Shown here in pieces: positions 1 to 64,000 of a DNA stretch of 64,000 bases (positions within the stretch are counted from its first letter, which is position 1; every line of letters starts with the position of its first letter). The translations under genes were made by a program, and so were the position numbers. The DNA comes from an uncultured Dialister sp. (lineage in GTDB: Bacteria > Bacillota > Negativicutes > Veillonellales > Dialisteraceae), in the NCBI GenBank assembly GCA_900543455.1, contig UQRR01000002.1, positions 7,228-71,227 on the forward strand, written 5' to 3'. A model generated the notes under the pieces. It saw only the letters and a program-made list of their open reading frames with translations, had not been told where the DNA came from and made no database searches.

Positions 1-299
1 TGCCAAACGGTAGGATGTGATCCTGCCCTCTGGGCTGATCCAATAAATCGGATGCCAGACTGGATATCAAAGAGTCTTTGTTCGCAATCTTATCGTAGCC
101 AGCACTTCTGCTCAATTAGGGGCAACCCTGATCGGGAACGCACAGCTGACTTCGTTGTCTGAAATGATGCCCACTTTATTCATTTTAGAATTGACATCCC
201 GTCTTTTTACTTTTCTTGCACCTTTTCTAGGAAAAAGCTCTACGACTTCTACACATAGCGTCGAAAAATCATGTAAAAGTAATTTTGAAAGCAGAAATA

Positions 300-660
300 A
301 GGTATGAATGGCTACGGATTACGAACCTCGAGGGACTGGAGACTAGGGATGAGTAGCTAGGGATTAGGTTTGCGATATGAGAAAACCGCTAGTTTCAAAC
401 TTCCGCGGCGCTTCCATAATTTTATGCGACGCACCACCATCTCTCACTTCTAATTTCTCATTTCTAATTTCTCATTTAAGCGAGGCTTTCAAATGTAATC
501 AAAGGGCACCACGCCCGAGGGGCTAACCCTGTCTTTTGGAAAAACTATGTGCAAATTCAGGAAAACGCTATTTCCCACTGTCATACTGAGTGGACAGAAT
601 CATCGTAAGTGAGACTGCCTCTGCCAGAACCAGCGAGGCCTAAGTCAAAGGATCTATCCG
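300..660. repeat. composite intergenic repeat element (heptamer repeats plus ~150-bp core), leftmost copy
   Basis: gggactggagactagggatgagtagctagggattagg, cacttctaatttctcatttctaatttctcattt, and a core similar to 3140-3300 (gtcatactgagtggacagaatcatcgta against gtcatcctgagcggagaaaaacgtcgta). Confidence 0.5.
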
Positions 661-1373
661 ATTTCCCGCAATGAACAATTCGCATACAGATCCTTCGACT
701 CAGTTCCCCAACATTTTTCACACCGCCCCCACTTCCCCTATTTTCTCCGCTCCGAATGATGATCCTAGAAAGCCGATATTCCCATACGTCTCACTGAGCA
801 GGCAAAAAAGTAATGAAAATTCGGTCTATTCCATCATAAAGTGCATATGTCATTATAATGTGTATATGTTCTTCATGTATATTTATCATAAATCATAGTA
901 TATTTCGGTTATAGATCTTGTGTCTAACAGACTATGTATTGTAGATTATCACTTTTCCCACTTGCTTTTTCCTCTAAAACATAGTACCATATAAGCATGA
1001 AACAGGGACATATCTGAACATGTTCCCCGGACGGACGGTTTCTCTGATTTCCAGAATTCTCTAAGCGCTACAAGATCACAGGGAGAGCCGCTTCTGAAAG
1101 GGCAGATCTGCAGAATGCACCTTGCGTCATCGGATGGGTCAGAGGAAGCGTACAGCCTGCTGCCGATGCCCATTTTAGGCTGACAAGTAAGACAAAAGAA
1201 TATCCGGAAGCATGGCTTTTCCACTTCCCTGTCCTCTGCGAGGCCGGGTTCCGACGATAGCACAGGCCCTCCCGCACTTCGGTGCTCATGGACGACCGTC
1301 ACCGATTCCGAGCTCCGCCTGCATCGGGCACAGGTGGGAAGCCTTTTCCGGATGTTTTTTTATGCCTTTGTAA

Positions 1374-1428
1374 GAAAAATCCCCATGGGCTATGGCATGA
1401 CACATGCCGCAGCCCATGGGGATTTTTC
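1374..1428. terminator. bidirectional intrinsic terminator with a perfect 13-bp stem (ATCCCCATGGGCT / AGCCCATGGGGAT) flanked by A5 and T5
   Basis: Read directly from the sequence. It lies just downstream of the Rpn-like gene stop at 1466 on the minus strand. Confidence 0.6.
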
Positions 1429-1465
1429 TATTGACTTTTTGCTTTCACTCATTCATGGCTTCTTC

Positions 1466-2350
1466 TCAGACGGAGTATCCTGCTTCTCGCGCTATTTCTT
1501 TCACATACGGGATCGGACTTTCTGTCGCGGCAGCAATGTTGTCGATCGGCATGTTTAGTTTGAGCAGATTCATGATCACTGTTCTACCTTTTTTCTCCAT
1601 GCCTTGCTCCATCCCCTTCTCCATGCCTTTCTCCATACCTTTCTCCATACCTTGCTTCATGCCGATTTCGATCCCTTCCTGCATGCCTTCGGTTTTATAT
1701 TTTTGGAGTTCCATCAAAAGTGTCATATATTCTCGCCTCATTTCTTTATGTTCTTTGATCCGGATCACTTCTTCGTTGATTTCTTTCGTCAATGCACCCT
1801 CTGCTGCTTTCCCGTCCACATAGCGCAGGAAGGCTGCTATATCCGGGTCAAGGGTATCACTTTCGCCTTTCGCGTTCAGGAAGATCTTTGTCGAAAGATC
1901 CCCCAGCTCCAGACCTTCCTTTTCGATGCAGCGATGGCGGAAGGTATACATGGGGAGATTTTCGCCGAAGGGGTCGAAGGTACAGATGAAGATGATGAAG
2001 GACTCTTTCAGCTCTGTATAGTACTGCCCTTTTTTCAGCTCGTCCATATCGATCATGCCTTGATAGTAGCGGGTCCGCTTGGGGAGTTCCCCTTCGCTGC
2101 CATTCGTACATTGCATCTCGATGTCATAGACATGGCCGTTTTCATCGTGCACATAGACGTCCAGGCGGATGCTTTTGCTGTCGTAGCGGTTGTCTATGGA
2201 TTTTTCGCCTTCTGGAAATGTGATCTTTTCGATCCGGATGCCCAAAATCTTCTCGATCAGGTATTTGCAGATCCGCTGGTTCTGCATGACTTTCTGGAAA
2301 AGAAAATTATCCTGGATGGTCAGCTCTTCCCATTGTTTGAATCGTCCCAT
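1466..2350 (-). CDS. Rpn-family recombination-promoting nuclease / PD-(D/E)XK 'putative transposase' (TIGR01784-like) with a C-terminal GMEKG tetrapeptide repeat tract
   Basis: 294-aa ORF. The N-terminus (MGRFKQWEELTIQDNFLFQKVM...YDSKSIRLDVYVHDENGHVYDIEMQ) matches my memory of this family. It is followed by the terminator hairpin. Confidence 0.65.
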   Translation of the reverse strand: MGRFKQWEELTIQDNFLFQKVMQNQRICKYLIEKILGIRIEKITFPEGEKSIDNRYDSKSIRLDVYVHDENGHVYDIEMQCTNGSEGELPKRTRYYQGMIDMDELKKGQYYTELKESFIIFICTFDPFGENLPMYTFRHRCIEKEGLELGDLSTKIFLNAKGESDTLDPDIAAFLRYVDGKAAEGALTKEINEEVIRIKEHKEMRREYMTLLMELQKYKTEGMQEGIEIGMKQGMEKGMEKGMEKGMEQGMEKKGRTVIMNLLKLNMPIDNIAAATESPIPYVKEIAREAGYSV

Positions 2351-2529
2351 GGCATCACCGCCTTTCTACCTGTATTGTAACAAAAAATAGAGAAAAAGCG
2401 AAGAGAAATTCCGCAATATACGAGCAGAAAAGAAGCATTCTCTCATCATATTTTGTGTCTGTATTAGGGAAACAGGCAATAGAAAAGCAGTCTGCCAATG
2501 AAAACCGACAGGCTGCTTTTCTATGATTT

Positions 2530-2997
2530 TTATTTTTCCAGCTTTTTGAAAAGGCTCGCCATTTCGAGTGCATCCATCGCACATTCGAAGCCTTTGTTGC
2601 CGGACTTGAGGCCGGCGCGGTTGATGGCCTGCTCGATGGTGTCAGTGGTGAGGACACCGTAGAGGACGGGGATACCGCTGGAGAGGGAGGCCATAGCGAC
2701 GCCTTTCGTGACTTCTGTCGCTACGTGTTCGTAGTGGTCAGTCTCTCCGCGGATGACAGCGCCAAGGCAGATGACGGCATCATATTTGCCGCTTTCTGCC
2801 ATTTTCTTCGCCGCGAGCGGGATCTCGAAGGCGCCCGGCACCCACGCGAGGTCGACTTTGTCCATGTCGACGCCATGACGGGCAAGACCATCGGCTGCGC
2901 CGTCGATGAGTTTGGAAACGATGACTTCATTGAAACGGGAAGCGATAATGCCGACGCGGATGTCGCTTTCATTGAAAAGTCCGGAAATGATGTTCAT
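2530..2997 (-). CDS. ribH: 6,7-dimethyl-8-ribityllumazine synthase
   Basis: Translation [24 protein letters not shown]...[13 protein letters not shown] is typical RibH. The internal Met was chosen as start; the upstream part of the ORF is leader. Confidence 0.9.
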
Positions 2998-3049
2998 GAG
3001 GGAATCTCCTTTGGGTATATGTAACATACTTTGTAAGTGGTAAAGTCTA

Positions 3050-3380
3050 GGGTTCAAGGTTCAGGGTTCGGGGTTATCCCCTAGGGCGTGCTGCCCATGG
3101 ATTGTGGATGAAAGCTTTGCTCTCTAGTTAGAAGTTAGGAGTTAGGAGTTAGGAGTGGTGGTGCGGCGCATTTCGTCATCCTGAGCGGAGAAAAACGTCG
3201 TATGTTAGAAAATGGCTGATCTGAAAATATGAGAACTGAGTCGAAGGATCTAAGCGCCGCAGAGTATAAATAGGGCGATGTCCGAAGGTGGCATTTCAGT
3301 CACCAGTTACTTTGCACCCCTAATCCCTAGATACTAATCCCCAGCTACCAGTCACTAGTCACTAGTCACCACTCACTAAA
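3050..3380. repeat. composite intergenic repeat element (heptamer tandem repeats flanking a ~150-bp hairpin-rich core) inserted between ribBA and ribH
   Basis: TAGGAGT / CACTAGT-type tandem heptamers. The core carries gtgcggcgcat...gcgccgc motifs shared with elements at 300-660 and 11020-11238. Confidence 0.6.
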
Positions 3381-3383
3381 ATC

Positions 3384-5234
<1,851 letters not shown>

Positions 5235-5253
<19 letters not shown>

Positions 5254-6392
5254 GGCTCTTCCTCTCTCTTCAGCAGGTCGACGTCTGTCGGGCGCGTGGA
5301 CTCTGCCTTTTCTTCTTTGGCTTCTTTTTCTACATACGCTTCGATGACGAGATCCTTCCCCGTCATCTGCGTCTGGATGTCACGGAGACGGATGGCCTTC
5401 GGGATGGTCGGTGCGCCCTCGCCGCCGATGAGCCCGGGCGCAGAGACGCCGCCAATGATCATCGGCGCGGTATAGATACGTACCTTGTCGACGATACCGG
5501 CATCAAAGGCAGACGCGGCGAGCGTCGCGCCGCCCTCTAAGAGGATGCTGTCGATGCCTTTCAGAGCGAGCCCCGTCATGGCGGCCTCGAGATCGACACT
5601 GCCTTTCTCTTCGCCGTCCGTCATAATGATATCGACGCCCATATCCGAGAGCGCTTTGCGCTTTCCCTCATCCGAGGCCGTCGTGGTGAGGATGATATTC
5701 TCCCCCTCTTCGTGAAATACCTTCGCTTTAAGCGGCACCGAGAGATGCCCATCCACGATGATACGGACGGGGTCGATCATCCCCTCCGTGCGGGCAGTGA
5801 GCTGCGGATTGTCCGCAAGGATCGTGCCCGCGCCGACCATGATGCCCTTGTAGCAGCCGCGCAGGACATGTACTTCTTCCCGCGAGTCTTCACAGGAAAT
5901 CCACTGGGAGTCCCCCGTGTGGCAAGCCGTCTTGCCATCCAGAGACATCGCAGCCTTGTAGAGGACGAAGGGCTTGTGCTGCGTGATGTATTTCAGGAAA
6001 ACTTCATTCAGCTTCTTCGCTTCCTCTTCCATGAGACCGACCGTCACAAAGATCCCCGCTTCTTTCAGCTTGCGGATCCCCTTGCCGGCGACGAGAGGAT
6101 TCGGATCCTCCATCGCGACGACCACGCGGTCGACACCTTTTTCCACCACGAGGTCAGCGCACGGCGGCGTCTTCCCATAGTGCGAGCATGGCTCAAGCGT
6201 CACATAGAGCGTTGCCCCCTTCGGATCTTCTGTCGCGTGAGCGAAGCAGTTCACTTCCGCATGCGGCCCGCCATATACTTCATGCCAGCCCTCGCCGATG
6301 ATGCGGCCATCTTTTACGAGCACCGCCCCGACCATCGGATTCGGACGGGTATGTCCCATGCCGCGCACCGCCAGCTCCAGCGCACGGCTCAT
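5235..6392 (-). CDS. ribD: bifunctional diaminohydroxyphosphoribosylaminopyrimidine deaminase / 5-amino-6-(5-phosphoribosylamino)uracil reductase
   Basis: Deaminase motifs HAEV and PCxxC plus a reductase domain. The start is placed at MSRALELA (6392) because the upstream Met at 6428 sits inside the riboswitch terminator U-tract. Confidence 0.85.
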
Positions 6393-6414
6393 GAATTTTC
6401 TGTCTTCATCGATA

Positions 6415-6453
6415 CGCAAAAAATCCACCTTCCTTTCCTTCAGGGAGGTGGAC
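6415..6453 (-). terminator. riboswitch expression-platform terminator (CCACCUCCCUGAAGGAAAGGAAGGUGG hairpin plus U6)
   Basis: The hairpin followed by AUUUUUUG lies between the FMN aptamer and the ribD start. Confidence 0.55.
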
Positions 6454-6470
6454 AGCCAAAAAGTCTACCA

Positions 6471-6596
6471 CTCTTCTTTCATCCGGACTCTAACCGTCGG
6501 CTCTGGGTTCTCACCAGATCTACTGCAGGACATCCGCAGCTCGTGGGCTCAGAAGATCTTTACCACCGGTGGGGAATTCCGCCCCGCCCTGAAGAG
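6471..6596 (-). promoter_or_regulatory. FMN riboswitch (RFN element) aptamer
   Basis: The reverse complement reads CUCUUCAGGGCGGGGCGGAAUUCCCCACCGGUGGUAAAGA...GCCCACGAGC...GAUCUGGUGAGAACCCAGAGCCGACGGUUAGAGUCCGGAUGAAAGAAGAG. This carries the conserved RFN blocks and a P1 stem CUCUUC/GAAGAG. Confidence 0.85.
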
Positions 6597-6639
6597 ATAT
6601 ATTTCTACGTTTCTATTATAACAGATGACGCAAGGGGGA

Positions 6640-6745
<106 letters not shown>

Positions 6746-6749
6746 GAGA

Positions 6750-7680
6750 AAGGAGAATACCGCTTTCGCCGTACTGCAGCCTTCCCCGCGTGGGCAATGC
6801 TATTAAGGAAAATATTAGCGCCGTAACGACTTGCTTCCCCCTTCGGGGGAAGTGCCGAAGGCAATAGGGGCATGCTAACGGTATAACGCTCCATGTGGAA
6901 TAGTCCGATGCTATCGATATTCCAACATTTCAGGCAATACCGCTACGTAGCCCCCTCATCTCGCTTCGCTCGAAATGGCATCTCACTTGCACAAGCCCTC
7001 CGGGCAGCTCCCCCAATGGGGAGCCAAGTAGAAAAGAAGAAACCCTTAGCTGAAAAAGATCCCTCGACTCCGCTCGGGATGACGATACGGGAAAACGGAC
7101 TATCTCACATTTCTTTTCATACCGCTGCGGAGCCAACCTCCGCCCCTTCGGGGCACCTCCTTCCAAGGGAAGGAGGTAGAATACACACTATCCCCCGCAC
7201 CAAAAGCCTTCCCCGCGTGGGGAAGGTGGCGAGCATAGCGAGCCGGATAGGGTTCTAGCGGGATGAAAAACAAGAGAGAATGATCGTCTCAAGCCAGCGT
7301 TTTACGAGAGTACCCGAACGCCGCTCACCTCACATTCCCTTTCATCCCTTCCCGTAGAAGGCTGCCCCTGCGGGGCAGATCTATCCTCCGACTTCAGCGC
7401 GCCCCTTCTTAAAGGGGCTGCTCAGCGGTCATGCAAAAGCGCGACATACGAGAATACTGCTTCTCCACACCACAGCCTTTCCCGCGTGGGGAAGGTGGCG
7501 AGCATAGCGAGCCGGATAGGGTTCTAGGGAAACGCGAGAGAACAACTGTCTCAGGTCAATGAAACGAGAATACCGCTTCCCCGCACCACAGCCTTCCCCG
7601 CGTGGAGAAGATGGCAAGCATAGCGAGCCGGATAGGGTTCTAGAGGGATGAAAACGCGAGAGAATGACCTAATCCCTAGC
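6750..7680. repeat. noncoding region carrying about 3.5 copies of a ~100-bp repeat unit and many short GC hairpins with UUCG/GCGU-type loops
   Basis: The unit ...ataccgcttcccc...cagccttccccgcgtggggaaggtggcgagcatagcgagccggatagggttctag...gagagaatga... recurs at 7204, 7472 and 7590, with a partial copy at 6763. Hairpins include ccttcccc-gcgt-ggggaagg and cttccccc-ttcg-ggggaag. Confidence 0.6.
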
Positions 7681-7788
7681 TACTAATCCCTAGTCACCAG
7701 TCACTAGTCACGAATCCCCCAACCTCCCTTGCGTAAAACCCGCGTACCATATATACTAGAAAAGATAATTCTATTTTTTATTAAGGAG

Positions 7789-8763
7789 ATGGATGTTTTG
7801 AATTTTGTTGACGCCGTAGTGGCCTTTTTGAACATTGGCATTTTCAGTACGCTGATCTGCCGCTTTACCGGAGCGAATATGGCAATGCTCGTTTTCTGTG
7901 CGCTGCTCTACATGGGGAGTGAACCGATGGAAACGGTAGGCATCATGCTGACGTACTTGGTCTTTATGCGCCTCACCATTTACACCCAGAAGCGCAAGCT
8001 GAATTTCAAGAAGCTGCAGGTCTTCAAAGGAATGCGAGTCTTTGTCCCCGTCCTTCTGATCGTGATCTCTCTCTTCCTGTATCCATTCGCAGCTTTGGCG
8101 ATCTTCCTCCTGCTCTTCATGGTGGAGATCCTTGCGCAGATCAAGACGGAGATCCCGGAGGACAGACAGCTTTCGAAGGGAGAACTCACCAAGTACATCG
8201 TGATCGGTTCCCTCCTGACCACTGTCTCTATGATCGCAGTCAAATTCATCCCCGCTGCCTGGTACTATGCACTGGGCGGCGCTGTCGGTCTTTTCCTCTG
8301 CGGCTTCGTATGGTGGCTGGGACAGGACCGCGACAGACTTTCCGGCATTTGGGATACGGTCATCCTGCTCTCCTTCATTCCTCTCGGCCTCTTCGGCTTC
8401 GATATGGCAGACTGGATGGATGATATGCGCCGCAGCGTGAACCCGACCCGCATCGCATACAATCTGCCTTTCATTTTCCTGCCAGTCTTCTATGTCGGCT
8501 TCCTGATGGCGAATATCCTCTTTGGTGTCTTCTCCCTCTCCGGCATGTGCATCACCTTCTTCGGCGCACTCGGTCTGCGTCTCTTCGGCTACTATGAAAT
8601 GTCCGGCAAGGGCAAGGCAAGCCTCATCGCGATCGGCTTCACCGTCCTCGGCCTCTTCCTTCTCTTCCTCACCGCACCGGAGCCTATCGGTGTATCCAAG
8701 TATGTGGATGCTTTCCTGCCGACCAATTACTATGGCTTCAAGGGCATCCTGAATATGTTCTGA
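7789..8763 (+). CDS. polytopic integral membrane protein of unknown function
   Basis: Hydrophobic throughout (about 8-10 predicted TM segments). Start chosen at MDVLNF after the RBS AAGGAGAT; the frame is also open from 7729. No family recognised. Confidence 0.5.
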   Translation: MDVLNFVDAVVAFLNIGIFSTLICRFTGANMAMLVFCALLYMGSEPMETVGIMLTYLVFMRLTIYTQKRKLNFKKLQVFKGMRVFVPVLLIVISLFLYPFAALAIFLLLFMVEILAQIKTEIPEDRQLSKGELTKYIVIGSLLTTVSMIAVKFIPAAWYYALGGAVGLFLCGFVWWLGQDRDRLSGIWDTVILLSFIPLGLFGFDMADWMDDMRRSVNPTRIAYNLPFIFLPVFYVGFLMANILFGVFSLSGMCITFFGALGLRLFGYYEMSGKGKASLIAIGFTVLGLFLLFLTAPEPIGVSKYVDAFLPTNYYGFKGILNMF

Positions 8764-8872
8764 GGCTTGGTGACGGGTGACTGGTGACTAGTAGCTAGGG
8801 ATGAGTGGCTAGGGATTAGGAAGTTTGCCTCACATTTCCCGCTACTCCGCTATACCTGATCCCAAAAGAAAA

Positions 8873-8906
8873 CCGTCATGTTCGGAAATGGTCATGACGG
8901 TTTTTG
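8873..8906 (+). terminator. intrinsic terminator (ccgtcatg...catgacgg stem plus T5)
   Basis: aaaaccgtcatgttcggaaatggtcatgacggtttttg lies downstream of the membrane protein gene. Confidence 0.6.
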
Positions 8907-9086
8907 TTTGCCCAAAACAGATCGTGAAAAATATAACACGTAAAAAGCGAGGCCCGATGGACCTCGCTTTCGTATCAATTTCATAAACCGATAGTATGGA
9001 GAAATGGTAAGAGGGAAAATTCCTAATTCCTAATCCCTAGCTACTAGTCACTAGCTACCAGCTATTAATCCCTACCCACTAAACAG

Positions 9087-10994
9087 CTACTCCCCCGCCT
9101 TCGGCTGACGATACGTGAAAACACGCTTCGGTTCCTTGCTTTCTACCTTATGATCGAGGAGATTTACATCAAGGATCGGGCAGACGCCACAGCCATTGCA
9201 GGCCTGATGGCGACAGTCATGGGTGAGGATCCCCTTCTCGGCCATGCGCCATTCTTTCAGGAGGTAATCCTTCGTGACACCGCTGTCGATATGATCCCAC
9301 GGTTCGCATTCGTAGAAATCACGAATGCGCGCTGCGTACTCATCGGGATCGATACCGCATTCCCGGAAGCTGTCCATCCAGACGTCGAAGTGGAAAAATT
9401 CCGTCCAGCTGTCATAGGTGCAGCCTTTCTTCCATGCGGTGTAGATCGCAGAAGAGAGCTTGCGATCGCCGCGAGCAAGGACGGCTTCGATATATCCTGT
9501 CTTGGCATCATGATAGGCGTACTTGATATGGCGGTTTGTGAAAAGGCTCTTCAGATACTGCTGTTTGCGCTCGATCTCCTCTACGCTGCACTGCGGCATC
9601 CACTGGAAAGGGGTGAAAGGCTTCGGCACGAAGCTCGAGACGCTGACGGTGATGCGCAGGTCATAGCGCCCCTTGATCTCATGATAGAGCTCGTGGATGC
9701 GGTTTGCCAGATCGGCGATGCCCTTCAGGTCTTCATCCGTTTCCGTCGGAAGCCCCATCATGAAGTAGAGCTTCACCTTTTTCCAGCCATTTTTGAAGGC
9801 ATTCGCACAGGCGCCCATGATGTCTTCCTCCGTGACGCCCTTATTGATGACATCGCGCATACGCTGCGTACCGGCTTCCGGTGCCAGCGTGAGACCGCTC
9901 TTTCTGACCTGCTGGATCTTTTTCGCGATGTCGATGGAGAAGCTGTCGACACGCAGTGACGGGAGACTGACGCTCACGCGCTTGTCTTTGAAATTTTCCA
10001 AGAGGTGATCGACAAGCTCGGGCAGGCAGGAGTAGTCTGCCGAAGAGAGGGACATGAGGGAAATCTCATTATAGCCCGTATTCTTGATGAGGGTATCTGC
10101 GATCTCCTGCAGTCTCTCTTCGCTCTTCTCGCGCACAGGGCGGTAGATCATCCCCGCCTGGCAGAAACGGCATCCGCGGCTGCAGCCGCGGAACATTTCC
10201 AGAACGGCACGATCATGCACGATCTCGATATGCGGGAGGATCGGCTTGTCATCGATGTGGACATGGTCGACATCACGGATGACACGCTTCTTCACAGGGA
10301 ACTGGGCCGCTTCGTCGATGGGTCGGATGCTGCGGAAGACGCCATTCTCATAGTAAGAGACCTCATAGAGGGACGGTGCATAGCAGCCATCGATCTGAGC
10401 GAGACGGCGGATCGCCTCTTTGCGGCCGCCGGGCTTCCCTTCCGCTTTCCATGCTTTCACGATATCCACCATCTCTCCGATGGCTTCTTCAGATTCTCCG
10501 ATGAAGAAGACGTCGAAGAAATCAGCGACCGGCTCTGCATTGTACACACAGGGGCCGCCGGCGACGACGAGGGGATCCTCGCCTGTGCGATCCTTCGCCC
10601 AGACAGGAATGCCTGCCATGTCGATCATGTTCAGGATATTCGTGTAGCACATTTCATACGGCATGGTGAAGCCAAGTACATCGAAGTCCTTGACCGGGCA
10701 TTTGTTTTCAAGAGAAAAGAGCGGGATGTGCTTCTCTCTCATCATCGCTTCCATGTCCACCCATGGCGCATATACACGCTCTGCCAGCGCATCCTCTCTG
10801 GCATTCAGGACACTGTAGATGATCTTGAGTCCCAGATGGCTCATGGCGACTTCGTAGACATCAGGGAATGCCAGCGCCACTTTCACCGGGATCTCATCGT
10901 GGTTTTTCACCACACTGTTCCACTCTCCGCCAATGTAGCGGGCAGGCTTTTGGATATGCATCAGCCATACGGGATCGATAGTTACACGGTTCAT
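9087..10994 (-). CDS. TIGR03960-family B12-binding-domain radical SAM protein
   Basis: 635 aa. N-terminus ...KPARYIGGEWNS, radical SAM cluster motif CSRGCRFCQAG, and the typical position next to rodA. Confidence 0.75.
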   Translation of the reverse strand: MNRVTIDPVWLMHIQKPARYIGGEWNSVVKNHDEIPVKVALAFPDVYEVAMSHLGLKIIYSVLNAREDALAERVYAPWVDMEAMMREKHIPLFSLENKCPVKDFDVLGFTMPYEMCYTNILNMIDMAGIPVWAKDRTGEDPLVVAGGPCVYNAEPVADFFDVFFIGESEEAIGEMVDIVKAWKAEGKPGGRKEAIRRLAQIDGCYAPSLYEVSYYENGVFRSIRPIDEAAQFPVKKRVIRDVDHVHIDDKPILPHIEIVHDRAVLEMFRGCSRGCRFCQAGMIYRPVREKSEERLQEIADTLIKNTGYNEISLMSLSSADYSCLPELVDHLLENFKDKRVSVSLPSLRVDSFSIDIAKKIQQVRKSGLTLAPEAGTQRMRDVINKGVTEEDIMGACANAFKNGWKKVKLYFMMGLPTETDEDLKGIADLANRIHELYHEIKGRYDLRITVSVSSFVPKPFTPFQWMPQCSVEEIERKQQYLKSLFTNRHIKYAYHDAKTGYIEAVLARGDRKLSSAIYTAWKKGCTYDSWTEFFHFDVWMDSFRECGIDPDEYAARIRDFYECEPWDHIDSGVTKDYLLKEWRMAEKGILTHDCRHQACNGCGVCPILDVNLLDHKVESKEPKRVFTYRQPKAGE

Positions 10995-11019
10995 TTGATA
11001 CTCCTAAAAAAAATGGGGT

Positions 11020-11238
11020 TACAGGTTTGTGGTTGTATTGGTTCAAAGGATTCAAAGGGTTCAATGGGTTCTAAGGGTTCTAAGGGTTCTAAGGGTTGTG
11101 GTGCGGCGCATAAAAATAGTGAAGCGCCGCGAGTATACTTAGCCTTCCCCTCTAGGGGAAGGTGCCCCGAAGGGGCGGATAGGGTGACTATGGTATGAAA
11201 GATCAATGATCGGATGTCTAATAGTTCCTAGTCCCCAG
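11020..11238. repeat. composite intergenic repeat element between the radical SAM gene and rodA
   Basis: Tandem ggttctaag heptamer-like repeats, then ggtgcggcgcat...gcgccgcg and the gcccc-gaa-ggggc hairpin. Same family as 300-660 and 3050-3380. Confidence 0.55.
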
Positions 11239-12354
11239 TCAATCAAACATCAATTTCTTTCTTCTTAAATAGATATTCATCAAAAGCCCGACGCAGAGAA
11301 GATTCATAAGGAGAGCCGAGCCGCCGTAGCTCATGAAAGGCAGCGGGATGCCGGTGACAGGCATAATGCCGAGGGTCATGCCGACATTGATGAAGATCTG
11401 GAAGAGCCACATGGAAAAGATCCCACAGGCGAGCAGGCTGCCGAAGGCATCCCCCGAAGAGCGGGAAATCATAAGTGTCCTGTATAAAAGAACGAAAAAT
11501 AAAAAGAGAACGAAAATGGCTCCGACGAAGCCCAGCTCTTCCCCAATGACGGAGAAGATGAAGTCAGTATGATTTTCCGGGAGGAAATTCAGCTGGCTCT
11601 GCGTGCCTTCGAAAAGACCCTGCCCGATGAAACCGCCGCTGCCGATGGAAATCTTCGACTGGATGACATGGTAACCGGAGCCATACGGATCGACGTCCGG
11701 ATTGAAAAGGACGAGGATACGCATCTTCTGGTAGCTGTGCAGGACAAAGAACCAGATGAACGGGAAGACCACGACGAATGCAAGAAAAGCGCGTTTCACG
11801 AGCTGCATCTTGAGTCCGGAAATATAAAGCATGCCGAAGGTGATGGCCGCGAAGACAAGGCTCGTACCAAGGTCCGGCTGGATGAAGATCAAAAGTGTCG
11901 GAAGTGCCATCATACCCGCGACAGGCAGAAGGCTCTTCCATGTCTGGAAGCCGGATTTGTCATTCGCCATGAGCCTTGCCAGACAGATGATCATGATGAT
12001 TTTCGCAAATTCCGAAGGCTGCAGCGTGAAAGGGCCGATCTGGATCCAGCGCTGCGCCCCAAGCGCACTCGTTCCGGCGAATTTGACGACCAGAAGCAGG
12101 ATCGCATTGATGCCATAGAGGATGGGTACGAATCGATAGAGTTTCCTGTAGTCAAAATAGAGCGAGCACCCGGCGATGATAAGACCGCCGACAAAGAAGA
12201 TCCCCTGCTTCATGACGAAGTCATACTGCCCCGGTTGTCCATCCATATTCGCATGAGTGGCACTCGCAATGATCAGAAGACAGATGACGCCAAGACCCAG
12301 GACAGCCATCAGCAGCGTGCTGTCGATGCGCCGCCAATACCGAATGAGATTCAT
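11239..12354 (-). CDS. rodA: SEDS-family peptidoglycan glycosyltransferase RodA (FtsW/RodA/SpoVE family)
   Basis: 371 aa with about 10 TM segments and family motifs (…GSGGFIGQG…). Located in the mre-PBP2 cluster. Confidence 0.85.
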   Translation of the reverse strand: MNLIRYWRRIDSTLLMAVLGLGVICLLIIASATHANMDGQPGQYDFVMKQGIFFVGGLIIAGCSLYFDYRKLYRFVPILYGINAILLLVVKFAGTSALGAQRWIQIGPFTLQPSEFAKIIMIICLARLMANDKSGFQTWKSLLPVAGMMALPTLLIFIQPDLGTSLVFAAITFGMLYISGLKMQLVKRAFLAFVVVFPFIWFFVLHSYQKMRILVLFNPDVDPYGSGYHVIQSKISIGSGGFIGQGLFEGTQSQLNFLPENHTDFIFSVIGEELGFVGAIFVLFLFFVLLYRTLMISRSSGDAFGSLLACGIFSMWLFQIFINVGMTLGIMPVTGIPLPFMSYGGSALLMNLLCVGLLMNIYLRRKKLMFD

Positions 12355-12358
12355 TCTG

Positions 12359-13204
12359 CTATCTCCTCCTCTGCCATTTATACGAGCGGCTGCCCGAGTG
12401 CCAGGAAAGGCCGGCCGGTGCCGTCTTCACAGGTGCCTTCTCCCGCGCATTCTCCGCCTCTGCTCTCCGAAGCAGCTTCTTCCAGCGTGGAAACGGGATC
12501 TGTTTCTCTTCTTTGTACGATTTCCAGAAAAGAGCGAGTGCTTCTCCGAGCGCCCCTTTTTCGGAAAAATCCGAAAGCTCTCCCTGATGCGCGAGACGGT
12601 CTGCTTCCTCCGTATACGGGATGATGGCAGAGACGGACTCTTCATCGAGCGTCTCCAGCATATCCGTCAAGGAGATCTGCGTATCCCCCGAGAGGGAGAA
12701 CTGGTTCAGCACATAGGTCATGTACCGCTTGCGCGGTCCCGTCATGAGACGCTCTGCATTCCGCTTCGAGGCCCAGGACGGCGCCACGACGAGGAACATA
12801 TGATCCGAGAGATGCTCCGCAAAGCGGATACCCTCTCCTCGCCCCGCCGGACAGTCGAGAAGGATGTAGTCATACTTGTCCTCCACGTCTTCCAGCACGG
12901 TATCCATCGCCGCAGGAAAAACAGTCTCCCATGTATCATTCTGCGCCGCCGGCAGGAAATCCAAATGGTCATTCACTTCCAAGATGACATCCTTCGCAAA
13001 GCAACGGCCTTCCGCCAGATCCATCACATGATAGAAGCACTCATTTTCCAGTCCCAGCACGAGATCCATATTTCTCATGCCCATATCCCCATCGATGAGG
13101 AGCACCTTCTTCCCCTTCCGAGAGAGGAATATCCCCAGAGCAGCAGTGAGGAGCGTCTTCCCCACGCCGCCCTTACCGGAAGCAAAGGATACGATCTCAG
13201 CCAT
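12359..13204 (-). CDS. MinD/ParA-family P-loop ATPase (orphan MinD-like; no minC or minE nearby)
   Basis: Deviant Walker A SGKGGVGKT at the N-terminus (start MAEIVSFASGKGGVGKTLL) and a basic C-terminal tail. Confidence 0.6.
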   Translation of the reverse strand: MAEIVSFASGKGGVGKTLLTAALGIFLSRKGKKVLLIDGDMGMRNMDLVLGLENECFYHVMDLAEGRCFAKDVILEVNDHLDFLPAAQNDTWETVFPAAMDTVLEDVEDKYDYILLDCPAGRGEGIRFAEHLSDHMFLVVAPSWASKRNAERLMTGPRKRYMTYVLNQFSLSGDTQISLTDMLETLDEESVSAIIPYTEEADRLAHQGELSDFSEKGALGEALALFWKSYKEEKQIPFPRWKKLLRRAEAENAREKAPVKTAPAGLSWHSGSRSYKWQRRR

Positions 13205-15104
13205 TCTTTTTGCCTCCTGCCTTTGCCTCATCCGCTGCCTTCAGCTTTGCCGGCGAATAATCTCCGATATGGAAATAGGCATCCATCATCTTCTTGACGA
13301 CCGGTGCCGCGGACTCCGAGCCGAAACCGCTGTGCTCGAACATGCACAGGATCACGACCTCCGGCTTGTCGAAAGGCGCATATGCCACGAACCAGCCGTT
13401 ATCGAGACCATTCGTTTCCGCCGTACCAGACTTACCGGCGATCGAGATCGGATAATGTTCGAAGATCTGTCCGCCTGTCCCATCCTTGCTCATGACCATC
13501 CGAAGTCCTTTGTGGATCGCATCAAGCGTATCCTTAGATACCGGAAGCGTCCCCACCTTCTCCGGTGAGAAGATCTTGAGCGGTGTCCCATCCAGCTGAT
13601 CGATGCGGTTCACAAGGTATGGCTGGTAGCGGAAGCCGCCATTGGCGATCGCCGAGTATACCATCGCCATCTGCAGCGGCGTCGTCAGGGTGAAGCTCTG
13701 TCCGATCGCGGCATCCATCGTCTCCCCGAGGTACCAGTCCTGCTTGAAAACTTTCTTCTTGTAGGCTTCGCTTGCGATATTGCCGTCCGATTCACCGGCA
13801 AGGTCGATGCCTGTCGTTTTCCCAAGACCGAATTCCTCCGCCATATGGGAGATGCGGTCGATACCTGCACGGCGTCCCATTTCATAGAAATAGACATTGT
13901 CCGACTTTTCGATTGCTTCATAGAAATTGATCCATCCGAAAGCTTCGCCCCCAGAGTTTCTCTTATCGACGAGCCAGTGCTTGCCGTTATCAAAAATGCG
14001 TTCCTCTGGTGTCGTCACCTTCGCTTCGAGTGCTGCCGCGCCCGTGATGACTTTGAAGAGCGATCCGGGCGGATACATCGACTGGATCGTGCGGTTCTGC
14101 ATCGGATGATTCTTATTATTGACGATCTCATTCCAGTCTTTCGAAGAGATCCCCTTGCTGAAGCGGTTCGGATCATAGCTCGGCCAGCTAGCCATTGCGA
14201 GGATCGCTCCGCTATTCGGATCAACAGCCACCGCGGAAGCCCCCGTCGGCATGACACCGCCATGGACGAGCGTCTTCACCTGTGCTTCCATCGCGTCCTC
14301 TGCCGCTTTCTGCAGATTCGCATCCAGCGTCAGACGCACACTGTTCCCCGTGACAGACGGCGTACCACCCACATAGCGGACAGGCTGACCCGATGCATTG
14401 ACCTCGACCGTCTTCGAGCCATTCTTGCCTTCGAGATAATTGTTATAGCGGCGCTCAAGGCCCGCACGACCGATCAGTGTCGTGGTCTTGTACGGATTTC
14501 CTTCCGCGTCCCTGTCATCCGGCCCCGCTTCGCCGACATAGCCAAGGACCTGCGCCCCCGCATTGCCCAGCGGATATACGCGCAGCGGATTCACTTCTAT
14601 TTCGATGCCGGGAAATTCATCCTTCTTCTCTTCGATCTGCGTCGCGACATCGATGCCGACATCGTTTGCCAGATAGATCGCTCCGAAGGCCAGCTTATTG
14701 TCTTCGATCTTTTTCTTGATATCGGCAGTCGGCACATGAAGAAGCTGCGACAGGCGGCTGAGCGCCTCATCCGACAGCGTATTCCCCTTGCGATCGACCG
14801 GCATGACGACGCTGTATGCCGAGCGCGAGCCCGCAAGGATCAAGCCATTCCGGTCATACATGACACCACGCATCGCCTGCATGGGAAGGTAACGGATGCG
14901 ATTTCCATCCGCTTCTTCTTTATAATACCCGCCCTGAATGACCTGCATATAGAAAAGACGCAGTCCCAGGACGAGCAGGAGGAAGATCGCCGCATAGATC
15001 ATACGCGCATAGCGGGACTCCTCGGTATTTTTCAAAAGCCCACTGAGAATCGAGGGCACATGTTTATTCACCACTTCGGTTCTCCCTCCCGTTTCATGGC
15101 CCAT
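13197..15104 (-). CDS. mrdA: penicillin-binding protein 2 (elongasome transpeptidase)
   Basis: N-terminal TM segment, PBP dimerisation domain and transpeptidase domain motifs (SxxK-type STFK context, SGN-like, KTGT). The start is uncertain: ATG at ~15104, or GTG near 15074 overlapping the mreD stop. Confidence 0.85.
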   Translation of the reverse strand: MGHETGGRTEVVNKHVPSILSGLLKNTEESRYARMIYAAIFLLLVLGLRLFYMQVIQGGYYKEEADGNRIRYLPMQAMRGVMYDRNGLILAGSRSAYSVVMPVDRKGNTLSDEALSRLSQLLHVPTADIKKKIEDNKLAFGAIYLANDVGIDVATQIEEKKDEFPGIEIEVNPLRVYPLGNAGAQVLGYVGEAGPDDRDAEGNPYKTTTLIGRAGLERRYNNYLEGKNGSKTVEVNASGQPVRYVGGTPSVTGNSVRLTLDANLQKAAEDAMEAQVKTLVHGGVMPTGASAVAVDPNSGAILAMASWPSYDPNRFSKGISSKDWNEIVNNKNHPMQNRTIQSMYPPGSLFKVITGAAALEAKVTTPEERIFDNGKHWLVDKRNSGGEAFGWINFYEAIEKSDNVYFYEMGRRAGIDRISHMAEEFGLGKTTGIDLAGESDGNIASEAYKKKVFKQDWYLGETMDAAIGQSFTLTTPLQMAMVYSAIANGGFRYQPYLVNRIDQLDGTPLKIFSPEKVGTLPVSKDTLDAIHKGLRMVMSKDGTGGQIFEHYPISIAGKSGTAETNGLDNGWFVAYAPFDKPEVVILCMFEHSGFGSESAAPVVKKMMDAYFHIGDYSPAKLKAADEAKAGGKKNG

Positions 15105-15559
15105 AGCGGCCTGTGAAGAAAGAGCACAGCTACTCCATTCATGAAGGTGGTGCTCATCACAAAGTACAGGATATAAGAAATCGAGAAGACATGGCTGCCG
15201 GCTGCCAAAAGCACCAGCCATGACAGCAGGGCATAAAGGAGCGAGGCCAGCGTCATCGCAAAAAGCGAAATATACCAGTGACGGTTGTAGCGCTTCCTAC
15301 CCAAAGCGAGATACAGCGCTGCAATCGCCAGGTATGGCAGGAGATGCAGTCCGAAAAAATTTCCCGTCACAAGATCCGTAAGGAGCCCGCCCACGAGTGC
15401 AAGCGTCATCGCCGTCTTGTTGTCAAAGATCAGCGTCGCAAGGACGATGACAGCCAGCCACAGATCCGGCTGATGCAGCCCCGAGAAAAAGAATGGCATC
15501 ACCGAGGACTGCGCGAGGAAAATGAAGAAGCTCAAAAAAGCCAGTGCATAGCCGCTCAT
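15068..15559 (-). CDS. mreD: rod shape-determining protein MreD
   Basis: 163-aa polytopic membrane protein immediately downstream of mreC. Overlaps mreC by 4 nt. Confidence 0.75.
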   Translation of the reverse strand: MSGYALAFLSFFIFLAQSSVMPFFFSGLHQPDLWLAVIVLATLIFDNKTAMTLALVGGLLTDLVTGNFFGLHLLPYLAIAALYLALGRKRYNRHWYISLFAMTLASLLYALLSWLVLLAAGSHVFSISYILYFVMSTTFMNGVAVLFLHRPLWAMKREGEPKW

Positions 15560-16476
15560 TCCTTCTCACCTGCCTGATGTTTATTAGGATTCATCGGCGG
15601 TTCCTTCTTCGGCGGCTTCACCAGAATACTCTCTGGCGTTGCCCTCTGAATATGGTCTGTGATGATGAAGACCTCTTCCAGATGAGAGAAATCAGCCGCC
15701 GGAACAATGCGTGCCACCTGCGTGCCGCCGATGGAGTCGACATCCACCTGCTCGACCGTACCGATGACCATCCCCTTCGGATACACCCCGCCATAGCCGG
15801 ATGCCACGATGGTATCCCCCTTGATGACATCCGCCTCTCGCGGCAGATTCACGAAAGAAAGCTTGCCGGGTTCACTGCTGTTTCCGGAAACCATCGCCAC
15901 CACGCGCGAAGCCGGACGCGCAACGATTCCCCCCACCGATGTACGAGGATCCAGAAGGAGCTGCACGCGCGCGGAATTCTGATACACTTCACTTACAAAA
16001 CCCACCAGCCCCGTCGGGACGATGACCGGCATATACTTCTTGATGCCGCTGTCACTGCCCCTGTCCACGACCAGCGTCTGTGTCCATCCGCCGTAGTCGC
16101 GCGTGATGACAGACGCCCCCGTCAGGTGGTACTGCTTATAGCCCTGCTTGAACGAAAGGAGACTCTTCAGCCGGATATTCTCCGCGAGAATCTCTCTATA
16201 CTGCGTCTGCTCCGCGCGAAGACTTTCATTTTCCTTCCGGAGCGCATCCAGCTCACTCCAGTTCTCCCACACACCGGAAAGTATGCCAAATCCCTGTGTG
16301 AAAGAGAGCGCCGTCTTGCTCGCGGTATAGTTGAAAGGCGCCGCACCGATAGAAAGCGGCTGCGAAATGAAAGGGATATACTCCCTATGCCGCCAGAACC
16401 AGCCGCATGCGCCCATGAAAACAAAGAGTGCGACCGCGGCGGCCATCTTTTTTCTGCCAAAAAATATCACGATCAA
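15556..16476 (-). CDS. mreC: rod shape-determining protein MreC
   Basis: N-terminal TM segment, coiled-coil region (LRKENESLRAEQTQYREILAEN) and a C-terminal beta domain. Confidence 0.85.
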   Translation of the reverse strand: MIVIFFGRKKMAAAVALFVFMGACGWFWRHREYIPFISQPLSIGAAPFNYTASKTALSFTQGFGILSGVWENWSELDALRKENESLRAEQTQYREILAENIRLKSLLSFKQGYKQYHLTGASVITRDYGGWTQTLVVDRGSDSGIKKYMPVIVPTGLVGFVSEVYQNSARVQLLLDPRTSVGGIVARPASRVVAMVSGNSSEPGKLSFVNLPREADVIKGDTIVASGYGGVYPKGMVIGTVEQVDVDSIGGTQVARIVPAADFSHLEEVFIITDHIQRATPESILVKPPKKEPPMNPNKHQAGEKE

Positions 16477-17507
16477 GCGCCTCCATAATATTTTTCACCG
16501 TTCTCAATGAGAAGCGGCAGATCCTTATACATACCAAGAGCCTGATAGCAGCCCACGGCCAATACATCCCCCGGCAGAGCCGGTACAAAGACAGGCATAT
16601 GCAGCTCTCCGGCGAGCCAGTCCTTCAGCCCATCCAGAAGCGCACTGCCCCCTGAAAGAAGCAGGCCATTCTTCAGAAGATCGCCCGCCATCTCCGGCTT
16701 CGCCTCGCGAAGGACACGACGGATGAGCTTCAGGACCGGCTGCAGGATACGCTGCATCACCGGCCTTAATTCCTCCGTGGAAAGCTCCACCACCACTTCC
16801 ACGCCGTCACGGATCCTACGCCCGCGGATGGTGAATGTCGCCTGTCCATCCGCCGTTTTGAGAGAAATCACTTCACTCTTCAGCTTCTCCGCCTGATCCA
16901 GCCCGATCATGATCTGGTACTTATCCTGCAGATACTGACAGATCCCCTTATCGATATGATGCCCGCCGAAAGGGATCCCCTCCTGCGCGACGATCCCCCC
17001 GCAGCTGTAAAGCCCCGCATCAGCGACATCACGCCCGATGACCAGAGAAAAAATCACAGACGGTGCCAGCATATCCTTCCCCGTCCCGATGGCCGCAGCC
17101 GCCGGCGAAGGGAGAAGATACACATGCTGCGCGCCGGCATGGATCAAAGCATCCACCAGCGCATGGCGCGTGACCGAGCTCGTCTCGCCCGGAATGGAAA
17201 TCATCACCGTCGGACGCGACACCGCATGGTGAAGCGATTTGCGAATGAAAAAACGAAGCATCGCTTTCGTCATGTCATAGTCAGCGATGACGCCATTCTG
17301 TACCGGCCACTCCAGAGAAATATTCTCCGGCGCCTTGTGGTAATGAATGAGCGCCTCCGTGCCAAAGCCCAGTACATGGCCGTCGATGTTATCCACCGCG
17401 ACCGTACTCGCTTCAGCAAGGATCACTTTATTCTCCCGGTAGATACGGACTTGGGACGAGCCCATGTCCATCCCGATCCAGTTCGATAGTCCTCGAAACA
17501 TTTTCAT
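16473..17507 (-). CDS. mreB: actin-like rod shape-determining protein MreB/Mbl (divergent)
   Basis: 344 aa with actin-fold motifs (GIDLGT-like MDMGSS near the N-terminus, and LSGGSALL). Confidence 0.8.
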   Translation of the reverse strand: MKMFRGLSNWIGMDMGSSQVRIYRENKVILAEASTVAVDNIDGHVLGFGTEALIHYHKAPENISLEWPVQNGVIADYDMTKAMLRFFIRKSLHHAVSRPTVMISIPGETSSVTRHALVDALIHAGAQHVYLLPSPAAAAIGTGKDMLAPSVIFSLVIGRDVADAGLYSCGGIVAQEGIPFGGHHIDKGICQYLQDKYQIMIGLDQAEKLKSEVISLKTADGQATFTIRGRRIRDGVEVVVELSTEELRPVMQRILQPVLKLIRRVLREAKPEMAGDLLKNGLLLSGGSALLDGLKDWLAGELHMPVFVPALPGDVLAVGCYQALGMYKDLPLLIENGEKYYGGA

Positions 17508-17911
17508 GGTAAACCCTCACGATATATAAAGGCCGGTACAGAGCTCCCCACGGTCAAAGACCTGTGAGATACAGCGAAAATCCGCGGCGCATCCTAAAGC
17601 GCAGTGATCTTAATAAGCACTACGCCTCATGAAGCGCAGCCCCTGTCTCTGTCCGATGTATTCAAATGAAACGTCTTATTATTATAGCATGTTTACCATG
17701 GAGAATACAGTAGAAAGAGACGGTTTGGAACCACCATAGCCAAGGAAATATACGATGACGAGCCATCGGACTGTAATCAGGGATTTGCTGCTAAAACAAA
17801 GAAAAAGGCATGATAAAAAGCCGGGGCATACCGCCTCGGCTTTCTGACCTCCTCAAAGGTCGATTTCCCCCATGCATTACCCCACCTTCATGGGTGTAAC
17901 TGGACGAATTA

Positions 17912-17989
17912 TATTTTGTCCGATATGATCGGAGAAATTCTGGTGCGTCTAGAGGGATTCGAACTCTCGACACCTGGTTCCGGAGACCT
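17912..17989. repeat. attL: duplicated 3' part of tRNA-Arg (positions ~29-76) plus 29 nt of 3' flank
   Basis: tattttgtccgatatgatcggagaaattctggtgcgtctagagggattcgaactctcgacacctggttccggagacc matches 51914-51990. Confidence 0.8.
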
Positions 17990-18093
17990 TCAAATGAGAA
18001 TGACAAATTATATGAAATTCAGCGAATCAGATAACATCGCATTTCCTGCCGTTCCTATGCTGTCCCATTCTCATTTAGGAGACTTTCGGGCCG

Positions 18094-18120
18094 CCAACTG
18101 CGCCCGACTTTGCGCCCAGC
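18094..18120. promoter_or_regulatory. candidate integrase arm-type sites (TGCGCCC direct repeats) inside attL
   Basis: ccaactgcgcccgactttgcgcccagc here and ccaactgcgcccaaattgtgcgcccactccatgtgcgcccaaatgcgc at 51861-51908 share the 12-mer ccaactgcgccc and TGCGCCC(A) repeats. Confidence 0.4.
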
Positions 18121-18353
18121 TATTCTTTTTCTTTCCCATACAGGCGCTCCATGCCTGCCTTCGTTATCAGCCATGTGCAGCCGGACTTGCGGAACTCCTC
18201 GCCTTCTTTAAAACGAGGCGGAAGCCCCTTTTGTCCTGAGCACGCCTGCTTTACTGTGATCGCAGAAATTCCCCAACGTTCTGCAGCTTCCGCTGTCGTC
18301 ATCACTTCGTCGATGATTTTCATTTTCTGATTCTCCACACTGCGTAACCACAA
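18120..18353 (-). CDS. small helix-turn-helix DNA-binding protein
   Basis: 77 aa. TTAEAAERWGISAITVKQAC looks like an HTH. It sits at the attL end of the prophage. Confidence 0.4.
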   Translation of the reverse strand: MWLRSVENQKMKIIDEVMTTAEAAERWGISAITVKQACSGQKGLPPRFKEGEEFRKSGCTWLITKAGMERLYGKEKE

Positions 18354-18457
18354 AATACTGCCGCCGTAACTGCGCCTTGTATAAATTCCTTACTGATATT
18401 GACGAAGGACAGTGATGTGATCCAAAGTCCCAACGCGATAAAATCATAGAATTTCAT
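18320..18457 (-). CDS. small membrane protein (single TM)
   Basis: MKFYDFIALGLWITSLSFVNISKEFIQGAVTAAVFCGYAVWRIRK. Hypothetical. Confidence 0.25.
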   Translation of the reverse strand: MKFYDFIALGLWITSLSFVNISKEFIQGAVTAAVFCGYAVWRIRK

Positions 18458-18820
18458 TTTACTACCTCCATGTGATATAATGAGGTTGCCAAGAGGACGT
18501 TCGCCCTCTTGCACCTCAGCTCTTTAATCGTCTGAATCATTTGCGGTGATGGTGACGTTTGAAGAGCTCTTTTTGCTTGATGTACTCAACGAGTATTGGA
18601 ACTGCGATGATTAGCATCATTTGGATTAGCCATTTCATATCTTCCTTGTTTATTTTGACCACCTCCCTTCCTTAATTCTGTATTTATTATACACCTTATT
18701 CGACGTAATGTCAAGCAAAGAAAAGCTATTTTCTTCGATTTTATCGCACTTTTCAGCATTTTTACAAAATAAAAAAAGATGTCTTGATTTAGCACTGTGC
18801 CAAATCAAGACATCTTTTTT

Positions 18821-19141
18821 TTATTGCTTCACAGCATCCGCAATCCGCTTCCGCGCCGCTTCGAAATATCCCGGATCCTTCTCAATGCCGATAAAGTTGC
18901 GTCCGAGGTGCTGACAGGCGACGCCGCAGGAGCCGCTCCCCATGCATGAGTCCAGCACTGTCTCTTCTTCATCCGTGTAAGTGCGGATCATGTACTCCAG
19001 TAAGTCAACCGGTTTCTCTGTCGGGTGGATCTTGCCAACGCTATTCCCGCTCGAAAATGTTACAACGTCTCGAGGATATCGCATCCCGTCACGGTTTATG
19101 GTCGGGGTCAGCTTAAAGCGTCCATCTGATCTAAGCAGTCA
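18821..19141 (-). pseudogene. 3' remnant of an N6/N4 DNA methyltransferase gene (C-terminal ~105 codons only)
   Basis: The C-terminal MTase motif ...KIHPTEKPVDLLEYMIRTYTDEEETVLDSCMGSGSCGVACQHLGRNFIGIEKDPGYFEAARKRI is present. The frame is open upstream to 19141 with no start codon and no DPPY-containing N-terminal half. Confidence 0.55.
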
Positions 19142-19169
19142 CCTTGATAAAGATCGATCATGCGCCCAC

Positions 19170-19571
19170 CTACTTTTTACTCAATGCATACAGCAGACCA
19201 CCCGAGATTGCAATCCAGAGGTTACGCTGTTGAGTTTTCGTCTCAATGTCCTTCTTCGCCTCGTCCTCTAATTCTTTCAAGGATTGATTTGCACTCTCTA
19301 ATAATTTCCGCGTCTCGGCGTTCGTTTTCTTCGATTCTGCCAGCTCTGTCTGCGCTGTTTCTAACTGCTTCTGCTGCTCTGTCAAGAGATCCTGCTTGGT
19401 CGCGTTGCTCTTCGTCAGCTCGTCTAAGTTCGTCTCGAACTGTGTCAGTTCGCTTTCCGATATTTGATACATCGTTTCTGCCTGCGAAGTAAAACCACCC
19501 GCAAGCAAGAAGGATAATACAAGCAAATATACAGTATGTTTTGTACTTTTTGTAAAATTCGTAAATCGCAT
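19170..19571 (-). CDS. i-spanin-like lysis protein (N-terminal signal/TM, periplasmic coiled coil, short C-terminal hydrophobic segment)
   Basis: MRFTNFTKSTKHTVYLLVLSFLLAGGFTSQA..., a heptad-rich Q/E/K/L middle, and ...NLWIAISGGLLYALSKK. Lies immediately downstream of the endolysin. Confidence 0.45.
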   Translation of the reverse strand: MRFTNFTKSTKHTVYLLVLSFLLAGGFTSQAETMYQISESELTQFETNLDELTKSNATKQDLLTEQQKQLETAQTELAESKKTNAETRKLLESANQSLKELEDEAKKDIETKTQQRNLWIAISGGLLYALSKK

Positions 19572-19575
19572 ACAT
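19243..19575 (-). CDS. o-spanin-like lipoprotein encoded in an alternative frame, almost fully overlapping the i-spanin-like gene
   Basis: MYAIYEFYKKYKTYCIFACIILLACGW has a lipobox LLAC-G. The RBS GAAGGAGG lies 7 nt upstream of this ATG. Confidence 0.4.
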   Translation of the reverse strand: MYAIYEFYKKYKTYCIFACIILLACGWFYFAGRNDVSNIGKRTDTVRDELRRADEEQRDQAGSLDRAAEAVRNSADRAGRIEENERRDAEIIRECKSILERIRGRGEEGH

Positions 19576-19587
19576 TCCATACCTCCT

Positions 19588-20115
19588 TCATTCCGCCCAC
19601 TGATCTTGATAAAATAACGCTTTGCCACGGATGAAGTCGCCGCCGCTCCCCCATTCTGGGGACTGTGGGAGTGTCCATAAATCCCACCTTTCGCAAGTTG
19701 TGCTCGGTCCATATTCATCCAGCTCGGCGGCTTCAGCATGCGTCATGAAAAGAGACTTCCGAATCGGTAAATGCAAGGTATCAGAAATCACAGCAATGAC
19801 CTGCGCGAGGCACTCAATCTGCGCATCGGTCGGAGGGCAGTCGCCAAAGTCGGCATGACCATCGCCATAAAGCGCTGCGTCTTTGCAACAATCAATAGCA
19901 ATGGCCAGACTTCTATAATTCCGGTGCCAAGTAGCTGCTGGCTGCTCTCTGAAATCTTTAGTACGGTAAATCGTGCCTTCATCATTGATGTTGATGTGAT
20001 AATCGTCTGGATGATAATTATAGCTGCCGGCCGTCCAATGGATGTATACAACGTCAAACGCATCGGCCGCACGTTCAATACAATTTTTCAATTCTTCCAG
20101 TGTAAGAGTATCCAT
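19588..20115 (-). CDS. N-acetylmuramoyl-L-alanine amidase endolysin (amidase_2/PGRP family)
   Basis: 175 aa. ...VVYIHWTAGSYNYHPDDYHININDEGTIYR...MTHAEA is typical of zinc amidase_2. Confidence 0.75.
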   Translation of the reverse strand: MDTLTLEELKNCIERAADAFDVVYIHWTAGSYNYHPDDYHININDEGTIYRTKDFREQPAATWHRNYRSLAIAIDCCKDAALYGDGHADFGDCPPTDAQIECLAQVIAVISDTLHLPIRKSLFMTHAEAAELDEYGPSTTCERWDLWTLPQSPEWGSGGDFIRGKALFYQDQWAE

Positions 20116-20119
20116 TCAT

Positions 20120-20365
20120 CTATTTCCTTTCTGTATAACCGCCCGGAGCGCTGTTGTATTTGCTATTGATCAGCTTATTTACAACCTGCGTAGCCGCACC
20201 ACCACCACCGGTAAAGCTTGCGAATGTATCATAGTTATCCCATTTTTGATGTGTATACACTAAATAAGCAGATACCGCCAGGAACGCCAGCCAGCCGATT
20301 ACCGCAATCACTCGTGTCAGCGACAGCTCATCATTTTCATAAAGCAACATTTTCAAATACTTCAT
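20120..20365 (-). CDS. putative holin / lysis-associated small membrane protein
   Basis: 81 aa with a TM segment VIAVIGWLAFLAVSAYLVY. Lies just upstream of the endolysin. Confidence 0.4.
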   Translation of the reverse strand: MKYLKMLLYENDELSLTRVIAVIGWLAFLAVSAYLVYTHQKWDNYDTFASFTGGGGAATQVVNKLINSKYNSAPGGYTERK

Positions 20366-20379
20366 GTTATCACCTCTTT

Positions 20380-20679
20380 TTATTTTGATGGAAGTTTTCG
20401 GATATCATTCAAAATGGCTGTTCCTTGTCCATTGCCCCCTAGGCCGTGGTAACTGGAGTAAATATGTTCAGCGCTCGCTTTGTCTGCATATGAAAGCCAT
20501 TTTTGCCGCGCTCCGCGTTCATGAATCCGCCGGAGTTCCAATAGCAAAATGGCTTCTACTCCTTTCTCTAATGCTCTATAGTGTTTTGCATTATCTTGGC
20601 TTTTCCGCCAGAAAAAACCAATTAAAAAAGTACCGAGGCCATAAATGGCTTCTGGTACTAATGCTATAATCCAATCCAT
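20380..20679 (-). CDS. putative holin / antiholin-like small membrane protein
   Basis: 99 aa with N-terminal TM IYGLGTFLIGFFW. Lies in the lysis cassette. Confidence 0.35.
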   Translation of the reverse strand: MDWIIALVPEAIYGLGTFLIGFFWRKSQDNAKHYRALEKGVEAILLLELRRIHERGARQKWLSYADKASAEHIYSSYHGLGGNGQGTAILNDIRKLPSK

Positions 20680-20776
20680 ATAATTACATCCCCTGTGTCA
20701 CCTGTATGCAAGTTTTTTTAGACCCGCCGTATTGCCTCGCGTCAGCTGCACCTTGTTTTCTGTAATCTTTAGCATT

Positions 20777-22555
20777 TCATCGTCCCTCCTTGCTCCCGCA
20801 CAAATCCCATATACCTTTTTCCAGGAGGCTTCTGTTCCTGAACTTGACCAGGCTGAAACACTGCAACGCATAACCGTTTCCGGCGGCTGTGATATTTCCT
20901 TTGTCTATTATCACCAGGGAATAGTATGGCCGGCTGAGCATCACCGCATACCGGTCCTTGTCAAGACGGCACGCAATCATCTTCTCCCAGTTATAGAGAA
21001 AGACCGACCACCAGCTTGTGTCGTCAATTGTTACCACCTTTTCCCTGTCGGGCCCGATCAAAGTGAGTGCCTTGACGCCTAATAGCTGCGACTCGTCGTA
21101 AAGGTCAAGCATTACCTTGAACCCATTCCGGATGTCATACTCCTTCGGGAAGGGGTTCCTCACGAGGGTATCCTTCTCAGAGCTTACCGGCTCCATCTTC
21201 GCATCCCTGATTTCATTCCGGATTCTTTTCACGCGGCTGTCCCCTATAACAAGACCGGTATAAGCAATGGAATTAAGCGAGAGTATCACCCAGTTTTCAA
21301 AGCTTGCAATCTCAGCACTCGTTGACGCTCTTCCGGTATAACGCGTAGCGGCAAAGCGGTGGCCGGGAAGCGGATTAAACATGCTCATCTTCGGCTCAGG
21401 CTGCGGACCCAATTTAGCTACGGCACCGCCATAAAACGCACCTGATACGGAATGCGATACACTATAGGAATACTCGCCCTCCGTCCGTCCGATTCCTGTA
21501 ACCCTGCTTAGACTTACAGTGGTTGTGAAGAAATCTTTCACCATTTCCCTCGGCGTTTCTCCGGGATCTATACTTAAAAAAGACTTGTTTGTTTCCGTTT
21601 CAACGACCGGATACGCCAATGCGTAGGCAGAAATATATATATATCCCATGTAGCTCCCATCCGGATATATCTTAAGGTTACTTGCAGCTGCAGACATGCT
21701 TTTTAATACAGGCGCCGGCCTTGGTATTTTCCCAGCCTGGATGCGGTCATTCCTCCCATCCCAGTGAAAAATGAAAGTACGCCCGTCGCCGCGCCCGCCA
21801 TTCATATCATGGATCCTTGACGCACGAAAGAACGCCTCATTTCCTGCCTCCTTCATATACGGATCAAGTTCTATTGTCTGAGTTACCCTCCCGTTCCGCC
21901 GTAAAACCACAGTCCCCTTTGCCGACGAGGAAGGGGATGGCGTTGCTGTGTTTTTCTCACAACACATGCCGGATATTATCTTCACCTCTTTCGGCCCCTC
22001 AGTGCCATAATCGCCTGCCTCTTCAAAGAAAATACCCGCCTTGAATTGATAGGTTTCTGACTCTACGGTTCCTGCGTCGTACCGGGAGCCATTTTCCGAT
22101 TCGATCGTAAGAAGATCGCCATTTTCTGCAATGCAGGCATCCTCCGGCCTGAAATGTCCTAAAAAGCCTCCCGTGATGAGGTTGTACCAGGCGTACCCGT
22201 TTCCATTGCCATTTATACCGCCATAGGCATGTTCTTCATCTCCCACATATGCCAGAATCGGCTTGTCTTTATAAGTGAATGAGACAAAGTCCCCCAGTGT
22301 TCCATCCGCCTCAAGATCCATGACCTTGTAGGTGCCATCCTGGTAAGAGAAAAAGGGGACAGGGAGAACCGGTCCCGAATGCCCTGAGAATACAGGGGGC
22401 GTGTAGCCGGCTTCTCTGTGCCCATAAATCGTAGTGCCGTTCGTCCATACACAGTCCCCCGCCCGCGGATTGATGTCCCCCATCGTAACGAGCCTTCTTC
22501 CTCTGGCATCCCAGAACACTCCGTTCTCCCCTCGGACAATCTGTACACGTTCCAT
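20777..22555 (-). CDS. phage tail fiber / receptor-binding-type protein (unclassified)
   Basis: 592 aa at the distal end of the tail module. No family recognised. Confidence 0.4.
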   Translation of the reverse strand: MERVQIVRGENGVFWDARGRRLVTMGDINPRAGDCVWTNGTTIYGHREAGYTPPVFSGHSGPVLPVPFFSYQDGTYKVMDLEADGTLGDFVSFTYKDKPILAYVGDEEHAYGGINGNGNGYAWYNLITGGFLGHFRPEDACIAENGDLLTIESENGSRYDAGTVESETYQFKAGIFFEEAGDYGTEGPKEVKIISGMCCEKNTATPSPSSSAKGTVVLRRNGRVTQTIELDPYMKEAGNEAFFRASRIHDMNGGRGDGRTFIFHWDGRNDRIQAGKIPRPAPVLKSMSAAASNLKIYPDGSYMGYIYISAYALAYPVVETETNKSFLSIDPGETPREMVKDFFTTTVSLSRVTGIGRTEGEYSYSVSHSVSGAFYGGAVAKLGPQPEPKMSMFNPLPGHRFAATRYTGRASTSAEIASFENWVILSLNSIAYTGLVIGDSRVKRIRNEIRDAKMEPVSSEKDTLVRNPFPKEYDIRNGFKVMLDLYDESQLLGVKALTLIGPDREKVVTIDDTSWWSVFLYNWEKMIACRLDKDRYAVMLSRPYYSLVIIDKGNITAAGNGYALQCFSLVKFRNRSLLEKGIWDLCGSKEGR

Positions 22556-22565
22556 TTAGTCTCTC

Positions 22566-22814
22566 CTAAGCCCCAACAATCACGGCCTGGTTTCCGCATA
22601 GCTCGCACCAGACATACTGCCCGTTGTGGATGTTGATGTCTACGGCGAGCGTATACCGGTATCCCCGCCCGTTCACATACGCATAGTCCCCGGAAACCCG
22701 CGCCCGTAAAATGCCGGTGTCTTCTTTCCGCGCCCTTGCCTTATCTGTTTTCGATTGAAAATTTTTCTGCAGCAAGACTTCACGCAGCCCGGCGAGTCCA
22801 TACATCAGTACCAC
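22566..22814 (-). CDS. small phage protein, hypothetical
   Basis: 82-aa ORF in the tail module. Confidence 0.3.
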   Translation of the reverse strand: MVLMYGLAGLREVLLQKNFQSKTDKARARKEDTGILRARVSGDYAYVNGRGYRYTLAVDINIHNGQYVWCELCGNQAVIVGA

Positions 22815-24493
22815 CTCACAATCTCTATCGTCTGCTTCAATTCCGTAGGAGTCCGTATCACGCGGTTGGATTCCAGATAGTAGTCATGCCCCTCATAGCG
22901 GATCCTGTCCGTAAAGTCTATGAGATGCGGATACTGCCAGATGTCCATGGATATGCGTTCCTCCGTCTTTCTGTTCAGCCATTCGATGTCTTTGGTGAGC
23001 TGCTTCAAGAGCGCATCACCTTTGACAGGAAACTCCGTATCAAAAAGAGCAGCTCCTTCTGACGATACCCCGGAAGGATACTTCCCGCCGAGTCCCAGAT
23101 TTGACTGGTTCATGACATAGCGGTTGGCTCTGCCTCCCGGCTTGCCGTTTCCCACCGATGACCCCTGATAGACATCATCTACGTACACCCGCGTGCCATA
23201 CCATCCGTTTCCTATGTACGAATGGCGGGTTTCCCTTTTCGTCCACGCTATGGCTCCCTCGTCAGAAGCGCTGCTGCCCTTCTTTGGCTTTGCTGAGATT
23301 TCTGTTTCTTTCGCAAGAAATTTCTCCCCCGCCGCAGAGATGGAGTAGTCATAGGTAACCGTAATGGTTTCACCTTCCTTGGTACGAGTCACTTTCTTTC
23401 GAAGATAGTCATCGAAGTCATAGTCATAGGAAACTGTTTCGCCATTGTTTGACTCATAGACCAGAAGGCCGTATCGGTAGCTGCATGACGATCCGCTGAA
23501 ACTGATCGTTCCTGTAAACCCAAGGGGCTCTACAGTGATACTGCCTCCACGGGCGGTATGGCTACCTTTCCCCGACCAGACCGACCGCACGAGCTTCCTG
23601 TCAATGTCAGGCCTGCTGTGCTTCGTTCCCGTGATGTCTATCGTCCTTACCTCGTGCCCTCTCTGGATGATGCAGAGTGTATCGTTCCGTAAGAACACAT
23701 TGATCCACCTCTGCGGCAGGTTTCCCATCCATCCAAAGAGGCTACCGGCAAGATTCTGTATGGTAGCCCCGATTCCTTCATAGGTGGATTCCGGAGTGAA
23801 ATCGTCAATAGCAATAACCAGCTTCTTTTTCAAAATAGAAGCGATCTTCTCCGCATGGTCTTTGGCTGTCGCATTGGCTGTATGCAGCTGGTAATTGAAC
23901 GGCGTATAGAGGAGCTTATCCACGTCATACATCCCGGTGATGGTGCGCATAAGCCCGGTTCCGCCTGTTTCGTATACAAGAAAACGGTAAGGAAAATCCA
24001 ACAGTTTTCCTTCTATGACTGATTCAAGGGGAAGATCATAAGGCGTCACCATTTGGAAGGTATCGGACAATGTCCCACGTACCAGGCTGATGGAAATCTC
24101 CGATGGATTCAAACCTTTGGCGCTATAGGGAAGCCGCCGGACAGTATCACTGTCTGCCCGCTGTCGGCTTTTCACGAACATCTCCGTATCCGCCTGGTTC
24201 TCAAGCTGGTACACCAGGCGTCTTTTGGTATCCGCGTTCAAAAAGATGTGGTTTTGGGCCCGCCGGACAGTATCCGAATGGACATACGTCATCCCTATCG
24301 TGCCCACAATCTTTCTTGCCGTATCGGCATTCTGCTTTACCCATCCGGCGGCATTCCTGTCGGTATCGGCGTTGAGGGAAACCCTGATCCCAGGCTTATA
24401 GGTCACAAAGACTTCAAGGGGCGGGTCATGCCTCGATGTATCCGGCGGCTGATGCGTAACATACACATCAAGCGGCGATTTGGTGGCACTCAT
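22805..24493 (-). CDS. phage tail/baseplate structural protein (unclassified)
   Basis: 562 aa with NADT-containing repeats. Lies in the tail module. Confidence 0.4.
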   Translation of the reverse strand: MSATKSPLDVYVTHQPPDTSRHDPPLEVFVTYKPGIRVSLNADTDRNAAGWVKQNADTARKIVGTIGMTYVHSDTVRRAQNHIFLNADTKRRLVYQLENQADTEMFVKSRQRADSDTVRRLPYSAKGLNPSEISISLVRGTLSDTFQMVTPYDLPLESVIEGKLLDFPYRFLVYETGGTGLMRTITGMYDVDKLLYTPFNYQLHTANATAKDHAEKIASILKKKLVIAIDDFTPESTYEGIGATIQNLAGSLFGWMGNLPQRWINVFLRNDTLCIIQRGHEVRTIDITGTKHSRPDIDRKLVRSVWSGKGSHTARGGSITVEPLGFTGTISFSGSSCSYRYGLLVYESNNGETVSYDYDFDDYLRKKVTRTKEGETITVTYDYSISAAGEKFLAKETEISAKPKKGSSASDEGAIAWTKRETRHSYIGNGWYGTRVYVDDVYQGSSVGNGKPGGRANRYVMNQSNLGLGGKYPSGVSSEGAALFDTEFPVKGDALLKQLTKDIEWLNRKTEERISMDIWQYPHLIDFTDRIRYEGHDYYLESNRVIRTPTELKQTIEIVRWY

Positions 24494-24497
24494 AGGA

Positions 24498-25382
24498 TCA
24501 CACTTTCGCTGATTTCAAACTGAAGCTCGCAGCCTTCACTTCATCCAGAGTCATATCCTTGATGTACGACATGCCGTAGACCATGCTGGCCCCAGAGATT
24601 TTCTGCGTGCTGCTGTACACATCCTTCTTACCGTCATTCACGGTGCCTGTCAGCGCGTTGACCTTGTCCGAGTTGAAATGGATATCCCTTGCAGAAAGTG
24701 TGACGCCAGTGATGCAGATGCTTTCACTTCTGGCCAGGATTTTCTTTTCCAGGTCATCCGTATCAATTTTCTGCGTCAGCACCTGATTGACATCGGAGGC
24801 CTCTGCCTGCGCCGCCCCGATGCCCTTCCACGTACCCTCCGGTTCTGTCAGCCTGGCTGTCACAACTTCTTCATGGCTGATGTCATAGTCGGCAATAATC
24901 ACATTGAAGAAATAGTTCTTCCCGCTTTCTGTTTTCAGCCATACTCCATTAAACGGCTTTCCATCATAGCAGTTGCCCTGGCGGACAGCCACCTTGTCCC
25001 CGTTCATCCAGACCTCGATGATGCCGTCATTAACGCCGGATCGCACATGCATGATGAAATCAATCGATGCCCTGTCTGCATACTTGGTGGTAAAATCTTT
25101 TTCATTCCCGCTGAAAAAGACCTTGATGTAATCGCTTTTATCCAGGCGTACCCCCGTCGGCCATCCCGTCCCCGTCACTGAAATGATCCCGGAAACATAC
25201 GCCCTCTCCATAGAGAGCTTAATCCACACGTTGGTAAGGGGCTCCGGAAAGGTGACCGATCGGTCATCGCTGTTATTGAAAAATGCCACCCCGTTTACCG
25301 CATTGATTTTTGTATCGTTTACAGTTGTACCGGCACGGTCCAGTAATTCTCCGTAGCCGGGATTCACATACTTGTAAGCCAT
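24498..25382 (-). CDS. phage tail protein, hypothetical
   Basis: 294-aa ORF in the tail module. Confidence 0.35.
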   Translation of the reverse strand: MAYKYVNPGYGELLDRAGTTVNDTKINAVNGVAFFNNSDDRSVTFPEPLTNVWIKLSMERAYVSGIISVTGTGWPTGVRLDKSDYIKVFFSGNEKDFTTKYADRASIDFIMHVRSGVNDGIIEVWMNGDKVAVRQGNCYDGKPFNGVWLKTESGKNYFFNVIIADYDISHEEVVTARLTEPEGTWKGIGAAQAEASDVNQVLTQKIDTDDLEKKILARSESICITGVTLSARDIHFNSDKVNALTGTVNDGKKDVYSSTQKISGASMVYGMSYIKDMTLDEVKAASFSLKSAKV

Positions 25383-25394
25383 ATCTTTTCCCCC

Positions 25395-26171
25395 TTAGAC
25401 CGCCTGCACCACGACTTCCGTATGGATGACCGTGCTGCTGTCCCTTTCAGGCGCTTCTTCCGAAGACGAGCTGACCTTGATCCAGAAGATGACATTCTTA
25501 TCCCGTATGATATCCGTAATGCTGATCTGGCTCCCCCAGACGCCCTGCTGAGCCATCTGCTCAGGAACCGCGGCAAAGCTCGAGCGCGAATCCGTCTGCG
25601 AGCAGGAAAGAGTGGCAGTCTTGGCATCAGATCCGCTGCCGGGGCCTGTGATATTTTTGATGTAAGGCGTATGGCCGCCTCCCGGGTAAATTTCAGTGAT
25701 GGTAATCAACGCACCGGATACAGTTGTCGTAAACTGCTCTGATCTTGCCTTGATGGCCGCCGCGATATTGCCGGCCGTCGCTTCAATACTGCTCCCGACA
25801 GAAAAATCCGTCCCTGCCGTCAGCGCTACGTCGCCTACGGTGATCGTATCCCCCGGCGAGGCATTGGCCGTGACCTTGATGACAACCTGCCCGGAAATCG
25901 ATAGATCCTTCGCCACCTGCCAGCGCCCTACATTGCCGCCAGTCGGCGTATAATTTGTCCCATCATAGTGATAGGGCTGGATAAACGAGGTACCGCTGCT
26001 CTCATAGCCTTTCTCGCACCGGATGGCGCACTTGATGACCTTCGATTCATTCTTCGTCGCATCCAGCGTCACGGAAATAGGCGCCGTCATGAGACCGTTT
26101 TCCGAAACTACAGTCCCGTCCTGAAGCCCTGACGTCGGGCTATCCGTATAAATGTGATAATAGTTTGCCAT
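25395..26171 (-). CDS. phage minor tail protein, hypothetical
   Basis: 258-aa ORF downstream of the tape measure gene. Confidence 0.35.
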   Translation of the reverse strand: MANYYHIYTDSPTSGLQDGTVVSENGLMTAPISVTLDATKNESKVIKCAIRCEKGYESSGTSFIQPYHYDGTNYTPTGGNVGRWQVAKDLSISGQVVIKVTANASPGDTITVGDVALTAGTDFSVGSSIEATAGNIAAAIKARSEQFTTTVSGALITITEIYPGGGHTPYIKNITGPGSGSDAKTATLSCSQTDSRSSFAAVPEQMAQQGVWGSQISITDIIRDKNVIFWIKVSSSSEEAPERDSSTVIHTEVVVQAV

Positions 26172-26183
26172 GCTGCATTCTCC

Positions 26184-26528
26184 TTATGCTCCCCAGAACT
26201 CAAGCTCCAGCCTGTGATAGCTTTCGTGATATTCGATGTAGCTGTCCTTTTTGATGACGACCCTCATGTTCTCCCAGGTATTCCCCGCATGATCAATGAC
26301 GGTGACTTTTGTTCTCTGCACCCAGTAGTTGTACACTTTTTCATAGTCTCTGTATGCCAGGATGACCGTGCAGCTGATCACATCCCCGGTATCCACATGC
26401 CCGTAGTCTTCCACGACCACGCCGTCTATCGTCTGGTGCTTTTCCTGCCGGTCGTCCGGCGTAATGCTCCAGTCCTCCGGCCGCCGGAAAGCCGCTGCAT
26501 CCCCGATCCTAAGTTTCAGTGCCATCAT
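26184..26528 (-). CDS. phage minor tail protein (gpM-like position)
   Basis: 114-aa ORF immediately after the tape measure gene. Overlaps it by 4 nt. Confidence 0.35.
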   Translation of the reverse strand: MMALKLRIGDAAAFRRPEDWSITPDDRQEKHQTIDGVVVEDYGHVDTGDVISCTVILAYRDYEKVYNYWVQRTKVTVIDHAGNTWENMRVVIKKDSYIEYHESYHRLELEFWGA

Positions 26529-28852
26529 GCACCTCCGTAAGCAAGCTGCGATCTTCTCGCAGCATCGGCGTATACAACCTTGATCCGGTCAGCCACATTG
26601 TCCGCCATCTTCTTCATCCCGCTCTCATCCATGTAGGTACCGCCCTGGATGGTAACATTGGCAGTAAATCCCGGAATGTCACGGTTAAGTTCGCTCCCGC
26701 GGTAAACAGGAATGGTGTTCTCCCCCAGGCGCTTTGCCCAGAGGTCGGTTTCAAGCCCCGGCACCAGATTGTTCTTGACGCTGTTCATAAGCTCGGCAAA
26801 CCGGGAGACTTCTTCCGGGCTTGTCATGTCATTCTGGATGCCGTACTTTTTACGCATCGCCATAAGGACTGCCATTTTCGCATTGTTCATCCTGGTCTGC
26901 GTATCGCCCTCCCCCGCCATGGCCTGTCTCATGATTTCAAGGTACTGGCGGTTCTCCTTCAGCATGGAAAGAGCCTCCTGCTGCCTTGCCTTCGTTTTCT
27001 CGCGTTCTGCCCAGCGGGTGGCCGTGACTTCATCCACCCCTTTCTGGATCCATGCTTTCTTCTCGCGGTCTATATCATCCAGACGGTTCTGCAGTTCAGA
27101 CTTCCACGATTTGTTAATCTGGGAAAGCGCCCCTTCATTGAAGTCCCTCATGACCTTGGCTTTGGCCGCTTCCGTGTATCTTACGATGTCGGCTTCCTTA
27201 GCTCCTTCGGATTTCAGCTTCTCCGCTTTGAGGTCAATATCATGAAGCTGGTTCTCAAGGTCGCTGTGCGTCAGCTTGTAGATTTCATTCGTGAGGCCTG
27301 CCCCGCCGCCGGACGCTGCCTTCTTCGCCTTCGCCATGGCGTCTTCTACCTTGCGGCGGGTTTCCTCAGCGGACTGGGACGCATCGCTTTTCTTTGCTTC
27401 CTGCTCTTTAGGCTTTTCTGCATCCTTTGGCATGTAGTCAGCCATCGCCCAATTCCAGAGCCTGCTGATGCCGTCTGCAAGAGCTGTATCTCCCAGTGTC
27501 TCTTTCATATCCGCCAGGGTTTCCCGGCAGTCCTTGATCGCAGCTTTGACGAAATTCGCAACGGCTCCGGCATTCTTCATGTTGATGCCAAGACCATCAA
27601 AGGCTTCGCCTGCGAGCTTGCAGGCATCTACCGCAACACCCCCGATGCTTCCGATGGTCTTTACCACAGACTCTATATCCGACTTGTTGTCCTTGATACC
27701 CTTCACGAGTGTTTCAATGGCTTCATTGATGTCCGGCATGAGATCGGATACAACAGGCATGAAGGCTGCCCCGATAGCCCCCGAGAGCTGTCCCATGGAG
27801 ACTTTCATCTCGTTCCATTCCATATTCATTCTGTGCGCTTCATCCGGGTTGAGAAGCCCAGTGGTAGGTATTTTGGCTGCGCGTTCCTGGAGCTCTGCCA
27901 TGTCTTTCAGGACAGGCACAAGCTCGGCGCCGCGGGCGCCCAGAAGCTGCGAAACGAACTCACTTTCAAGTCCGGCCGCTGCGGCATTCCTGTAGCCTTT
28001 GGCAAGGGCAGTCAGCTGCTGATTGACCGGGAGCAGGTTTCCGGCAGAATCCTTCATCACGACACCAAAGGCAGACAGAAGCCGCGTTGTATCATTGCCG
28101 TCTTCCCCTGCACTCTGGATAGCCTTGTCCAGACGGATGATGGCAGGAACGGCAGCCCTTGCATCCGCTCCTGCCAGTTTGAAGACCATGTTCATTCTGG
28201 CGGCTTCTGCATTCGTGGTATGCATCCTCTGCGCAAGACCATAAATGTTGTTTCCGGCGGTCATGGCACTCTTGGCCATGGCGATAAGCCCTGCACTGAC
28301 CGCTGTCGTGACGCCGACCGCTTTTCCGATGGGGCCGGACATGAAGCCAAGAAGGCCAAGATCGCCCGCCCCCTGTGCCAGGACCGACATGGCGCCTGCA
28401 CCATTGGCAACGCTGTTTACCATACGGCCGGCAATCGAAGTCTGCGCGGAACGTTCCTTTCTTACCGCGCGCAGCTGTACCTCCAGGTTGGCATAGGCCT
28501 TCCTTTCATTGAGAAGCCGCGTTTCGAGGCGGGCACTCGCTGCGCTGTCGGCGCCTTTTGCCTGTACCATCTCCCGGTAAGCCGCCGCAACCAGCCTGAT
28601 TTTCTGCCGCTGGAGGTCAAGCTGGCGGATAAGCGCCTGCTCCCTTGTATCTATGGAGCGGGCTTTATCCTTGGCTCCGTCCAGCTTGGAAAGGTCGATG
28701 TCCGCCTCAATGCGGATCTTTTTGTTCTCATGGTTGATCCGGCTGATCGCCTGGTCTACCGTCTTTCCTGCCAGGGCAAAGTCGCTTGAAAGGGACGACA
28801 GGTCAAGCCCCAGCTTGGTATAGAGCGCTGCCACAGTTTCTCCCTTTGCCAC
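26525..28852 (-). CDS. phage tail tape measure protein
   Basis: 775 aa with coiled-coil Ala/Gln/Lys-rich repeats and glycine-rich segments. Lies downstream of the chaperone pair. Confidence 0.8.
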   Translation of the reverse strand: MAKGETVAALYTKLGLDLSSLSSDFALAGKTVDQAISRINHENKKIRIEADIDLSKLDGAKDKARSIDTREQALIRQLDLQRQKIRLVAAAYREMVQAKGADSAASARLETRLLNERKAYANLEVQLRAVRKERSAQTSIAGRMVNSVANGAGAMSVLAQGAGDLGLLGFMSGPIGKAVGVTTAVSAGLIAMAKSAMTAGNNIYGLAQRMHTTNAEAARMNMVFKLAGADARAAVPAIIRLDKAIQSAGEDGNDTTRLLSAFGVVMKDSAGNLLPVNQQLTALAKGYRNAAAAGLESEFVSQLLGARGAELVPVLKDMAELQERAAKIPTTGLLNPDEAHRMNMEWNEMKVSMGQLSGAIGAAFMPVVSDLMPDINEAIETLVKGIKDNKSDIESVVKTIGSIGGVAVDACKLAGEAFDGLGINMKNAGAVANFVKAAIKDCRETLADMKETLGDTALADGISRLWNWAMADYMPKDAEKPKEQEAKKSDASQSAEETRRKVEDAMAKAKKAASGGGAGLTNEIYKLTHSDLENQLHDIDLKAEKLKSEGAKEADIVRYTEAAKAKVMRDFNEGALSQINKSWKSELQNRLDDIDREKKAWIQKGVDEVTATRWAEREKTKARQQEALSMLKENRQYLEIMRQAMAGEGDTQTRMNNAKMAVLMAMRKKYGIQNDMTSPEEVSRFAELMNSVKNNLVPGLETDLWAKRLGENTIPVYRGSELNRDIPGFTANVTIQGGTYMDESGMKKMADNVADRIKVVYADAARRSQLAYGGA

Positions 28853-28868
28853 AGTCTCTCCCCCTTAC

Positions 28869-29117
28869 CTAGAAAAAGCCCGCCTGGTCAATCGGTGTCA
28901 GGCGGGGCGAATTTTCAATCTTTTCTTTGATAACAATGAGGCTCAAAGCATAAAGCAGGTCCGTGTCCATCAGCTCGCTTTCCGTCCAGTGGTAGCGGGC
29001 ATGAAGAAACTCCAGCCATCCCAATACGGCTTCCATCGGGGCAAGCGTCAGTCCGCCTGCCCCGCTTCCCCGTTTGGGATTTCTGCCATCTTCTGGTTTA
29101 CGAGAGAAACGATCCAT
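28869..29117 (-). CDS. gpT-like extension: -1 frame segment of the gpGT-like frameshift fusion, joined to 29048-29356 by a -1 programmed frameshift
   Basis: This ORF is in the -1 frame relative to the upstream chaperone. This is the canonical arrangement before a tape measure gene. Confidence 0.55.
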   Translation of the reverse strand: MDRFSRKPEDGRNPKRGSGAGGLTLAPMEAVLGWLEFLHARYHWTESELMDTDLLYALSLIVIKEKIENSPRLTPIDQAGFF

Positions 29118-29356
29118 TGAAAAATTTCCTGGTACAGCGGACGGATGCGGGTAATCGGAAGCTCATCCTCGATGACCTTGGCCGTCACTGGCGCATCAAA
29201 AACGCTCGCAATGAGCTCGGCCATCCTATCCAGGAACTCCTCCGCCGGAATCTCCCCTGTGCCTGTTTCAAAGGCCATGAAATCACGCCATGCCCTGACT
29301 TTAGGTATCTTCGCTTTGTATGTCTTCCCGCCGATCACAATCGTTGGTCTGTTCAT
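29048..29356 (-). CDS. tail assembly chaperone (gpG-like)
   Basis: 102 aa. Overlaps the next ORF by 70 nt and contains the slippery heptamer C CCA AAC at 29078-29072. Confidence 0.6.
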   Translation of the reverse strand: MNRPTIVIGGKTYKAKIPKVRAWRDFMAFETGTGEIPAEEFLDRMAELIASVFDAPVTAKVIEDELPITRIRPLYQEIFQWIVSLVNQKMAEIPNGEAGQAD

Positions 29357-29373
29357 CTATGTATCCTCCCTTA

Positions 29374-29943
29374 TCAGGTTTCTGTTGCTTCCACGCTCTC
29401 ATACCATTTGGTACCCGTGGTATTCTCGAATCCCTCTGCATCTTCATCGGCGACGCGCTTCCAAGCATTGTCATATTCTCTTACAACAAAGTGGCCGACG
29501 AGCTTTGGTGTATTCCAGTGGACGGAGCTGTCCTTCCCCTGGAAATTATCCTCGGGCTCGGCAAACTTCCCCTTGAGAAGTTTTACATAGCGCTTCTTCG
29601 TATTGGACTTCACCGATTCGAAGAGGATTGCCACATACGGTGCTTCATCCGTCGACTTGTACTCCATCACGCCCTTTTCCACGGTGTGTCCCAGAAGCGC
29701 TCCCAGGTCCTTTACGGAAACCTGCGCCGTTTCAATAGTGACCTCGATATCCCCGAGATAAGAAGCAATGTCAAAAGGGGCATCATCCCCGTAAAGGGTA
29801 TTCACCCCGGACGACGGCTTCACGTCGATTGTCTTGACACCTGCAATGCTGACAGGCGTTTCATAGGTCACTCCTGTGCTGTCATCAGTCTTTAGTACGG
29901 CATAGTGCAGGTTTCGCACGCCGATCAGTACTCCCTTGCTCAT
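29374..29943 (-). CDS. phage major tail protein (phi13/TP901-1-like)
   Basis: MSKGVLIGVRNLHYAVLKTDDSTGVTYETPVSIAGVKTIDVKPS... matches the phage major tail protein family. Confidence 0.65.
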   Translation of the reverse strand: MSKGVLIGVRNLHYAVLKTDDSTGVTYETPVSIAGVKTIDVKPSSGVNTLYGDDAPFDIASYLGDIEVTIETAQVSVKDLGALLGHTVEKGVMEYKSTDEAPYVAILFESVKSNTKKRYVKLLKGKFAEPEDNFQGKDSSVHWNTPKLVGHFVVREYDNAWKRVADEDAEGFENTTGTKWYESVEATET

Positions 29944-30310
29944 CTGTTTTTTCCTCACTTTCTGCAATAACAAACCGGAGCGCCGATACACGGATCTTCC
30001 CGTCCATCATCCGCTCTGTACTAATCCTCGTCCATCCGAGGTTCTCCATAATTTCACGCACCCGCTGGATAACCGGCATGTCCGATCCATCCTCGGATAG
30101 CACAGAGAGCTGCACAGTGACACGCCTTGCCAGCTCCTGGTCATCCCCAAAGAGATGGGGCACATCGGAAATCACCTGGAAGCAGAGAACGGGATAGCGC
30201 CCTGAGTAGGACGTCATGTCCTGCCGGATGCTTTTCTCTCCCTCTGCCAGAAGCGACGTCAGCTCTGTGTCGGCTCTCAGTGTAAAGAACACTTGTTCAA
30301 TTAGATCCAT
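29885..30310 (-). CDS. phage tail completion / neck protein, hypothetical
   Basis: 141-aa ORF between the gp10-like gene and the major tail gene. Confidence 0.35.
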   Translation of the reverse strand: MDLIEQVFFTLRADTELTSLLAEGEKSIRQDMTSYSGRYPVLCFQVISDVPHLFGDDQELARRVTVQLSVLSEDGSDMPVIQRVREIMENLGWTRISTERMMDGKIRVSALRFVIAESEEKTDEQGSTDRRAKPALCRTKD

Positions 30311-30680
30311 TTTTGATTCCTTTCGATATCGCCTTTCTCAAGGCTGCCTTGAGTGCTTCGCGATAGCTTTCCCGGTGTGCATCCATGGCCGGATAGAAAA
30401 ATGGCTTGTTGATCCTCGGGGAGAACTCAACAAACCGTCCGTATTTCACACCGTTCTTTGGATTTGGCGCATCCGCCAAAATTTCGATTGCCGTCTTATT
30501 CTTGTTCCACCGCCAATGGATAGAATCCCGAAGGCGCCCCGTCCTTACAGGCACCCTCGACTTCATATCCTGGACGATTCTGTCCGCTTCGATTTCCATC
30601 TGCCGCCGGAGCGTCTCTACCACTTCCGTGCCATACATTTCTTCCAAAGCAGCAAAGTTGATATATCTCCCTTTTGGCAT
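30297..30680 (-). CDS. HK97 gp10-family phage protein
   Basis: 127 aa with the motif ...VPVRTGRLRDSIHW. Confidence 0.65.
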   Translation of the reverse strand: MPKGRYINFAALEEMYGTEVVETLRRQMEIEADRIVQDMKSRVPVRTGRLRDSIHWRWNKNKTAIEILADAPNPKNGVKYGRFVEFSPRINKPFFYPAMDAHRESYREALKAALRKAISKGIKNGSN

Positions 30681-30688
30681 ACATCACC

Positions 30689-31060
30689 TCAAAGATTGGT
30701 GTCTTCAGTCACGCACTCCATGTAGGTCAGCTTGTGCCTTCCACAGGCATCGACGGGCGTCCCCATGCACTTAAAGACAGAGCCGTTCACTTTGAAGCGG
30801 CTCGCCGGGCTAAGATCCCGCCGATAGCGCACCACTATAAGCACTTTCCTTATGATGTGCGACTCGGCTGTGGTTTCATACATCTCCGATGCATGATTCT
30901 CGACATACGCCCAGACTGTGCTGCCTTCCTTGTAGGTGATACGCTCATTACCGTAGGAGTCGATATCACCGGAAGGAATCAGGATCGTGACGCGCTGGCG
31001 AAGATTGCCGGCCGTGACTGCCTGCAAGATCCGTTCTTCTGTCGTCATTTCATGCGCCAC
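30689..31060 (-). CDS. phage head-tail adaptor (head closure) protein
   Basis: 123 aa, positioned between the capsid gene and the gp10-like gene. Confidence 0.5.
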   Translation of the reverse strand: MAHEMTTEERILQAVTAGNLRQRVTILIPSGDIDSYGNERITYKEGSTVWAYVENHASEMYETTAESHIIRKVLIVVRYRRDLSPASRFKVNGSVFKCMGTPVDACGRHKLTYMECVTEDTNL

Positions 31061-31230
31061 CTTTCCAATAAGAAAGCTGTGTGATCATGGACCTAACTGG
31101 ATAGCTGTAATTCATTTCCACCTCTGCGAAGCTGCCACTCTTTACCCCGCCAAGCTCATCTCGCTCCGGGGCCATAGGCTTCAAGAGCGTGACTTTATGT
31201 GTGAACCGTCCCGGATTTCTCTTGAACACT

Positions 31231-32349
31231 TTAAGCGCCCTGCTTGATGACAGTGAAGGCGGCGGTATAGGTGTTGATGTCGGTGAATCTGCAGATAGCA
31301 CGGACAAGTACGGAGTTGTTGCGGAAGCCTGCAGATTCATCTGCCGCTACTTCCAGTTCCGGGTAAGCGATATGGTACATCGCGCGGAAATCGCCAACCA
31401 ATACCGTGTTGTCACCCAGTTCATCATTTTCCACAACGATGACCGGACGACCTTCGAGCTGGCGGATGGTGCTGCCGTTCGCGTCTCTGGTGAGCAGGTA
31501 GCGGTCTTCTTTGTCAGAGACTACGGCCATAGCAGCGAAGGTCTTCTGATTCATGACGATGGTCGCATTAGCTCCCGCATCCAGCGGCAGGGAAATAACC
31601 GCAGCCTTAATCGCATCCAGTCCTTCTTTGGACGCTACCGCGGTAACAGTTTTAGCGGTGGCGTCAACAGCTGCCTTTGCGGCGGAAAGGATTTCTTTAT
31701 TAACAGCCTTCACATAAACGCGATTAAACAGTTTCCCGATCACCGTCATGACATCGGTCTTTGCGTCCATCAACAGTTCGCGGGACACAGGAATGATAGC
31801 GCCCTTAGATGCCAGGTTGAACTTGGTGGAGGTGAATACGGCCTTCGTCTCCGCGATCGCGTTGTTTTCGTCGAAATCGGTCAACGTTACAGTCTGAGAG
31901 TAGTCGATGATCGGAACGGAGCCGGAACGGGTACCCACAGAGATAGCAGTGGTCAGGGAGCGAAGGTCGTTATTGATACCGTTATTTTCCTTCAGGTCGA
32001 GGAGTTCAGATGGGATCAGCACGCCGCCGTCTGCGTCTACGGCCCCGTTCTGACCAGTAGCTGTATTGAAAAATTTCGCGGTATCTTCATTCTTAATACC
32101 GAGAAGGTAAGACTTCAGTGCTGCATTAAAAGATTTCTTGTCCATGTTGTTTTCTCCTTTGTTTTTGGAATTCTTCGCGGCCGCTTCTGCTTCGAGCTGC
32201 TTTTCATAATCAGACAGTGCGTCCTGCAGCTTATTCTGCATTTCAACCGGCACAGCCTCTTTCTGATCGATCAGTGCCTGGATCTTTTCCCTCAGAGACT
32301 TGATCTCTGCTTTCATTTCAAGACTTTTTAACATTCGATGTTCCTCCAT
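31231..32349 (-). CDS. HK97-family major capsid protein with N-terminal coiled-coil delta/scaffold region
   Basis: 372 aa. N-terminal KAEIKSLREKIQALIDQKEAV coiled coil, then an HK97-fold capsid body. Confidence 0.8.
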   Translation of the reverse strand: MEEHRMLKSLEMKAEIKSLREKIQALIDQKEAVPVEMQNKLQDALSDYEKQLEAEAAAKNSKNKGENNMDKKSFNAALKSYLLGIKNEDTAKFFNTATGQNGAVDADGGVLIPSELLDLKENNGINNDLRSLTTAISVGTRSGSVPIIDYSQTVTLTDFDENNAIAETKAVFTSTKFNLASKGAIIPVSRELLMDAKTDVMTVIGKLFNRVYVKAVNKEILSAAKAAVDATAKTVTAVASKEGLDAIKAAVISLPLDAGANATIVMNQKTFAAMAVVSDKEDRYLLTRDANGSTIRQLEGRPVIVVENDELGDNTVLVGDFRAMYHIAYPELEVAADESAGFRNNSVLVRAICRFTDINTYTAAFTVIKQGA

Positions 32350-32577
32350 CTAAAATAGCGAGCCAGTACGCCTCGGTCTCTTCGTCCAAATGGTCGGGCG
32401 GCTTCGCGCGTTGCGCCATATTCCTATGAGCAGTGAGCTGTTTATAGCTCGGCGCCTTATTGCCGTAGGCCGCTCGGTAAGCAGGCTTTCGCCCAGTTCC
32501 TTTTCCAGATTGAAATACTTTTGACGGTAAATCGTACCTTGTACTCTTTCCCACCAATCTTCATCTTTTCATCAGCT

Positions 32578-33816
32578 TCAAGAATCATCAGTCTTTCCTT
32601 CTCCTCCCTCGTTTGTTGCACTGTCCCCGAGAAGCCCAGTCCCGCCGCGCTGGCTCAATTTGTCCGCCGCCGGATCGTCACTTTCAGGATAGCTCAAAGA
32701 AATGCGGGCTTCATTTGGCGTCAAGATGCCCGCGCCCGTATAAGCGCAGAGCACGCTAGCCTTTGCACCCGCATCTAAGAAATCAAACACGTTATTGCAG
32801 ATATCAAACCGGAAGCCTTTCTGCCTCTGGCGACGCGTCAAAAGCTTGATAGTCAGCTCCAGCGCATACTGGTTTACGATCGGTGCAATCGTATTATTAT
32901 AAAAAGACGTCATCTGCGTAGTAGAAAACGTTGCAGTCCCTGCCCCACCTACCACGTTCAGCATGAAAAGCGGAATGCCAAAAAAACTACTGATTTCCTG
33001 CGTGTTGATGGTCTTCAGCGTATCGAAATAGTCCTTGATATTATTTGAGATGTTCGAAGCGCTCATTCCGGCGGGCAGAGGCAGGATCGTGCTATCTGTA
33101 TTCGACAACAGCTCTTTCACCTGTTTCTGCAGTACCTTCTGTTTGGATACGGAAAGGTCGGAAGTATATGAGAGCACGATGGTCCCGCTAAATCCATTTT
33201 CCACGCTGGTCCGCAGCGCGCTTTCGACTTCGGCATTTCCATCTAGTGTACTGCGGATCACTTCTAGGGCGCTTCGTCCCACAAGGCCGTTAGCCGAGTA
33301 GGCTTTCACGTGCAGCATCTCTTCGGGCAGAATCGTGTAAGTCCTGCTAGTCACTGGATCCGTGTATTCGTAAACAATGCGCCTTGCCCCATCAAGGATG
33401 TTTGCATCATCCCAATACATGCGAACTCGCGCCGCATCCAATGGCACCAGCGCCGTCAGCGCGCCGAGAGCGTCGCAGCAGATATAAGCGAAGGCGTTCC
33501 CGCACCCGAGCCGCTGCTTCTCCATGTACTCCCAGAAGGAATAGGCATTGATACCGGGATACGGCTGCAGGTTCAAGACTTCCTCGAATTCTGCCATCAG
33601 TCGGGTGATTTCCTGATGGTCTTTCCCGTACAATCCCCATCGAGTTTGTGCGATCTGCCGGGCAAGTGTCTCTATGCATGTCGAATACACGGCATCGCCA
33701 TTCGCATCTACTGTTACACGACGACCGCGTCCGATGGGAATCACGCTCGCACTTGGGCCGTCCCGTTTCCTGTTCGCGGCGAAGCCGTTAAAATACGCCT
33801 TGATTCGGTTGAACAT
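32578..33816 (-). CDS. phage portal protein
   Basis: 412 aa. Portal motif ...EISSFFGIPLFMLNV and an acidic C-terminal tail. Confidence 0.7.
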   Translation of the reverse strand: MFNRIKAYFNGFAANRKRDGPSASVIPIGRGRRVTVDANGDAVYSTCIETLARQIAQTRWGLYGKDHQEITRLMAEFEEVLNLQPYPGINAYSFWEYMEKQRLGCGNAFAYICCDALGALTALVPLDAARVRMYWDDANILDGARRIVYEYTDPVTSRTYTILPEEMLHVKAYSANGLVGRSALEVIRSTLDGNAEVESALRTSVENGFSGTIVLSYTSDLSVSKQKVLQKQVKELLSNTDSTILPLPAGMSASNISNNIKDYFDTLKTINTQEISSFFGIPLFMLNVVGGAGTATFSTTQMTSFYNNTIAPIVNQYALELTIKLLTRRQRQKGFRFDICNNVFDFLDAGAKASVLCAYTGAGILTPNEARISLSYPESDDPAADKLSQRGGTGLLGDSATNEGGEGKTDDS

Positions 33817-33820
33817 GACA

Positions 33821-34447
33821 CTACACTCCTTTCGCCTGTTCCATCAACGCTTGCAAGTTTTCAGGCACGGTATACACGTTCTTACTCCGCAGGTCTTCTA
33901 CCTGCTTTTTCAATTCGCGGTTTTCTTGTACAAGGTTCACCAGCGGAGCCTCCGCTGCCATGCCGTCTTTTCTCTTGGTGGCCACCAGAGAGACGTGGTC
34001 AAAGGTGGCAGCGGCTTCCTCCCCGGTCAGATACACATCACCTTTTTCGATCGCGTCAAAGATATCCCCATTGTCACAATGTTCGTCGATGATGTTATGC
34101 ATCACTTTATCGATAGCCTCCATGCCATCCGCATCGCTACGAAGCTGAGTTTTAGATCCGATAGAAATCGTCCAGCAGTTGTGCAGCATGAGCAAGCTGT
34201 TCTTGTCAATTTCGACCGCATCACACGCAAGAGCAATGATAGCCGCCGCGGATGCCGCAAGAAATCCGACACGCGCCGTCACCTTGCACTTCGCGTTTGC
34301 GATGCAGTGCGCTGTTTCCAGTCCCTCGAAAGCATCGCCTCCCGGAGAATCAATATGCAGCACCACATCCTCTGCGGCGTTTTCAATTCGCTCCCGAAAG
34401 GTCGACAGATCGTAAATTGTACCAGTAATAAATAAGTCCATCATCAT
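33821..34447 (-). CDS. ClpP-family (S14) prohead serine protease
   Basis: ...LHIDSPGGDAFEG...AASAAAII...MLHNCW has ClpP-like catalytic residues. Confidence 0.7.
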   Translation of the reverse strand: MMMDLFITGTIYDLSTFRERIENAAEDVVLHIDSPGGDAFEGLETAHCIANAKCKVTARVGFLAASAAAIIALACDAVEIDKNSLLMLHNCWTISIGSKTQLRSDADGMEAIDKVMHNIIDEHCDNGDIFDAIEKGDVYLTGEEAAATFDHVSLVATKRKDGMAAEAPLVNLVQENRELKKQVEDLRSKNVYTVPENLQALMEQAKGV

Positions 34448-34740
34448 TCCTCTTTCCTGTACATTTGAAGCTGCGTCAGCATCGCTCGCGCCGTGTAATC
34501 CATCGTTACCACGCCGGTAACCATACCCTCGCGCCGATCATACACACTCGGCATCCACTGGGTCAGTACCCACATATCGCATTTAGCGGAAAACACGGAA
34601 TCTTTGGCATAGATTTCATCAAAGTCATCCACCGCATCACGGATATAGGAATAGCCCTGACTAATGGCACTCGCGATATATCCGTCATCTTCTTTGTAAG
34701 GGATACGCAGGTAGTCTTTTGTCTGGTTTATACTAAGCAT
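34444..34740 (-). CDS. gp6-like head-tail connector protein
   Basis: 98 aa. LSINQTKDYLRIPYKEDDGYIASAI... is the pattern of the gp6-like connector family. Confidence 0.5.
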   Translation of the reverse strand: MLSINQTKDYLRIPYKEDDGYIASAISQGYSYIRDAVDDFDEIYAKDSVFSAKCDMWVLTQWMPSVYDRREGMVTGVVTMDYTARAMLTQLQMYRKEE

Positions 34741-36598
34741 TCGTACCTCCCACCTCTCTCATCCATTCATCGACCATCTCATCGCCCGTAGGCAGGTCAC
34801 TATTGAAATCAATATACGGAGCGATAAATCCAGTGATCGCAGCATCTACGGGGTCGATACGGATATTGCTGTCAGCCCGAAGACTGACCTTTTCCACGGA
34901 ATAGAACCCGGATGGATTCCTAACGAGAAGAGAGTTGGTCACCGCTTTCTCGAATATGTCTTCATGCCCGCGATGGTAAGCGAGCACCCCATCTTTCAGA
35001 TATTGCCCGAAGGCTTCGATATATTGGCTAAGCGCCTTTGGACTTTGATTCTGCAGTATGAAGGTATCACACACAGACTCCAGCCGATCCTGAATCCCCG
35101 CCACGTTATACGGGTCCGACGCAATGGTCACGAAGTGAAGCCCATTCTTTTCCCGCAGAGTATCCAGCTGCTCGAAGATCTGCGGAGTATCGATATTGTC
35201 GCCGCCTGCCCCGTTGCATAAAAAAAGCTCAGTCCCGACATAATCGGTGTAACTGAACTTGTCTTTCTCTATATGCGCCTGCAGTTTGTTCTCTGGCATC
35301 CACGACATGACATGCATGAACAACCGATGCCGCGCCGCCGGACTGTTTTTCTTCAGCAGCTTGCCCGTCTTGCTTTCGCCAACGAAGCAGAGAAGCACAA
35401 CGCTGGAAAGGTCAAGCGTCTGAGATAAGTCGACACCCAAGTACCAATCTATATACCCCTTAGTTATTACATCTTCCATGCCGTAATCCACGCCGCAATC
35501 TTTTAGCTGATCATAGGAACACAGGCTCCGGTCCTCGGCAGAATACCAGGCATTACATTGTTTCGTCACGAAGGACTGGAGGGCGAATCCTTTTTCCGTG
35601 CACGCCGCACGCGCCTTTTGCGCATACTTTTCTTTAATATGCTTCTTTACCGTAAACCCGTCTGCCTCAAACAACAATACCGGGTTCGCCTTCCCCCATG
35701 TGGTAATCTGCCCGAATTCTTTCGCCTGCAGCTCCTCCTGATTCGGTTCCGCTAGAAATAGAAACACGTTGTCAGGCAGCGCATCCTCGTAGAGCATTTT
35801 CCGAAGCGTCAGCCATTTCTTATGGTTGTCACTTCCCACGGAAAACTGCGCCGTCGACATGGTCACCAGCAGGGAGTCCTTAAAATGTGCCTGCCCATCT
35901 TGGATGGTCTTCGGGATAATTTCATCACAAAGCATCTCTTCATCAATGACCGCTACTTTGTTGGTATAGCCGTCGAGGGAATTCTTCGCACCCCCGCCGG
36001 TACGGAACATGTCAAGCCGGTTGCCAGTGTTCTTATTTTTCGCCCAGCAGGCCGTCTTATTGACATTGCTGAACGTCTCGGCAAGATACGGGTCGTTTTC
36101 AATAAACTTCGTGAACTCATTGAAGCAGATGGTCGCGTTCTGCCCTTTGCACGACGCTAGTACAATCAATTCATTCCGGAATTTACTCATCCCCATCAGG
36201 TAATGAAGCACACCGGATAAGAGAAAAGATTTACCATTACGCCGCGCCATGTACAGGTTCGCCGTATTGACCACGTAACCACCATCAGGGGTCCTCAACC
36301 CGAATACGCCACACATGATGAATTTTTGCACCGGATATAACTCTAAATGCCGGGGCTTTCCATCTTCATCAATATAAATCAGCATATGCAAGAACTGGAA
36401 TAAGCGCCGCATAGCTTTGCCGGCGAACTGATACCTGCCACTGGCGTACATGTCCAGGAAGCGGGCGAAGCAACGAAATTCAGATTCACCCAAGAGATCC
36501 ATATCCGCTCTTTTAACTAGAGCTTTATAGTAATCACCGATGAATTCAGACAGTTCATGGGGGATGTGCAGATGTTTCACTGCGTCTTCTATATTCAT
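34733..36598 (-). CDS. terminase large subunit
   Basis: About 620 aa with an ATPase Walker region (...MARRNGKSFLL...) and a C-terminal nuclease domain. The start is placed at MNIEDAV; the frame is open to 36703. Confidence 0.85.
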   Translation of the reverse strand: MNIEDAVKHLHIPHELSEFIGDYYKALVKRADMDLLGESEFRCFARFLDMYASGRYQFAGKAMRRLFQFLHMLIYIDEDGKPRHLELYPVQKFIMCGVFGLRTPDGGYVVNTANLYMARRNGKSFLLSGVLHYLMGMSKFRNELIVLASCKGQNATICFNEFTKFIENDPYLAETFSNVNKTACWAKNKNTGNRLDMFRTGGGAKNSLDGYTNKVAVIDEEMLCDEIIPKTIQDGQAHFKDSLLVTMSTAQFSVGSDNHKKWLTLRKMLYEDALPDNVFLFLAEPNQEELQAKEFGQITTWGKANPVLLFEADGFTVKKHIKEKYAQKARAACTEKGFALQSFVTKQCNAWYSAEDRSLCSYDQLKDCGVDYGMEDVITKGYIDWYLGVDLSQTLDLSSVVLLCFVGESKTGKLLKKNSPAARHRLFMHVMSWMPENKLQAHIEKDKFSYTDYVGTELFLCNGAGGDNIDTPQIFEQLDTLREKNGLHFVTIASDPYNVAGIQDRLESVCDTFILQNQSPKALSQYIEAFGQYLKDGVLAYHRGHEDIFEKAVTNSLLVRNPSGFYSVEKVSLRADSNIRIDPVDAAITGFIAPYIDFNSDLPTGDEMVDEWMREVGGTNA

Positions 36599-37016
36599 GG
36601 CTAAACCTTTCTTCGTACACCTCTTTTCCCTTCTGAATACGGACGAGCGCTTCATTGCGACGCCCGTTGTTATACCAGACATGGATCTCTTCGTGACTGG
36701 CATGTCCTACCGGGATCAAATTGTCCTCATCAAAAAATCGATCCGGAGCGGCGTCTCTTTCAGCAATATGATGAACGTATGCCGGATTACACTTTTTCCA
36801 GATACCGATACCTAGAAGCCACACGTCATAGCCTGAATACTTCAGTATCACAGCCTTGCGGCACCGCTGCCAAACGCGGGAATGATAGCGTCTTGTACTC
36901 TCATTCATACACAGACGCCTCTTCTGGTAAGCCGCAGCCATTTTGGCCCTGCATACGGGGCATTCTTTCCCAGTGAATAACTGGTGACAGTTACTACACC
37001 GCTTAAAAGTCGCCAT
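36555..37016 (-). CDS. HNH endonuclease (terminase-associated)
   Basis: CSNCHQ...CPVC zinc ribbon and HH..ERD...N HNH motif. Adjacent to terS and terL. Confidence 0.65.
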   Translation of the reverse strand: MATFKRCSNCHQLFTGKECPVCRAKMAAAYQKRRLCMNESTRRYHSRVWQRCRKAVILKYSGYDVWLLGIGIWKKCNPAYVHHIAERDAAPDRFFDEDNLIPVGHASHEEIHVWYNNGRRNEALVRIQKGKEVYEERFSHEYRRRSETSAHPP

Positions 37017-37347
37017 CTTTCTCCGCCTCATTCAGAATCCGGGTATATGGGTTACCATAATCCGCAAGCTCATCCTTGATTTCACTGAACCGCAGTACCT
37101 TGTACAGATTCAGCGCAATTTTGTTATATTCCTTGTATAGGATAATTTTATTTTTCAATGCGGTGATTTTGACATCATCCTGCGCAGCTGCTATCTCTTG
37201 GCTGATTTCTTCGGACATCACCATAAAACGGCAATATTGAAGGATCAGCTCCCGGTTAATTTGGGTGACAGAACTGCATTTATGATTCAACGTCCAAATG
37301 TAGTCATTTAGCGCCTTAATCGCCCTATTTCTCTTAATGTTTGCCAT
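37003..37347 (-). CDS. terminase small subunit (P27 family)
   Basis: 114 aa. MANIKRNRAIKALNDYI... is the P27-family pattern. Located upstream of HNH and terL. Confidence 0.65.
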   Translation of the reverse strand: MANIKRNRAIKALNDYIWTLNHKCSSVTQINRELILQYCRFMVMSEEISQEIAAAQDDVKITALKNKIILYKEYNKIALNLYKVLRFSEIKDELADYGNPYTRILNEAEKDGDF

Positions 37348-37480
37348 TTTACCTTAATTTTCTACCAATGATGAGAAAAAAAGAAAACTCCCCCACCGAT
37401 ACGACGCAAGACAGGCCAAAATTTTCAAACATACCCCCGCCTTGCCAATGAAAAAGCCATCCGATTTCTCGGACAGCTTT

Positions 37481-37867
37481 TTACTTTTCTAATGCGCGTC
37501 GTATCAACGCTTTATATTTCACGGCATCAAGCATAGTCTTGAAGCAATTATGCATTCGGGCATTCTGCTCGTCCATTTTGTTCCCCTGATAAATCGCATG
37601 TCTGGCTTCTATCTGCCCCGTTTCCCCATTAAGGACTAAATAGTGATAGAAATCTCCCTTTTGCGGGGTGAATGTGTATTGATTGACTGCGGTATCATCT
37701 TCAAGCATCATCCCGATGCACATAGGCGCAGGCTCTGGGGTTCGGGTATAGAGCTCGCCGGCGCGGACCACATACTCATGCCCGTTCAGCGAGAACCATT
37801 CACCTTCCCTGGCGCCCTTCAGTTTTATCAGCGCCATCAAGCATTTCTTTTCTGCCCAGCTATTCAT
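37481..37867 (-). CDS. phage hypothetical protein
   Basis: 128-aa ORF. Confidence 0.35.
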   Translation of the reverse strand: MNSWAEKKCLMALIKLKGAREGEWFSLNGHEYVVRAGELYTRTPEPAPMCIGMMLEDDTAVNQYTFTPQKGDFYHYLVLNGETGQIEARHAIYQGNKMDEQNARMHNCFKTMLDAVKYKALIRRALEK

Positions 37868-38087
37868 AGTTAGCCTCCTATTTTTAATCAGGTATCCTGC
37901 CCTATTATACTACAGGCTGCCACGCAAAAGAGCGCCTCTCACGAGACGCTCTTCTACGGCAATTCCTAAATATGAAAGGAGGCCAAGCATGGAAACGATA
38001 GCACAGATCGACTTATTGGGAATTTCTCCCCTGTGCGATTTCCCTTTTACTATTATATCATCATTCGATGTAAACTCATGTAAACTG

Positions 38088-38519
38088 TCAAGAGGTATTT
38101 TGAGAAATCATACGGATAGCGCGGTCTCGCATGCGAGTCAGCCATTGCCTGGTGAATCCGCGTTTCTCCTCGATCTCTCGCCATGACATACCGGCCAGAT
38201 ATCTATCATAAAGTATCGTTTTCGCCTTCGTATCACGACACAGGGCAAGCAATTCATACGCTTTCTTTCTCATGCTGGTGAGGATGTCCATGCATTCCAG
38301 CAGGCGCTTGTCCAGCTTGTCGCATCGTTCGATGATCCGCTCCAGTATTTGAGACAAGTCAGAGTTCACCGTGCCAGTGATTTTCGGTTTATCGTACTGC
38401 ACCGCCTTCACGGCGGCGATGTCATTTGCCACATGTTCCCTTTCCTGTATCAGATCATAGAGCTCCTGCCGCTGACTGCGCAGCTTCTCGAAGAAATCAC
38501 GCACCTCTTCCTCCGTCAT
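38088..38519 (-). CDS. ArpU-like / sigma-70 region-4-type phage late transcriptional regulator
   Basis: 143 aa. C-terminal HTH LAGMSWREIEEKRGFTRQWLTRMRDRAIRMI. Lies upstream of the packaging genes. Confidence 0.5.
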   Translation of the reverse strand: MTEEEVRDFFEKLRSQRQELYDLIQEREHVANDIAAVKAVQYDKPKITGTVNSDLSQILERIIERCDKLDKRLLECMDILTSMRKKAYELLALCRDTKAKTILYDRYLAGMSWREIEEKRGFTRQWLTRMRDRAIRMISQNTS

Positions 38520-39004
38520 CCTTGTTTCTCCTTTTTCTCACGCCGGTGCGCCTCCTGCCAATACCGCTTCTGACAGCCTATGCTGCAGTACTTCTGCTTT
38601 GCGGTGCTCGGCTGAAACAGATGACCACACTCGACGCAGAGCCTTGGCTTGTATGTCTTCCGGCAAAGTGCCTGCCCTTTCCTCTGTTTTCGCTCAAGCG
38701 CGTGTTTCTTCTTCTCTGCCGTGTCGCTTGCTTCGTAGTACTTCAAGAGGATAACCGCTCCCGGATAGTCGTCTGCCTCCCACCCGCGGTCAGAAAGCTG
38801 ACGCGCCTTCGTCCAGAAGGCAGCGCTTGCCATCCACTCCAGATCGAAGTGCTCTCGTTCGCTGGGCATGATCCCGATATGTCCACGGGCGTCGCTCTCG
38901 ATCACCATGAAAAGGTAACCATTTGTAAGCATACCAGGCCTCAGGGTATCCTTCGCCAGCAGAAGCTCGATCGTGCGAGTGCCTTTTCGGAAATAGAGGA
39001 TCAT
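38516..39004 (-). CDS. phage hypothetical protein with a C-terminal CxxC...CxxC zinc ribbon
   Basis: 162-aa ORF. Confidence 0.35.
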   Translation of the reverse strand: MILYFRKGTRTIELLLAKDTLRPGMLTNGYLFMVIESDARGHIGIMPSEREHFDLEWMASAAFWTKARQLSDRGWEADDYPGAVILLKYYEASDTAEKKKHALERKQRKGQALCRKTYKPRLCVECGHLFQPSTAKQKYCSIGCQKRYWQEAHRREKKEKQG

Positions 39005-39426
39005 ACTTTAAGCGCCTCTTTTCTCCCTGATGTTGGTGAACAGTCGCTGGGTCGCTTAAACCGCACCCCAGCTTCCTCGAATAAACATTGCCTCAGCTCC
39101 GCCGGTGTTACAAACCCTTTCTCTACGGTGTCGTAAAGTTCGAGACACATCTCTGCAAACCGTTCTTCTCGGCCGTCTTTTTTCATGAGCTCGCCGAAGT
39201 GGTCATGGATCACCATCACCGGGATCGCGATCAGTTCTTCAAACAGCCTTGATACCGCTTCATTTTTTGCATGTGCCGCTAATTTTTCTGCTTCTTTTTT
39301 GACTGCCTGCGAGCACAAGTCTTTTAGATACTCCGGCTTGACCGTGAGTGTAGCGTTTTTATTCTTTTGACGCTCGATCTTCCTGCGCACCTGTCTGCTG
39401 AGCAGGGATCCGGTTGTGTCGATCAT
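39001..39426 (-). CDS. phage hypothetical protein
   Basis: ORF open to 39531. Start is uncertain. Confidence 0.3.
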   Translation of the reverse strand: MIDTTGSLLSRQVRRKIERQKNKNATLTVKPEYLKDLCSQAVKKEAEKLAAHAKNEAVSRLFEELIAIPVMVIHDHFGELMKKDGREERFAEMCLELYDTVEKGFVTPAELRQCLFEEAGVRFKRPSDCSPTSGRKEALKV

Positions 39427-39461
39427 GCTTAGCCCCTCCTTGTTAATAATACCCGGTTGCA

Positions 39462-39878
39462 TTATCCGTTTGAATGGACGTACACCCACAGCCCCGGCAA
39501 ATTGTTTTTGGCTGTATAGAATTTTTTGCACTGAGTCAGAACTACTTGCTTGTCGTCCTCATAGGCGATGCCGTTCAGTCCGTCGAGTACGACTTTCAAG
39601 ATGTTGTCAATGTCCGGCTTTCCCGGCGGAAGTTTCCCCGCCAGCGCCTCTGCCTTCTTTGCCCGCGGCCATGACTTCGGGATCGGAAAGACCGCCTCGA
39701 TCACGACTGTCACAGCCCCCTCGAAACAGGGACCGTCCTGTGCTTCGTAAGCCTCCTTGATCTGCCGTTCATAAGACTTTGTTCTGCCCGGCGTGTAGAC
39801 AGTCCCGCTTTTCGAAGAGAACCGCGGTCTTGCTTTGCCCTGTACCTTTCCCGGTACGAAGAAATATACCATACTCAT
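39462..39878 (-). CDS. rusA: RusA-family Holliday junction resolvase
   Basis: MSMVYFFVPGKVQGKARPRF... is the RusA signature. Confidence 0.7.
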   Translation of the reverse strand: MSMVYFFVPGKVQGKARPRFSSKSGTVYTPGRTKSYERQIKEAYEAQDGPCFEGAVTVVIEAVFPIPKSWPRAKKAEALAGKLPPGKPDIDNILKVVLDGLNGIAYEDDKQVVLTQCKKFYTAKNNLPGLWVYVHSNG

Positions 39879-39975
39879 CGCTTCCTCCTGAGCATCCATT
39901 CGAGGGTAAGAAGGATGGCAGCAGTCGCTACCAGCGAGCCCGTCAGCACACCAACGAAGAACCACACCGTACTAC

Positions 39976-40200
39976 TCATGAGATTCTCTCCTCCCTTTTC
40001 TGCCTTCGAGCCTCCCGCGCTGCCATAGCATCCACCTCTGTCTTTAAGACCATCAGGCCGCGTGCCACTTCCCGCTGGTCGTCCTGCAGATCAGCGATGG
40101 CCAGCCAAAGATCCCCGATCTTCCCGAAGAGGAAAGCAATCGTCACCAGCAGCATCATTCCAACGATGCAGATGAAGAGCAGGACTTCCCACTCAGTCAT
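39976..40200 (-). CDS. small phage membrane protein
   Basis: 74 aa with one TM segment, then a charged tail. Confidence 0.3.
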   Translation of the reverse strand: MTEWEVLLFICIVGMMLLVTIAFLFGKIGDLWLAIADLQDDQREVARGLMVLKTEVDAMAAREARRQKREERIS

Positions 40201-40480
40201 GAGACCCCTCCATGTATCTATTCAGCACCTCTCTCATACGGATGACGTAGTGAGGGAATTCGTCCATATAGAGCAAGCTATTCATCTGCTCATACATCGC
40301 TTCGAGCATCTGCCCCAAGTCTTCCTTCGAATAATCAAATACAGTCAGCTTTACAGCTTTCACTCGATCCGTACTGGACAGATCCGCGTAGATATGCAGA
40401 TGTCCATCCAGATCCTTGTCGATATAGATTTCTTTCGGGTCCGTGACAATAGCCCCATCTTCTGTCTGAATAATAATCAT
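40193..40480 (-). CDS. phage hypothetical protein
   Basis: ORF open to 40588. Start is uncertain. Confidence 0.3.
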   Translation of the reverse strand: MIIIQTEDGAIVTDPKEIYIDKDLDGHLHIYADLSSTDRVKAVKLTVFDYSKEDLGQMLEAMYEQMNSLLYMDEFPHYVIRMREVLNRYMEGSHD

Positions 40481-40719
40481 GATTCCTCCACTGTATAACC
40501 GTGAAACTCCATCCAATACTGATTGACTTCTCGCATTTTCATCAAAGCCTCTGCCTCGCTCTTGCACAGGAAGTCTTTGTTCGTCCATTTATCATCCTTC
40601 TCGTGGTAGTGATGCACCTGCAGCAATACTTTTTTCTTCGGCGTCCGCCCTGTCTGGTCCGTATAGCTCCGGATCGTCAGTTCGATGCGGTCAGCGCCTT
40701 TCACAAGATGGCTTCGCAT
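40477..40719 (-). CDS. phage hypothetical protein
   Basis: 80-aa ORF. Confidence 0.3.
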   Translation of the reverse strand: MRSHLVKGADRIELTIRSYTDQTGRTPKKKVLLQVHHYHEKDDKWTNKDFLCKSEAEALMKMREVNQYWMEFHGYTVEES

Positions 40720-40976
40720 GACTTACCTCCTTCCTAAAATACAGATCTGTATTTTTCTGACTTTTTCTGACTGCTTGTAAATCAGTTGGTTTGCTATCAT
40801 AAAAAGATATGTCTAAATCCCGAAAACTCTTTTTACGGTGAGTGAAGGGGTGGAAGGGGTGGGTGTGTATGTTAAGGAACACCCACCCTTACACCCCCAT
40901 TCACCGCGTGAGATTAAACGTGGAAAATATATCTATATTTCTTATATAGAGTTTTCCACGTTTATTTCCACTTTTA

Positions 40977-43028
40977 CTACCGCTCGTCTAGTCGTCTGAT
41001 CCTTCCATTGCGTCCGGCAATCACTTCATAAACTTGAATCGGCTCGTTTGCTCGTTTCAAGTAGTTTTGAATCGTCTTTGATGAAACCTGCATCTCATCC
41101 GCAAGATTGGTTTTGTTCACTACATCCCCGTTCGCGAGATGATGCTCCAGCGTCCGGATGAATTCTTCGTAGCGATCATTTTTGTTCTGCGTCTGCGTGA
41201 TATTTCCCTTGACGCGGTTCCCTTCGATGCTGCCCTCAGTACGTTTCGGATCGATATCAGGAGCGAGCGTGTGGAGCGGGTACTGGAAGAGGATGGCTTT
41301 CGGCTTCGGCGTCTTGAATTCGCGAAGGATGCATGTGACGCAGTAAGCGACATCGCACCCATACTGTTCCTTTTCCTCTTCTTTCAGCTCGATCGCCGTC
41401 AGGTCGATGATGGCATCTGCATCGCGGGAGAATACGCCCGAGCCGCTGCCGCGGTCGGTCGCCCGCTTGGCGCCCTGCGCGCCCTTGGAGTGATGGTGGC
41501 AGTAGATGACAGAGCATCCCAGCTCGCGGCAGATGTAGTCAAACTGATTGCCAAAGTACGCCATATCGCTGGCGGCATTTTCGTCACCCGTGATGACCTT
41601 GTAAATAGGGTCGACGATGATCGCTTCCAGATGCATATCCTTACACCGCCGGACGATGATCTTTGCCAGTTTGTCCATCGGAAGCGCCTTGCCCCTGAGA
41701 TCCCACACGATGAGATTGCTGGAGCTTGGATGCATCGGCATGCCCTTTGCCCGGTAGATGTGCTCCAGTCGGTCGATGAAAGATTTCTCGTCGATTTCCA
41801 GATTGATATAGAGGACTTTCCCCTGCCGGCATTTCCACCCCAGAAACTCACCGCCGGACGCAATGGCAAGCGCCAGCTGCATCAGATAGAAAGACTTCCC
41901 CGCCTTCGAGGGGCCGGTCAGTATAGCCTTGTGCCCCAGTCGGAGAATGCCGTCGATCAGGACCGGATTCAGAGGCGGCGGGTCATCGATGACCGTATTG
42001 AGCGGGAGGAAAGGCGGCAGGTCATCCTGCTGCTCCTCCGTCCATGCGAGCCAGGTGAGATAGTCCTTCTGCCCCTGATTGACGCCGATCAGGAACTGCT
42101 TCTTGCCGTTCCGCGTGACGCCCGGCATGCGGGACAGGCGGGAAGGGTTCTTGTTCTGCTCGTCGACTTTGAAGCCGTTTTTGTTGCAGATGTCGTACAT
42201 ATGGGCGACGCGCTCATAGTATTCCTTCTGTGTCGCAGCATCGACATGGACGATGGCATGCACTGACTTCCCGCCGGAATAGACGATGGCAGCGCATGGC
42301 AGCTGCATCTGTCGGATGAGCGCCAGCTGCTGGCCGAGAGGCAGCGTATCCGACTCCACCAGCGCATAGCGATAATCAGTGACATTCGCATTCTTAGCCC
42401 CTTCTCCGTCCAGCGGATTGATACGGATCCATGCCCCTGCCGCCTCATTCTGCAGGCTGCCGATAGCACTGGATATCTTTTCGGCATGCTTCAGCGCCTC
42501 GACGATCTCTCCGCACGTCCGCTTGCACTGGCCATTATCGACAGGCTTCCATTTCCCGTCCTTAGCCAGGAAGGAATTCACTGCCAGTCCGACATACTCA
42601 TCCGGTTTGAAGAGCGCCTGCAGATAGGAGATGAGGTCTTCTTTCGGTTTCCACTCCTCATCACTTGGCTCATGGAAATCTTCCGGCTCGACCGTTGATG
42701 GATCGATCAGGAAATCGGAATCCGTGAAGGTGAACCCCGTCACAGTGTGAACCGGCCCTTCATGACGTCCGGAGGGCTTCCACCCGCCTTCCTTCGCCCA
42801 CTGGGTGATGACGGCACCGGTGACTGGCTGCTCGCGGTCTTCATGGAAAGACTGCCACTTCTTGACGCATTCCCCTTCATGAAACTTCCCGCCCCTACGG
42901 CTCCACGTTTCCCAGACAGACAGGGGATAGCCCTCCTTCTGGAGAGCCATGCCCACTTGGATCCATCGTTCATAGCTGTAGTCTGGGTCGATGAAGGCCA
43001 AGAGCGGCACTAGATCGATTTTGCTCAT
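40977..43028 (-). CDS. phage replication protein: primase C-terminal-like domain, AAA_25/RepA-type P-loop ATPase and C-terminal HTH
   Basis: 683 aa. Walker A GPSKAGKSFYLMQLA, a DnaB/RepA-like core, and the tail ...NKTNLADEMQVSSKTIQNYL. Confidence 0.7.
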   Translation of the reverse strand: MSKIDLVPLLAFIDPDYSYERWIQVGMALQKEGYPLSVWETWSRRGGKFHEGECVKKWQSFHEDREQPVTGAVITQWAKEGGWKPSGRHEGPVHTVTGFTFTDSDFLIDPSTVEPEDFHEPSDEEWKPKEDLISYLQALFKPDEYVGLAVNSFLAKDGKWKPVDNGQCKRTCGEIVEALKHAEKISSAIGSLQNEAAGAWIRINPLDGEGAKNANVTDYRYALVESDTLPLGQQLALIRQMQLPCAAIVYSGGKSVHAIVHVDAATQKEYYERVAHMYDICNKNGFKVDEQNKNPSRLSRMPGVTRNGKKQFLIGVNQGQKDYLTWLAWTEEQQDDLPPFLPLNTVIDDPPPLNPVLIDGILRLGHKAILTGPSKAGKSFYLMQLALAIASGGEFLGWKCRQGKVLYINLEIDEKSFIDRLEHIYRAKGMPMHPSSSNLIVWDLRGKALPMDKLAKIIVRRCKDMHLEAIIVDPIYKVITGDENAASDMAYFGNQFDYICRELGCSVIYCHHHSKGAQGAKRATDRGSGSGVFSRDADAIIDLTAIELKEEEKEQYGCDVAYCVTCILREFKTPKPKAILFQYPLHTLAPDIDPKRTEGSIEGNRVKGNITQTQNKNDRYEEFIRTLEHHLANGDVVNKTNLADEMQVSSKTIQNYLKRANEPIQVYEVIAGRNGRIRRLDER

Positions 43029-43034
43029 AGCCGT

Positions 43035-43520
43035 TTACCGTTCGGGCTTGTAGTACTTCTTGATGACATTGCGCGTGGTCTGCTTGCCGTTCCATTCGGA
43101 CGTTTCATGATCGACCTCGAAGTCCCCTTCCAGCCCTACGGCGGTCGTCCAGAGCGGGTCATCCGCGCCGCCGATGCCGTTCTCTTTGAGTGCATCACCA
43201 AGACCGATGGCATCGAAGAAGCAGGCGAATTTCCACTTCTGATTGCTCTTGTAGACCAGGTAATCTGTAAGGCGTGTCTTTGTTCCGTCTTCGTGATGGA
43301 TGTCCATCAGGATGGTTTTCATGAGCGTGTTATCCTTCTTCGTGAAGCTCGTCTGGCAGTCATAGACTACGAAGTGGTAACGGCCTTTCGGGATAGGGTC
43401 GAAGAGACTCCCCTTGTCCTTGAAATCATCGTTCGTGAAATCGGAAAACCCGGTCACCACCATTGCCTTTTCCTTCTCGGTATCCGGCGTAGCATTTCCA
43501 AACTGTCCAAAATTCGGCAT
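43035..43520 (-). CDS. DUF669-family phage protein
   Basis: 161 aa, in its usual position next to a Sak4-like ATPase. Confidence 0.45.
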   Translation of the reverse strand: MPNFGQFGNATPDTEKEKAMVVTGFSDFTNDDFKDKGSLFDPIPKGRYHFVVYDCQTSFTKKDNTLMKTILMDIHHEDGTKTRLTDYLVYKSNQKWKFACFFDAIGLGDALKENGIGGADDPLWTTAVGLEGDFEVDHETSEWNGKQTTRNVIKKYYKPER

Positions 43521-43621
43521 AGTATTATTCCTCCTAAAATGTAAAAATCGTAACTTAATGTGCGAAAATTGAGAAAAAATCTCTCAAAACCATGGTTACA
43601 AACAGAAATCGTGGTTATAGA

Positions 43622-44710
43622 CTAAAACGGAGTGCGGATGTTGTTCAGCACATAGTATTTGAATCCCGCCCATGTATCAGGCTTGATGAGTGCTTCTACA
43701 TAGTCCGCCGGGATCTTCGCCAGATTCTCGGCCTTCGCTGCTGGTTCGTTAGGATCTACTTCGCGGATCGCTTTCAGCAGTTCCCCCTCCGTGATCGGTG
43801 AAGGGTCTGCCTCCGATACGCCGAGCGCCATCAGACGCGCGAGCTCGTCATACACATTCGTGGGCGGGTCTGGCTTCGCTTCTGCGGGCTCCGCGGCCGT
43901 TTTAGGGGTGATTCCCTTCTGTGCCTTCTTCTTCGCCTGATACGCCTTTTCCATGGTGGTTTTCGGCGGCGTGACAGGACGGGCGGGGATGATGGACTGG
44001 ATTTCCTTGAAGTCGAAGTCCAAAACATCCGCAAGGCCGAAGCGGTTCTTCGCATCCGCGAATGGCGTGTGCGTCGCGCGCATTCTCCGCTGGCCGCCTG
44101 CTGCCTTGCCTTTGCCGTCTGCTCCCTGTCGGATGATGACTTTGTAGTCCGCAAAGAGCAGAAGATCCGCCCACTCTTTGAGAAGAGCCCCCAGTGAATT
44201 GTTCTTGCTCCCGGGGAGCTTCATCTCCCAGTGGTCATAGCTCCCGGTGTCATCCGGCCTTGTGACCGTGCGCTGCATCGCGTGTGCCAGGAATACGACA
44301 TTGAAGCCCATATTCACCAGCACCTCCGCATTGACCAAGAGCTTCGAGAATTCTTCGGCGAGGATCACATAGCCCTTGCCATAGCCGAATTCTTCGATGC
44401 TCTTCTTGCTGCCGTTTGCCTTGCAGATGTAGGCGCTCGCCAGTTTTGCCGCCATATCTGCCGTGTCGATGACGATCGTCGAATAGGGAAGCGACGGGTC
44501 GCGCTGGATCTGGTCCAGCGTACCCATGAGGGCGGGCCAGTCCTGAATGGAGTCGATGCGGTCGACGTCCATCCGGCGGCTGCCGCGGTCCAGGTCGAGG
44601 AAAAGCGGCGCGGGGAAATGACTGGCGAAAGTCGTCTTCCCGATGCCTTCCACGCCGTATACCACGACCTTGACGGCACTCTGCTGGATACCCTTGTTAA
44701 TGGTAAGCAT
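43622..44710 (-). CDS. AAA_24 / Sak4-like phage recombination ATPase
   Basis: Walker A VYGVEGIGKTTFA and a RecA-like core. C-terminal low-complexity tail. Confidence 0.7.
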   Translation of the reverse strand: MLTINKGIQQSAVKVVVYGVEGIGKTTFASHFPAPLFLDLDRGSRRMDVDRIDSIQDWPALMGTLDQIQRDPSLPYSTIVIDTADMAAKLASAYICKANGSKKSIEEFGYGKGYVILAEEFSKLLVNAEVLVNMGFNVVFLAHAMQRTVTRPDDTGSYDHWEMKLPGSKNNSLGALLKEWADLLLFADYKVIIRQGADGKGKAAGGQRRMRATHTPFADAKNRFGLADVLDFDFKEIQSIIPARPVTPPKTTMEKAYQAKKKAQKGITPKTAAEPAEAKPDPPTNVYDELARLMALGVSEADPSPITEGELLKAIREVDPNEPAAKAENLAKIPADYVEALIKPDTWAGFKYYVLNNIRTPF

Positions 44711-44757
44711 ATATACCTCCTATGATGTATTTCTAAAAGTGAATCGCCGGATGGCTA

Positions 44758-45252
44758 TCACTTAATAGACAGATTCTGCTTTTCTTCCAAAGAAGCGCCG
44801 GGGACGGCCTTTCCTGCTTTCAAAAGCTCTTTGATAGCCAGCTTGTCCGGCTTGGTCGTGATGACCTGCTTCATGAAGCACATGGGGATCATATTCTCAT
44901 CCGGGATGGATACCGTCACGGACTTTCGCCATCGGATCTGGGCACTAGGCACATCCGCCTTCTTGCCCGCTTCCAGATGCATGGCCAGATAGGTCTTAAG
45001 GCTCTCCAGCTTCTTCTGCGCCGACACGGCTCTCGCCGTCAGCTTGTCGACTTCTTCTTTGTACTGCTCGATATCCGACTGGAGATTCTTGATATACCGG
45101 CAGATGTTATCCACCTTGGCCCATTTCTCCATCTCGAGATCATCCAGTGCTTTTGCATCCAGTACTTCCCCGGTGCTGCCGTCTACGGCAGTGCCTTCCG
45201 GAGTGACGAAGATATTTGCCAGCTTTTCATCGATTTCATACAATGTTGCCAT
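44758..45252 (-). CDS. Gp157-like siphovirus protein
   Basis: 164 aa. Lies upstream of Sak4, the usual partner position. Confidence 0.45.
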   Translation of the reverse strand: MATLYEIDEKLANIFVTPEGTAVDGSTGEVLDAKALDDLEMEKWAKVDNICRYIKNLQSDIEQYKEEVDKLTARAVSAQKKLESLKTYLAMHLEAGKKADVPSAQIRWRKSVTVSIPDENMIPMCFMKQVITTKPDKLAIKELLKAGKAVPGASLEEKQNLSIK

Positions 45253-45267
45253 TTCTTCTCTCCTTCA

Positions 45268-45693
45268 CTAGTACAATACGTCAATAAGTTCTCGATAGAC
45301 GCCTTTCGGCATCTTGATCGGCCGCGTCTTTGCCGGAAGATCCAGCAGATCCTCCGCCACATCCACCAGCTCTGCGAGCGTATCCAGCTCTTCCTCTGAG
45401 CAGCCCTCAAGGAACGGCCAGTCCTTCTCACAAAAGTCGATCATCATGTCCCATTCATAGGAAGACATCAGGTCGATCATCTGCGTGCTATCCCCTATTC
45501 GCTGCTCGATGGATTTAAACATCAGCTGCAGATGCTTCATCAGCGCTTTCGCGCTCTTCATCGGGTACAGCTTCAGCCTGCCGGTGATTTTTGTGTCGAT
45601 CATGCTGCAATGCTTGCAGCATGTGCCCTGTTTCTTACTATTGCGTGAATTGTAGTAGGTCTTACCGCAGATCCGGCACTGATGAGGATACAT
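45268..45693 (-). CDS. phage Cys-rich hypothetical protein
   Basis: MYPHQCRICGK...CCKHC motifs. Start is uncertain. Confidence 0.3.
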   Translation of the reverse strand: MYPHQCRICGKTYYNSRNSKKQGTCCKHCSMIDTKITGRLKLYPMKSAKALMKHLQLMFKSIEQRIGDSTQMIDLMSSYEWDMMIDFCEKDWPFLEGCSEEELDTLAELVDVAEDLLDLPAKTRPIKMPKGVYRELIDVLY

Positions 45694-45862
45694 CGGCTTC
45701 GGTTGCTTCGTTTTCTGTTTCAATCGGTTCACCTCCCACCCAGTCATCCCATGCGTCATCCGCGTGCTCCATCTCGTATTCTTCCCGTTCAAGGCGGCGG
45801 CGGGCGGCTTCTTCATCGAAGTACCCAATGCCGCACACCATGTGATTTTCAAGCTCTGCCAT
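45662..45862 (-). CDS. small acidic phage protein
   Basis: 66-aa ORF. Confidence 0.3.
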   Translation of the reverse strand: MAELENHMVCGIGYFDEEAARRRLEREEYEMEHADDAWDDWVGGEPIETENEATEADVSSSVPDLR

Positions 45863-45956
45863 GATTTCTCCATTTCTGCTATAATAGAGGCAGGAATGAG
45901 TACCAAAACCTTCCTGCCCGAGCCTTAGCAGTAGCCGCTGCCAAGGCTCTTTTTCT

Positions 45957-46184
45957 TTACTCTTTCACCTGCAGCTCGATGACCTGCATCTCGCCATTGC
46001 CATCTTTCAGATCCTCGGTGTTTGCGAAGATCCCGGTGACGACCAGATGCGGGACGGGTTCTTCTTCATTGATGGCGCTCTTGTACCCGAAGAAATAATC
46101 GTCGCCATCCTCATTGAACACGTGGACAGGCTGATCCTCCATGAGGAGCTCGAGCGCCTGCTCCAGTGTGACTTCGTCTTTCAT
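45957..46184 (-). CDS. phage hypothetical protein
   Basis: 75-aa ORF. Confidence 0.35.
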   Translation of the reverse strand: MKDEVTLEQALELLMEDQPVHVFNEDGDDYFFGYKSAINEEEPVPHLVVTGIFANTEDLKDGNGEMQVIELQVKE

Positions 46185-46688
46185 TTAGTCGCTCCTTCCA
46201 TCCACGAACGGTCGGTACTTCGACCGTTTCCTAGCCTTCTTTTCTTCGGCGGCGTTCTGCTTCTTCCACATCAACGCCATGTGCTTATGCTCTCGGCAGC
46301 AGTACATGGCCGTTGCCGACTGTGTGCCAAAGGCCTTTCCGCACCACTTGCAGCATCTCTCAAAGTAGCCACCGCCGAAGCCTCTGCCCGCCGGAGCTTT
46401 CGAAGCCCTTGCAGCCTTCGGCTTATTCCGCTTCCAAAATGCCTTTTCGCATTTGGCGCTGCAGAACCGGAAGCGCTTGTCACTTTTGCTCATGACGCGG
46501 ACCCAGTGTCCGCATTGCTCACACTGGAACTCGCGGAGCGGGATGCCTTCTTCCGCTTCTTCTTTAGCGTGGTCCTTATCGCGGCGCCCTTCGTAGTAAG
46601 AGCGCCTCTCACACTCTGCGGAGCAGAAGCGTTTCCGCGGGGCGGCATCCGCAGGGAGCGGCTTCCCGCAGCCCTCGCAGCATCTCAT
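46185..46688 (-). CDS. phage protein with four CxxC...CxxC zinc-ribbon repeats
   Basis: Repeated C(E/K)xCG...FCSA(E/K)C units. Confidence 0.4.
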   Translation of the reverse strand: MRCCEGCGKPLPADAAPRKRFCSAECERRSYYEGRRDKDHAKEEAEEGIPLREFQCEQCGHWVRVMSKSDKRFRFCSAKCEKAFWKRNKPKAARASKAPAGRGFGGGYFERCCKWCGKAFGTQSATAMYCCREHKHMALMWKKQNAAEEKKARKRSKYRPFVDGRSD

Positions 46689-46893
46689 TGAGCCACCGCC
46701 ATTAGCAGGGTGTATGCCGCGGCGCATACCAGCGTCAGCGGATAGACCGCTACTTCCTTCCAAAACTCCCTGCGAGTGTTAGCAGGATCGTATTTCTTCG
46801 TGACTACTTGAGAGGCGAGAGCTGCGGTTCTCGCCTCTTCTTGCTCGCGGGAGTCCATCATCTGATGAACGACCTCTACTGCTTCTGCGCTGG

Positions 46894-47235
46894 TCATGAT
46901 TTATTCATCTCCCTGATTTCCGTGACCACTCTGGATGCTGCCATGTATCCGGCAGCTTTCCCCTCGTAGATCCGCGCCATCATGTCCTTCGCACACAACC
47001 TAGCGCTTTCCGCCAGATTCATATTGCGGGTTTCCTCGTGGCACAAGAAATTCGCCATGCTTTCGAGCAGCGCCTTCGACTCCATCATCTGCATGGAAAC
47101 GGCGAGGGCGTCAGCCTTCCCCGTCAGGTAGTCGCCGACGCAGGTGTCTTTGCACGCGACAAGCTCGACGCCTGCATCAGCGCGAAGAGCGCTCAATTGT
47201 GCGAGGATCACTTCTCTCATTTTTGTTTCTTTCAT
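46894..47235 (-). CDS. phage hypothetical protein
   Basis: 113-aa ORF. Confidence 0.35.
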   Translation of the reverse strand: MKETKMREVILAQLSALRADAGVELVACKDTCVGDYLTGKADALAVSMQMMESKALLESMANFLCHEETRNMNLAESARLCAKDMMARIYEGKAAGYMAASRVVTEIREMNKS

Positions 47236-47253
47236 TCTTTGCTTCTACCTCCT

Positions 47254-47547
47254 TTAGGTCGTCTCCATGGCCTTCTCCTCATTCTGTCTGGCTTGCCAGA
47301 CAGAAATCCTGGTCCCTTCCTTCGCCTTTTTCACGGCTTCCAGGAAGGTCCCCGGTCTATCTTTCAGCCCCTCGCGTGCCTTCCGCTCGAGGAAGGCGTC
47401 CATGTCTTTGGGGTTGAACATGAACCGCTGGCCAATCCTAAAGCAGGGGATTTCTCCTGCCCGGCAGTACCTGCGAATGGTACTGACTGGGAGACCGTGG
47501 GTCTCCGCGTATTCCTTCGCGGAGATCCACCTTTTTTCTTTGCCCAT
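47254..47547 (-). CDS. excisionase-family / MerR-like HTH DNA-binding protein
   Basis: WISAKEYAETHGLPVSTIRRYCRAGEIPCFRIGQRFMF. Confidence 0.5.
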   Translation of the reverse strand: MGKEKRWISAKEYAETHGLPVSTIRRYCRAGEIPCFRIGQRFMFNPKDMDAFLERKAREGLKDRPGTFLEAVKKAKEGTRISVWQARQNEEKAMETT

Positions 47548-47839
47548 GATGGCACCTCCTAATGGTTACCTGAGCTCCGGGATCTGTCGCAGAATGTCCC
47601 AGAGCGCCGTCTGCGGGGCGTCCGTGCTGATGTCCGCATAGCGAACTCCCCAATGGCGAGCTCCATATTTGAACATTGCCTCGACCGTGCAGTCGCTGCC
47701 GTCCTCGATGATTTTCAGCGATAAGAGCGGCACGCCGGCTTTCTGCAGCGCCTGACAGAGCAGGGCGATCGCCTCTGCGCGTGCTTTCTTCTCTTTGGCG
47801 ATTCTCTCGTTCCATTCTTCGTCTGTCATGGTTCCTCCT

Positions 47840-48244
47840 TTAGGCAGTCTCATTCTTTCCTGCCGCCTCTTTTTGTAGCCGTTTGAGCTGGCTGCGGAAG
47901 TCAAATTCATTGCCGCGGTCGCCGCCTTTGATGACGCGGCAGGTACGCCGCTTCTCTTCGGCGATCTTCCGCTTATCCACTTTCGCCTCCGCCTTGAGGC
48001 GCGCCATCCCTCCTTTGAAATCAAAGGGGCGCGCCCCCAGCTGCTGCTCCTCCCACTTTTTCTTTGCGGCGGCCTGCGTAGCCTCCATTTCCGCCTTCAT
48101 GGCAGTCTTGAGGTCTTCAAGCTCAAACTTGAAGCTCTTTCTCCCGTTGTGGTAAAACGGGAAAGCTCCCTTGGCGATGAGCCGCCGGATCTCACCGTAC
48201 TTGTAGCCGGTGAGCTTGGCGGCCTGCGAGATGTTCACCCACAT
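47840..48244 (-). CDS. HTH DNA-binding protein (excisionase/MerR-like N-terminus)
   Basis: VNISQAAKLTGYKYGEIRRLIAKGAFPFYH. Confidence 0.45.
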   Translation of the reverse strand: MWVNISQAAKLTGYKYGEIRRLIAKGAFPFYHNGRKSFKFELEDLKTAMKAEMEATQAAAKKKWEEQQLGARPFDFKGGMARLKAEAKVDKRKIAEEKRRTCRVIKGGDRGNEFDFRSQLKRLQKEAAGKNETA

Positions 48245-48272
48245 TACTACCTCACCCTCTTTTTAGCGTTTG

Positions 48273-48491
48273 TCACATTTCGTGACCATCTTGCTTAAAA
48301 AAAATCGTTTCTACTGCTTTCCCATAAAATCTCGCGAGCTTCACCTTGATTTCGTCCCTCGGCACGCGTTGCCCAGTTTCATACATCGTCAGTGCGGAAA
48401 CACTGATTCCACAGGCACTCGCTACTGTAAGGCGGGGAAGATTACCGCGTAATTCTCGCAGAGTAGACCCAATCGTTGCTGCATCTGGCAT
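48273..48491 (-). CDS. Cro-like XRE-family repressor
   Basis: HTH ...LTVASACGISVSALTMYETGQRVP. Divergent from the CI-like gene. RBS GGAGGTG. Confidence 0.6.
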   Translation of the reverse strand: MPDAATIGSTLRELRGNLPRLTVASACGISVSALTMYETGQRVPRDEIKVKLARFYGKAVETIFFKQDGHEM

Positions 48492-48509
48492 TCTATCACC
48501 TCCATCCAT

Positions 48510-48649
48510 TTGTCACGTATCGTGACTACATGAATACTATACCACTCGTCGCGATATGTGTCAACACGTTTCGTGATTTTTTCCTAGACGCTTATCACGT
48601 TTCGTGATATATTATTGGCAGATGCTATGTTTTGATAAGGAGGTTTATC
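48510..48649. promoter_or_regulatory. lysogeny switch region with 13-bp operators of consensus TCACGTTTCGTGA
   Basis: Operators at 48513-48525 (tcacgtatcgtga), 48565-48577 (acacgtttcgtga) and 48595-48607 (tcacgtttcgtga). A fourth lies at 48273-48285 (tcacatttcgtga). Confidence 0.6.
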
Positions 48650-49276
48650 ATGAATTTTCACGAACGGTTAAAAGCTCTCCGCCAGTCAAAGAAAGTAACT
48701 CAAGATGAATTTGCTAAATTAGTTGGTATAAGTCGAAGTGCTATTGGTATGTATGAATCGGGGAAACGGCGTCCTGATTACGAGACACTGGAAAAGTTAG
48801 CTGATTTCTTTAATGTTGATATGGATTACTTATTAGGCAAGAGCGATACCAATACAGATATTTTCAAACTCAAAAACATTGTCCCCATTGAAAGATGCAT
48901 GGTCCCCATCATCGGGCAGATCGCCGCCGGAAAGCCGATACTCGCGGATGAGCATATAGAAGCCTTTCTGCCCTGTGATACTGGCGTGCACGCAGACTTC
49001 GGGCTTGTGGTAAGCGGAGATAGCATGATAGGCGCCGACATCCATGACGGTGACGTCGTATTCATCCGCAGCCAGCCCATCGTGGATGATGGCCAGATCG
49101 CTGCCGTCCGTATCGACGACGACGCCACCCTGAAGCGCTTCTACAAAAATCCAGACGGCTGCACCCTCGTGTCCATGAACCCGCAATATCCGCCGATGAT
49201 CTTTAACTCTGACAACTGCGATTCCATCCAGATCATCGGGCTGGCGGTGGCGAAGTACTCGGTGATTAAGCAATAA
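48650..49276 (+). CDS. CI-like prophage repressor (XRE HTH plus S24 LexA-like peptidase domain)
   Basis: HTH ...VTQDEFAKLVGISRSAIGMYESGKRRP; C-terminal ...GDSMIGADIHDGDVVFI with the Ser/Lys dyad context. RBS AAGGAGG. Confidence 0.8.
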   Translation: MNFHERLKALRQSKKVTQDEFAKLVGISRSAIGMYESGKRRPDYETLEKLADFFNVDMDYLLGKSDTNTDIFKLKNIVPIERCMVPIIGQIAAGKPILADEHIEAFLPCDTGVHADFGLVVSGDSMIGADIHDGDVVFIRSQPIVDDGQIAAVRIDDDATLKRFYKNPDGCTLVSMNPQYPPMIFNSDNCDSIQIIGLAVAKYSVIKQ

Positions 49277-49439
49277 AAAGAGACCATTTTCGCGAGGTCA
49301 CGAAAATGGTCGAGGCGTGAGTTGGTGTAAAATTTGCAACAACTGCCTCGGATACCTTTATTTCCATAGGCGAAAAAAGGTATTTCCTGTATAGGGGGAT
49401 TGTATAAAGGGGTATTCTGAACGAAAGGAACGTGATATT

Positions 49440-50363
49440 TTGAAACAGTTATTATCCACTCAAGATTTAATAATGCATATGAAGAACAAAGGCATACAGT
49501 TTAATATTACGAATGAGCAAAGTGCCTCTGAATATTTAGAGCATAATAATTACTTCTTCAAGCTGGCATCCTACCGCAATAATTATACCAAACGCCAAAG
49601 GGGACAGTTTGCAGGACAATATGAAAACCTTGAATTTGCCTATTTGAAGGAACTTGCTATCATTGATATGCATCTTCGCTATTTGATTTTACAGATGTGC
49701 CTAGATATTGAACATCATATCAAGCTACTCCTTATTAAGGATATTGCAGATAATCCTGATGAAGACGGCTATACGCTTATCAATAATTTCGATCCTTCTA
49801 AGGATATCCGGGAAAATTTACTAAAACAAGCTAATAGTAGTTATGCTAGTGATTTGATATATAAGTATAATCAGTCGTCAGATTATCCGATTTATGCATT
49901 TTGTGAATTGATTAGTTTTGGTGAGCTTATCAAATTGTATAAATTTTATTCTAAGATGTATCCAACGAGGAACACTCTCCCGAAATCCAATTTGCTTTAT
50001 CCTATCCGTAATTTGCGAAATGCTTCTGCTCACAGCAACTGCCTTATATATAAACTTCATGGAGCGAAGCATACATCGGTTAAAGATATTAGTCAGGTGA
50101 TTTCACAAATTCCAACTATTTCGGCTTCTTCCAGGCTGAAGTATTTATCTATCCGCCCTATCCATGATTTTGCCGTATTGCTATATTGGTACACTTCCAA
50201 TGTCAAGAGTGACGGTCTCCTAAGAAAGCGAAAACGTGGCCTTTATCGGTTATTCTTCCAAAGAATGCGTGAGCATAAAGAATATTTCTCTTCTAACCAA
50301 TACATATCCAACGCATATCGCTTTTGCGCAAAAATGGTTATTTACTTTTTCAAAGATTATTGA
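49440..50363 (+). CDS. Abi_2-family abortive-infection protein (AbiD/AbiF-like)
   Basis: 307 aa, AT-rich (about 33% GC against ~55% elsewhere in the prophage). Contains the IRNLRNASAHSN motif. Located between cI and int. Confidence 0.65.
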   Translation: MKQLLSTQDLIMHMKNKGIQFNITNEQSASEYLEHNNYFFKLASYRNNYTKRQRGQFAGQYENLEFAYLKELAIIDMHLRYLILQMCLDIEHHIKLLLIKDIADNPDEDGYTLINNFDPSKDIRENLLKQANSSYASDLIYKYNQSSDYPIYAFCELISFGELIKLYKFYSKMYPTRNTLPKSNLLYPIRNLRNASAHSNCLIYKLHGAKHTSVKDISQVISQIPTISASSRLKYLSIRPIHDFAVLLYWYTSNVKSDGLLRKRKRGLYRLFFQRMREHKEYFSSNQYISNAYRFCAKMVIYFFKDY

Positions 50364-50458
50364 CAGGACCCCTATACAAATGTATAATGTAGATACATTG
50401 AAAACGATTTAGTCGTTTTGCAGGGGACGTGTTACGACATGTTCCCGATTTTTCGTTT

Positions 50459-50492
50459 ATAAGAGGTCTCTGTCATAGAGACCTCTTTTCTT
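50459..50492 (+). terminator. intrinsic terminator downstream of the Abi gene
   Basis: aagaggtctctgtcatagagacctcttttctt. Confidence 0.55.
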
Positions 50493-50706
50493 ATACTTTG
50501 AGACGAAAACGCGAAATCGGACATGCTCGGGCGCTTTCAGACAGCGCAAATTTTCCTATTTTTCCTACGGTTTCCTATTTCATCTAATTTAGTTTCAAAA
50601 TTGGCCGTTTTTGAAACTAAAGGCTCTCTGATTCATCTCTTAGTTTCAATTTCCCTACTTTTTAAAACTAAAGACATGTTGACAAGGTGGGAGAAAGGAG
50701 CTCGCT

Positions 50707-51795
50707 ATGCCGGGACGATATAAAGAAGGGACGGTTCACTGGGAAGAATCACGGCAACGGTGGCGAGCCTTCGTCTCCGTGGATGGACGCCGCTATTCGA
50801 AGCGGTTTCTTAGCCGCGATGAGGCACTGGCGTGGACACAGAAGATGCGGCTCGCCGCGCATGATGGATCTTTCGTAGCACCCTCCGCCATTTCTCTGGG
50901 CGAATGGCTCATCAAATGGCTGGGAACATACAAGAAGCCCACGGTAAAGCCTTTGACTTATGAGCGCTATCTATTCACCGCAAACAAAGCGCTGCCGCTC
51001 GCTGGCATCTCTCTGCAGAAGCTGACGCCCACCATGCTTCAGGAGCTCTACAACGCCCTGACGCCCGACTGTGCCAAGAAGCTCCATGTGCTGCTCCATG
51101 GTGCCATTCAGAAGGCATGGGAGCTGGGAATGGTCAGAAAAAACGTGGTCACCTTCGTGAAGCCGCCCCGCGTCATCAGGCAGGAGAAAGGGATCTTTAC
51201 CAGCGAGGAGCTGAAGAAGATGATGGAGCTGGCGGAGTCAGATCCGAAGCTAAAGCCCTATGCACTCTTTCTGCTTGTGGCCATCAATACCGGTATGCGC
51301 CGAGGGGAGCTGCTCGGTCTTCGCTGGTGCGACGTCGACCTCGAAGAGCGCACCCTTTTCATCCGCCAGCAGGTGCAGACGCTTTCAGGTGGTACGCTCA
51401 TCATAGACACCCCGAAGACGGCCGCCGGAAGAAGAAAGATCTCGATCCCTCTGAAGGTGTACCAGAAACTCAAAGAAGCGAAAGCAGCGCTTCCCTCTAT
51501 AGACGAAGAAGAGCACAACCTCGTATTCCTAAACCGCGCCGGGACGCCTGTCCGTCCTGAAGCGATAGAAAAGATGTGGAAATACCTCATGTCCAAGTCC
51601 GGCCTGCCCTACAGGAATTTCCACTGCCTGCGGCATACCCACGCCACGCTGCTGCTGGCGAACGGCATCCCCATCATCGAAGTCTCTCGCCGGCTGGGGC
51701 ATAGCAGCGTGACACAGACGCTCGACATGTACGGCCATGCGATCCCCTGCTATGATAAAACCATCGCCGAGAAGATCGACGCCATTTATAATTAA
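50707..51795 (+). CDS. tyrosine-type phage integrase
   Basis: C-terminal catalytic region ...HCLRHTHATLLLANGIPIIEVSRRLGHSSVTQTLDMYGH. Adjacent to the tRNA and attR. Confidence 0.85.
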   Translation: MPGRYKEGTVHWEESRQRWRAFVSVDGRRYSKRFLSRDEALAWTQKMRLAAHDGSFVAPSAISLGEWLIKWLGTYKKPTVKPLTYERYLFTANKALPLAGISLQKLTPTMLQELYNALTPDCAKKLHVLLHGAIQKAWELGMVRKNVVTFVKPPRVIRQEKGIFTSEELKKMMELAESDPKLKPYALFLLVAINTGMRRGELLGLRWCDVDLEERTLFIRQQVQTLSGGTLIIDTPKTAAGRRKISIPLKVYQKLKEAKAALPSIDEEEHNLVFLNRAGTPVRPEAIEKMWKYLMSKSGLPYRNFHCLRHTHATLLLANGIPIIEVSRRLGHSSVTQTLDMYGHAIPCYDKTIAEKIDAIYN

Positions 51796-51913
51796 CCAAA
51801 CGAAAAGAGGCATCTCATCGCGAGATGCCTCTTTTCTAGTCGGCAAAGTCCTAACGGGGACCAACTGCGCCCAAATTGTGCGCCCACTCCATGTGCGCCC
51901 AAATGCGCTATTT

Positions 51914-51990
51914 TATTTTATCCGATACGATCGGAGAAATTCTGGTGCGTCTAGAGGGATTCGAACTCTCGACACCTGGTTCCGGAGACC
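51914..51990. repeat. attR: native tRNA-Arg 3' part plus flank matching attL
   Basis: Direct repeat of 17912-17989. Confidence 0.8.
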
Positions 51991-52018
51991 AGTGCTCTAT
52001 CCACTGAGCTATAGACGC
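51943..52018 (-). tRNA. tRNA-Arg (anticodon CCG)
   Basis: GCGTCTATAGCTCAGTGGATAGAGCACTGGTCTCCGGAACCAGGTGTCGAGAGTTCGAATCCCTCTAGACGCACCA folds as a cloverleaf with a 7-bp acceptor stem, anticodon loop CUCCGGA and TTCGAAT T-loop. Confidence 0.85.
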
Positions 52019-52137
52019 TTAACAAGCGTTATTATAGCATATGGAGCGAAAATAAGAAAGGGGAAAAGATGTCCCGCTTTTGCCCGGCAGGACGATACGA
52101 ACAGATCCCGCTCTCCTCCAGTACCTGATCCTTCAAA

Positions 52138-53238
52138 CTATTTTTCTACAAATACTCTCGGGATACGTTTCAGGTCGCACATGATTTCATGCGGGATGGT
52201 TTCAGCCGTAGCAGATACTTCATCGACGGTGATCTCTTCCTCGCCCTGCTTACCCATGAGGACGACTTCATCACCCGGGCGGACTTCGTCATCGCAGGCG
52301 ACCATGAACTGGTCCATGCAGATGCGGCCGACGATCGGGCAGCGCTTGCCATTGATGAGGACGACGCCCTTATTGGAAAGGCTTCTGTGCCAGCCGTCTG
52401 CATAGCCGATCGGGACGGTCGCCGTCTTCATATCCTCTTTGGCGACGTAGGTTCCGCCGTAGCCGATGGCTTCGCCCTTATGCAGGGTCTGGACATGGGT
52501 GACATGGCTCACGACGCTCATCGCATACTGGAGGTCGAGCTTGTTCGTCATGACGTCCGACGGCTGCGGCCCATAGATGATGATGCCCGGGCGGGCGAGG
52601 TTATGCCAGCTTCTCGGGATGTCGATGACGCCGGCGCTGTTGGCGGAGGAAATCACGAAGTTTTCATCGACCGGCATGTAGGAGATTGCTTCATCGAAGC
52701 GGTCGAGCTGCTTCAGTGCGGCATCCTTCTCCTTGTGATCCGCCGTTGCCATATGGGTGAAAGTACCATGTGCGTGAATGTGCGGATAGCCTGCGAGCTT
52801 TTTGAGGAGCGCAGGTACGTCCTTCGGATGGGTTCCGATACGGTTCATACCGGTATCGATCGGCAGCATGACTTCGATGGTTTTCTTCGAAACAGCCGCA
52901 ATGGCTTCCAAAGCGTCAAGATCGACGGTATCATCGATCGGCATGATGAGGTCTTTATTCACACCGATGGGCATATCTTCCGGCAGCGGCAGGCCGAGCA
53001 CGTAGATCGGGCAGGTGAATCCTGCGTCGCGGAGCTCCGCTCCTTCTTCCACGCGGGCAACAGCAGCAGCGACGTAGCCTTCCTCGAGGGCGATGCGCAG
53101 CGTTTCCTTCGCGCCATGTCCATAGGCATTCGCCTTCACGACAGCGAGCGCATTCACTTCCTTCGGCAGATGCGCGCGGATGACCTTGAGATTGTGACGA
53201 AGCGCATTCAGATTGATTTCCATGTAAGAAACCGGCAT
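52138..53238 (-). CDS. alr: alanine racemase
   Basis: PLP-lysine motif AVVKANAYGHG and C-terminal ...YGGTYVA. Start at MPVSYMEINL with RBS GGGAGGAAT; the frame is open to 53298. Confidence 0.85.
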   Translation of the reverse strand: MPVSYMEINLNALRHNLKVIRAHLPKEVNALAVVKANAYGHGAKETLRIALEEGYVAAAVARVEEGAELRDAGFTCPIYVLGLPLPEDMPIGVNKDLIMPIDDTVDLDALEAIAAVSKKTIEVMLPIDTGMNRIGTHPKDVPALLKKLAGYPHIHAHGTFTHMATADHKEKDAALKQLDRFDEAISYMPVDENFVISSANSAGVIDIPRSWHNLARPGIIIYGPQPSDVMTNKLDLQYAMSVVSHVTHVQTLHKGEAIGYGGTYVAKEDMKTATVPIGYADGWHRSLSNKGVVLINGKRCPIVGRICMDQFMVACDDEVRPGDEVVLMGKQGEEEITVDEVSATAETIPHEIMCDLKRIPRVFVEK

Positions 53239-53287
53239 TTGTATTCCTCCCATTCTTTTCTGCATCGGCAGAAATGAAAAGCACCGC

Positions 53288-53345
53288 GCCAAAAGCATCA
53301 GGCGATGCCTGATACTTTGAAGCCTCGGTGCTTCCTTTTATTTTT
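53288..53345 (-). terminator. intrinsic terminator after the DUF445 gene
   Basis: AAGCACCGAGG...CGGUGCUUUUCAUUU on the minus strand. Confidence 0.45.
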
Positions 53346-53391
53346 ATGCATCTATCATACCGCGATTGGGAAGAAATGGCAATGGGACCGA

Positions 53392-54645
53392 TTAAGAAAA
53401 CAAGCCTCCCACAAGCGGGATCCATGCCCATGTCAGGAAACTATAGAAAAGCAGCCCAGCGGCCAATCCCACGATAGCCCCATTAATACGAATACCTTCC
53501 AGCTCATGATGCACCTTCGACTCAATGAATTCATTCAATTCCTCTTCCCGAAAACTTTCCAGGACTTCTATCATAGACCATGATAAGAAACCATGTTCAT
53601 AGGTGATGATCTCTGCGATCAAATCTCTTCCGATAGTGTCCAGCTTCTGTCTAAATTCTGAGTCTTCTATAAAAGAAATACTTTGCTCTATAGCTGGTTT
53701 CAATTTTTCTGCCAAAGCCGGCACACCCCAATGGTCCTGAAAATCAGAAATCCCCTCGTCGATCCGTTTTTCCAAAGGGAAGGCCTCGAAGAGACCCCGC
53801 CCAAATTCCTGCAGCGCCTCCAACGTAGCCGGCTCTTGCAAGAAACGAGCCACCAAAAGGTCCCACTGTGACAAAAGCTCCTGATGAAACGGATTGTCCT
53901 TCTGTTTCCAGGCTTCCATTTCCTCGGCCAAAGCATCCAATGCCGCCTCAGCCAACTGGTCATAATCGATCGCGCCAAACCATTTCCCGAGCGTATAGCC
54001 GATAGATCCCAAGAAGCCTTTCTCTTCCCGGTCGCCTGCCTTTCTCAGCTGCTCTGCCAGTTTGTGTCGAAGGGATGGTTCCTCGATTTTCCGTTTTCCC
54101 TCCTCCAAAAGACGAAGAAGCCATTTTTCCCGATTCATCTCCTGCTGTAACCGCCCTTGCGCGAAAGAAATAAAAACAGGCAGCCATTTCTGCGATTCAC
54201 TCCGTCCCCAAGTGGCTATGTCTTCTCTATGGCTAGACAGAAATTCTACTGCATAGGTGGCTCCCTTCACTGCCAATGTTTGAGAAATAGATTCTCTGTG
54301 ACTGGTAAGCCATGGAAGACATAGATCCATCAAGGAAAGACGGGATATCTTTGCCAGCAAATTCTTCGGGCTCAAAAGGCTCTGATTCATTTCTACCACT
54401 TTTTGAATAATCCGATCCCGGTTGGCTGGAACGAGCGGCTTGATAGGGAGAAAATGTTTCCGAAAGAGTGCCTCTACGGCAATGAAATCTGCTGCGCATC
54501 CGATACAGCAGGACTGGGCCATGAAATAAACCAAGTCTGCCCAATACGTGCCCTGCCAGGGACTTCCCTCTTTGAGCCAAAGAGAAAATAGCAGAAAAAG
54601 CAGTGAAAAGAAACAAATCCCATTGGCCGTTTTATATCGTTTCAT
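53392..54645 (-). CDS. DUF445-family membrane-associated protein (paralog 1)
   Basis: 417 aa. N-terminal TM segment and C-terminal ...IRINGAIVGLAAG, the family signature. Confidence 0.65.
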   Translation of the reverse strand: MKRYKTANGICFFSLLFLLFSLWLKEGSPWQGTYWADLVYFMAQSCCIGCAADFIAVEALFRKHFLPIKPLVPANRDRIIQKVVEMNQSLLSPKNLLAKISRLSLMDLCLPWLTSHRESISQTLAVKGATYAVEFLSSHREDIATWGRSESQKWLPVFISFAQGRLQQEMNREKWLLRLLEEGKRKIEEPSLRHKLAEQLRKAGDREEKGFLGSIGYTLGKWFGAIDYDQLAEAALDALAEEMEAWKQKDNPFHQELLSQWDLLVARFLQEPATLEALQEFGRGLFEAFPLEKRIDEGISDFQDHWGVPALAEKLKPAIEQSISFIEDSEFRQKLDTIGRDLIAEIITYEHGFLSWSMIEVLESFREEELNEFIESKVHHELEGIRINGAIVGLAAGLLFYSFLTWAWIPLVGGLFS

Positions 54646-54722
54646 TTCTACGCCTCCTTATATTACGGTTGATGATTGATGGTCGTCAGTATGCATAAAA
54701 ATCCAAGAGTAAAATCTGACAA

Positions 54723-55961
54723 CTATTGCATCAGTGTTTCCCATAGGAGTGATACAGCAAAAAAGGCCGCTCCCAAGAAAGCTCCCCACAGAGAACCATT
54801 GATACGAATGGCCGCCACATCTTCAGATACAGATTTTTCTGCCAAGGATGCCATCGTCCGGCCATCATAACCAGCCAAAGCCTTCTCCACCACCGACGCC
54901 GCCATGCGATGCATCCATCCCACATGCGGCCGCACCAAACGTAAGAAGAAGGCATCGAAATCCCGCCGCTTCTCCTGAGCAGAAAGCTGTCCGTCCACCA
55001 AAGAAAGTAAAGCCTCTGCCAACCGATGCGCCAGTGGCTCTTTCTTTTCCTGCCACAAGGAAATGAACCAATTCCGCCCTTTCCCAGACAATAAGCGACG
55101 AATCAACTTCTGCGCAGCACCATTGACCTGCCGCTTCCAAACCTCATTGGTCTCTAGCTGGACGATCATTGCATCATAGGCCTCTCCCATCTTTTGGCGA
55201 AGCTCACTTTCCGGATCCGTCAAAGCCTCTGACAAGGACAACATCTTTTCCTGCACCTTTTTTACCATCTCTGCATCCCGATCCTCTACCGCATCCCGGA
55301 AGAGGGAATGAAGCCAGCCCTTATCATTATATTTCCGCCAAGCCAAAAGATAGACTCGCTGGATTTCTTCCTGCGTCACCTCAGCCTGCAGAAAGCCCTT
55401 CACCTCGGCCGCCAAAGCCTCCGTCAAAAGCTCCTTCTTCGGATAATCGCGGAATGCCGCCATCACCTTGGCCATATGCCCCGCCCAGTCTATGTCTGCC
55501 GCTTTTCTCTCGATCGCCTCACTGGACATCGTCCATAACGATTCCGCAGGAAATGCAGACAGCACGGTGTAAATCACATCCGCTGCTACTTTCTCCGTCA
55601 AATCCCGATGGTTCGTCAACCAACGAGCCACTACATCAGAAGGCACATGCTGCCGGAGGATCTCCGATAGCCGTCCCCTGGTCAGAAGCTCAGTCACTAC
55701 CATATCCTTCGCGATGGATACGATCATGTCTCGATTTCGAGCAATCAAATCGGTATGCCAAGAAATGCCAAGGGGCCTGCGAAATAAAGAAGTCACGCCG
55801 AACCAATCGGCAAAACCTCCTACCGCCGCCGCAAAAGACATATGAAACAACCCTGCGAGCCACGGGCTCTCCCCCTGAAACGGAGCTGCCCCTAAGGTAA
55901 GAACCACAGAGCTCGCCAGTATACCGTCAGCAAGCCATCTTTTTTTCAAAGAAATCACCAC
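54723..55961 (-). CDS. DUF445-family membrane-associated protein (paralog 2)
   Basis: 412 aa. ...AAIRINGSLWGAFLGAAFFAV at the C-terminus. Tandem duplicate of the preceding gene. Confidence 0.65.
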   Translation of the reverse strand: MVISLKKRWLADGILASSVVLTLGAAPFQGESPWLAGLFHMSFAAAVGGFADWFGVTSLFRRPLGISWHTDLIARNRDMIVSIAKDMVVTELLTRGRLSEILRQHVPSDVVARWLTNHRDLTEKVAADVIYTVLSAFPAESLWTMSSEAIERKAADIDWAGHMAKVMAAFRDYPKKELLTEALAAEVKGFLQAEVTQEEIQRVYLLAWRKYNDKGWLHSLFRDAVEDRDAEMVKKVQEKMLSLSEALTDPESELRQKMGEAYDAMIVQLETNEVWKRQVNGAAQKLIRRLLSGKGRNWFISLWQEKKEPLAHRLAEALLSLVDGQLSAQEKRRDFDAFFLRLVRPHVGWMHRMAASVVEKALAGYDGRTMASLAEKSVSEDVAAIRINGSLWGAFLGAAFFAVSLLWETLMQ

Positions 55962-56065
55962 CTCCGATTAGGGAAACGCTGAATAAATCACAGAATCAGA
56001 TTTCCCTAGTATGCAGTATACACCGATGCATATATTATTGTTCATTGTTTGCACCTAACAACCAG

Positions 56066-56428
56066 TTACCACTTATCGATCCATTTTTCCAGTTCATCCA
56101 AGGAATCAATGATAGAATCACAAGCCTTTTCCGTGACCGTATAGGCTTTATCTATCGCATCCACCAAGGTATCTGCCGTTTCCGCCAATTTCATCACAGC
56201 AGCTTCCTGCTCCTCTGCTGGCAGCTGCTCTATTTCCTGATCCACATACTCTCCCACCTTGTCTAATAATTGATCCAACATGGATGGCTCTTCCTCTGCC
56301 TGTTTCTCTTCCACCATCTTAGCATAAAACTGCTCTGCCCACTGTTGTAATGCTTGACTCGCCATACCATTCGCATCATCCCTGTTTCCAAATGGAATCT
56401 CAGGAAAATTGTTTCCATTGTCACTCAT
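56066..56428 (-). CDS. small acidic protein (120 aa) carrying its own conserved promoter/terminator cassette
   Basis: pI is very low (E/D-rich). RBS AAGGAGGAGA. No family recognised. Confidence 0.45.
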   Translation of the reverse strand: MSDNGNNFPEIPFGNRDDANGMASQALQQWAEQFYAKMVEEKQAEEEPSMLDQLLDKVGEYVDQEIEQLPAEEQEAAVMKLAETADTLVDAIDKAYTVTEKACDSIIDSLDELEKWIDKW

Positions 56429-56454
56429 CTTATCTCCTCCTTATGAAATACTTT

Positions 56455-56640
56455 TTAGCTGCCTGATCATCAGCTTTTCTTCTAGTATATCCAAGAGGTT
56501 GGACAAGAAATGGGTATGAGACATATTTCTTTGAAAAATTTTGATGAAATAAAAAATGTTGCTAAACATCCGGCACACACCAAACATTCAACAACATTTT
56601 CTGTTATAACCCATAGTGATTAAATATTTCCCCATAAAAT
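56455..56640 (-). promoter_or_regulatory. cassette regulatory module copy 1: terminator hairpin plus conserved promoter/5'UTR block
   Basis: Shares cATACCCATTcTTGTCCA..GGTATACTgGAAGAAAAGCTGAT...CAGCTA.AAA..TATTT..AAGGAGGAGA with 57480-57655 and 59222-59404. Confidence 0.55.
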
Positions 56641-56641
56641 T

Positions 56642-57247
56642 TTATGATAAAGCATCATATTTTTTATGCCTATATAGCTCTATTTTTTTGATGCCACTCC
56701 TCTCATTCCAAATTTTAGTTTTTGCCAAAACCGTAAATTGCATCTGCTTCTGACTATAATCATATGTACCTTCAGGAAAGATAGAATTGACATAATACCT
56801 AGTATGATTTTGTACGAAAAAAGAAAATAGAATTAACTCATTCTCTATGTGACCCTTTGCCAAATAATTTGCCATAATTTTAGTGGCAAAAGATACTTTC
56901 CTTCTATCATACAAAAAGAATTGCGTTTGGTTACTATCCAATACTTTTTCAAAAATGCACAAAGCATGCAACCGCTCTTCAACTTTATAAAAATTCTGAT
57001 CCTTAGAAAAAGACGACACAGAAATTGTTCCACGCAGAATATGGTCTAATACCCACTTACTGGTCTGCTGCTGAAACGGATATCGTTGTTTCAATTTATG
57101 TAACCCAGCCAGATGATAAAAATTATCTGCCCTAAAAGCAATTTCAATGGTATGGGCTTTCCCTTTTCTCCCTAAAACCACCTGATATTCAACGGTCATT
57201 AATTCTTGATACGCCCTAGCCGCTAATTGCAAAATATCAGCTTCCAT
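56642..57247 (-). CDS. 201-aa hypothetical protein; possibly a PBECR-type (barnase/EndoU/RelE-like) nuclease, from weak recollection only
   Basis: ORF with a ~230-nt structured leader. Motif ...DNFYHLAGLHKL. The family assignment is uncertain. Confidence 0.4.
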   Translation of the reverse strand: MEADILQLAARAYQELMTVEYQVVLGRKGKAHTIEIAFRADNFYHLAGLHKLKQRYPFQQQTSKWVLDHILRGTISVSSFSKDQNFYKVEERLHALCIFEKVLDSNQTQFFLYDRRKVSFATKIMANYLAKGHIENELILFSFFVQNHTRYYVNSIFPEGTYDYSQKQMQFTVLAKTKIWNERSGIKKIELYRHKKYDALS

Positions 57248-57479
57248 AAAATAACCTCACTAAAACAAAATGGACGCTACTGAGAAAATAGCGTCCATTT
57301 TGCAATTCGCTATTTTTTATGTCTGCACATGACATGCATAAGTCAGGTTGAGGTATAAATAGCTAAACCCTACACAAGGCTACGCTGAGTCCCGCTTCCT
57401 GACACGCTTCTCAGCATCAACACCCATACTGACACACTCTGTTGCCAGTTCTCTACGTATAGAATATTCTATTTTCTCT

Positions 57480-57655
57480 ATTTTGTCAAAGCTTTTCTTC
57501 CCTCTAAAAAATAATTTTTCAGCTATCTGTATATCAACTTTCAGTATATGGTAGCAGATTAGACAAGGAATGGGTATGGGAAATATTTCTTTGCATAGTT
57601 TTATTGAAATAAAAAATGTTGGTTGTTAGCCGCGAGGTGCTAACAACCAACATTC
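57480..57655 (-). promoter_or_regulatory. cassette regulatory module copy 2 (Sel1 gene terminator 57615-57653 plus promoter TTGACA-17-TATTCT)
   Basis: Hairpin aatgttggttgttagc/gctaacaaccaacatt followed by a U-tract on the minus strand. Confidence 0.55.
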
Positions 57656-57728
57656 CATCTACAAATACAACCTACGGCTATAGAAACTGCGGTCAAAATA
57701 TATTCTCACAAGACAAGTTTTCCTATTG

Positions 57729-59207
57729 TTACCCTTCTTCTATTTCTTTCAGCAGGGCCTGTAAATGCTCTTCGGCCTCCTCTTCTTCATCACCATGGCA
57801 ATCAACCACCTTCTGATACCATTCGATAGCTTTTTCACGATTTGCCTGAACGCCTGCGCCATATTCATAAGACTGAGCCAAGAAATACATCGCGTCTTCA
57901 GAACCTTCTTCGGCTCCTTTGCTGTACCATTCAAAAGCTTTTTCCGCCTGTTCCTGTCTGTCATACATCATCGCAATGAGTAAAGCAGCATCTCCTACCG
58001 CCGTTCCATGCTGTGCATAAGCCGTCTGGTACCACTCCATTGCCTTAGCCTGGTCCTCAGAAGATGCATCATCTCCATCATAGCAGAGGCCAATGTCTAT
58101 CATAGCTTCATCGTACCCTTCATTGGCACTCTTCTTTGTCCATTCCCACTTCTTTTCATCATTCTCTTCATCAGAATAAATCCCAGCTAATTGATAGGCT
58201 GCATCGCCCGCTATCATTCCATGAAGGTTGTAAGCTTTTTCGTACCACTCCATTGCTTTTTTCAGATCTTTAGACACACCTCCTCCATTGCGATAGCGAT
58301 TAGCCAAAGAACGCATGCACCAATCTAATCCTTCTTCTGCCCCTCTACGATCCCAAGCAAAAGCGGTTTCCCAATTTCCCTGTTCATCATATATGCATCC
58401 TAAGCGAAAAGCAGCATGTCCAGCCACTTCTCCATGACATTCATAGGCTTTCTGGTACCATTCTATAGCCTTATCTTGATTTTCAGTGACACCTTTTCCA
58501 TTCTCATAGCACTCAGCTACATAATACATAGGCCAGCCATATCCTTCTGCTGCCCACTTAGCACTCTGCTGGAATTTTTTATCATAATCTCCCAGCTCCT
58601 CATAAAGCAGACCGAGGCTTTCTACAGCATCCGATACATGATCTCCTTGCATTTGAGCCAGAACATCATACCAATAAATGGCTTTATACAAATCCTTACC
58701 AATATTTGTCTCGCCCCAATATGCATACGCCAAGTCATTGACCCCACGCCAATACCCAGCTTCTGCCGCCTTTTGAAACCAATGCTCTGCCTCTTTGGCT
58801 ACATCCAAATGACTCAAAGAAGCATCGGTGAGATGATCCAAATTGGTCAAAGCATCACCTAATTCATCTTGTGCCGCCACATCTCCTGCTTGTGCCAAAG
58901 GAAATACCTTGGGAATGACAGCCTGCACTACATCTTCCTGAATGGTTTCTTCCTCATAAGCCAAATTCAGCTGACACAGCACTTCGCCTTTTTCTGCTCC
59001 TTCATGATGATACTGGAAACCTAATTTTTCATCGACTGGAAGACCTGCAAATCCCCAGCGATGATATTCGCCCAAGAAATATAATGTTCTGGGATTCCCC
59101 TCCTTTGCCAATTCCTGAAATAGCGGATAAGCCTCCGTAACATGATCTCGTACAAAGAGAGATACCGCGGTGTTTAATTTTTCATTTCCCGTTAAAGATA
59201 TTGACAT
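57729..59207 (-). CDS. Sel1-like repeat (SLR/TPR-like) protein
   Basis: 492 aa with about 10 repeats of ...A.EWY.KAA.QG...A...LG..Y..G.GV..D...A.EWY.KAA. Confidence 0.75.
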   Translation of the reverse strand: MSISLTGNEKLNTAVSLFVRDHVTEAYPLFQELAKEGNPRTLYFLGEYHRWGFAGLPVDEKLGFQYHHEGAEKGEVLCQLNLAYEEETIQEDVVQAVIPKVFPLAQAGDVAAQDELGDALTNLDHLTDASLSHLDVAKEAEHWFQKAAEAGYWRGVNDLAYAYWGETNIGKDLYKAIYWYDVLAQMQGDHVSDAVESLGLLYEELGDYDKKFQQSAKWAAEGYGWPMYYVAECYENGKGVTENQDKAIEWYQKAYECHGEVAGHAAFRLGCIYDEQGNWETAFAWDRRGAEEGLDWCMRSLANRYRNGGGVSKDLKKAMEWYEKAYNLHGMIAGDAAYQLAGIYSDEENDEKKWEWTKKSANEGYDEAMIDIGLCYDGDDASSEDQAKAMEWYQTAYAQHGTAVGDAALLIAMMYDRQEQAEKAFEWYSKGAEEGSEDAMYFLAQSYEYGAGVQANREKAIEWYQKVVDCHGDEEEEAEEHLQALLKEIEEG

Positions 59208-59221
59208 ACTATTTTTGGGGG

Positions 59222-59404
59222 GTGCTCATGATATTCTCCTCCTTCGAAAATACATTTCTAGCTGCTTTGTATATCAGCTTTTCTTCCAGTATACCAATGA
59301 GAATGGACAAAGAATGGGTATGGAAAATATTTATTAAAATTATATGAAGTCATCAAAAACATGTTGCTGAGTATCTGTCCTAAGCTGAATACTCAACAAC
59401 ATTT
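59222..59404 (-). promoter_or_regulatory. cassette regulatory module copy 3 (terminator hairpin 59360-59404 plus conserved promoter/5'UTR with a 6-codon uORF)
   Basis: atgttgctgagtat...atactcaacaacat hairpin. The 5'UTR reads GAAGGAGGAGAATATCATGAGCACCCCCCAAAAATAGTATG, where the uORF stop overlaps the Sel1 start. Confidence 0.55.
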
Positions 59405-59431
59405 TACTAATAAATAATCAAATGCTATATA

Positions 59432-60046
59432 TTACCATTTTTTCAGTGGATTTTCTCTAGCCCCATTGCAGATATCCTTGAAATAGGCGTCACGACTTCG
59501 TTGTTTTTCGGTCAGTGGTATGGAAGCAACCGTTGTTGATTCTGGTACCTCTTGAGAGTTCCTAATTTCCTTGATGGTATCCTTCTTTTCAGGAAATGCC
59601 GATTCAGGCGTCAATAGCCCCTCCAAGTTTCCTGACAATTCTGCGGGGCTTAGGATATACTGATCCCCTGCCGAATTATCCATCGGGAATCCCACTTTGA
59701 GGCAAATTCCTTCATCCAGTTCCTTACCCTGCCAAATCCAATGGGCTGCACCTGAAGCATACCTTTGACAAAAATCACGAAGCTCTTCATAACTAAAGGA
59801 AAGAGCCTCTTTGACTTCTGGAAAAGCAATAGATTCCTCTTGGTCGGAAAGCACAAGAATCCCCAATGTACTAGTACTGGCATCCACCTGTAAATATCTA
59901 AAGATTTCCTTAAAGCTCCGGTCAGACCAAGGCGTTTCTGTTTCTCCTTCTAATCGAATTGGTTTCCAGTTTCCATTTTTCCCTTCTCGAAAGTAAGCAC
60001 GAAACCTCTCACCTTTTTTCAAAATACCAATATACCACGTTGTCAT
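59432..60046 (-). CDS. 204-aa hypothetical protein, translationally coupled to the upstream membrane protein gene
   Basis: RBS AAAAGGAG 9 nt before the ATG. Starts 15 nt after the stop of 60061-60777. Confidence 0.45.
   Translation of the reverse strand: MTTWYIGILKKGERFRAYFREGKNGNWKPIRLEGETETPWSDRSFKEIFRYLQVDASTSTLGILVLSDQEESIAFPEVKEALSFSYEELRDFCQRYASGAAHWIWQGKELDEGICLKVGFPMDNSAGDQYILSPAELSGNLEGLLTPESAFPEKKDTIKEIRNSQEVPESTTVASIPLTEKQRSRDAYFKDICNGARENPLKKW

Positions 60047-64000: not shown

Follow-up and report, generated by a model that had tools for sequence, protein, structure and literature searches.

A dual-coded gene pair closing the lysis operon of a Dialister prophage as a candidate lipoprotein-free analogue of two-component spanins

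Introduction

All known spanins require a lipoprotein signal, and the overlapping pairs described so far combine an i-spanin gene with a short gene for a proline-rich lipoprotein, which lies within its 3' half or extends across it (Kongari et al. 2018, PMC6139136). The o-spanin of about 70% of embedded pairs begins at 0.4-0.5 of the i-spanin length, and periplasmic cysteines forming intermolecular disulfides have been called universal in two-component spanins (PMC6139136). The gene pair analyzed here resembles lambda Rz/Rz1 in that it ends a lysis cassette, that the host is diderm, and that two envelope proteins are encoded in overlapping frames.

Several other phage proteins bear comparison with this pair. 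XhlA of PBSX and BhlA of SPbeta are small coiled-coil proteins with one terminal transmembrane domain (TMD), encoded in lysis cassettes of Bacillus prophages. XhlA has no signal peptide, and the genes of XhlA and BhlA are separate rather than dual-coded and belong to phages of monoderm hosts. Lysis functions encoded out of frame within another gene are known from phiX174 D/E and MS2 L, where the lysis frame starts well inside an unrelated gene. Single-domain endolysins are typical of phages of diderm hosts. A precedent for disruption of the outer membrane by something other than a lipoprotein spanin is the 'disruptin' gp28 of phage phiKT, a single cationic amphipathic peptide (bioRxiv 10.1101/515445).

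Neither LolA nor LolB was found in Negativicutes (PMC5007114). Given the lipopolysaccharide outer membrane of these bacteria, a canonical lipoprotein spanin should therefore not work in them. Our searches found no literature on spanins in phages of Negativicutes, Veillonella or Dialister, and the one prophage-genomics preprint that we found does not mention spanins. Here we describe two almost completely overlapping frames at the end of the lysis operon of a Dialister prophage, the evidence that both encode proteins, and the roles that these proteins may have in lysis.

Results

Location and layout of the gene pair

The window, a stretch of 64,000 nucleotides of contig UQRR01000002.1 from an uncultured Dialister sp., contains a prophage of about 34 kb (roughly positions 17,605..51,909), with an integrase gene next to a tRNA gene (Table 1). 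The prophage is inserted between alr and mreB, and the empty site is visible in contigs L024 and L027. The host flanks share 95-98% DNA identity with Dialister sp. i34-0019-2H8 (contig BAABYQ010000001). At the corresponding site this isolate has a related prophage that includes the gene pair (locus L008), and a gene for a TonB-dependent receptor lies about 7 kb from its ribH. The host genus, Dialister, is in the class Negativicutes (family Veillonellaceae) and hence a diderm Firmicute. The initial annotation, made from the sequence alone, had presumed a host with an outer membrane, and this is borne out by the class assignment, the flanks and the nearby TonB-dependent receptor gene.

On the minus strand, the lysis cassette consists of a 99-aa protein, an 81-aa protein, the endolysin, a Shine-Dalgarno (SD) site, GAAGGAGG, and the two overlapping frames, which we call C and A. 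Relative to A, frame C is the -1 frame; seen from C, A lies in the +1 frame. One SD site is common to two ATG codons 4 nt apart, with a spacing of 6 nt to the ATG of frame C (19575) and of 10 nt to that of frame A (19571). An additional ATG upstream in frame A is unlikely to serve as its start, being only 1 nt from the SD, and gene callers also place the start of frame A at 19571 rather than at 19580. The stop codon of frame C precedes that of frame A by 73 nt in the window, and by 61-79 nt in 123 of 124 unique homologous sequences (see below), just upstream of the DNA encoding the C-terminal anchor of frame A. The SD overlaps the endolysin stop codon, which points to late co-expression with the endolysin and not to expression in the lysogen. 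The initial annotation had placed two nearly fully overlapping out-of-frame ORFs in a prophage, with a ribosome-binding site well spaced for the frame C start. Its coordinates and description are correct, and the pair can now be assigned to the lysis cassette, directly after an Amidase_2 endolysin.

Table 1. Features of the lysis cassette, the gene pair and the integration site (window coordinates)
Feature	Position	Strand	Basis or remark
Frame A gene, 133 aa + stop	19170..19571	-	ATG 19571, stop 19172..19170
Frame-A-only tail	19173..19242	-	past frame C stop
Frame A uncharged tail, 14 residues, aa 118-131, ending KK	19179..19220	-	
Frame A heptad coiled coil, aa 32-113	19233..19478	-	
Frame A predicted signal peptide, aa 1-31, site SQA-E (cleavage between A and E)	19479..19571	-	
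Frame C gene, 110 aa + stop	19243..19575	-	ATG 19575, stop 19245..19243
Frame C predicted TMD, aa 13-32	19480..19539	-	
Dual-coding stretch, ~109 codons, both frames	19246..19571	-	wobble diversity and substitution classes
Upstream ATG in frame A (MEC-MRF...)	19578..19580	-	1 nt from SD; probably unused
Shared Shine-Dalgarno site	19582..19589	-	overlaps endolysin stop TGA 19590..19588; read from sequence
Endolysin, 175 aa, single-domain N-acetylmuramoyl-L-alanine amidase without wall-binding domain	19588..20115	-	Pfam Amidase_2 2.5e-8; phrog_5867 endolysin 3e-27
Membrane protein, 81 aa, holin candidate	20120..20365	-	one clear TMD; weak phrog_1322 membrane-protein match; cassette position
99-aa protein with N-terminal TMD, second holin or holin-accessory candidate	20380..20679	-	phrog_4105, function unknown
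Integrase	50707..51795		beside tRNA-Arg(CCG)
tRNA-Arg(CCG)	51943..52018		adjoins integrase

In about 84 of 118 loci the pair directly follows a gene for a small single-domain enzyme, and four classes of hydrolase were identified upstream by Pfam: GH25 (192 aa), Amidase_2 (175-198 aa), Amidase_3 (174-181 aa) and glucosaminidase (148-153 aa). Every Pfam-identified endolysin seen beside the pair is a single-domain protein of 148-198 aa; a few other small proteins encoded upstream of the pair had no Pfam match. About 25 loci have tail-fibre genes between the endolysin gene and the pair, and there the pair closes the same late region.

Evidence for dual coding

We gathered 165 loci, which yielded 124 unique gene sequences. 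Fourteen of the fetched loci adjoin the same Dialister flank as the window, with frame A identities ranging from 56% to 100%. In 123 of the 124 unique sequences, frame C is uninterrupted over about 96-123 codons and its start codon lies beside that of frame A, within a few nucleotides. Across the same sequences the third (+1) frame, the control, reaches just 23-79 codons. This frame contains 7-15 stops. The sole exception, locus L048, carries a single CGA>TGA change on a contig with a coverage of 1.8x. The initial annotation had named the loss of one frame in homologous phages as a finding that would refute it, and this set of sequences does not refute it in that way.

Nearly all homologues have an SD-like motif 4-11 nt 5' of the paired starts, and in 122 of the 124 unique sequences each frame has its own start codon beside the shared SD. 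Three layouts predominate: 'ATGTG' (71 sequences; ATG for A, GTG at +2 for C), 'ATGnATG' (34 sequences, ATG for C at -4), the type also present in the window, and 'TTGTG' (13 sequences). These paired starts argue against programmed ribosomal frameshifting, by which fusion products would be made instead of two separate proteins, as does the N-terminal targeting segment that each frame has of its own. Nothing specific speaks for frameshifting beyond the overlap of the frames over their whole length, and we consider it very unlikely as an explanation of the locus.

When codons were shuffled with the frame A protein held fixed, 5-10 stops were expected in frame C and none was observed. The probability of an open frame C was at most 0.0005 if prophage codon usage was applied, and 0.0005-0.033 if shuffling was confined to the synonymous codons of the gene itself, so that the overlap reported in the initial annotation goes beyond chance. 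In the reverse shuffle, with the frame C protein fixed, frame A was open by chance with P values of 0.15-0.45 in many close lineages. Because the reverse shuffle is weak among close relatives, frame A needed separate evidence.

This evidence comes from nucleotide diversity and from substitution classes. In the 24-codon tail that is read in frame A only, diversity was 0.28, 0.22 and 0.55 at codon positions 1, 2 and 3, the classic signature of single-frame coding selection. The corresponding values in the overlap were 0.22, 0.21 and 0.31, and wobble diversity there is suppressed by comparison with the A-only tail. We also counted substitution classes along 112 edges of a minimum spanning tree and normalized them by mutational opportunity. 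In the overlap, the rate was 0.258 for changes synonymous in both A and C, 0.059 for those synonymous in A only, 0.038 for those synonymous in C only, and 0.012 for those non-synonymous in both frames. Being synonymous in C raised the rate 4.4-fold (p = 3e-14) and 3.1-fold (p = 1e-27), and being synonymous in A raised it 4.9-fold and 6.9-fold. With the +1 frame as a control in the same analysis the ratios were flat, at 0.58 and 0.75. A synonymous excess that is specific to frames A and C and absent for the +1 frame indicates that both frames are under purifying selection as proteins. Insertions and deletions occur in units of 7 residues (21 nt), which leave both frames and the heptad register intact.

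It could be argued that only one frame is coding, and that the other is kept open by the codon composition of a coiled coil or by a non-coding constraint. The chance openness of frame A given frame C in many close lineages is in line with this view, as is the fact that gene callers report only one of the two frames. For frame C, however, the 5-10 expected stops are missing from about 124 sequences and from at least six distant lineages (see below), in addition to the synonymous excess. Frame A, for its part, shows codon-position selection in its tail, the 4.9- to 6.9-fold synonymous excess within the overlap, and conserved signal and tail motifs, and RNA structure would not favor changes that are synonymous in one particular frame. 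A single coding frame is thus very improbable. From these comparisons of sequences, we regard it as close to certain that the locus is dual-coded, with both frames under purifying selection over about 100 shared codons, and that this holds throughout a large family of gut-phage modules. Codon adaptation, at 0.63 and 0.62 for the two frames, did not indicate which of them is ancestral; both values lie below the 0.69-0.81 of normal prophage genes.

Properties of the two proteins

Protein features were counted in 115 unique pairs. Frame C has a basic N terminus (KKYK in the window) followed by an uncharged TMD of 20-23 residues. The remainder is a heptad helix rich in Arg, Glu, Ala and Asp with a hydrophobic periodicity of 3.5 residues, which in the window ends in ...RECKSILERIRGRGEEGH. 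This domain is proline-free; AF2 predicted a single helix over residues 2-108 (pLDDT 76). By these features frame C is predicted to be a stalk protein with the Rz-like, i-spanin-type (type II) topology.

Frame A begins with a short hydrophobic signal, which is followed by a signal-peptidase-I-type site, (S/V/A/T)(Q/R)A-E with cleavage between A and E, in 110 of the 115 proteins. Its coiled coil is rich in Glu, Leu, Gln and Lys and heptad-periodic. The protein also carries the near-invariant motif K-T-(R/Q)-Q-R-N-L-W. The C-terminal tail comprises just 14-15 uncharged residues and ends in KK or RR. A single helix was predicted by AF2 over residues 5-132 (pLDDT 80). Frame A is accordingly described here as a predicted exported coiled-coil protein with a putatively cleavable signal and a short C-terminal anchor. 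The N-terminal signal-like segment, the heptad helical domain and the C-terminal hydrophobic segment had all been recognized in the initial annotation. Its classification of frame A as i-spanin-like, however, does not hold in view of the predicted cleavage site and the short anchor at the C terminus.

The initial annotation had further taken frame C for an o-spanin-like protein with a textbook lipoprotein signal. The motif ...CIILLAC-G is indeed present in the window, but with Leu at position -2 it matches only a relaxed lipobox and not the strict form [LVI][ASTVI][GAS]C. The strict lipobox was found in 25 of 115 frame C proteins (22%) and in none of 115 frame A proteins, and several frame C proteins have no suitably placed Cys. 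With a lipobox that is not conserved, a TMD of 20-23 residues and type II topology, frame C does not fit the lipoprotein assignment. No other lipobox ORF or o-spanin-type lipoprotein was found in positions 17600-23000 of the window, nor is one conserved in either frame. Judged by the sequences, neither product is a lipoprotein, in agreement with the reported lack of LolA and LolB in Negativicutes. Cysteines in the soluble part occur in 47 of 115 frame C and 0 of 115 frame A proteins, and the Cys residues that form the intermolecular disulfides of spanins are not conserved.

These data bear on the possibility that the pair is a canonical two-component spanin, with frame A as the i-spanin and frame C as a Lol-sorted lipoprotein o-spanin. 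In the window, LLAC-G does follow a basic and hydrophobic N terminus, a strict lipobox is present in 22% of frame C relatives, and the host is diderm. This interpretation is nevertheless very unlikely to be correct, because conservation of the lipobox is lacking and the Cys is missing from several relatives, what would be the mature part of frame C is a proline-free helix of 75 aa (0.13% Pro) in place of the proline-rich Rz1, frame A has a predicted cleavable signal and not an N-terminal anchor, and neither LolA nor LolB has been found in Negativicutes.

Profile searches were carried out with 44 members of each frame. The commonest PHROG matches were to 'Rz-like spanin' families (phrog_214, phrog_89 and phrog_739), all of them weak and subject to coiled-coil-composition bias; such matches were obtained for 28 of 44 frame C members (best E 1.3e-6) and 19 of 44 frame A members (best E 4.9e-5). 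One or two of the 44 frame A members weakly matched phrog_937 'hemolysin', and a few matched a holin PHROG. Pfam returned generic coiled-coil matches only, most often ATP-synt_B for frame C. Among the 44 members of each frame there was no match to a Pfam spanin family, and XhlA and BhlA were not among the Pfam matches listed at E<=0.01.

The heptad a and d positions of A and C coincide at the DNA level in 43 of 43 representatives. The e and g positions are occupied mainly by Glu in A and mainly by Arg in C. Charge complementarity between A and C, which is weak evidence, was about 0 for the parallel in-register arrangement and 0.29 for the best antiparallel one, compared with 0.02 for A-A and 0.11 for C-C. 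The e/g charge scoring thus gave no support for a parallel in-register heterodimer and weakly favored an antiparallel one.

Family breadth and distant lineages

About 1,460 relatives of frame A are present in the database, and most of those among the matches listed are 133 aa long; gene-finder calls for frame C were found in 188 clusters. Searching 1.84 billion representatives with a frame C profile gave 314 clusters at 50% identity. At any given locus, automated annotation recovers just one of the two frames (about 1,460 frame A versus 188 frame C database entries), and half of the module is therefore systematically absent from gut-virome catalogues.

Distant frame C relatives, whose alignment is too diverse for a pattern scan, were compared by sequence pairs and exact look-ups. 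They share a common plan: a TMD, a 'DVSD(N/I)G..AD..R.EL' motif, a variable helical middle and a '(C/S)Q.I..(V/I)R.RG' end. A semi-conserved E-C-Q motif also occurs in distant C-type members. The DNA of such relatives was examined in loci L181-L202, which represent at least six lineages with a GC content of 32-52% and frame C proteins about 26% identical. Every one of these lineages has an A-type ORF in the +1 frame of the C-type gene, while the third frame is closed. At most a few to about 16 nt separate the A-type start from the C-type start, and the A-type ORF ends 64-139 nt past the C-type stop.

In L197-L202, the tail of frame A is replaced by about 40 residues, 57% identical, that form four short alternating-hydrophobic strands ending in aromatic-x-Phe. 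This beta-type tail had no match in Pfam, YadA_anchor included, and the only match in a PDB profile search was a weak one to a choline-binding repeat (E 0.09). When four A-type proteins, that of the window and three distant ones, were searched by tblastn against 50,697 deposited phage genomes, no match was obtained, although the low-complexity filter may hide weak ones.

Discussion

Based on its features and genomic position, the dual-coded locus that closes the lysis operon of this Dialister prophage may be a lipoprotein-free analogue of two-component spanins, that is, a factor for the last step of lysis. A role in lysis is suggested by the place of the pair at the end of the cassette, where its translation is coupled to that of the endolysin, by a diderm host, by the i-spanin-type topology of C, by the lack of a canonical spanin and the reported lack of LolA and LolB, and by the lipoprotein requirement of known spanins. 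We propose that ribosomes load on the single SD and start at either the frame C codon or the frame A codon a few nucleotides away. C would be the inner-membrane stalk and A an exported partner that associates with C as a coiled coil; the acidic flanks of A, the basic flanks of C and their shared heptad phase would favor this association. Once the endolysin has removed the peptidoglycan, the A-C complex would act on the outer membrane with no lipoprotein involved. A function of the pair at the outer membrane is possible, with a chance that we would put at or slightly below even.

Two geometries of the complex can be envisaged. In an antiparallel arrangement, both anchors would be in the inner membrane, and a conserved tip composed of the mature N terminus of A and the C terminus of C would face outward. 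Standard topology rules, by which A is a type I inner-membrane protein and both subunits remain in the inner membrane, favor this arrangement together with the charge score. In a parallel arrangement, the tail of A would be distal, in or at the outer membrane. The tail length of 14-15 residues, the shared heptad phase and the replacement of the tail in L197-L202 favor this second geometry. No outer-membrane targeting signal was recognized in either protein. A helix of 80 residues is estimated to be about 12 nm long and may not bridge the periplasm.

Alternatively, both proteins may be real but not disrupt the outer membrane, acting instead as partners or timers of the holin in the cytoplasmic membrane or wall, for which XhlA and BhlA would be the comparison, or in superinfection exclusion or envelope modification, as functions encoded at the end of the prophage. 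Prophages of Negativicutes are of Firmicute descent (10.1101/606087), and by standard topology rules both anchors of the pair are in the inner membrane. Also consistent with such roles are the weak phrog_937 'hemolysin' match of frame A and the few holin PHROG matches, the separation of the pair from the endolysin in about 25 loci, and the weak resemblance of the beta-type tail in L197-L202 to a wall-binding repeat. In addition, one lineage (L011) carries the module in a metagenome-assembled genome labelled Fusicatenibacter, a genus taken to be monoderm. On the other hand, XhlA or BhlA was not among the Pfam matches listed at E<=0.01 for any of the 44 members, and the export signal of frame A would place its coiled coil outside the cytoplasm, unlike that of tail-anchored XhlA-type proteins. 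Holin candidates are already encoded upstream in the cassette, the position of the SD over the endolysin stop suggests late co-expression rather than expression in the lysogen, and the Pfam-identified endolysins beside the pair are all single-domain, as expected for phages of diderm hosts. We regard such other roles as a serious possibility, although with a chance clearly below even.

Compared with known systems, frame C resembles Rz in its N-terminal TMD and predicted periplasmic coiled coil and in having an exported partner in the +1 frame; its Rz-like PHROG matches are weak. Unlike Rz/Rz1, the pair has no conserved lipobox, no proline-rich o-spanin and no conserved periplasmic Cys, and its host clade is without LolA and LolB. 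Frame A differs from Rz1 in being a coiled coil of 100 aa with a signal-peptidase-I-type signal and a predicted C-terminal anchor. The two genes also start together and overlap over about 100 codons, unlike those of Rz/Rz1. The initial annotation had pointed out that such a co-start would be unusual, and indeed most embedded o-spanins start at 0.4-0.5 of the i-spanin length. The pair thus fails on the defining lipoprotein feature for membership in the spanin family, but it may work like a spanin.

With its N-terminal export signal and C-terminal hydrophobic anchor, frame A is similar to the unimolecular spanin T1 gp11, which reportedly also has a similar length of about 130 aa. T1 gp11, however, has an outer-membrane lipoprotein signal, whereas frame A has a strict lipobox in 0 of 115 cases, a tail of 14-15 residues, and always an overlapping partner. 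BhlA-like proteins share the N-terminal TMD with frame C, and XhlA-like proteins the C-terminal TMD with frame A, but neither frame matches these families in Pfam. The phiKT disruptin is comparable as a precedent for outer-membrane disruption by means other than a lipoprotein spanin, but differs as a single peptide from the putative membrane-anchored coiled-coil pair encoded here. In contrast to phiX174 D/E and MS2 L, the two partners here are built alike, begin at a common start site, have the same heptad phase and overlap for almost their entire length. We found no description of a comparable pair in the searchable literature or in deposited phage genomes.

In conclusion, we report here a locus whose same-strand dual coding ranks, as far as we are aware, among the longest and best conserved in phages. 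Its two similarly built products, with a shared start and heptad phase, offer a clean system for the study of co-evolution on one stretch of DNA. A related prophage with this pair is present in a sequenced isolate, Dialister sp. i34-0019-2H8, which makes the candidate accessible to testing. The exit of phages from Negativicutes is undescribed, and the module identified here is a concrete candidate for it. We tentatively propose that phages of Lol-less diderm Firmicutes could breach the outer membrane with a lipoprotein-free spanin made from about 100 codons read in two frames from one ribosome-binding site. The ratio of the subunits, their length (through 7-residue indels) and their heptad register would then be locked by the DNA itself, and some lineages would have exchanged the helical tail for a beta-type anchor.

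Prophage borders and neighboring genes

The prophage lies beside a tRNA-Arg gene, with alr on one side and mreB on the other, and the same site is present without a prophage in two of the collected contigs, L024 and L027. At the prophage end, 1.1 kb of DNA matches the corresponding part of L025, an otherwise unrelated prophage, at 96.8% identity and is also present in L008, a related prophage of Dialister sp. i34-0019-2H8; this segment is perhaps a remnant, or an att-proximal module that such prophages have in common. The Abi_2 gene and, outside the prophage, the genes for a PBECR4 nuclease, a Sel1-repeat protein and a HerA/DUF87-like ATPase could constitute a defence island.

Directly downstream of the overlapping frame A and frame C genes there is a remnant of a DNA methyltransferase gene. 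By comparison with the intact 239-aa N6_N4_Mtase gene of the related locus L015, approximately 380 nt are missing, and as a result of this deletion only a 17-aa N-terminal ORF and an 87-aa C-terminal fragment remain. In other relatives, the methyltransferase gene is truncated differently.

Features discussed in the text (coordinates refer to the window unless a locus is named)
Feature	Position	Strand	Remark
Prophage	~17605..51909		borders; integration site next to tRNA-Arg
Prophage-end stretch, 1.1 kb	17623..18739		contains HTH_59 gene 18120..18353
DNA methyltransferase remnant	18821..19161	-	directly downstream of frame A/C pair
Abi_2 gene	within 49440..50363		adjoins integrase
Integrase	50707..51795		prophage gene
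tRNA-Arg(CCG)	51943..52018		adjoins prophage
PBECR4 nuclease, Sel1-repeat protein, 1027-aa HerA/DUF87-like ATPase	56642..63980		outside prophage
L025 lysis cassette	L025:1286-2950		different prophage, same Dialister site
Frame C stop variant	L048:2495-2881		natural CGA>TGA
Frame-A-type genes with beta-type tail	L197-L201 about 2505..2980; L202:6001-6474		one AT-rich lineage

Variants of the gene pair and alternative cassettes

The lysis cassette of L025 encodes, in this order, a Phage_holin_4_1 protein and a 200-aa GH25 endolysin. These are followed by a 190-aa protein with an N-terminal TMD and a beta-looking C terminus ending in YTVKEW. This last protein had no match in Pfam, and its gene has no overlapping partner ORF. 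It may solve the problem that the frame A/C pair solves in another way, likewise without a lipoprotein.

In the related locus L048, a natural CGA-to-TGA change creates a stop at codon 46 of frame C without affecting the protein encoded in frame A. Coverage of this contig is only 1.8x, and the change is therefore either an error in the sequence or a frame-specific knockout that already exists in nature. The database protein P0297 (188 aa) joins a frame-C-type N terminus, comprising the TMD and a DVSN motif, to a GH25-like C-terminal part; this fusion is either a recombinant or an artefact of assembly or gene calling.

In L197-L202, the hydrophobic helix at the C terminus of the frame-A-type protein is replaced by four short amphipathic strands and a terminal aromatic-x-Phe. 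This tail may serve either as a beta anchor in the outer membrane or as a hairpin that binds the wall.

Cys, Trp, Phe and TTR-encoded Leu are frequent in the signal peptide and coiled-coil core of frame A (window 19173..19571; alignments A2 and A3). On reading the codons by eye, these residues appear to be forced by the T that hydrophobic residues of frame C need at the second codon position; this would be a visible trade-off of dual coding.
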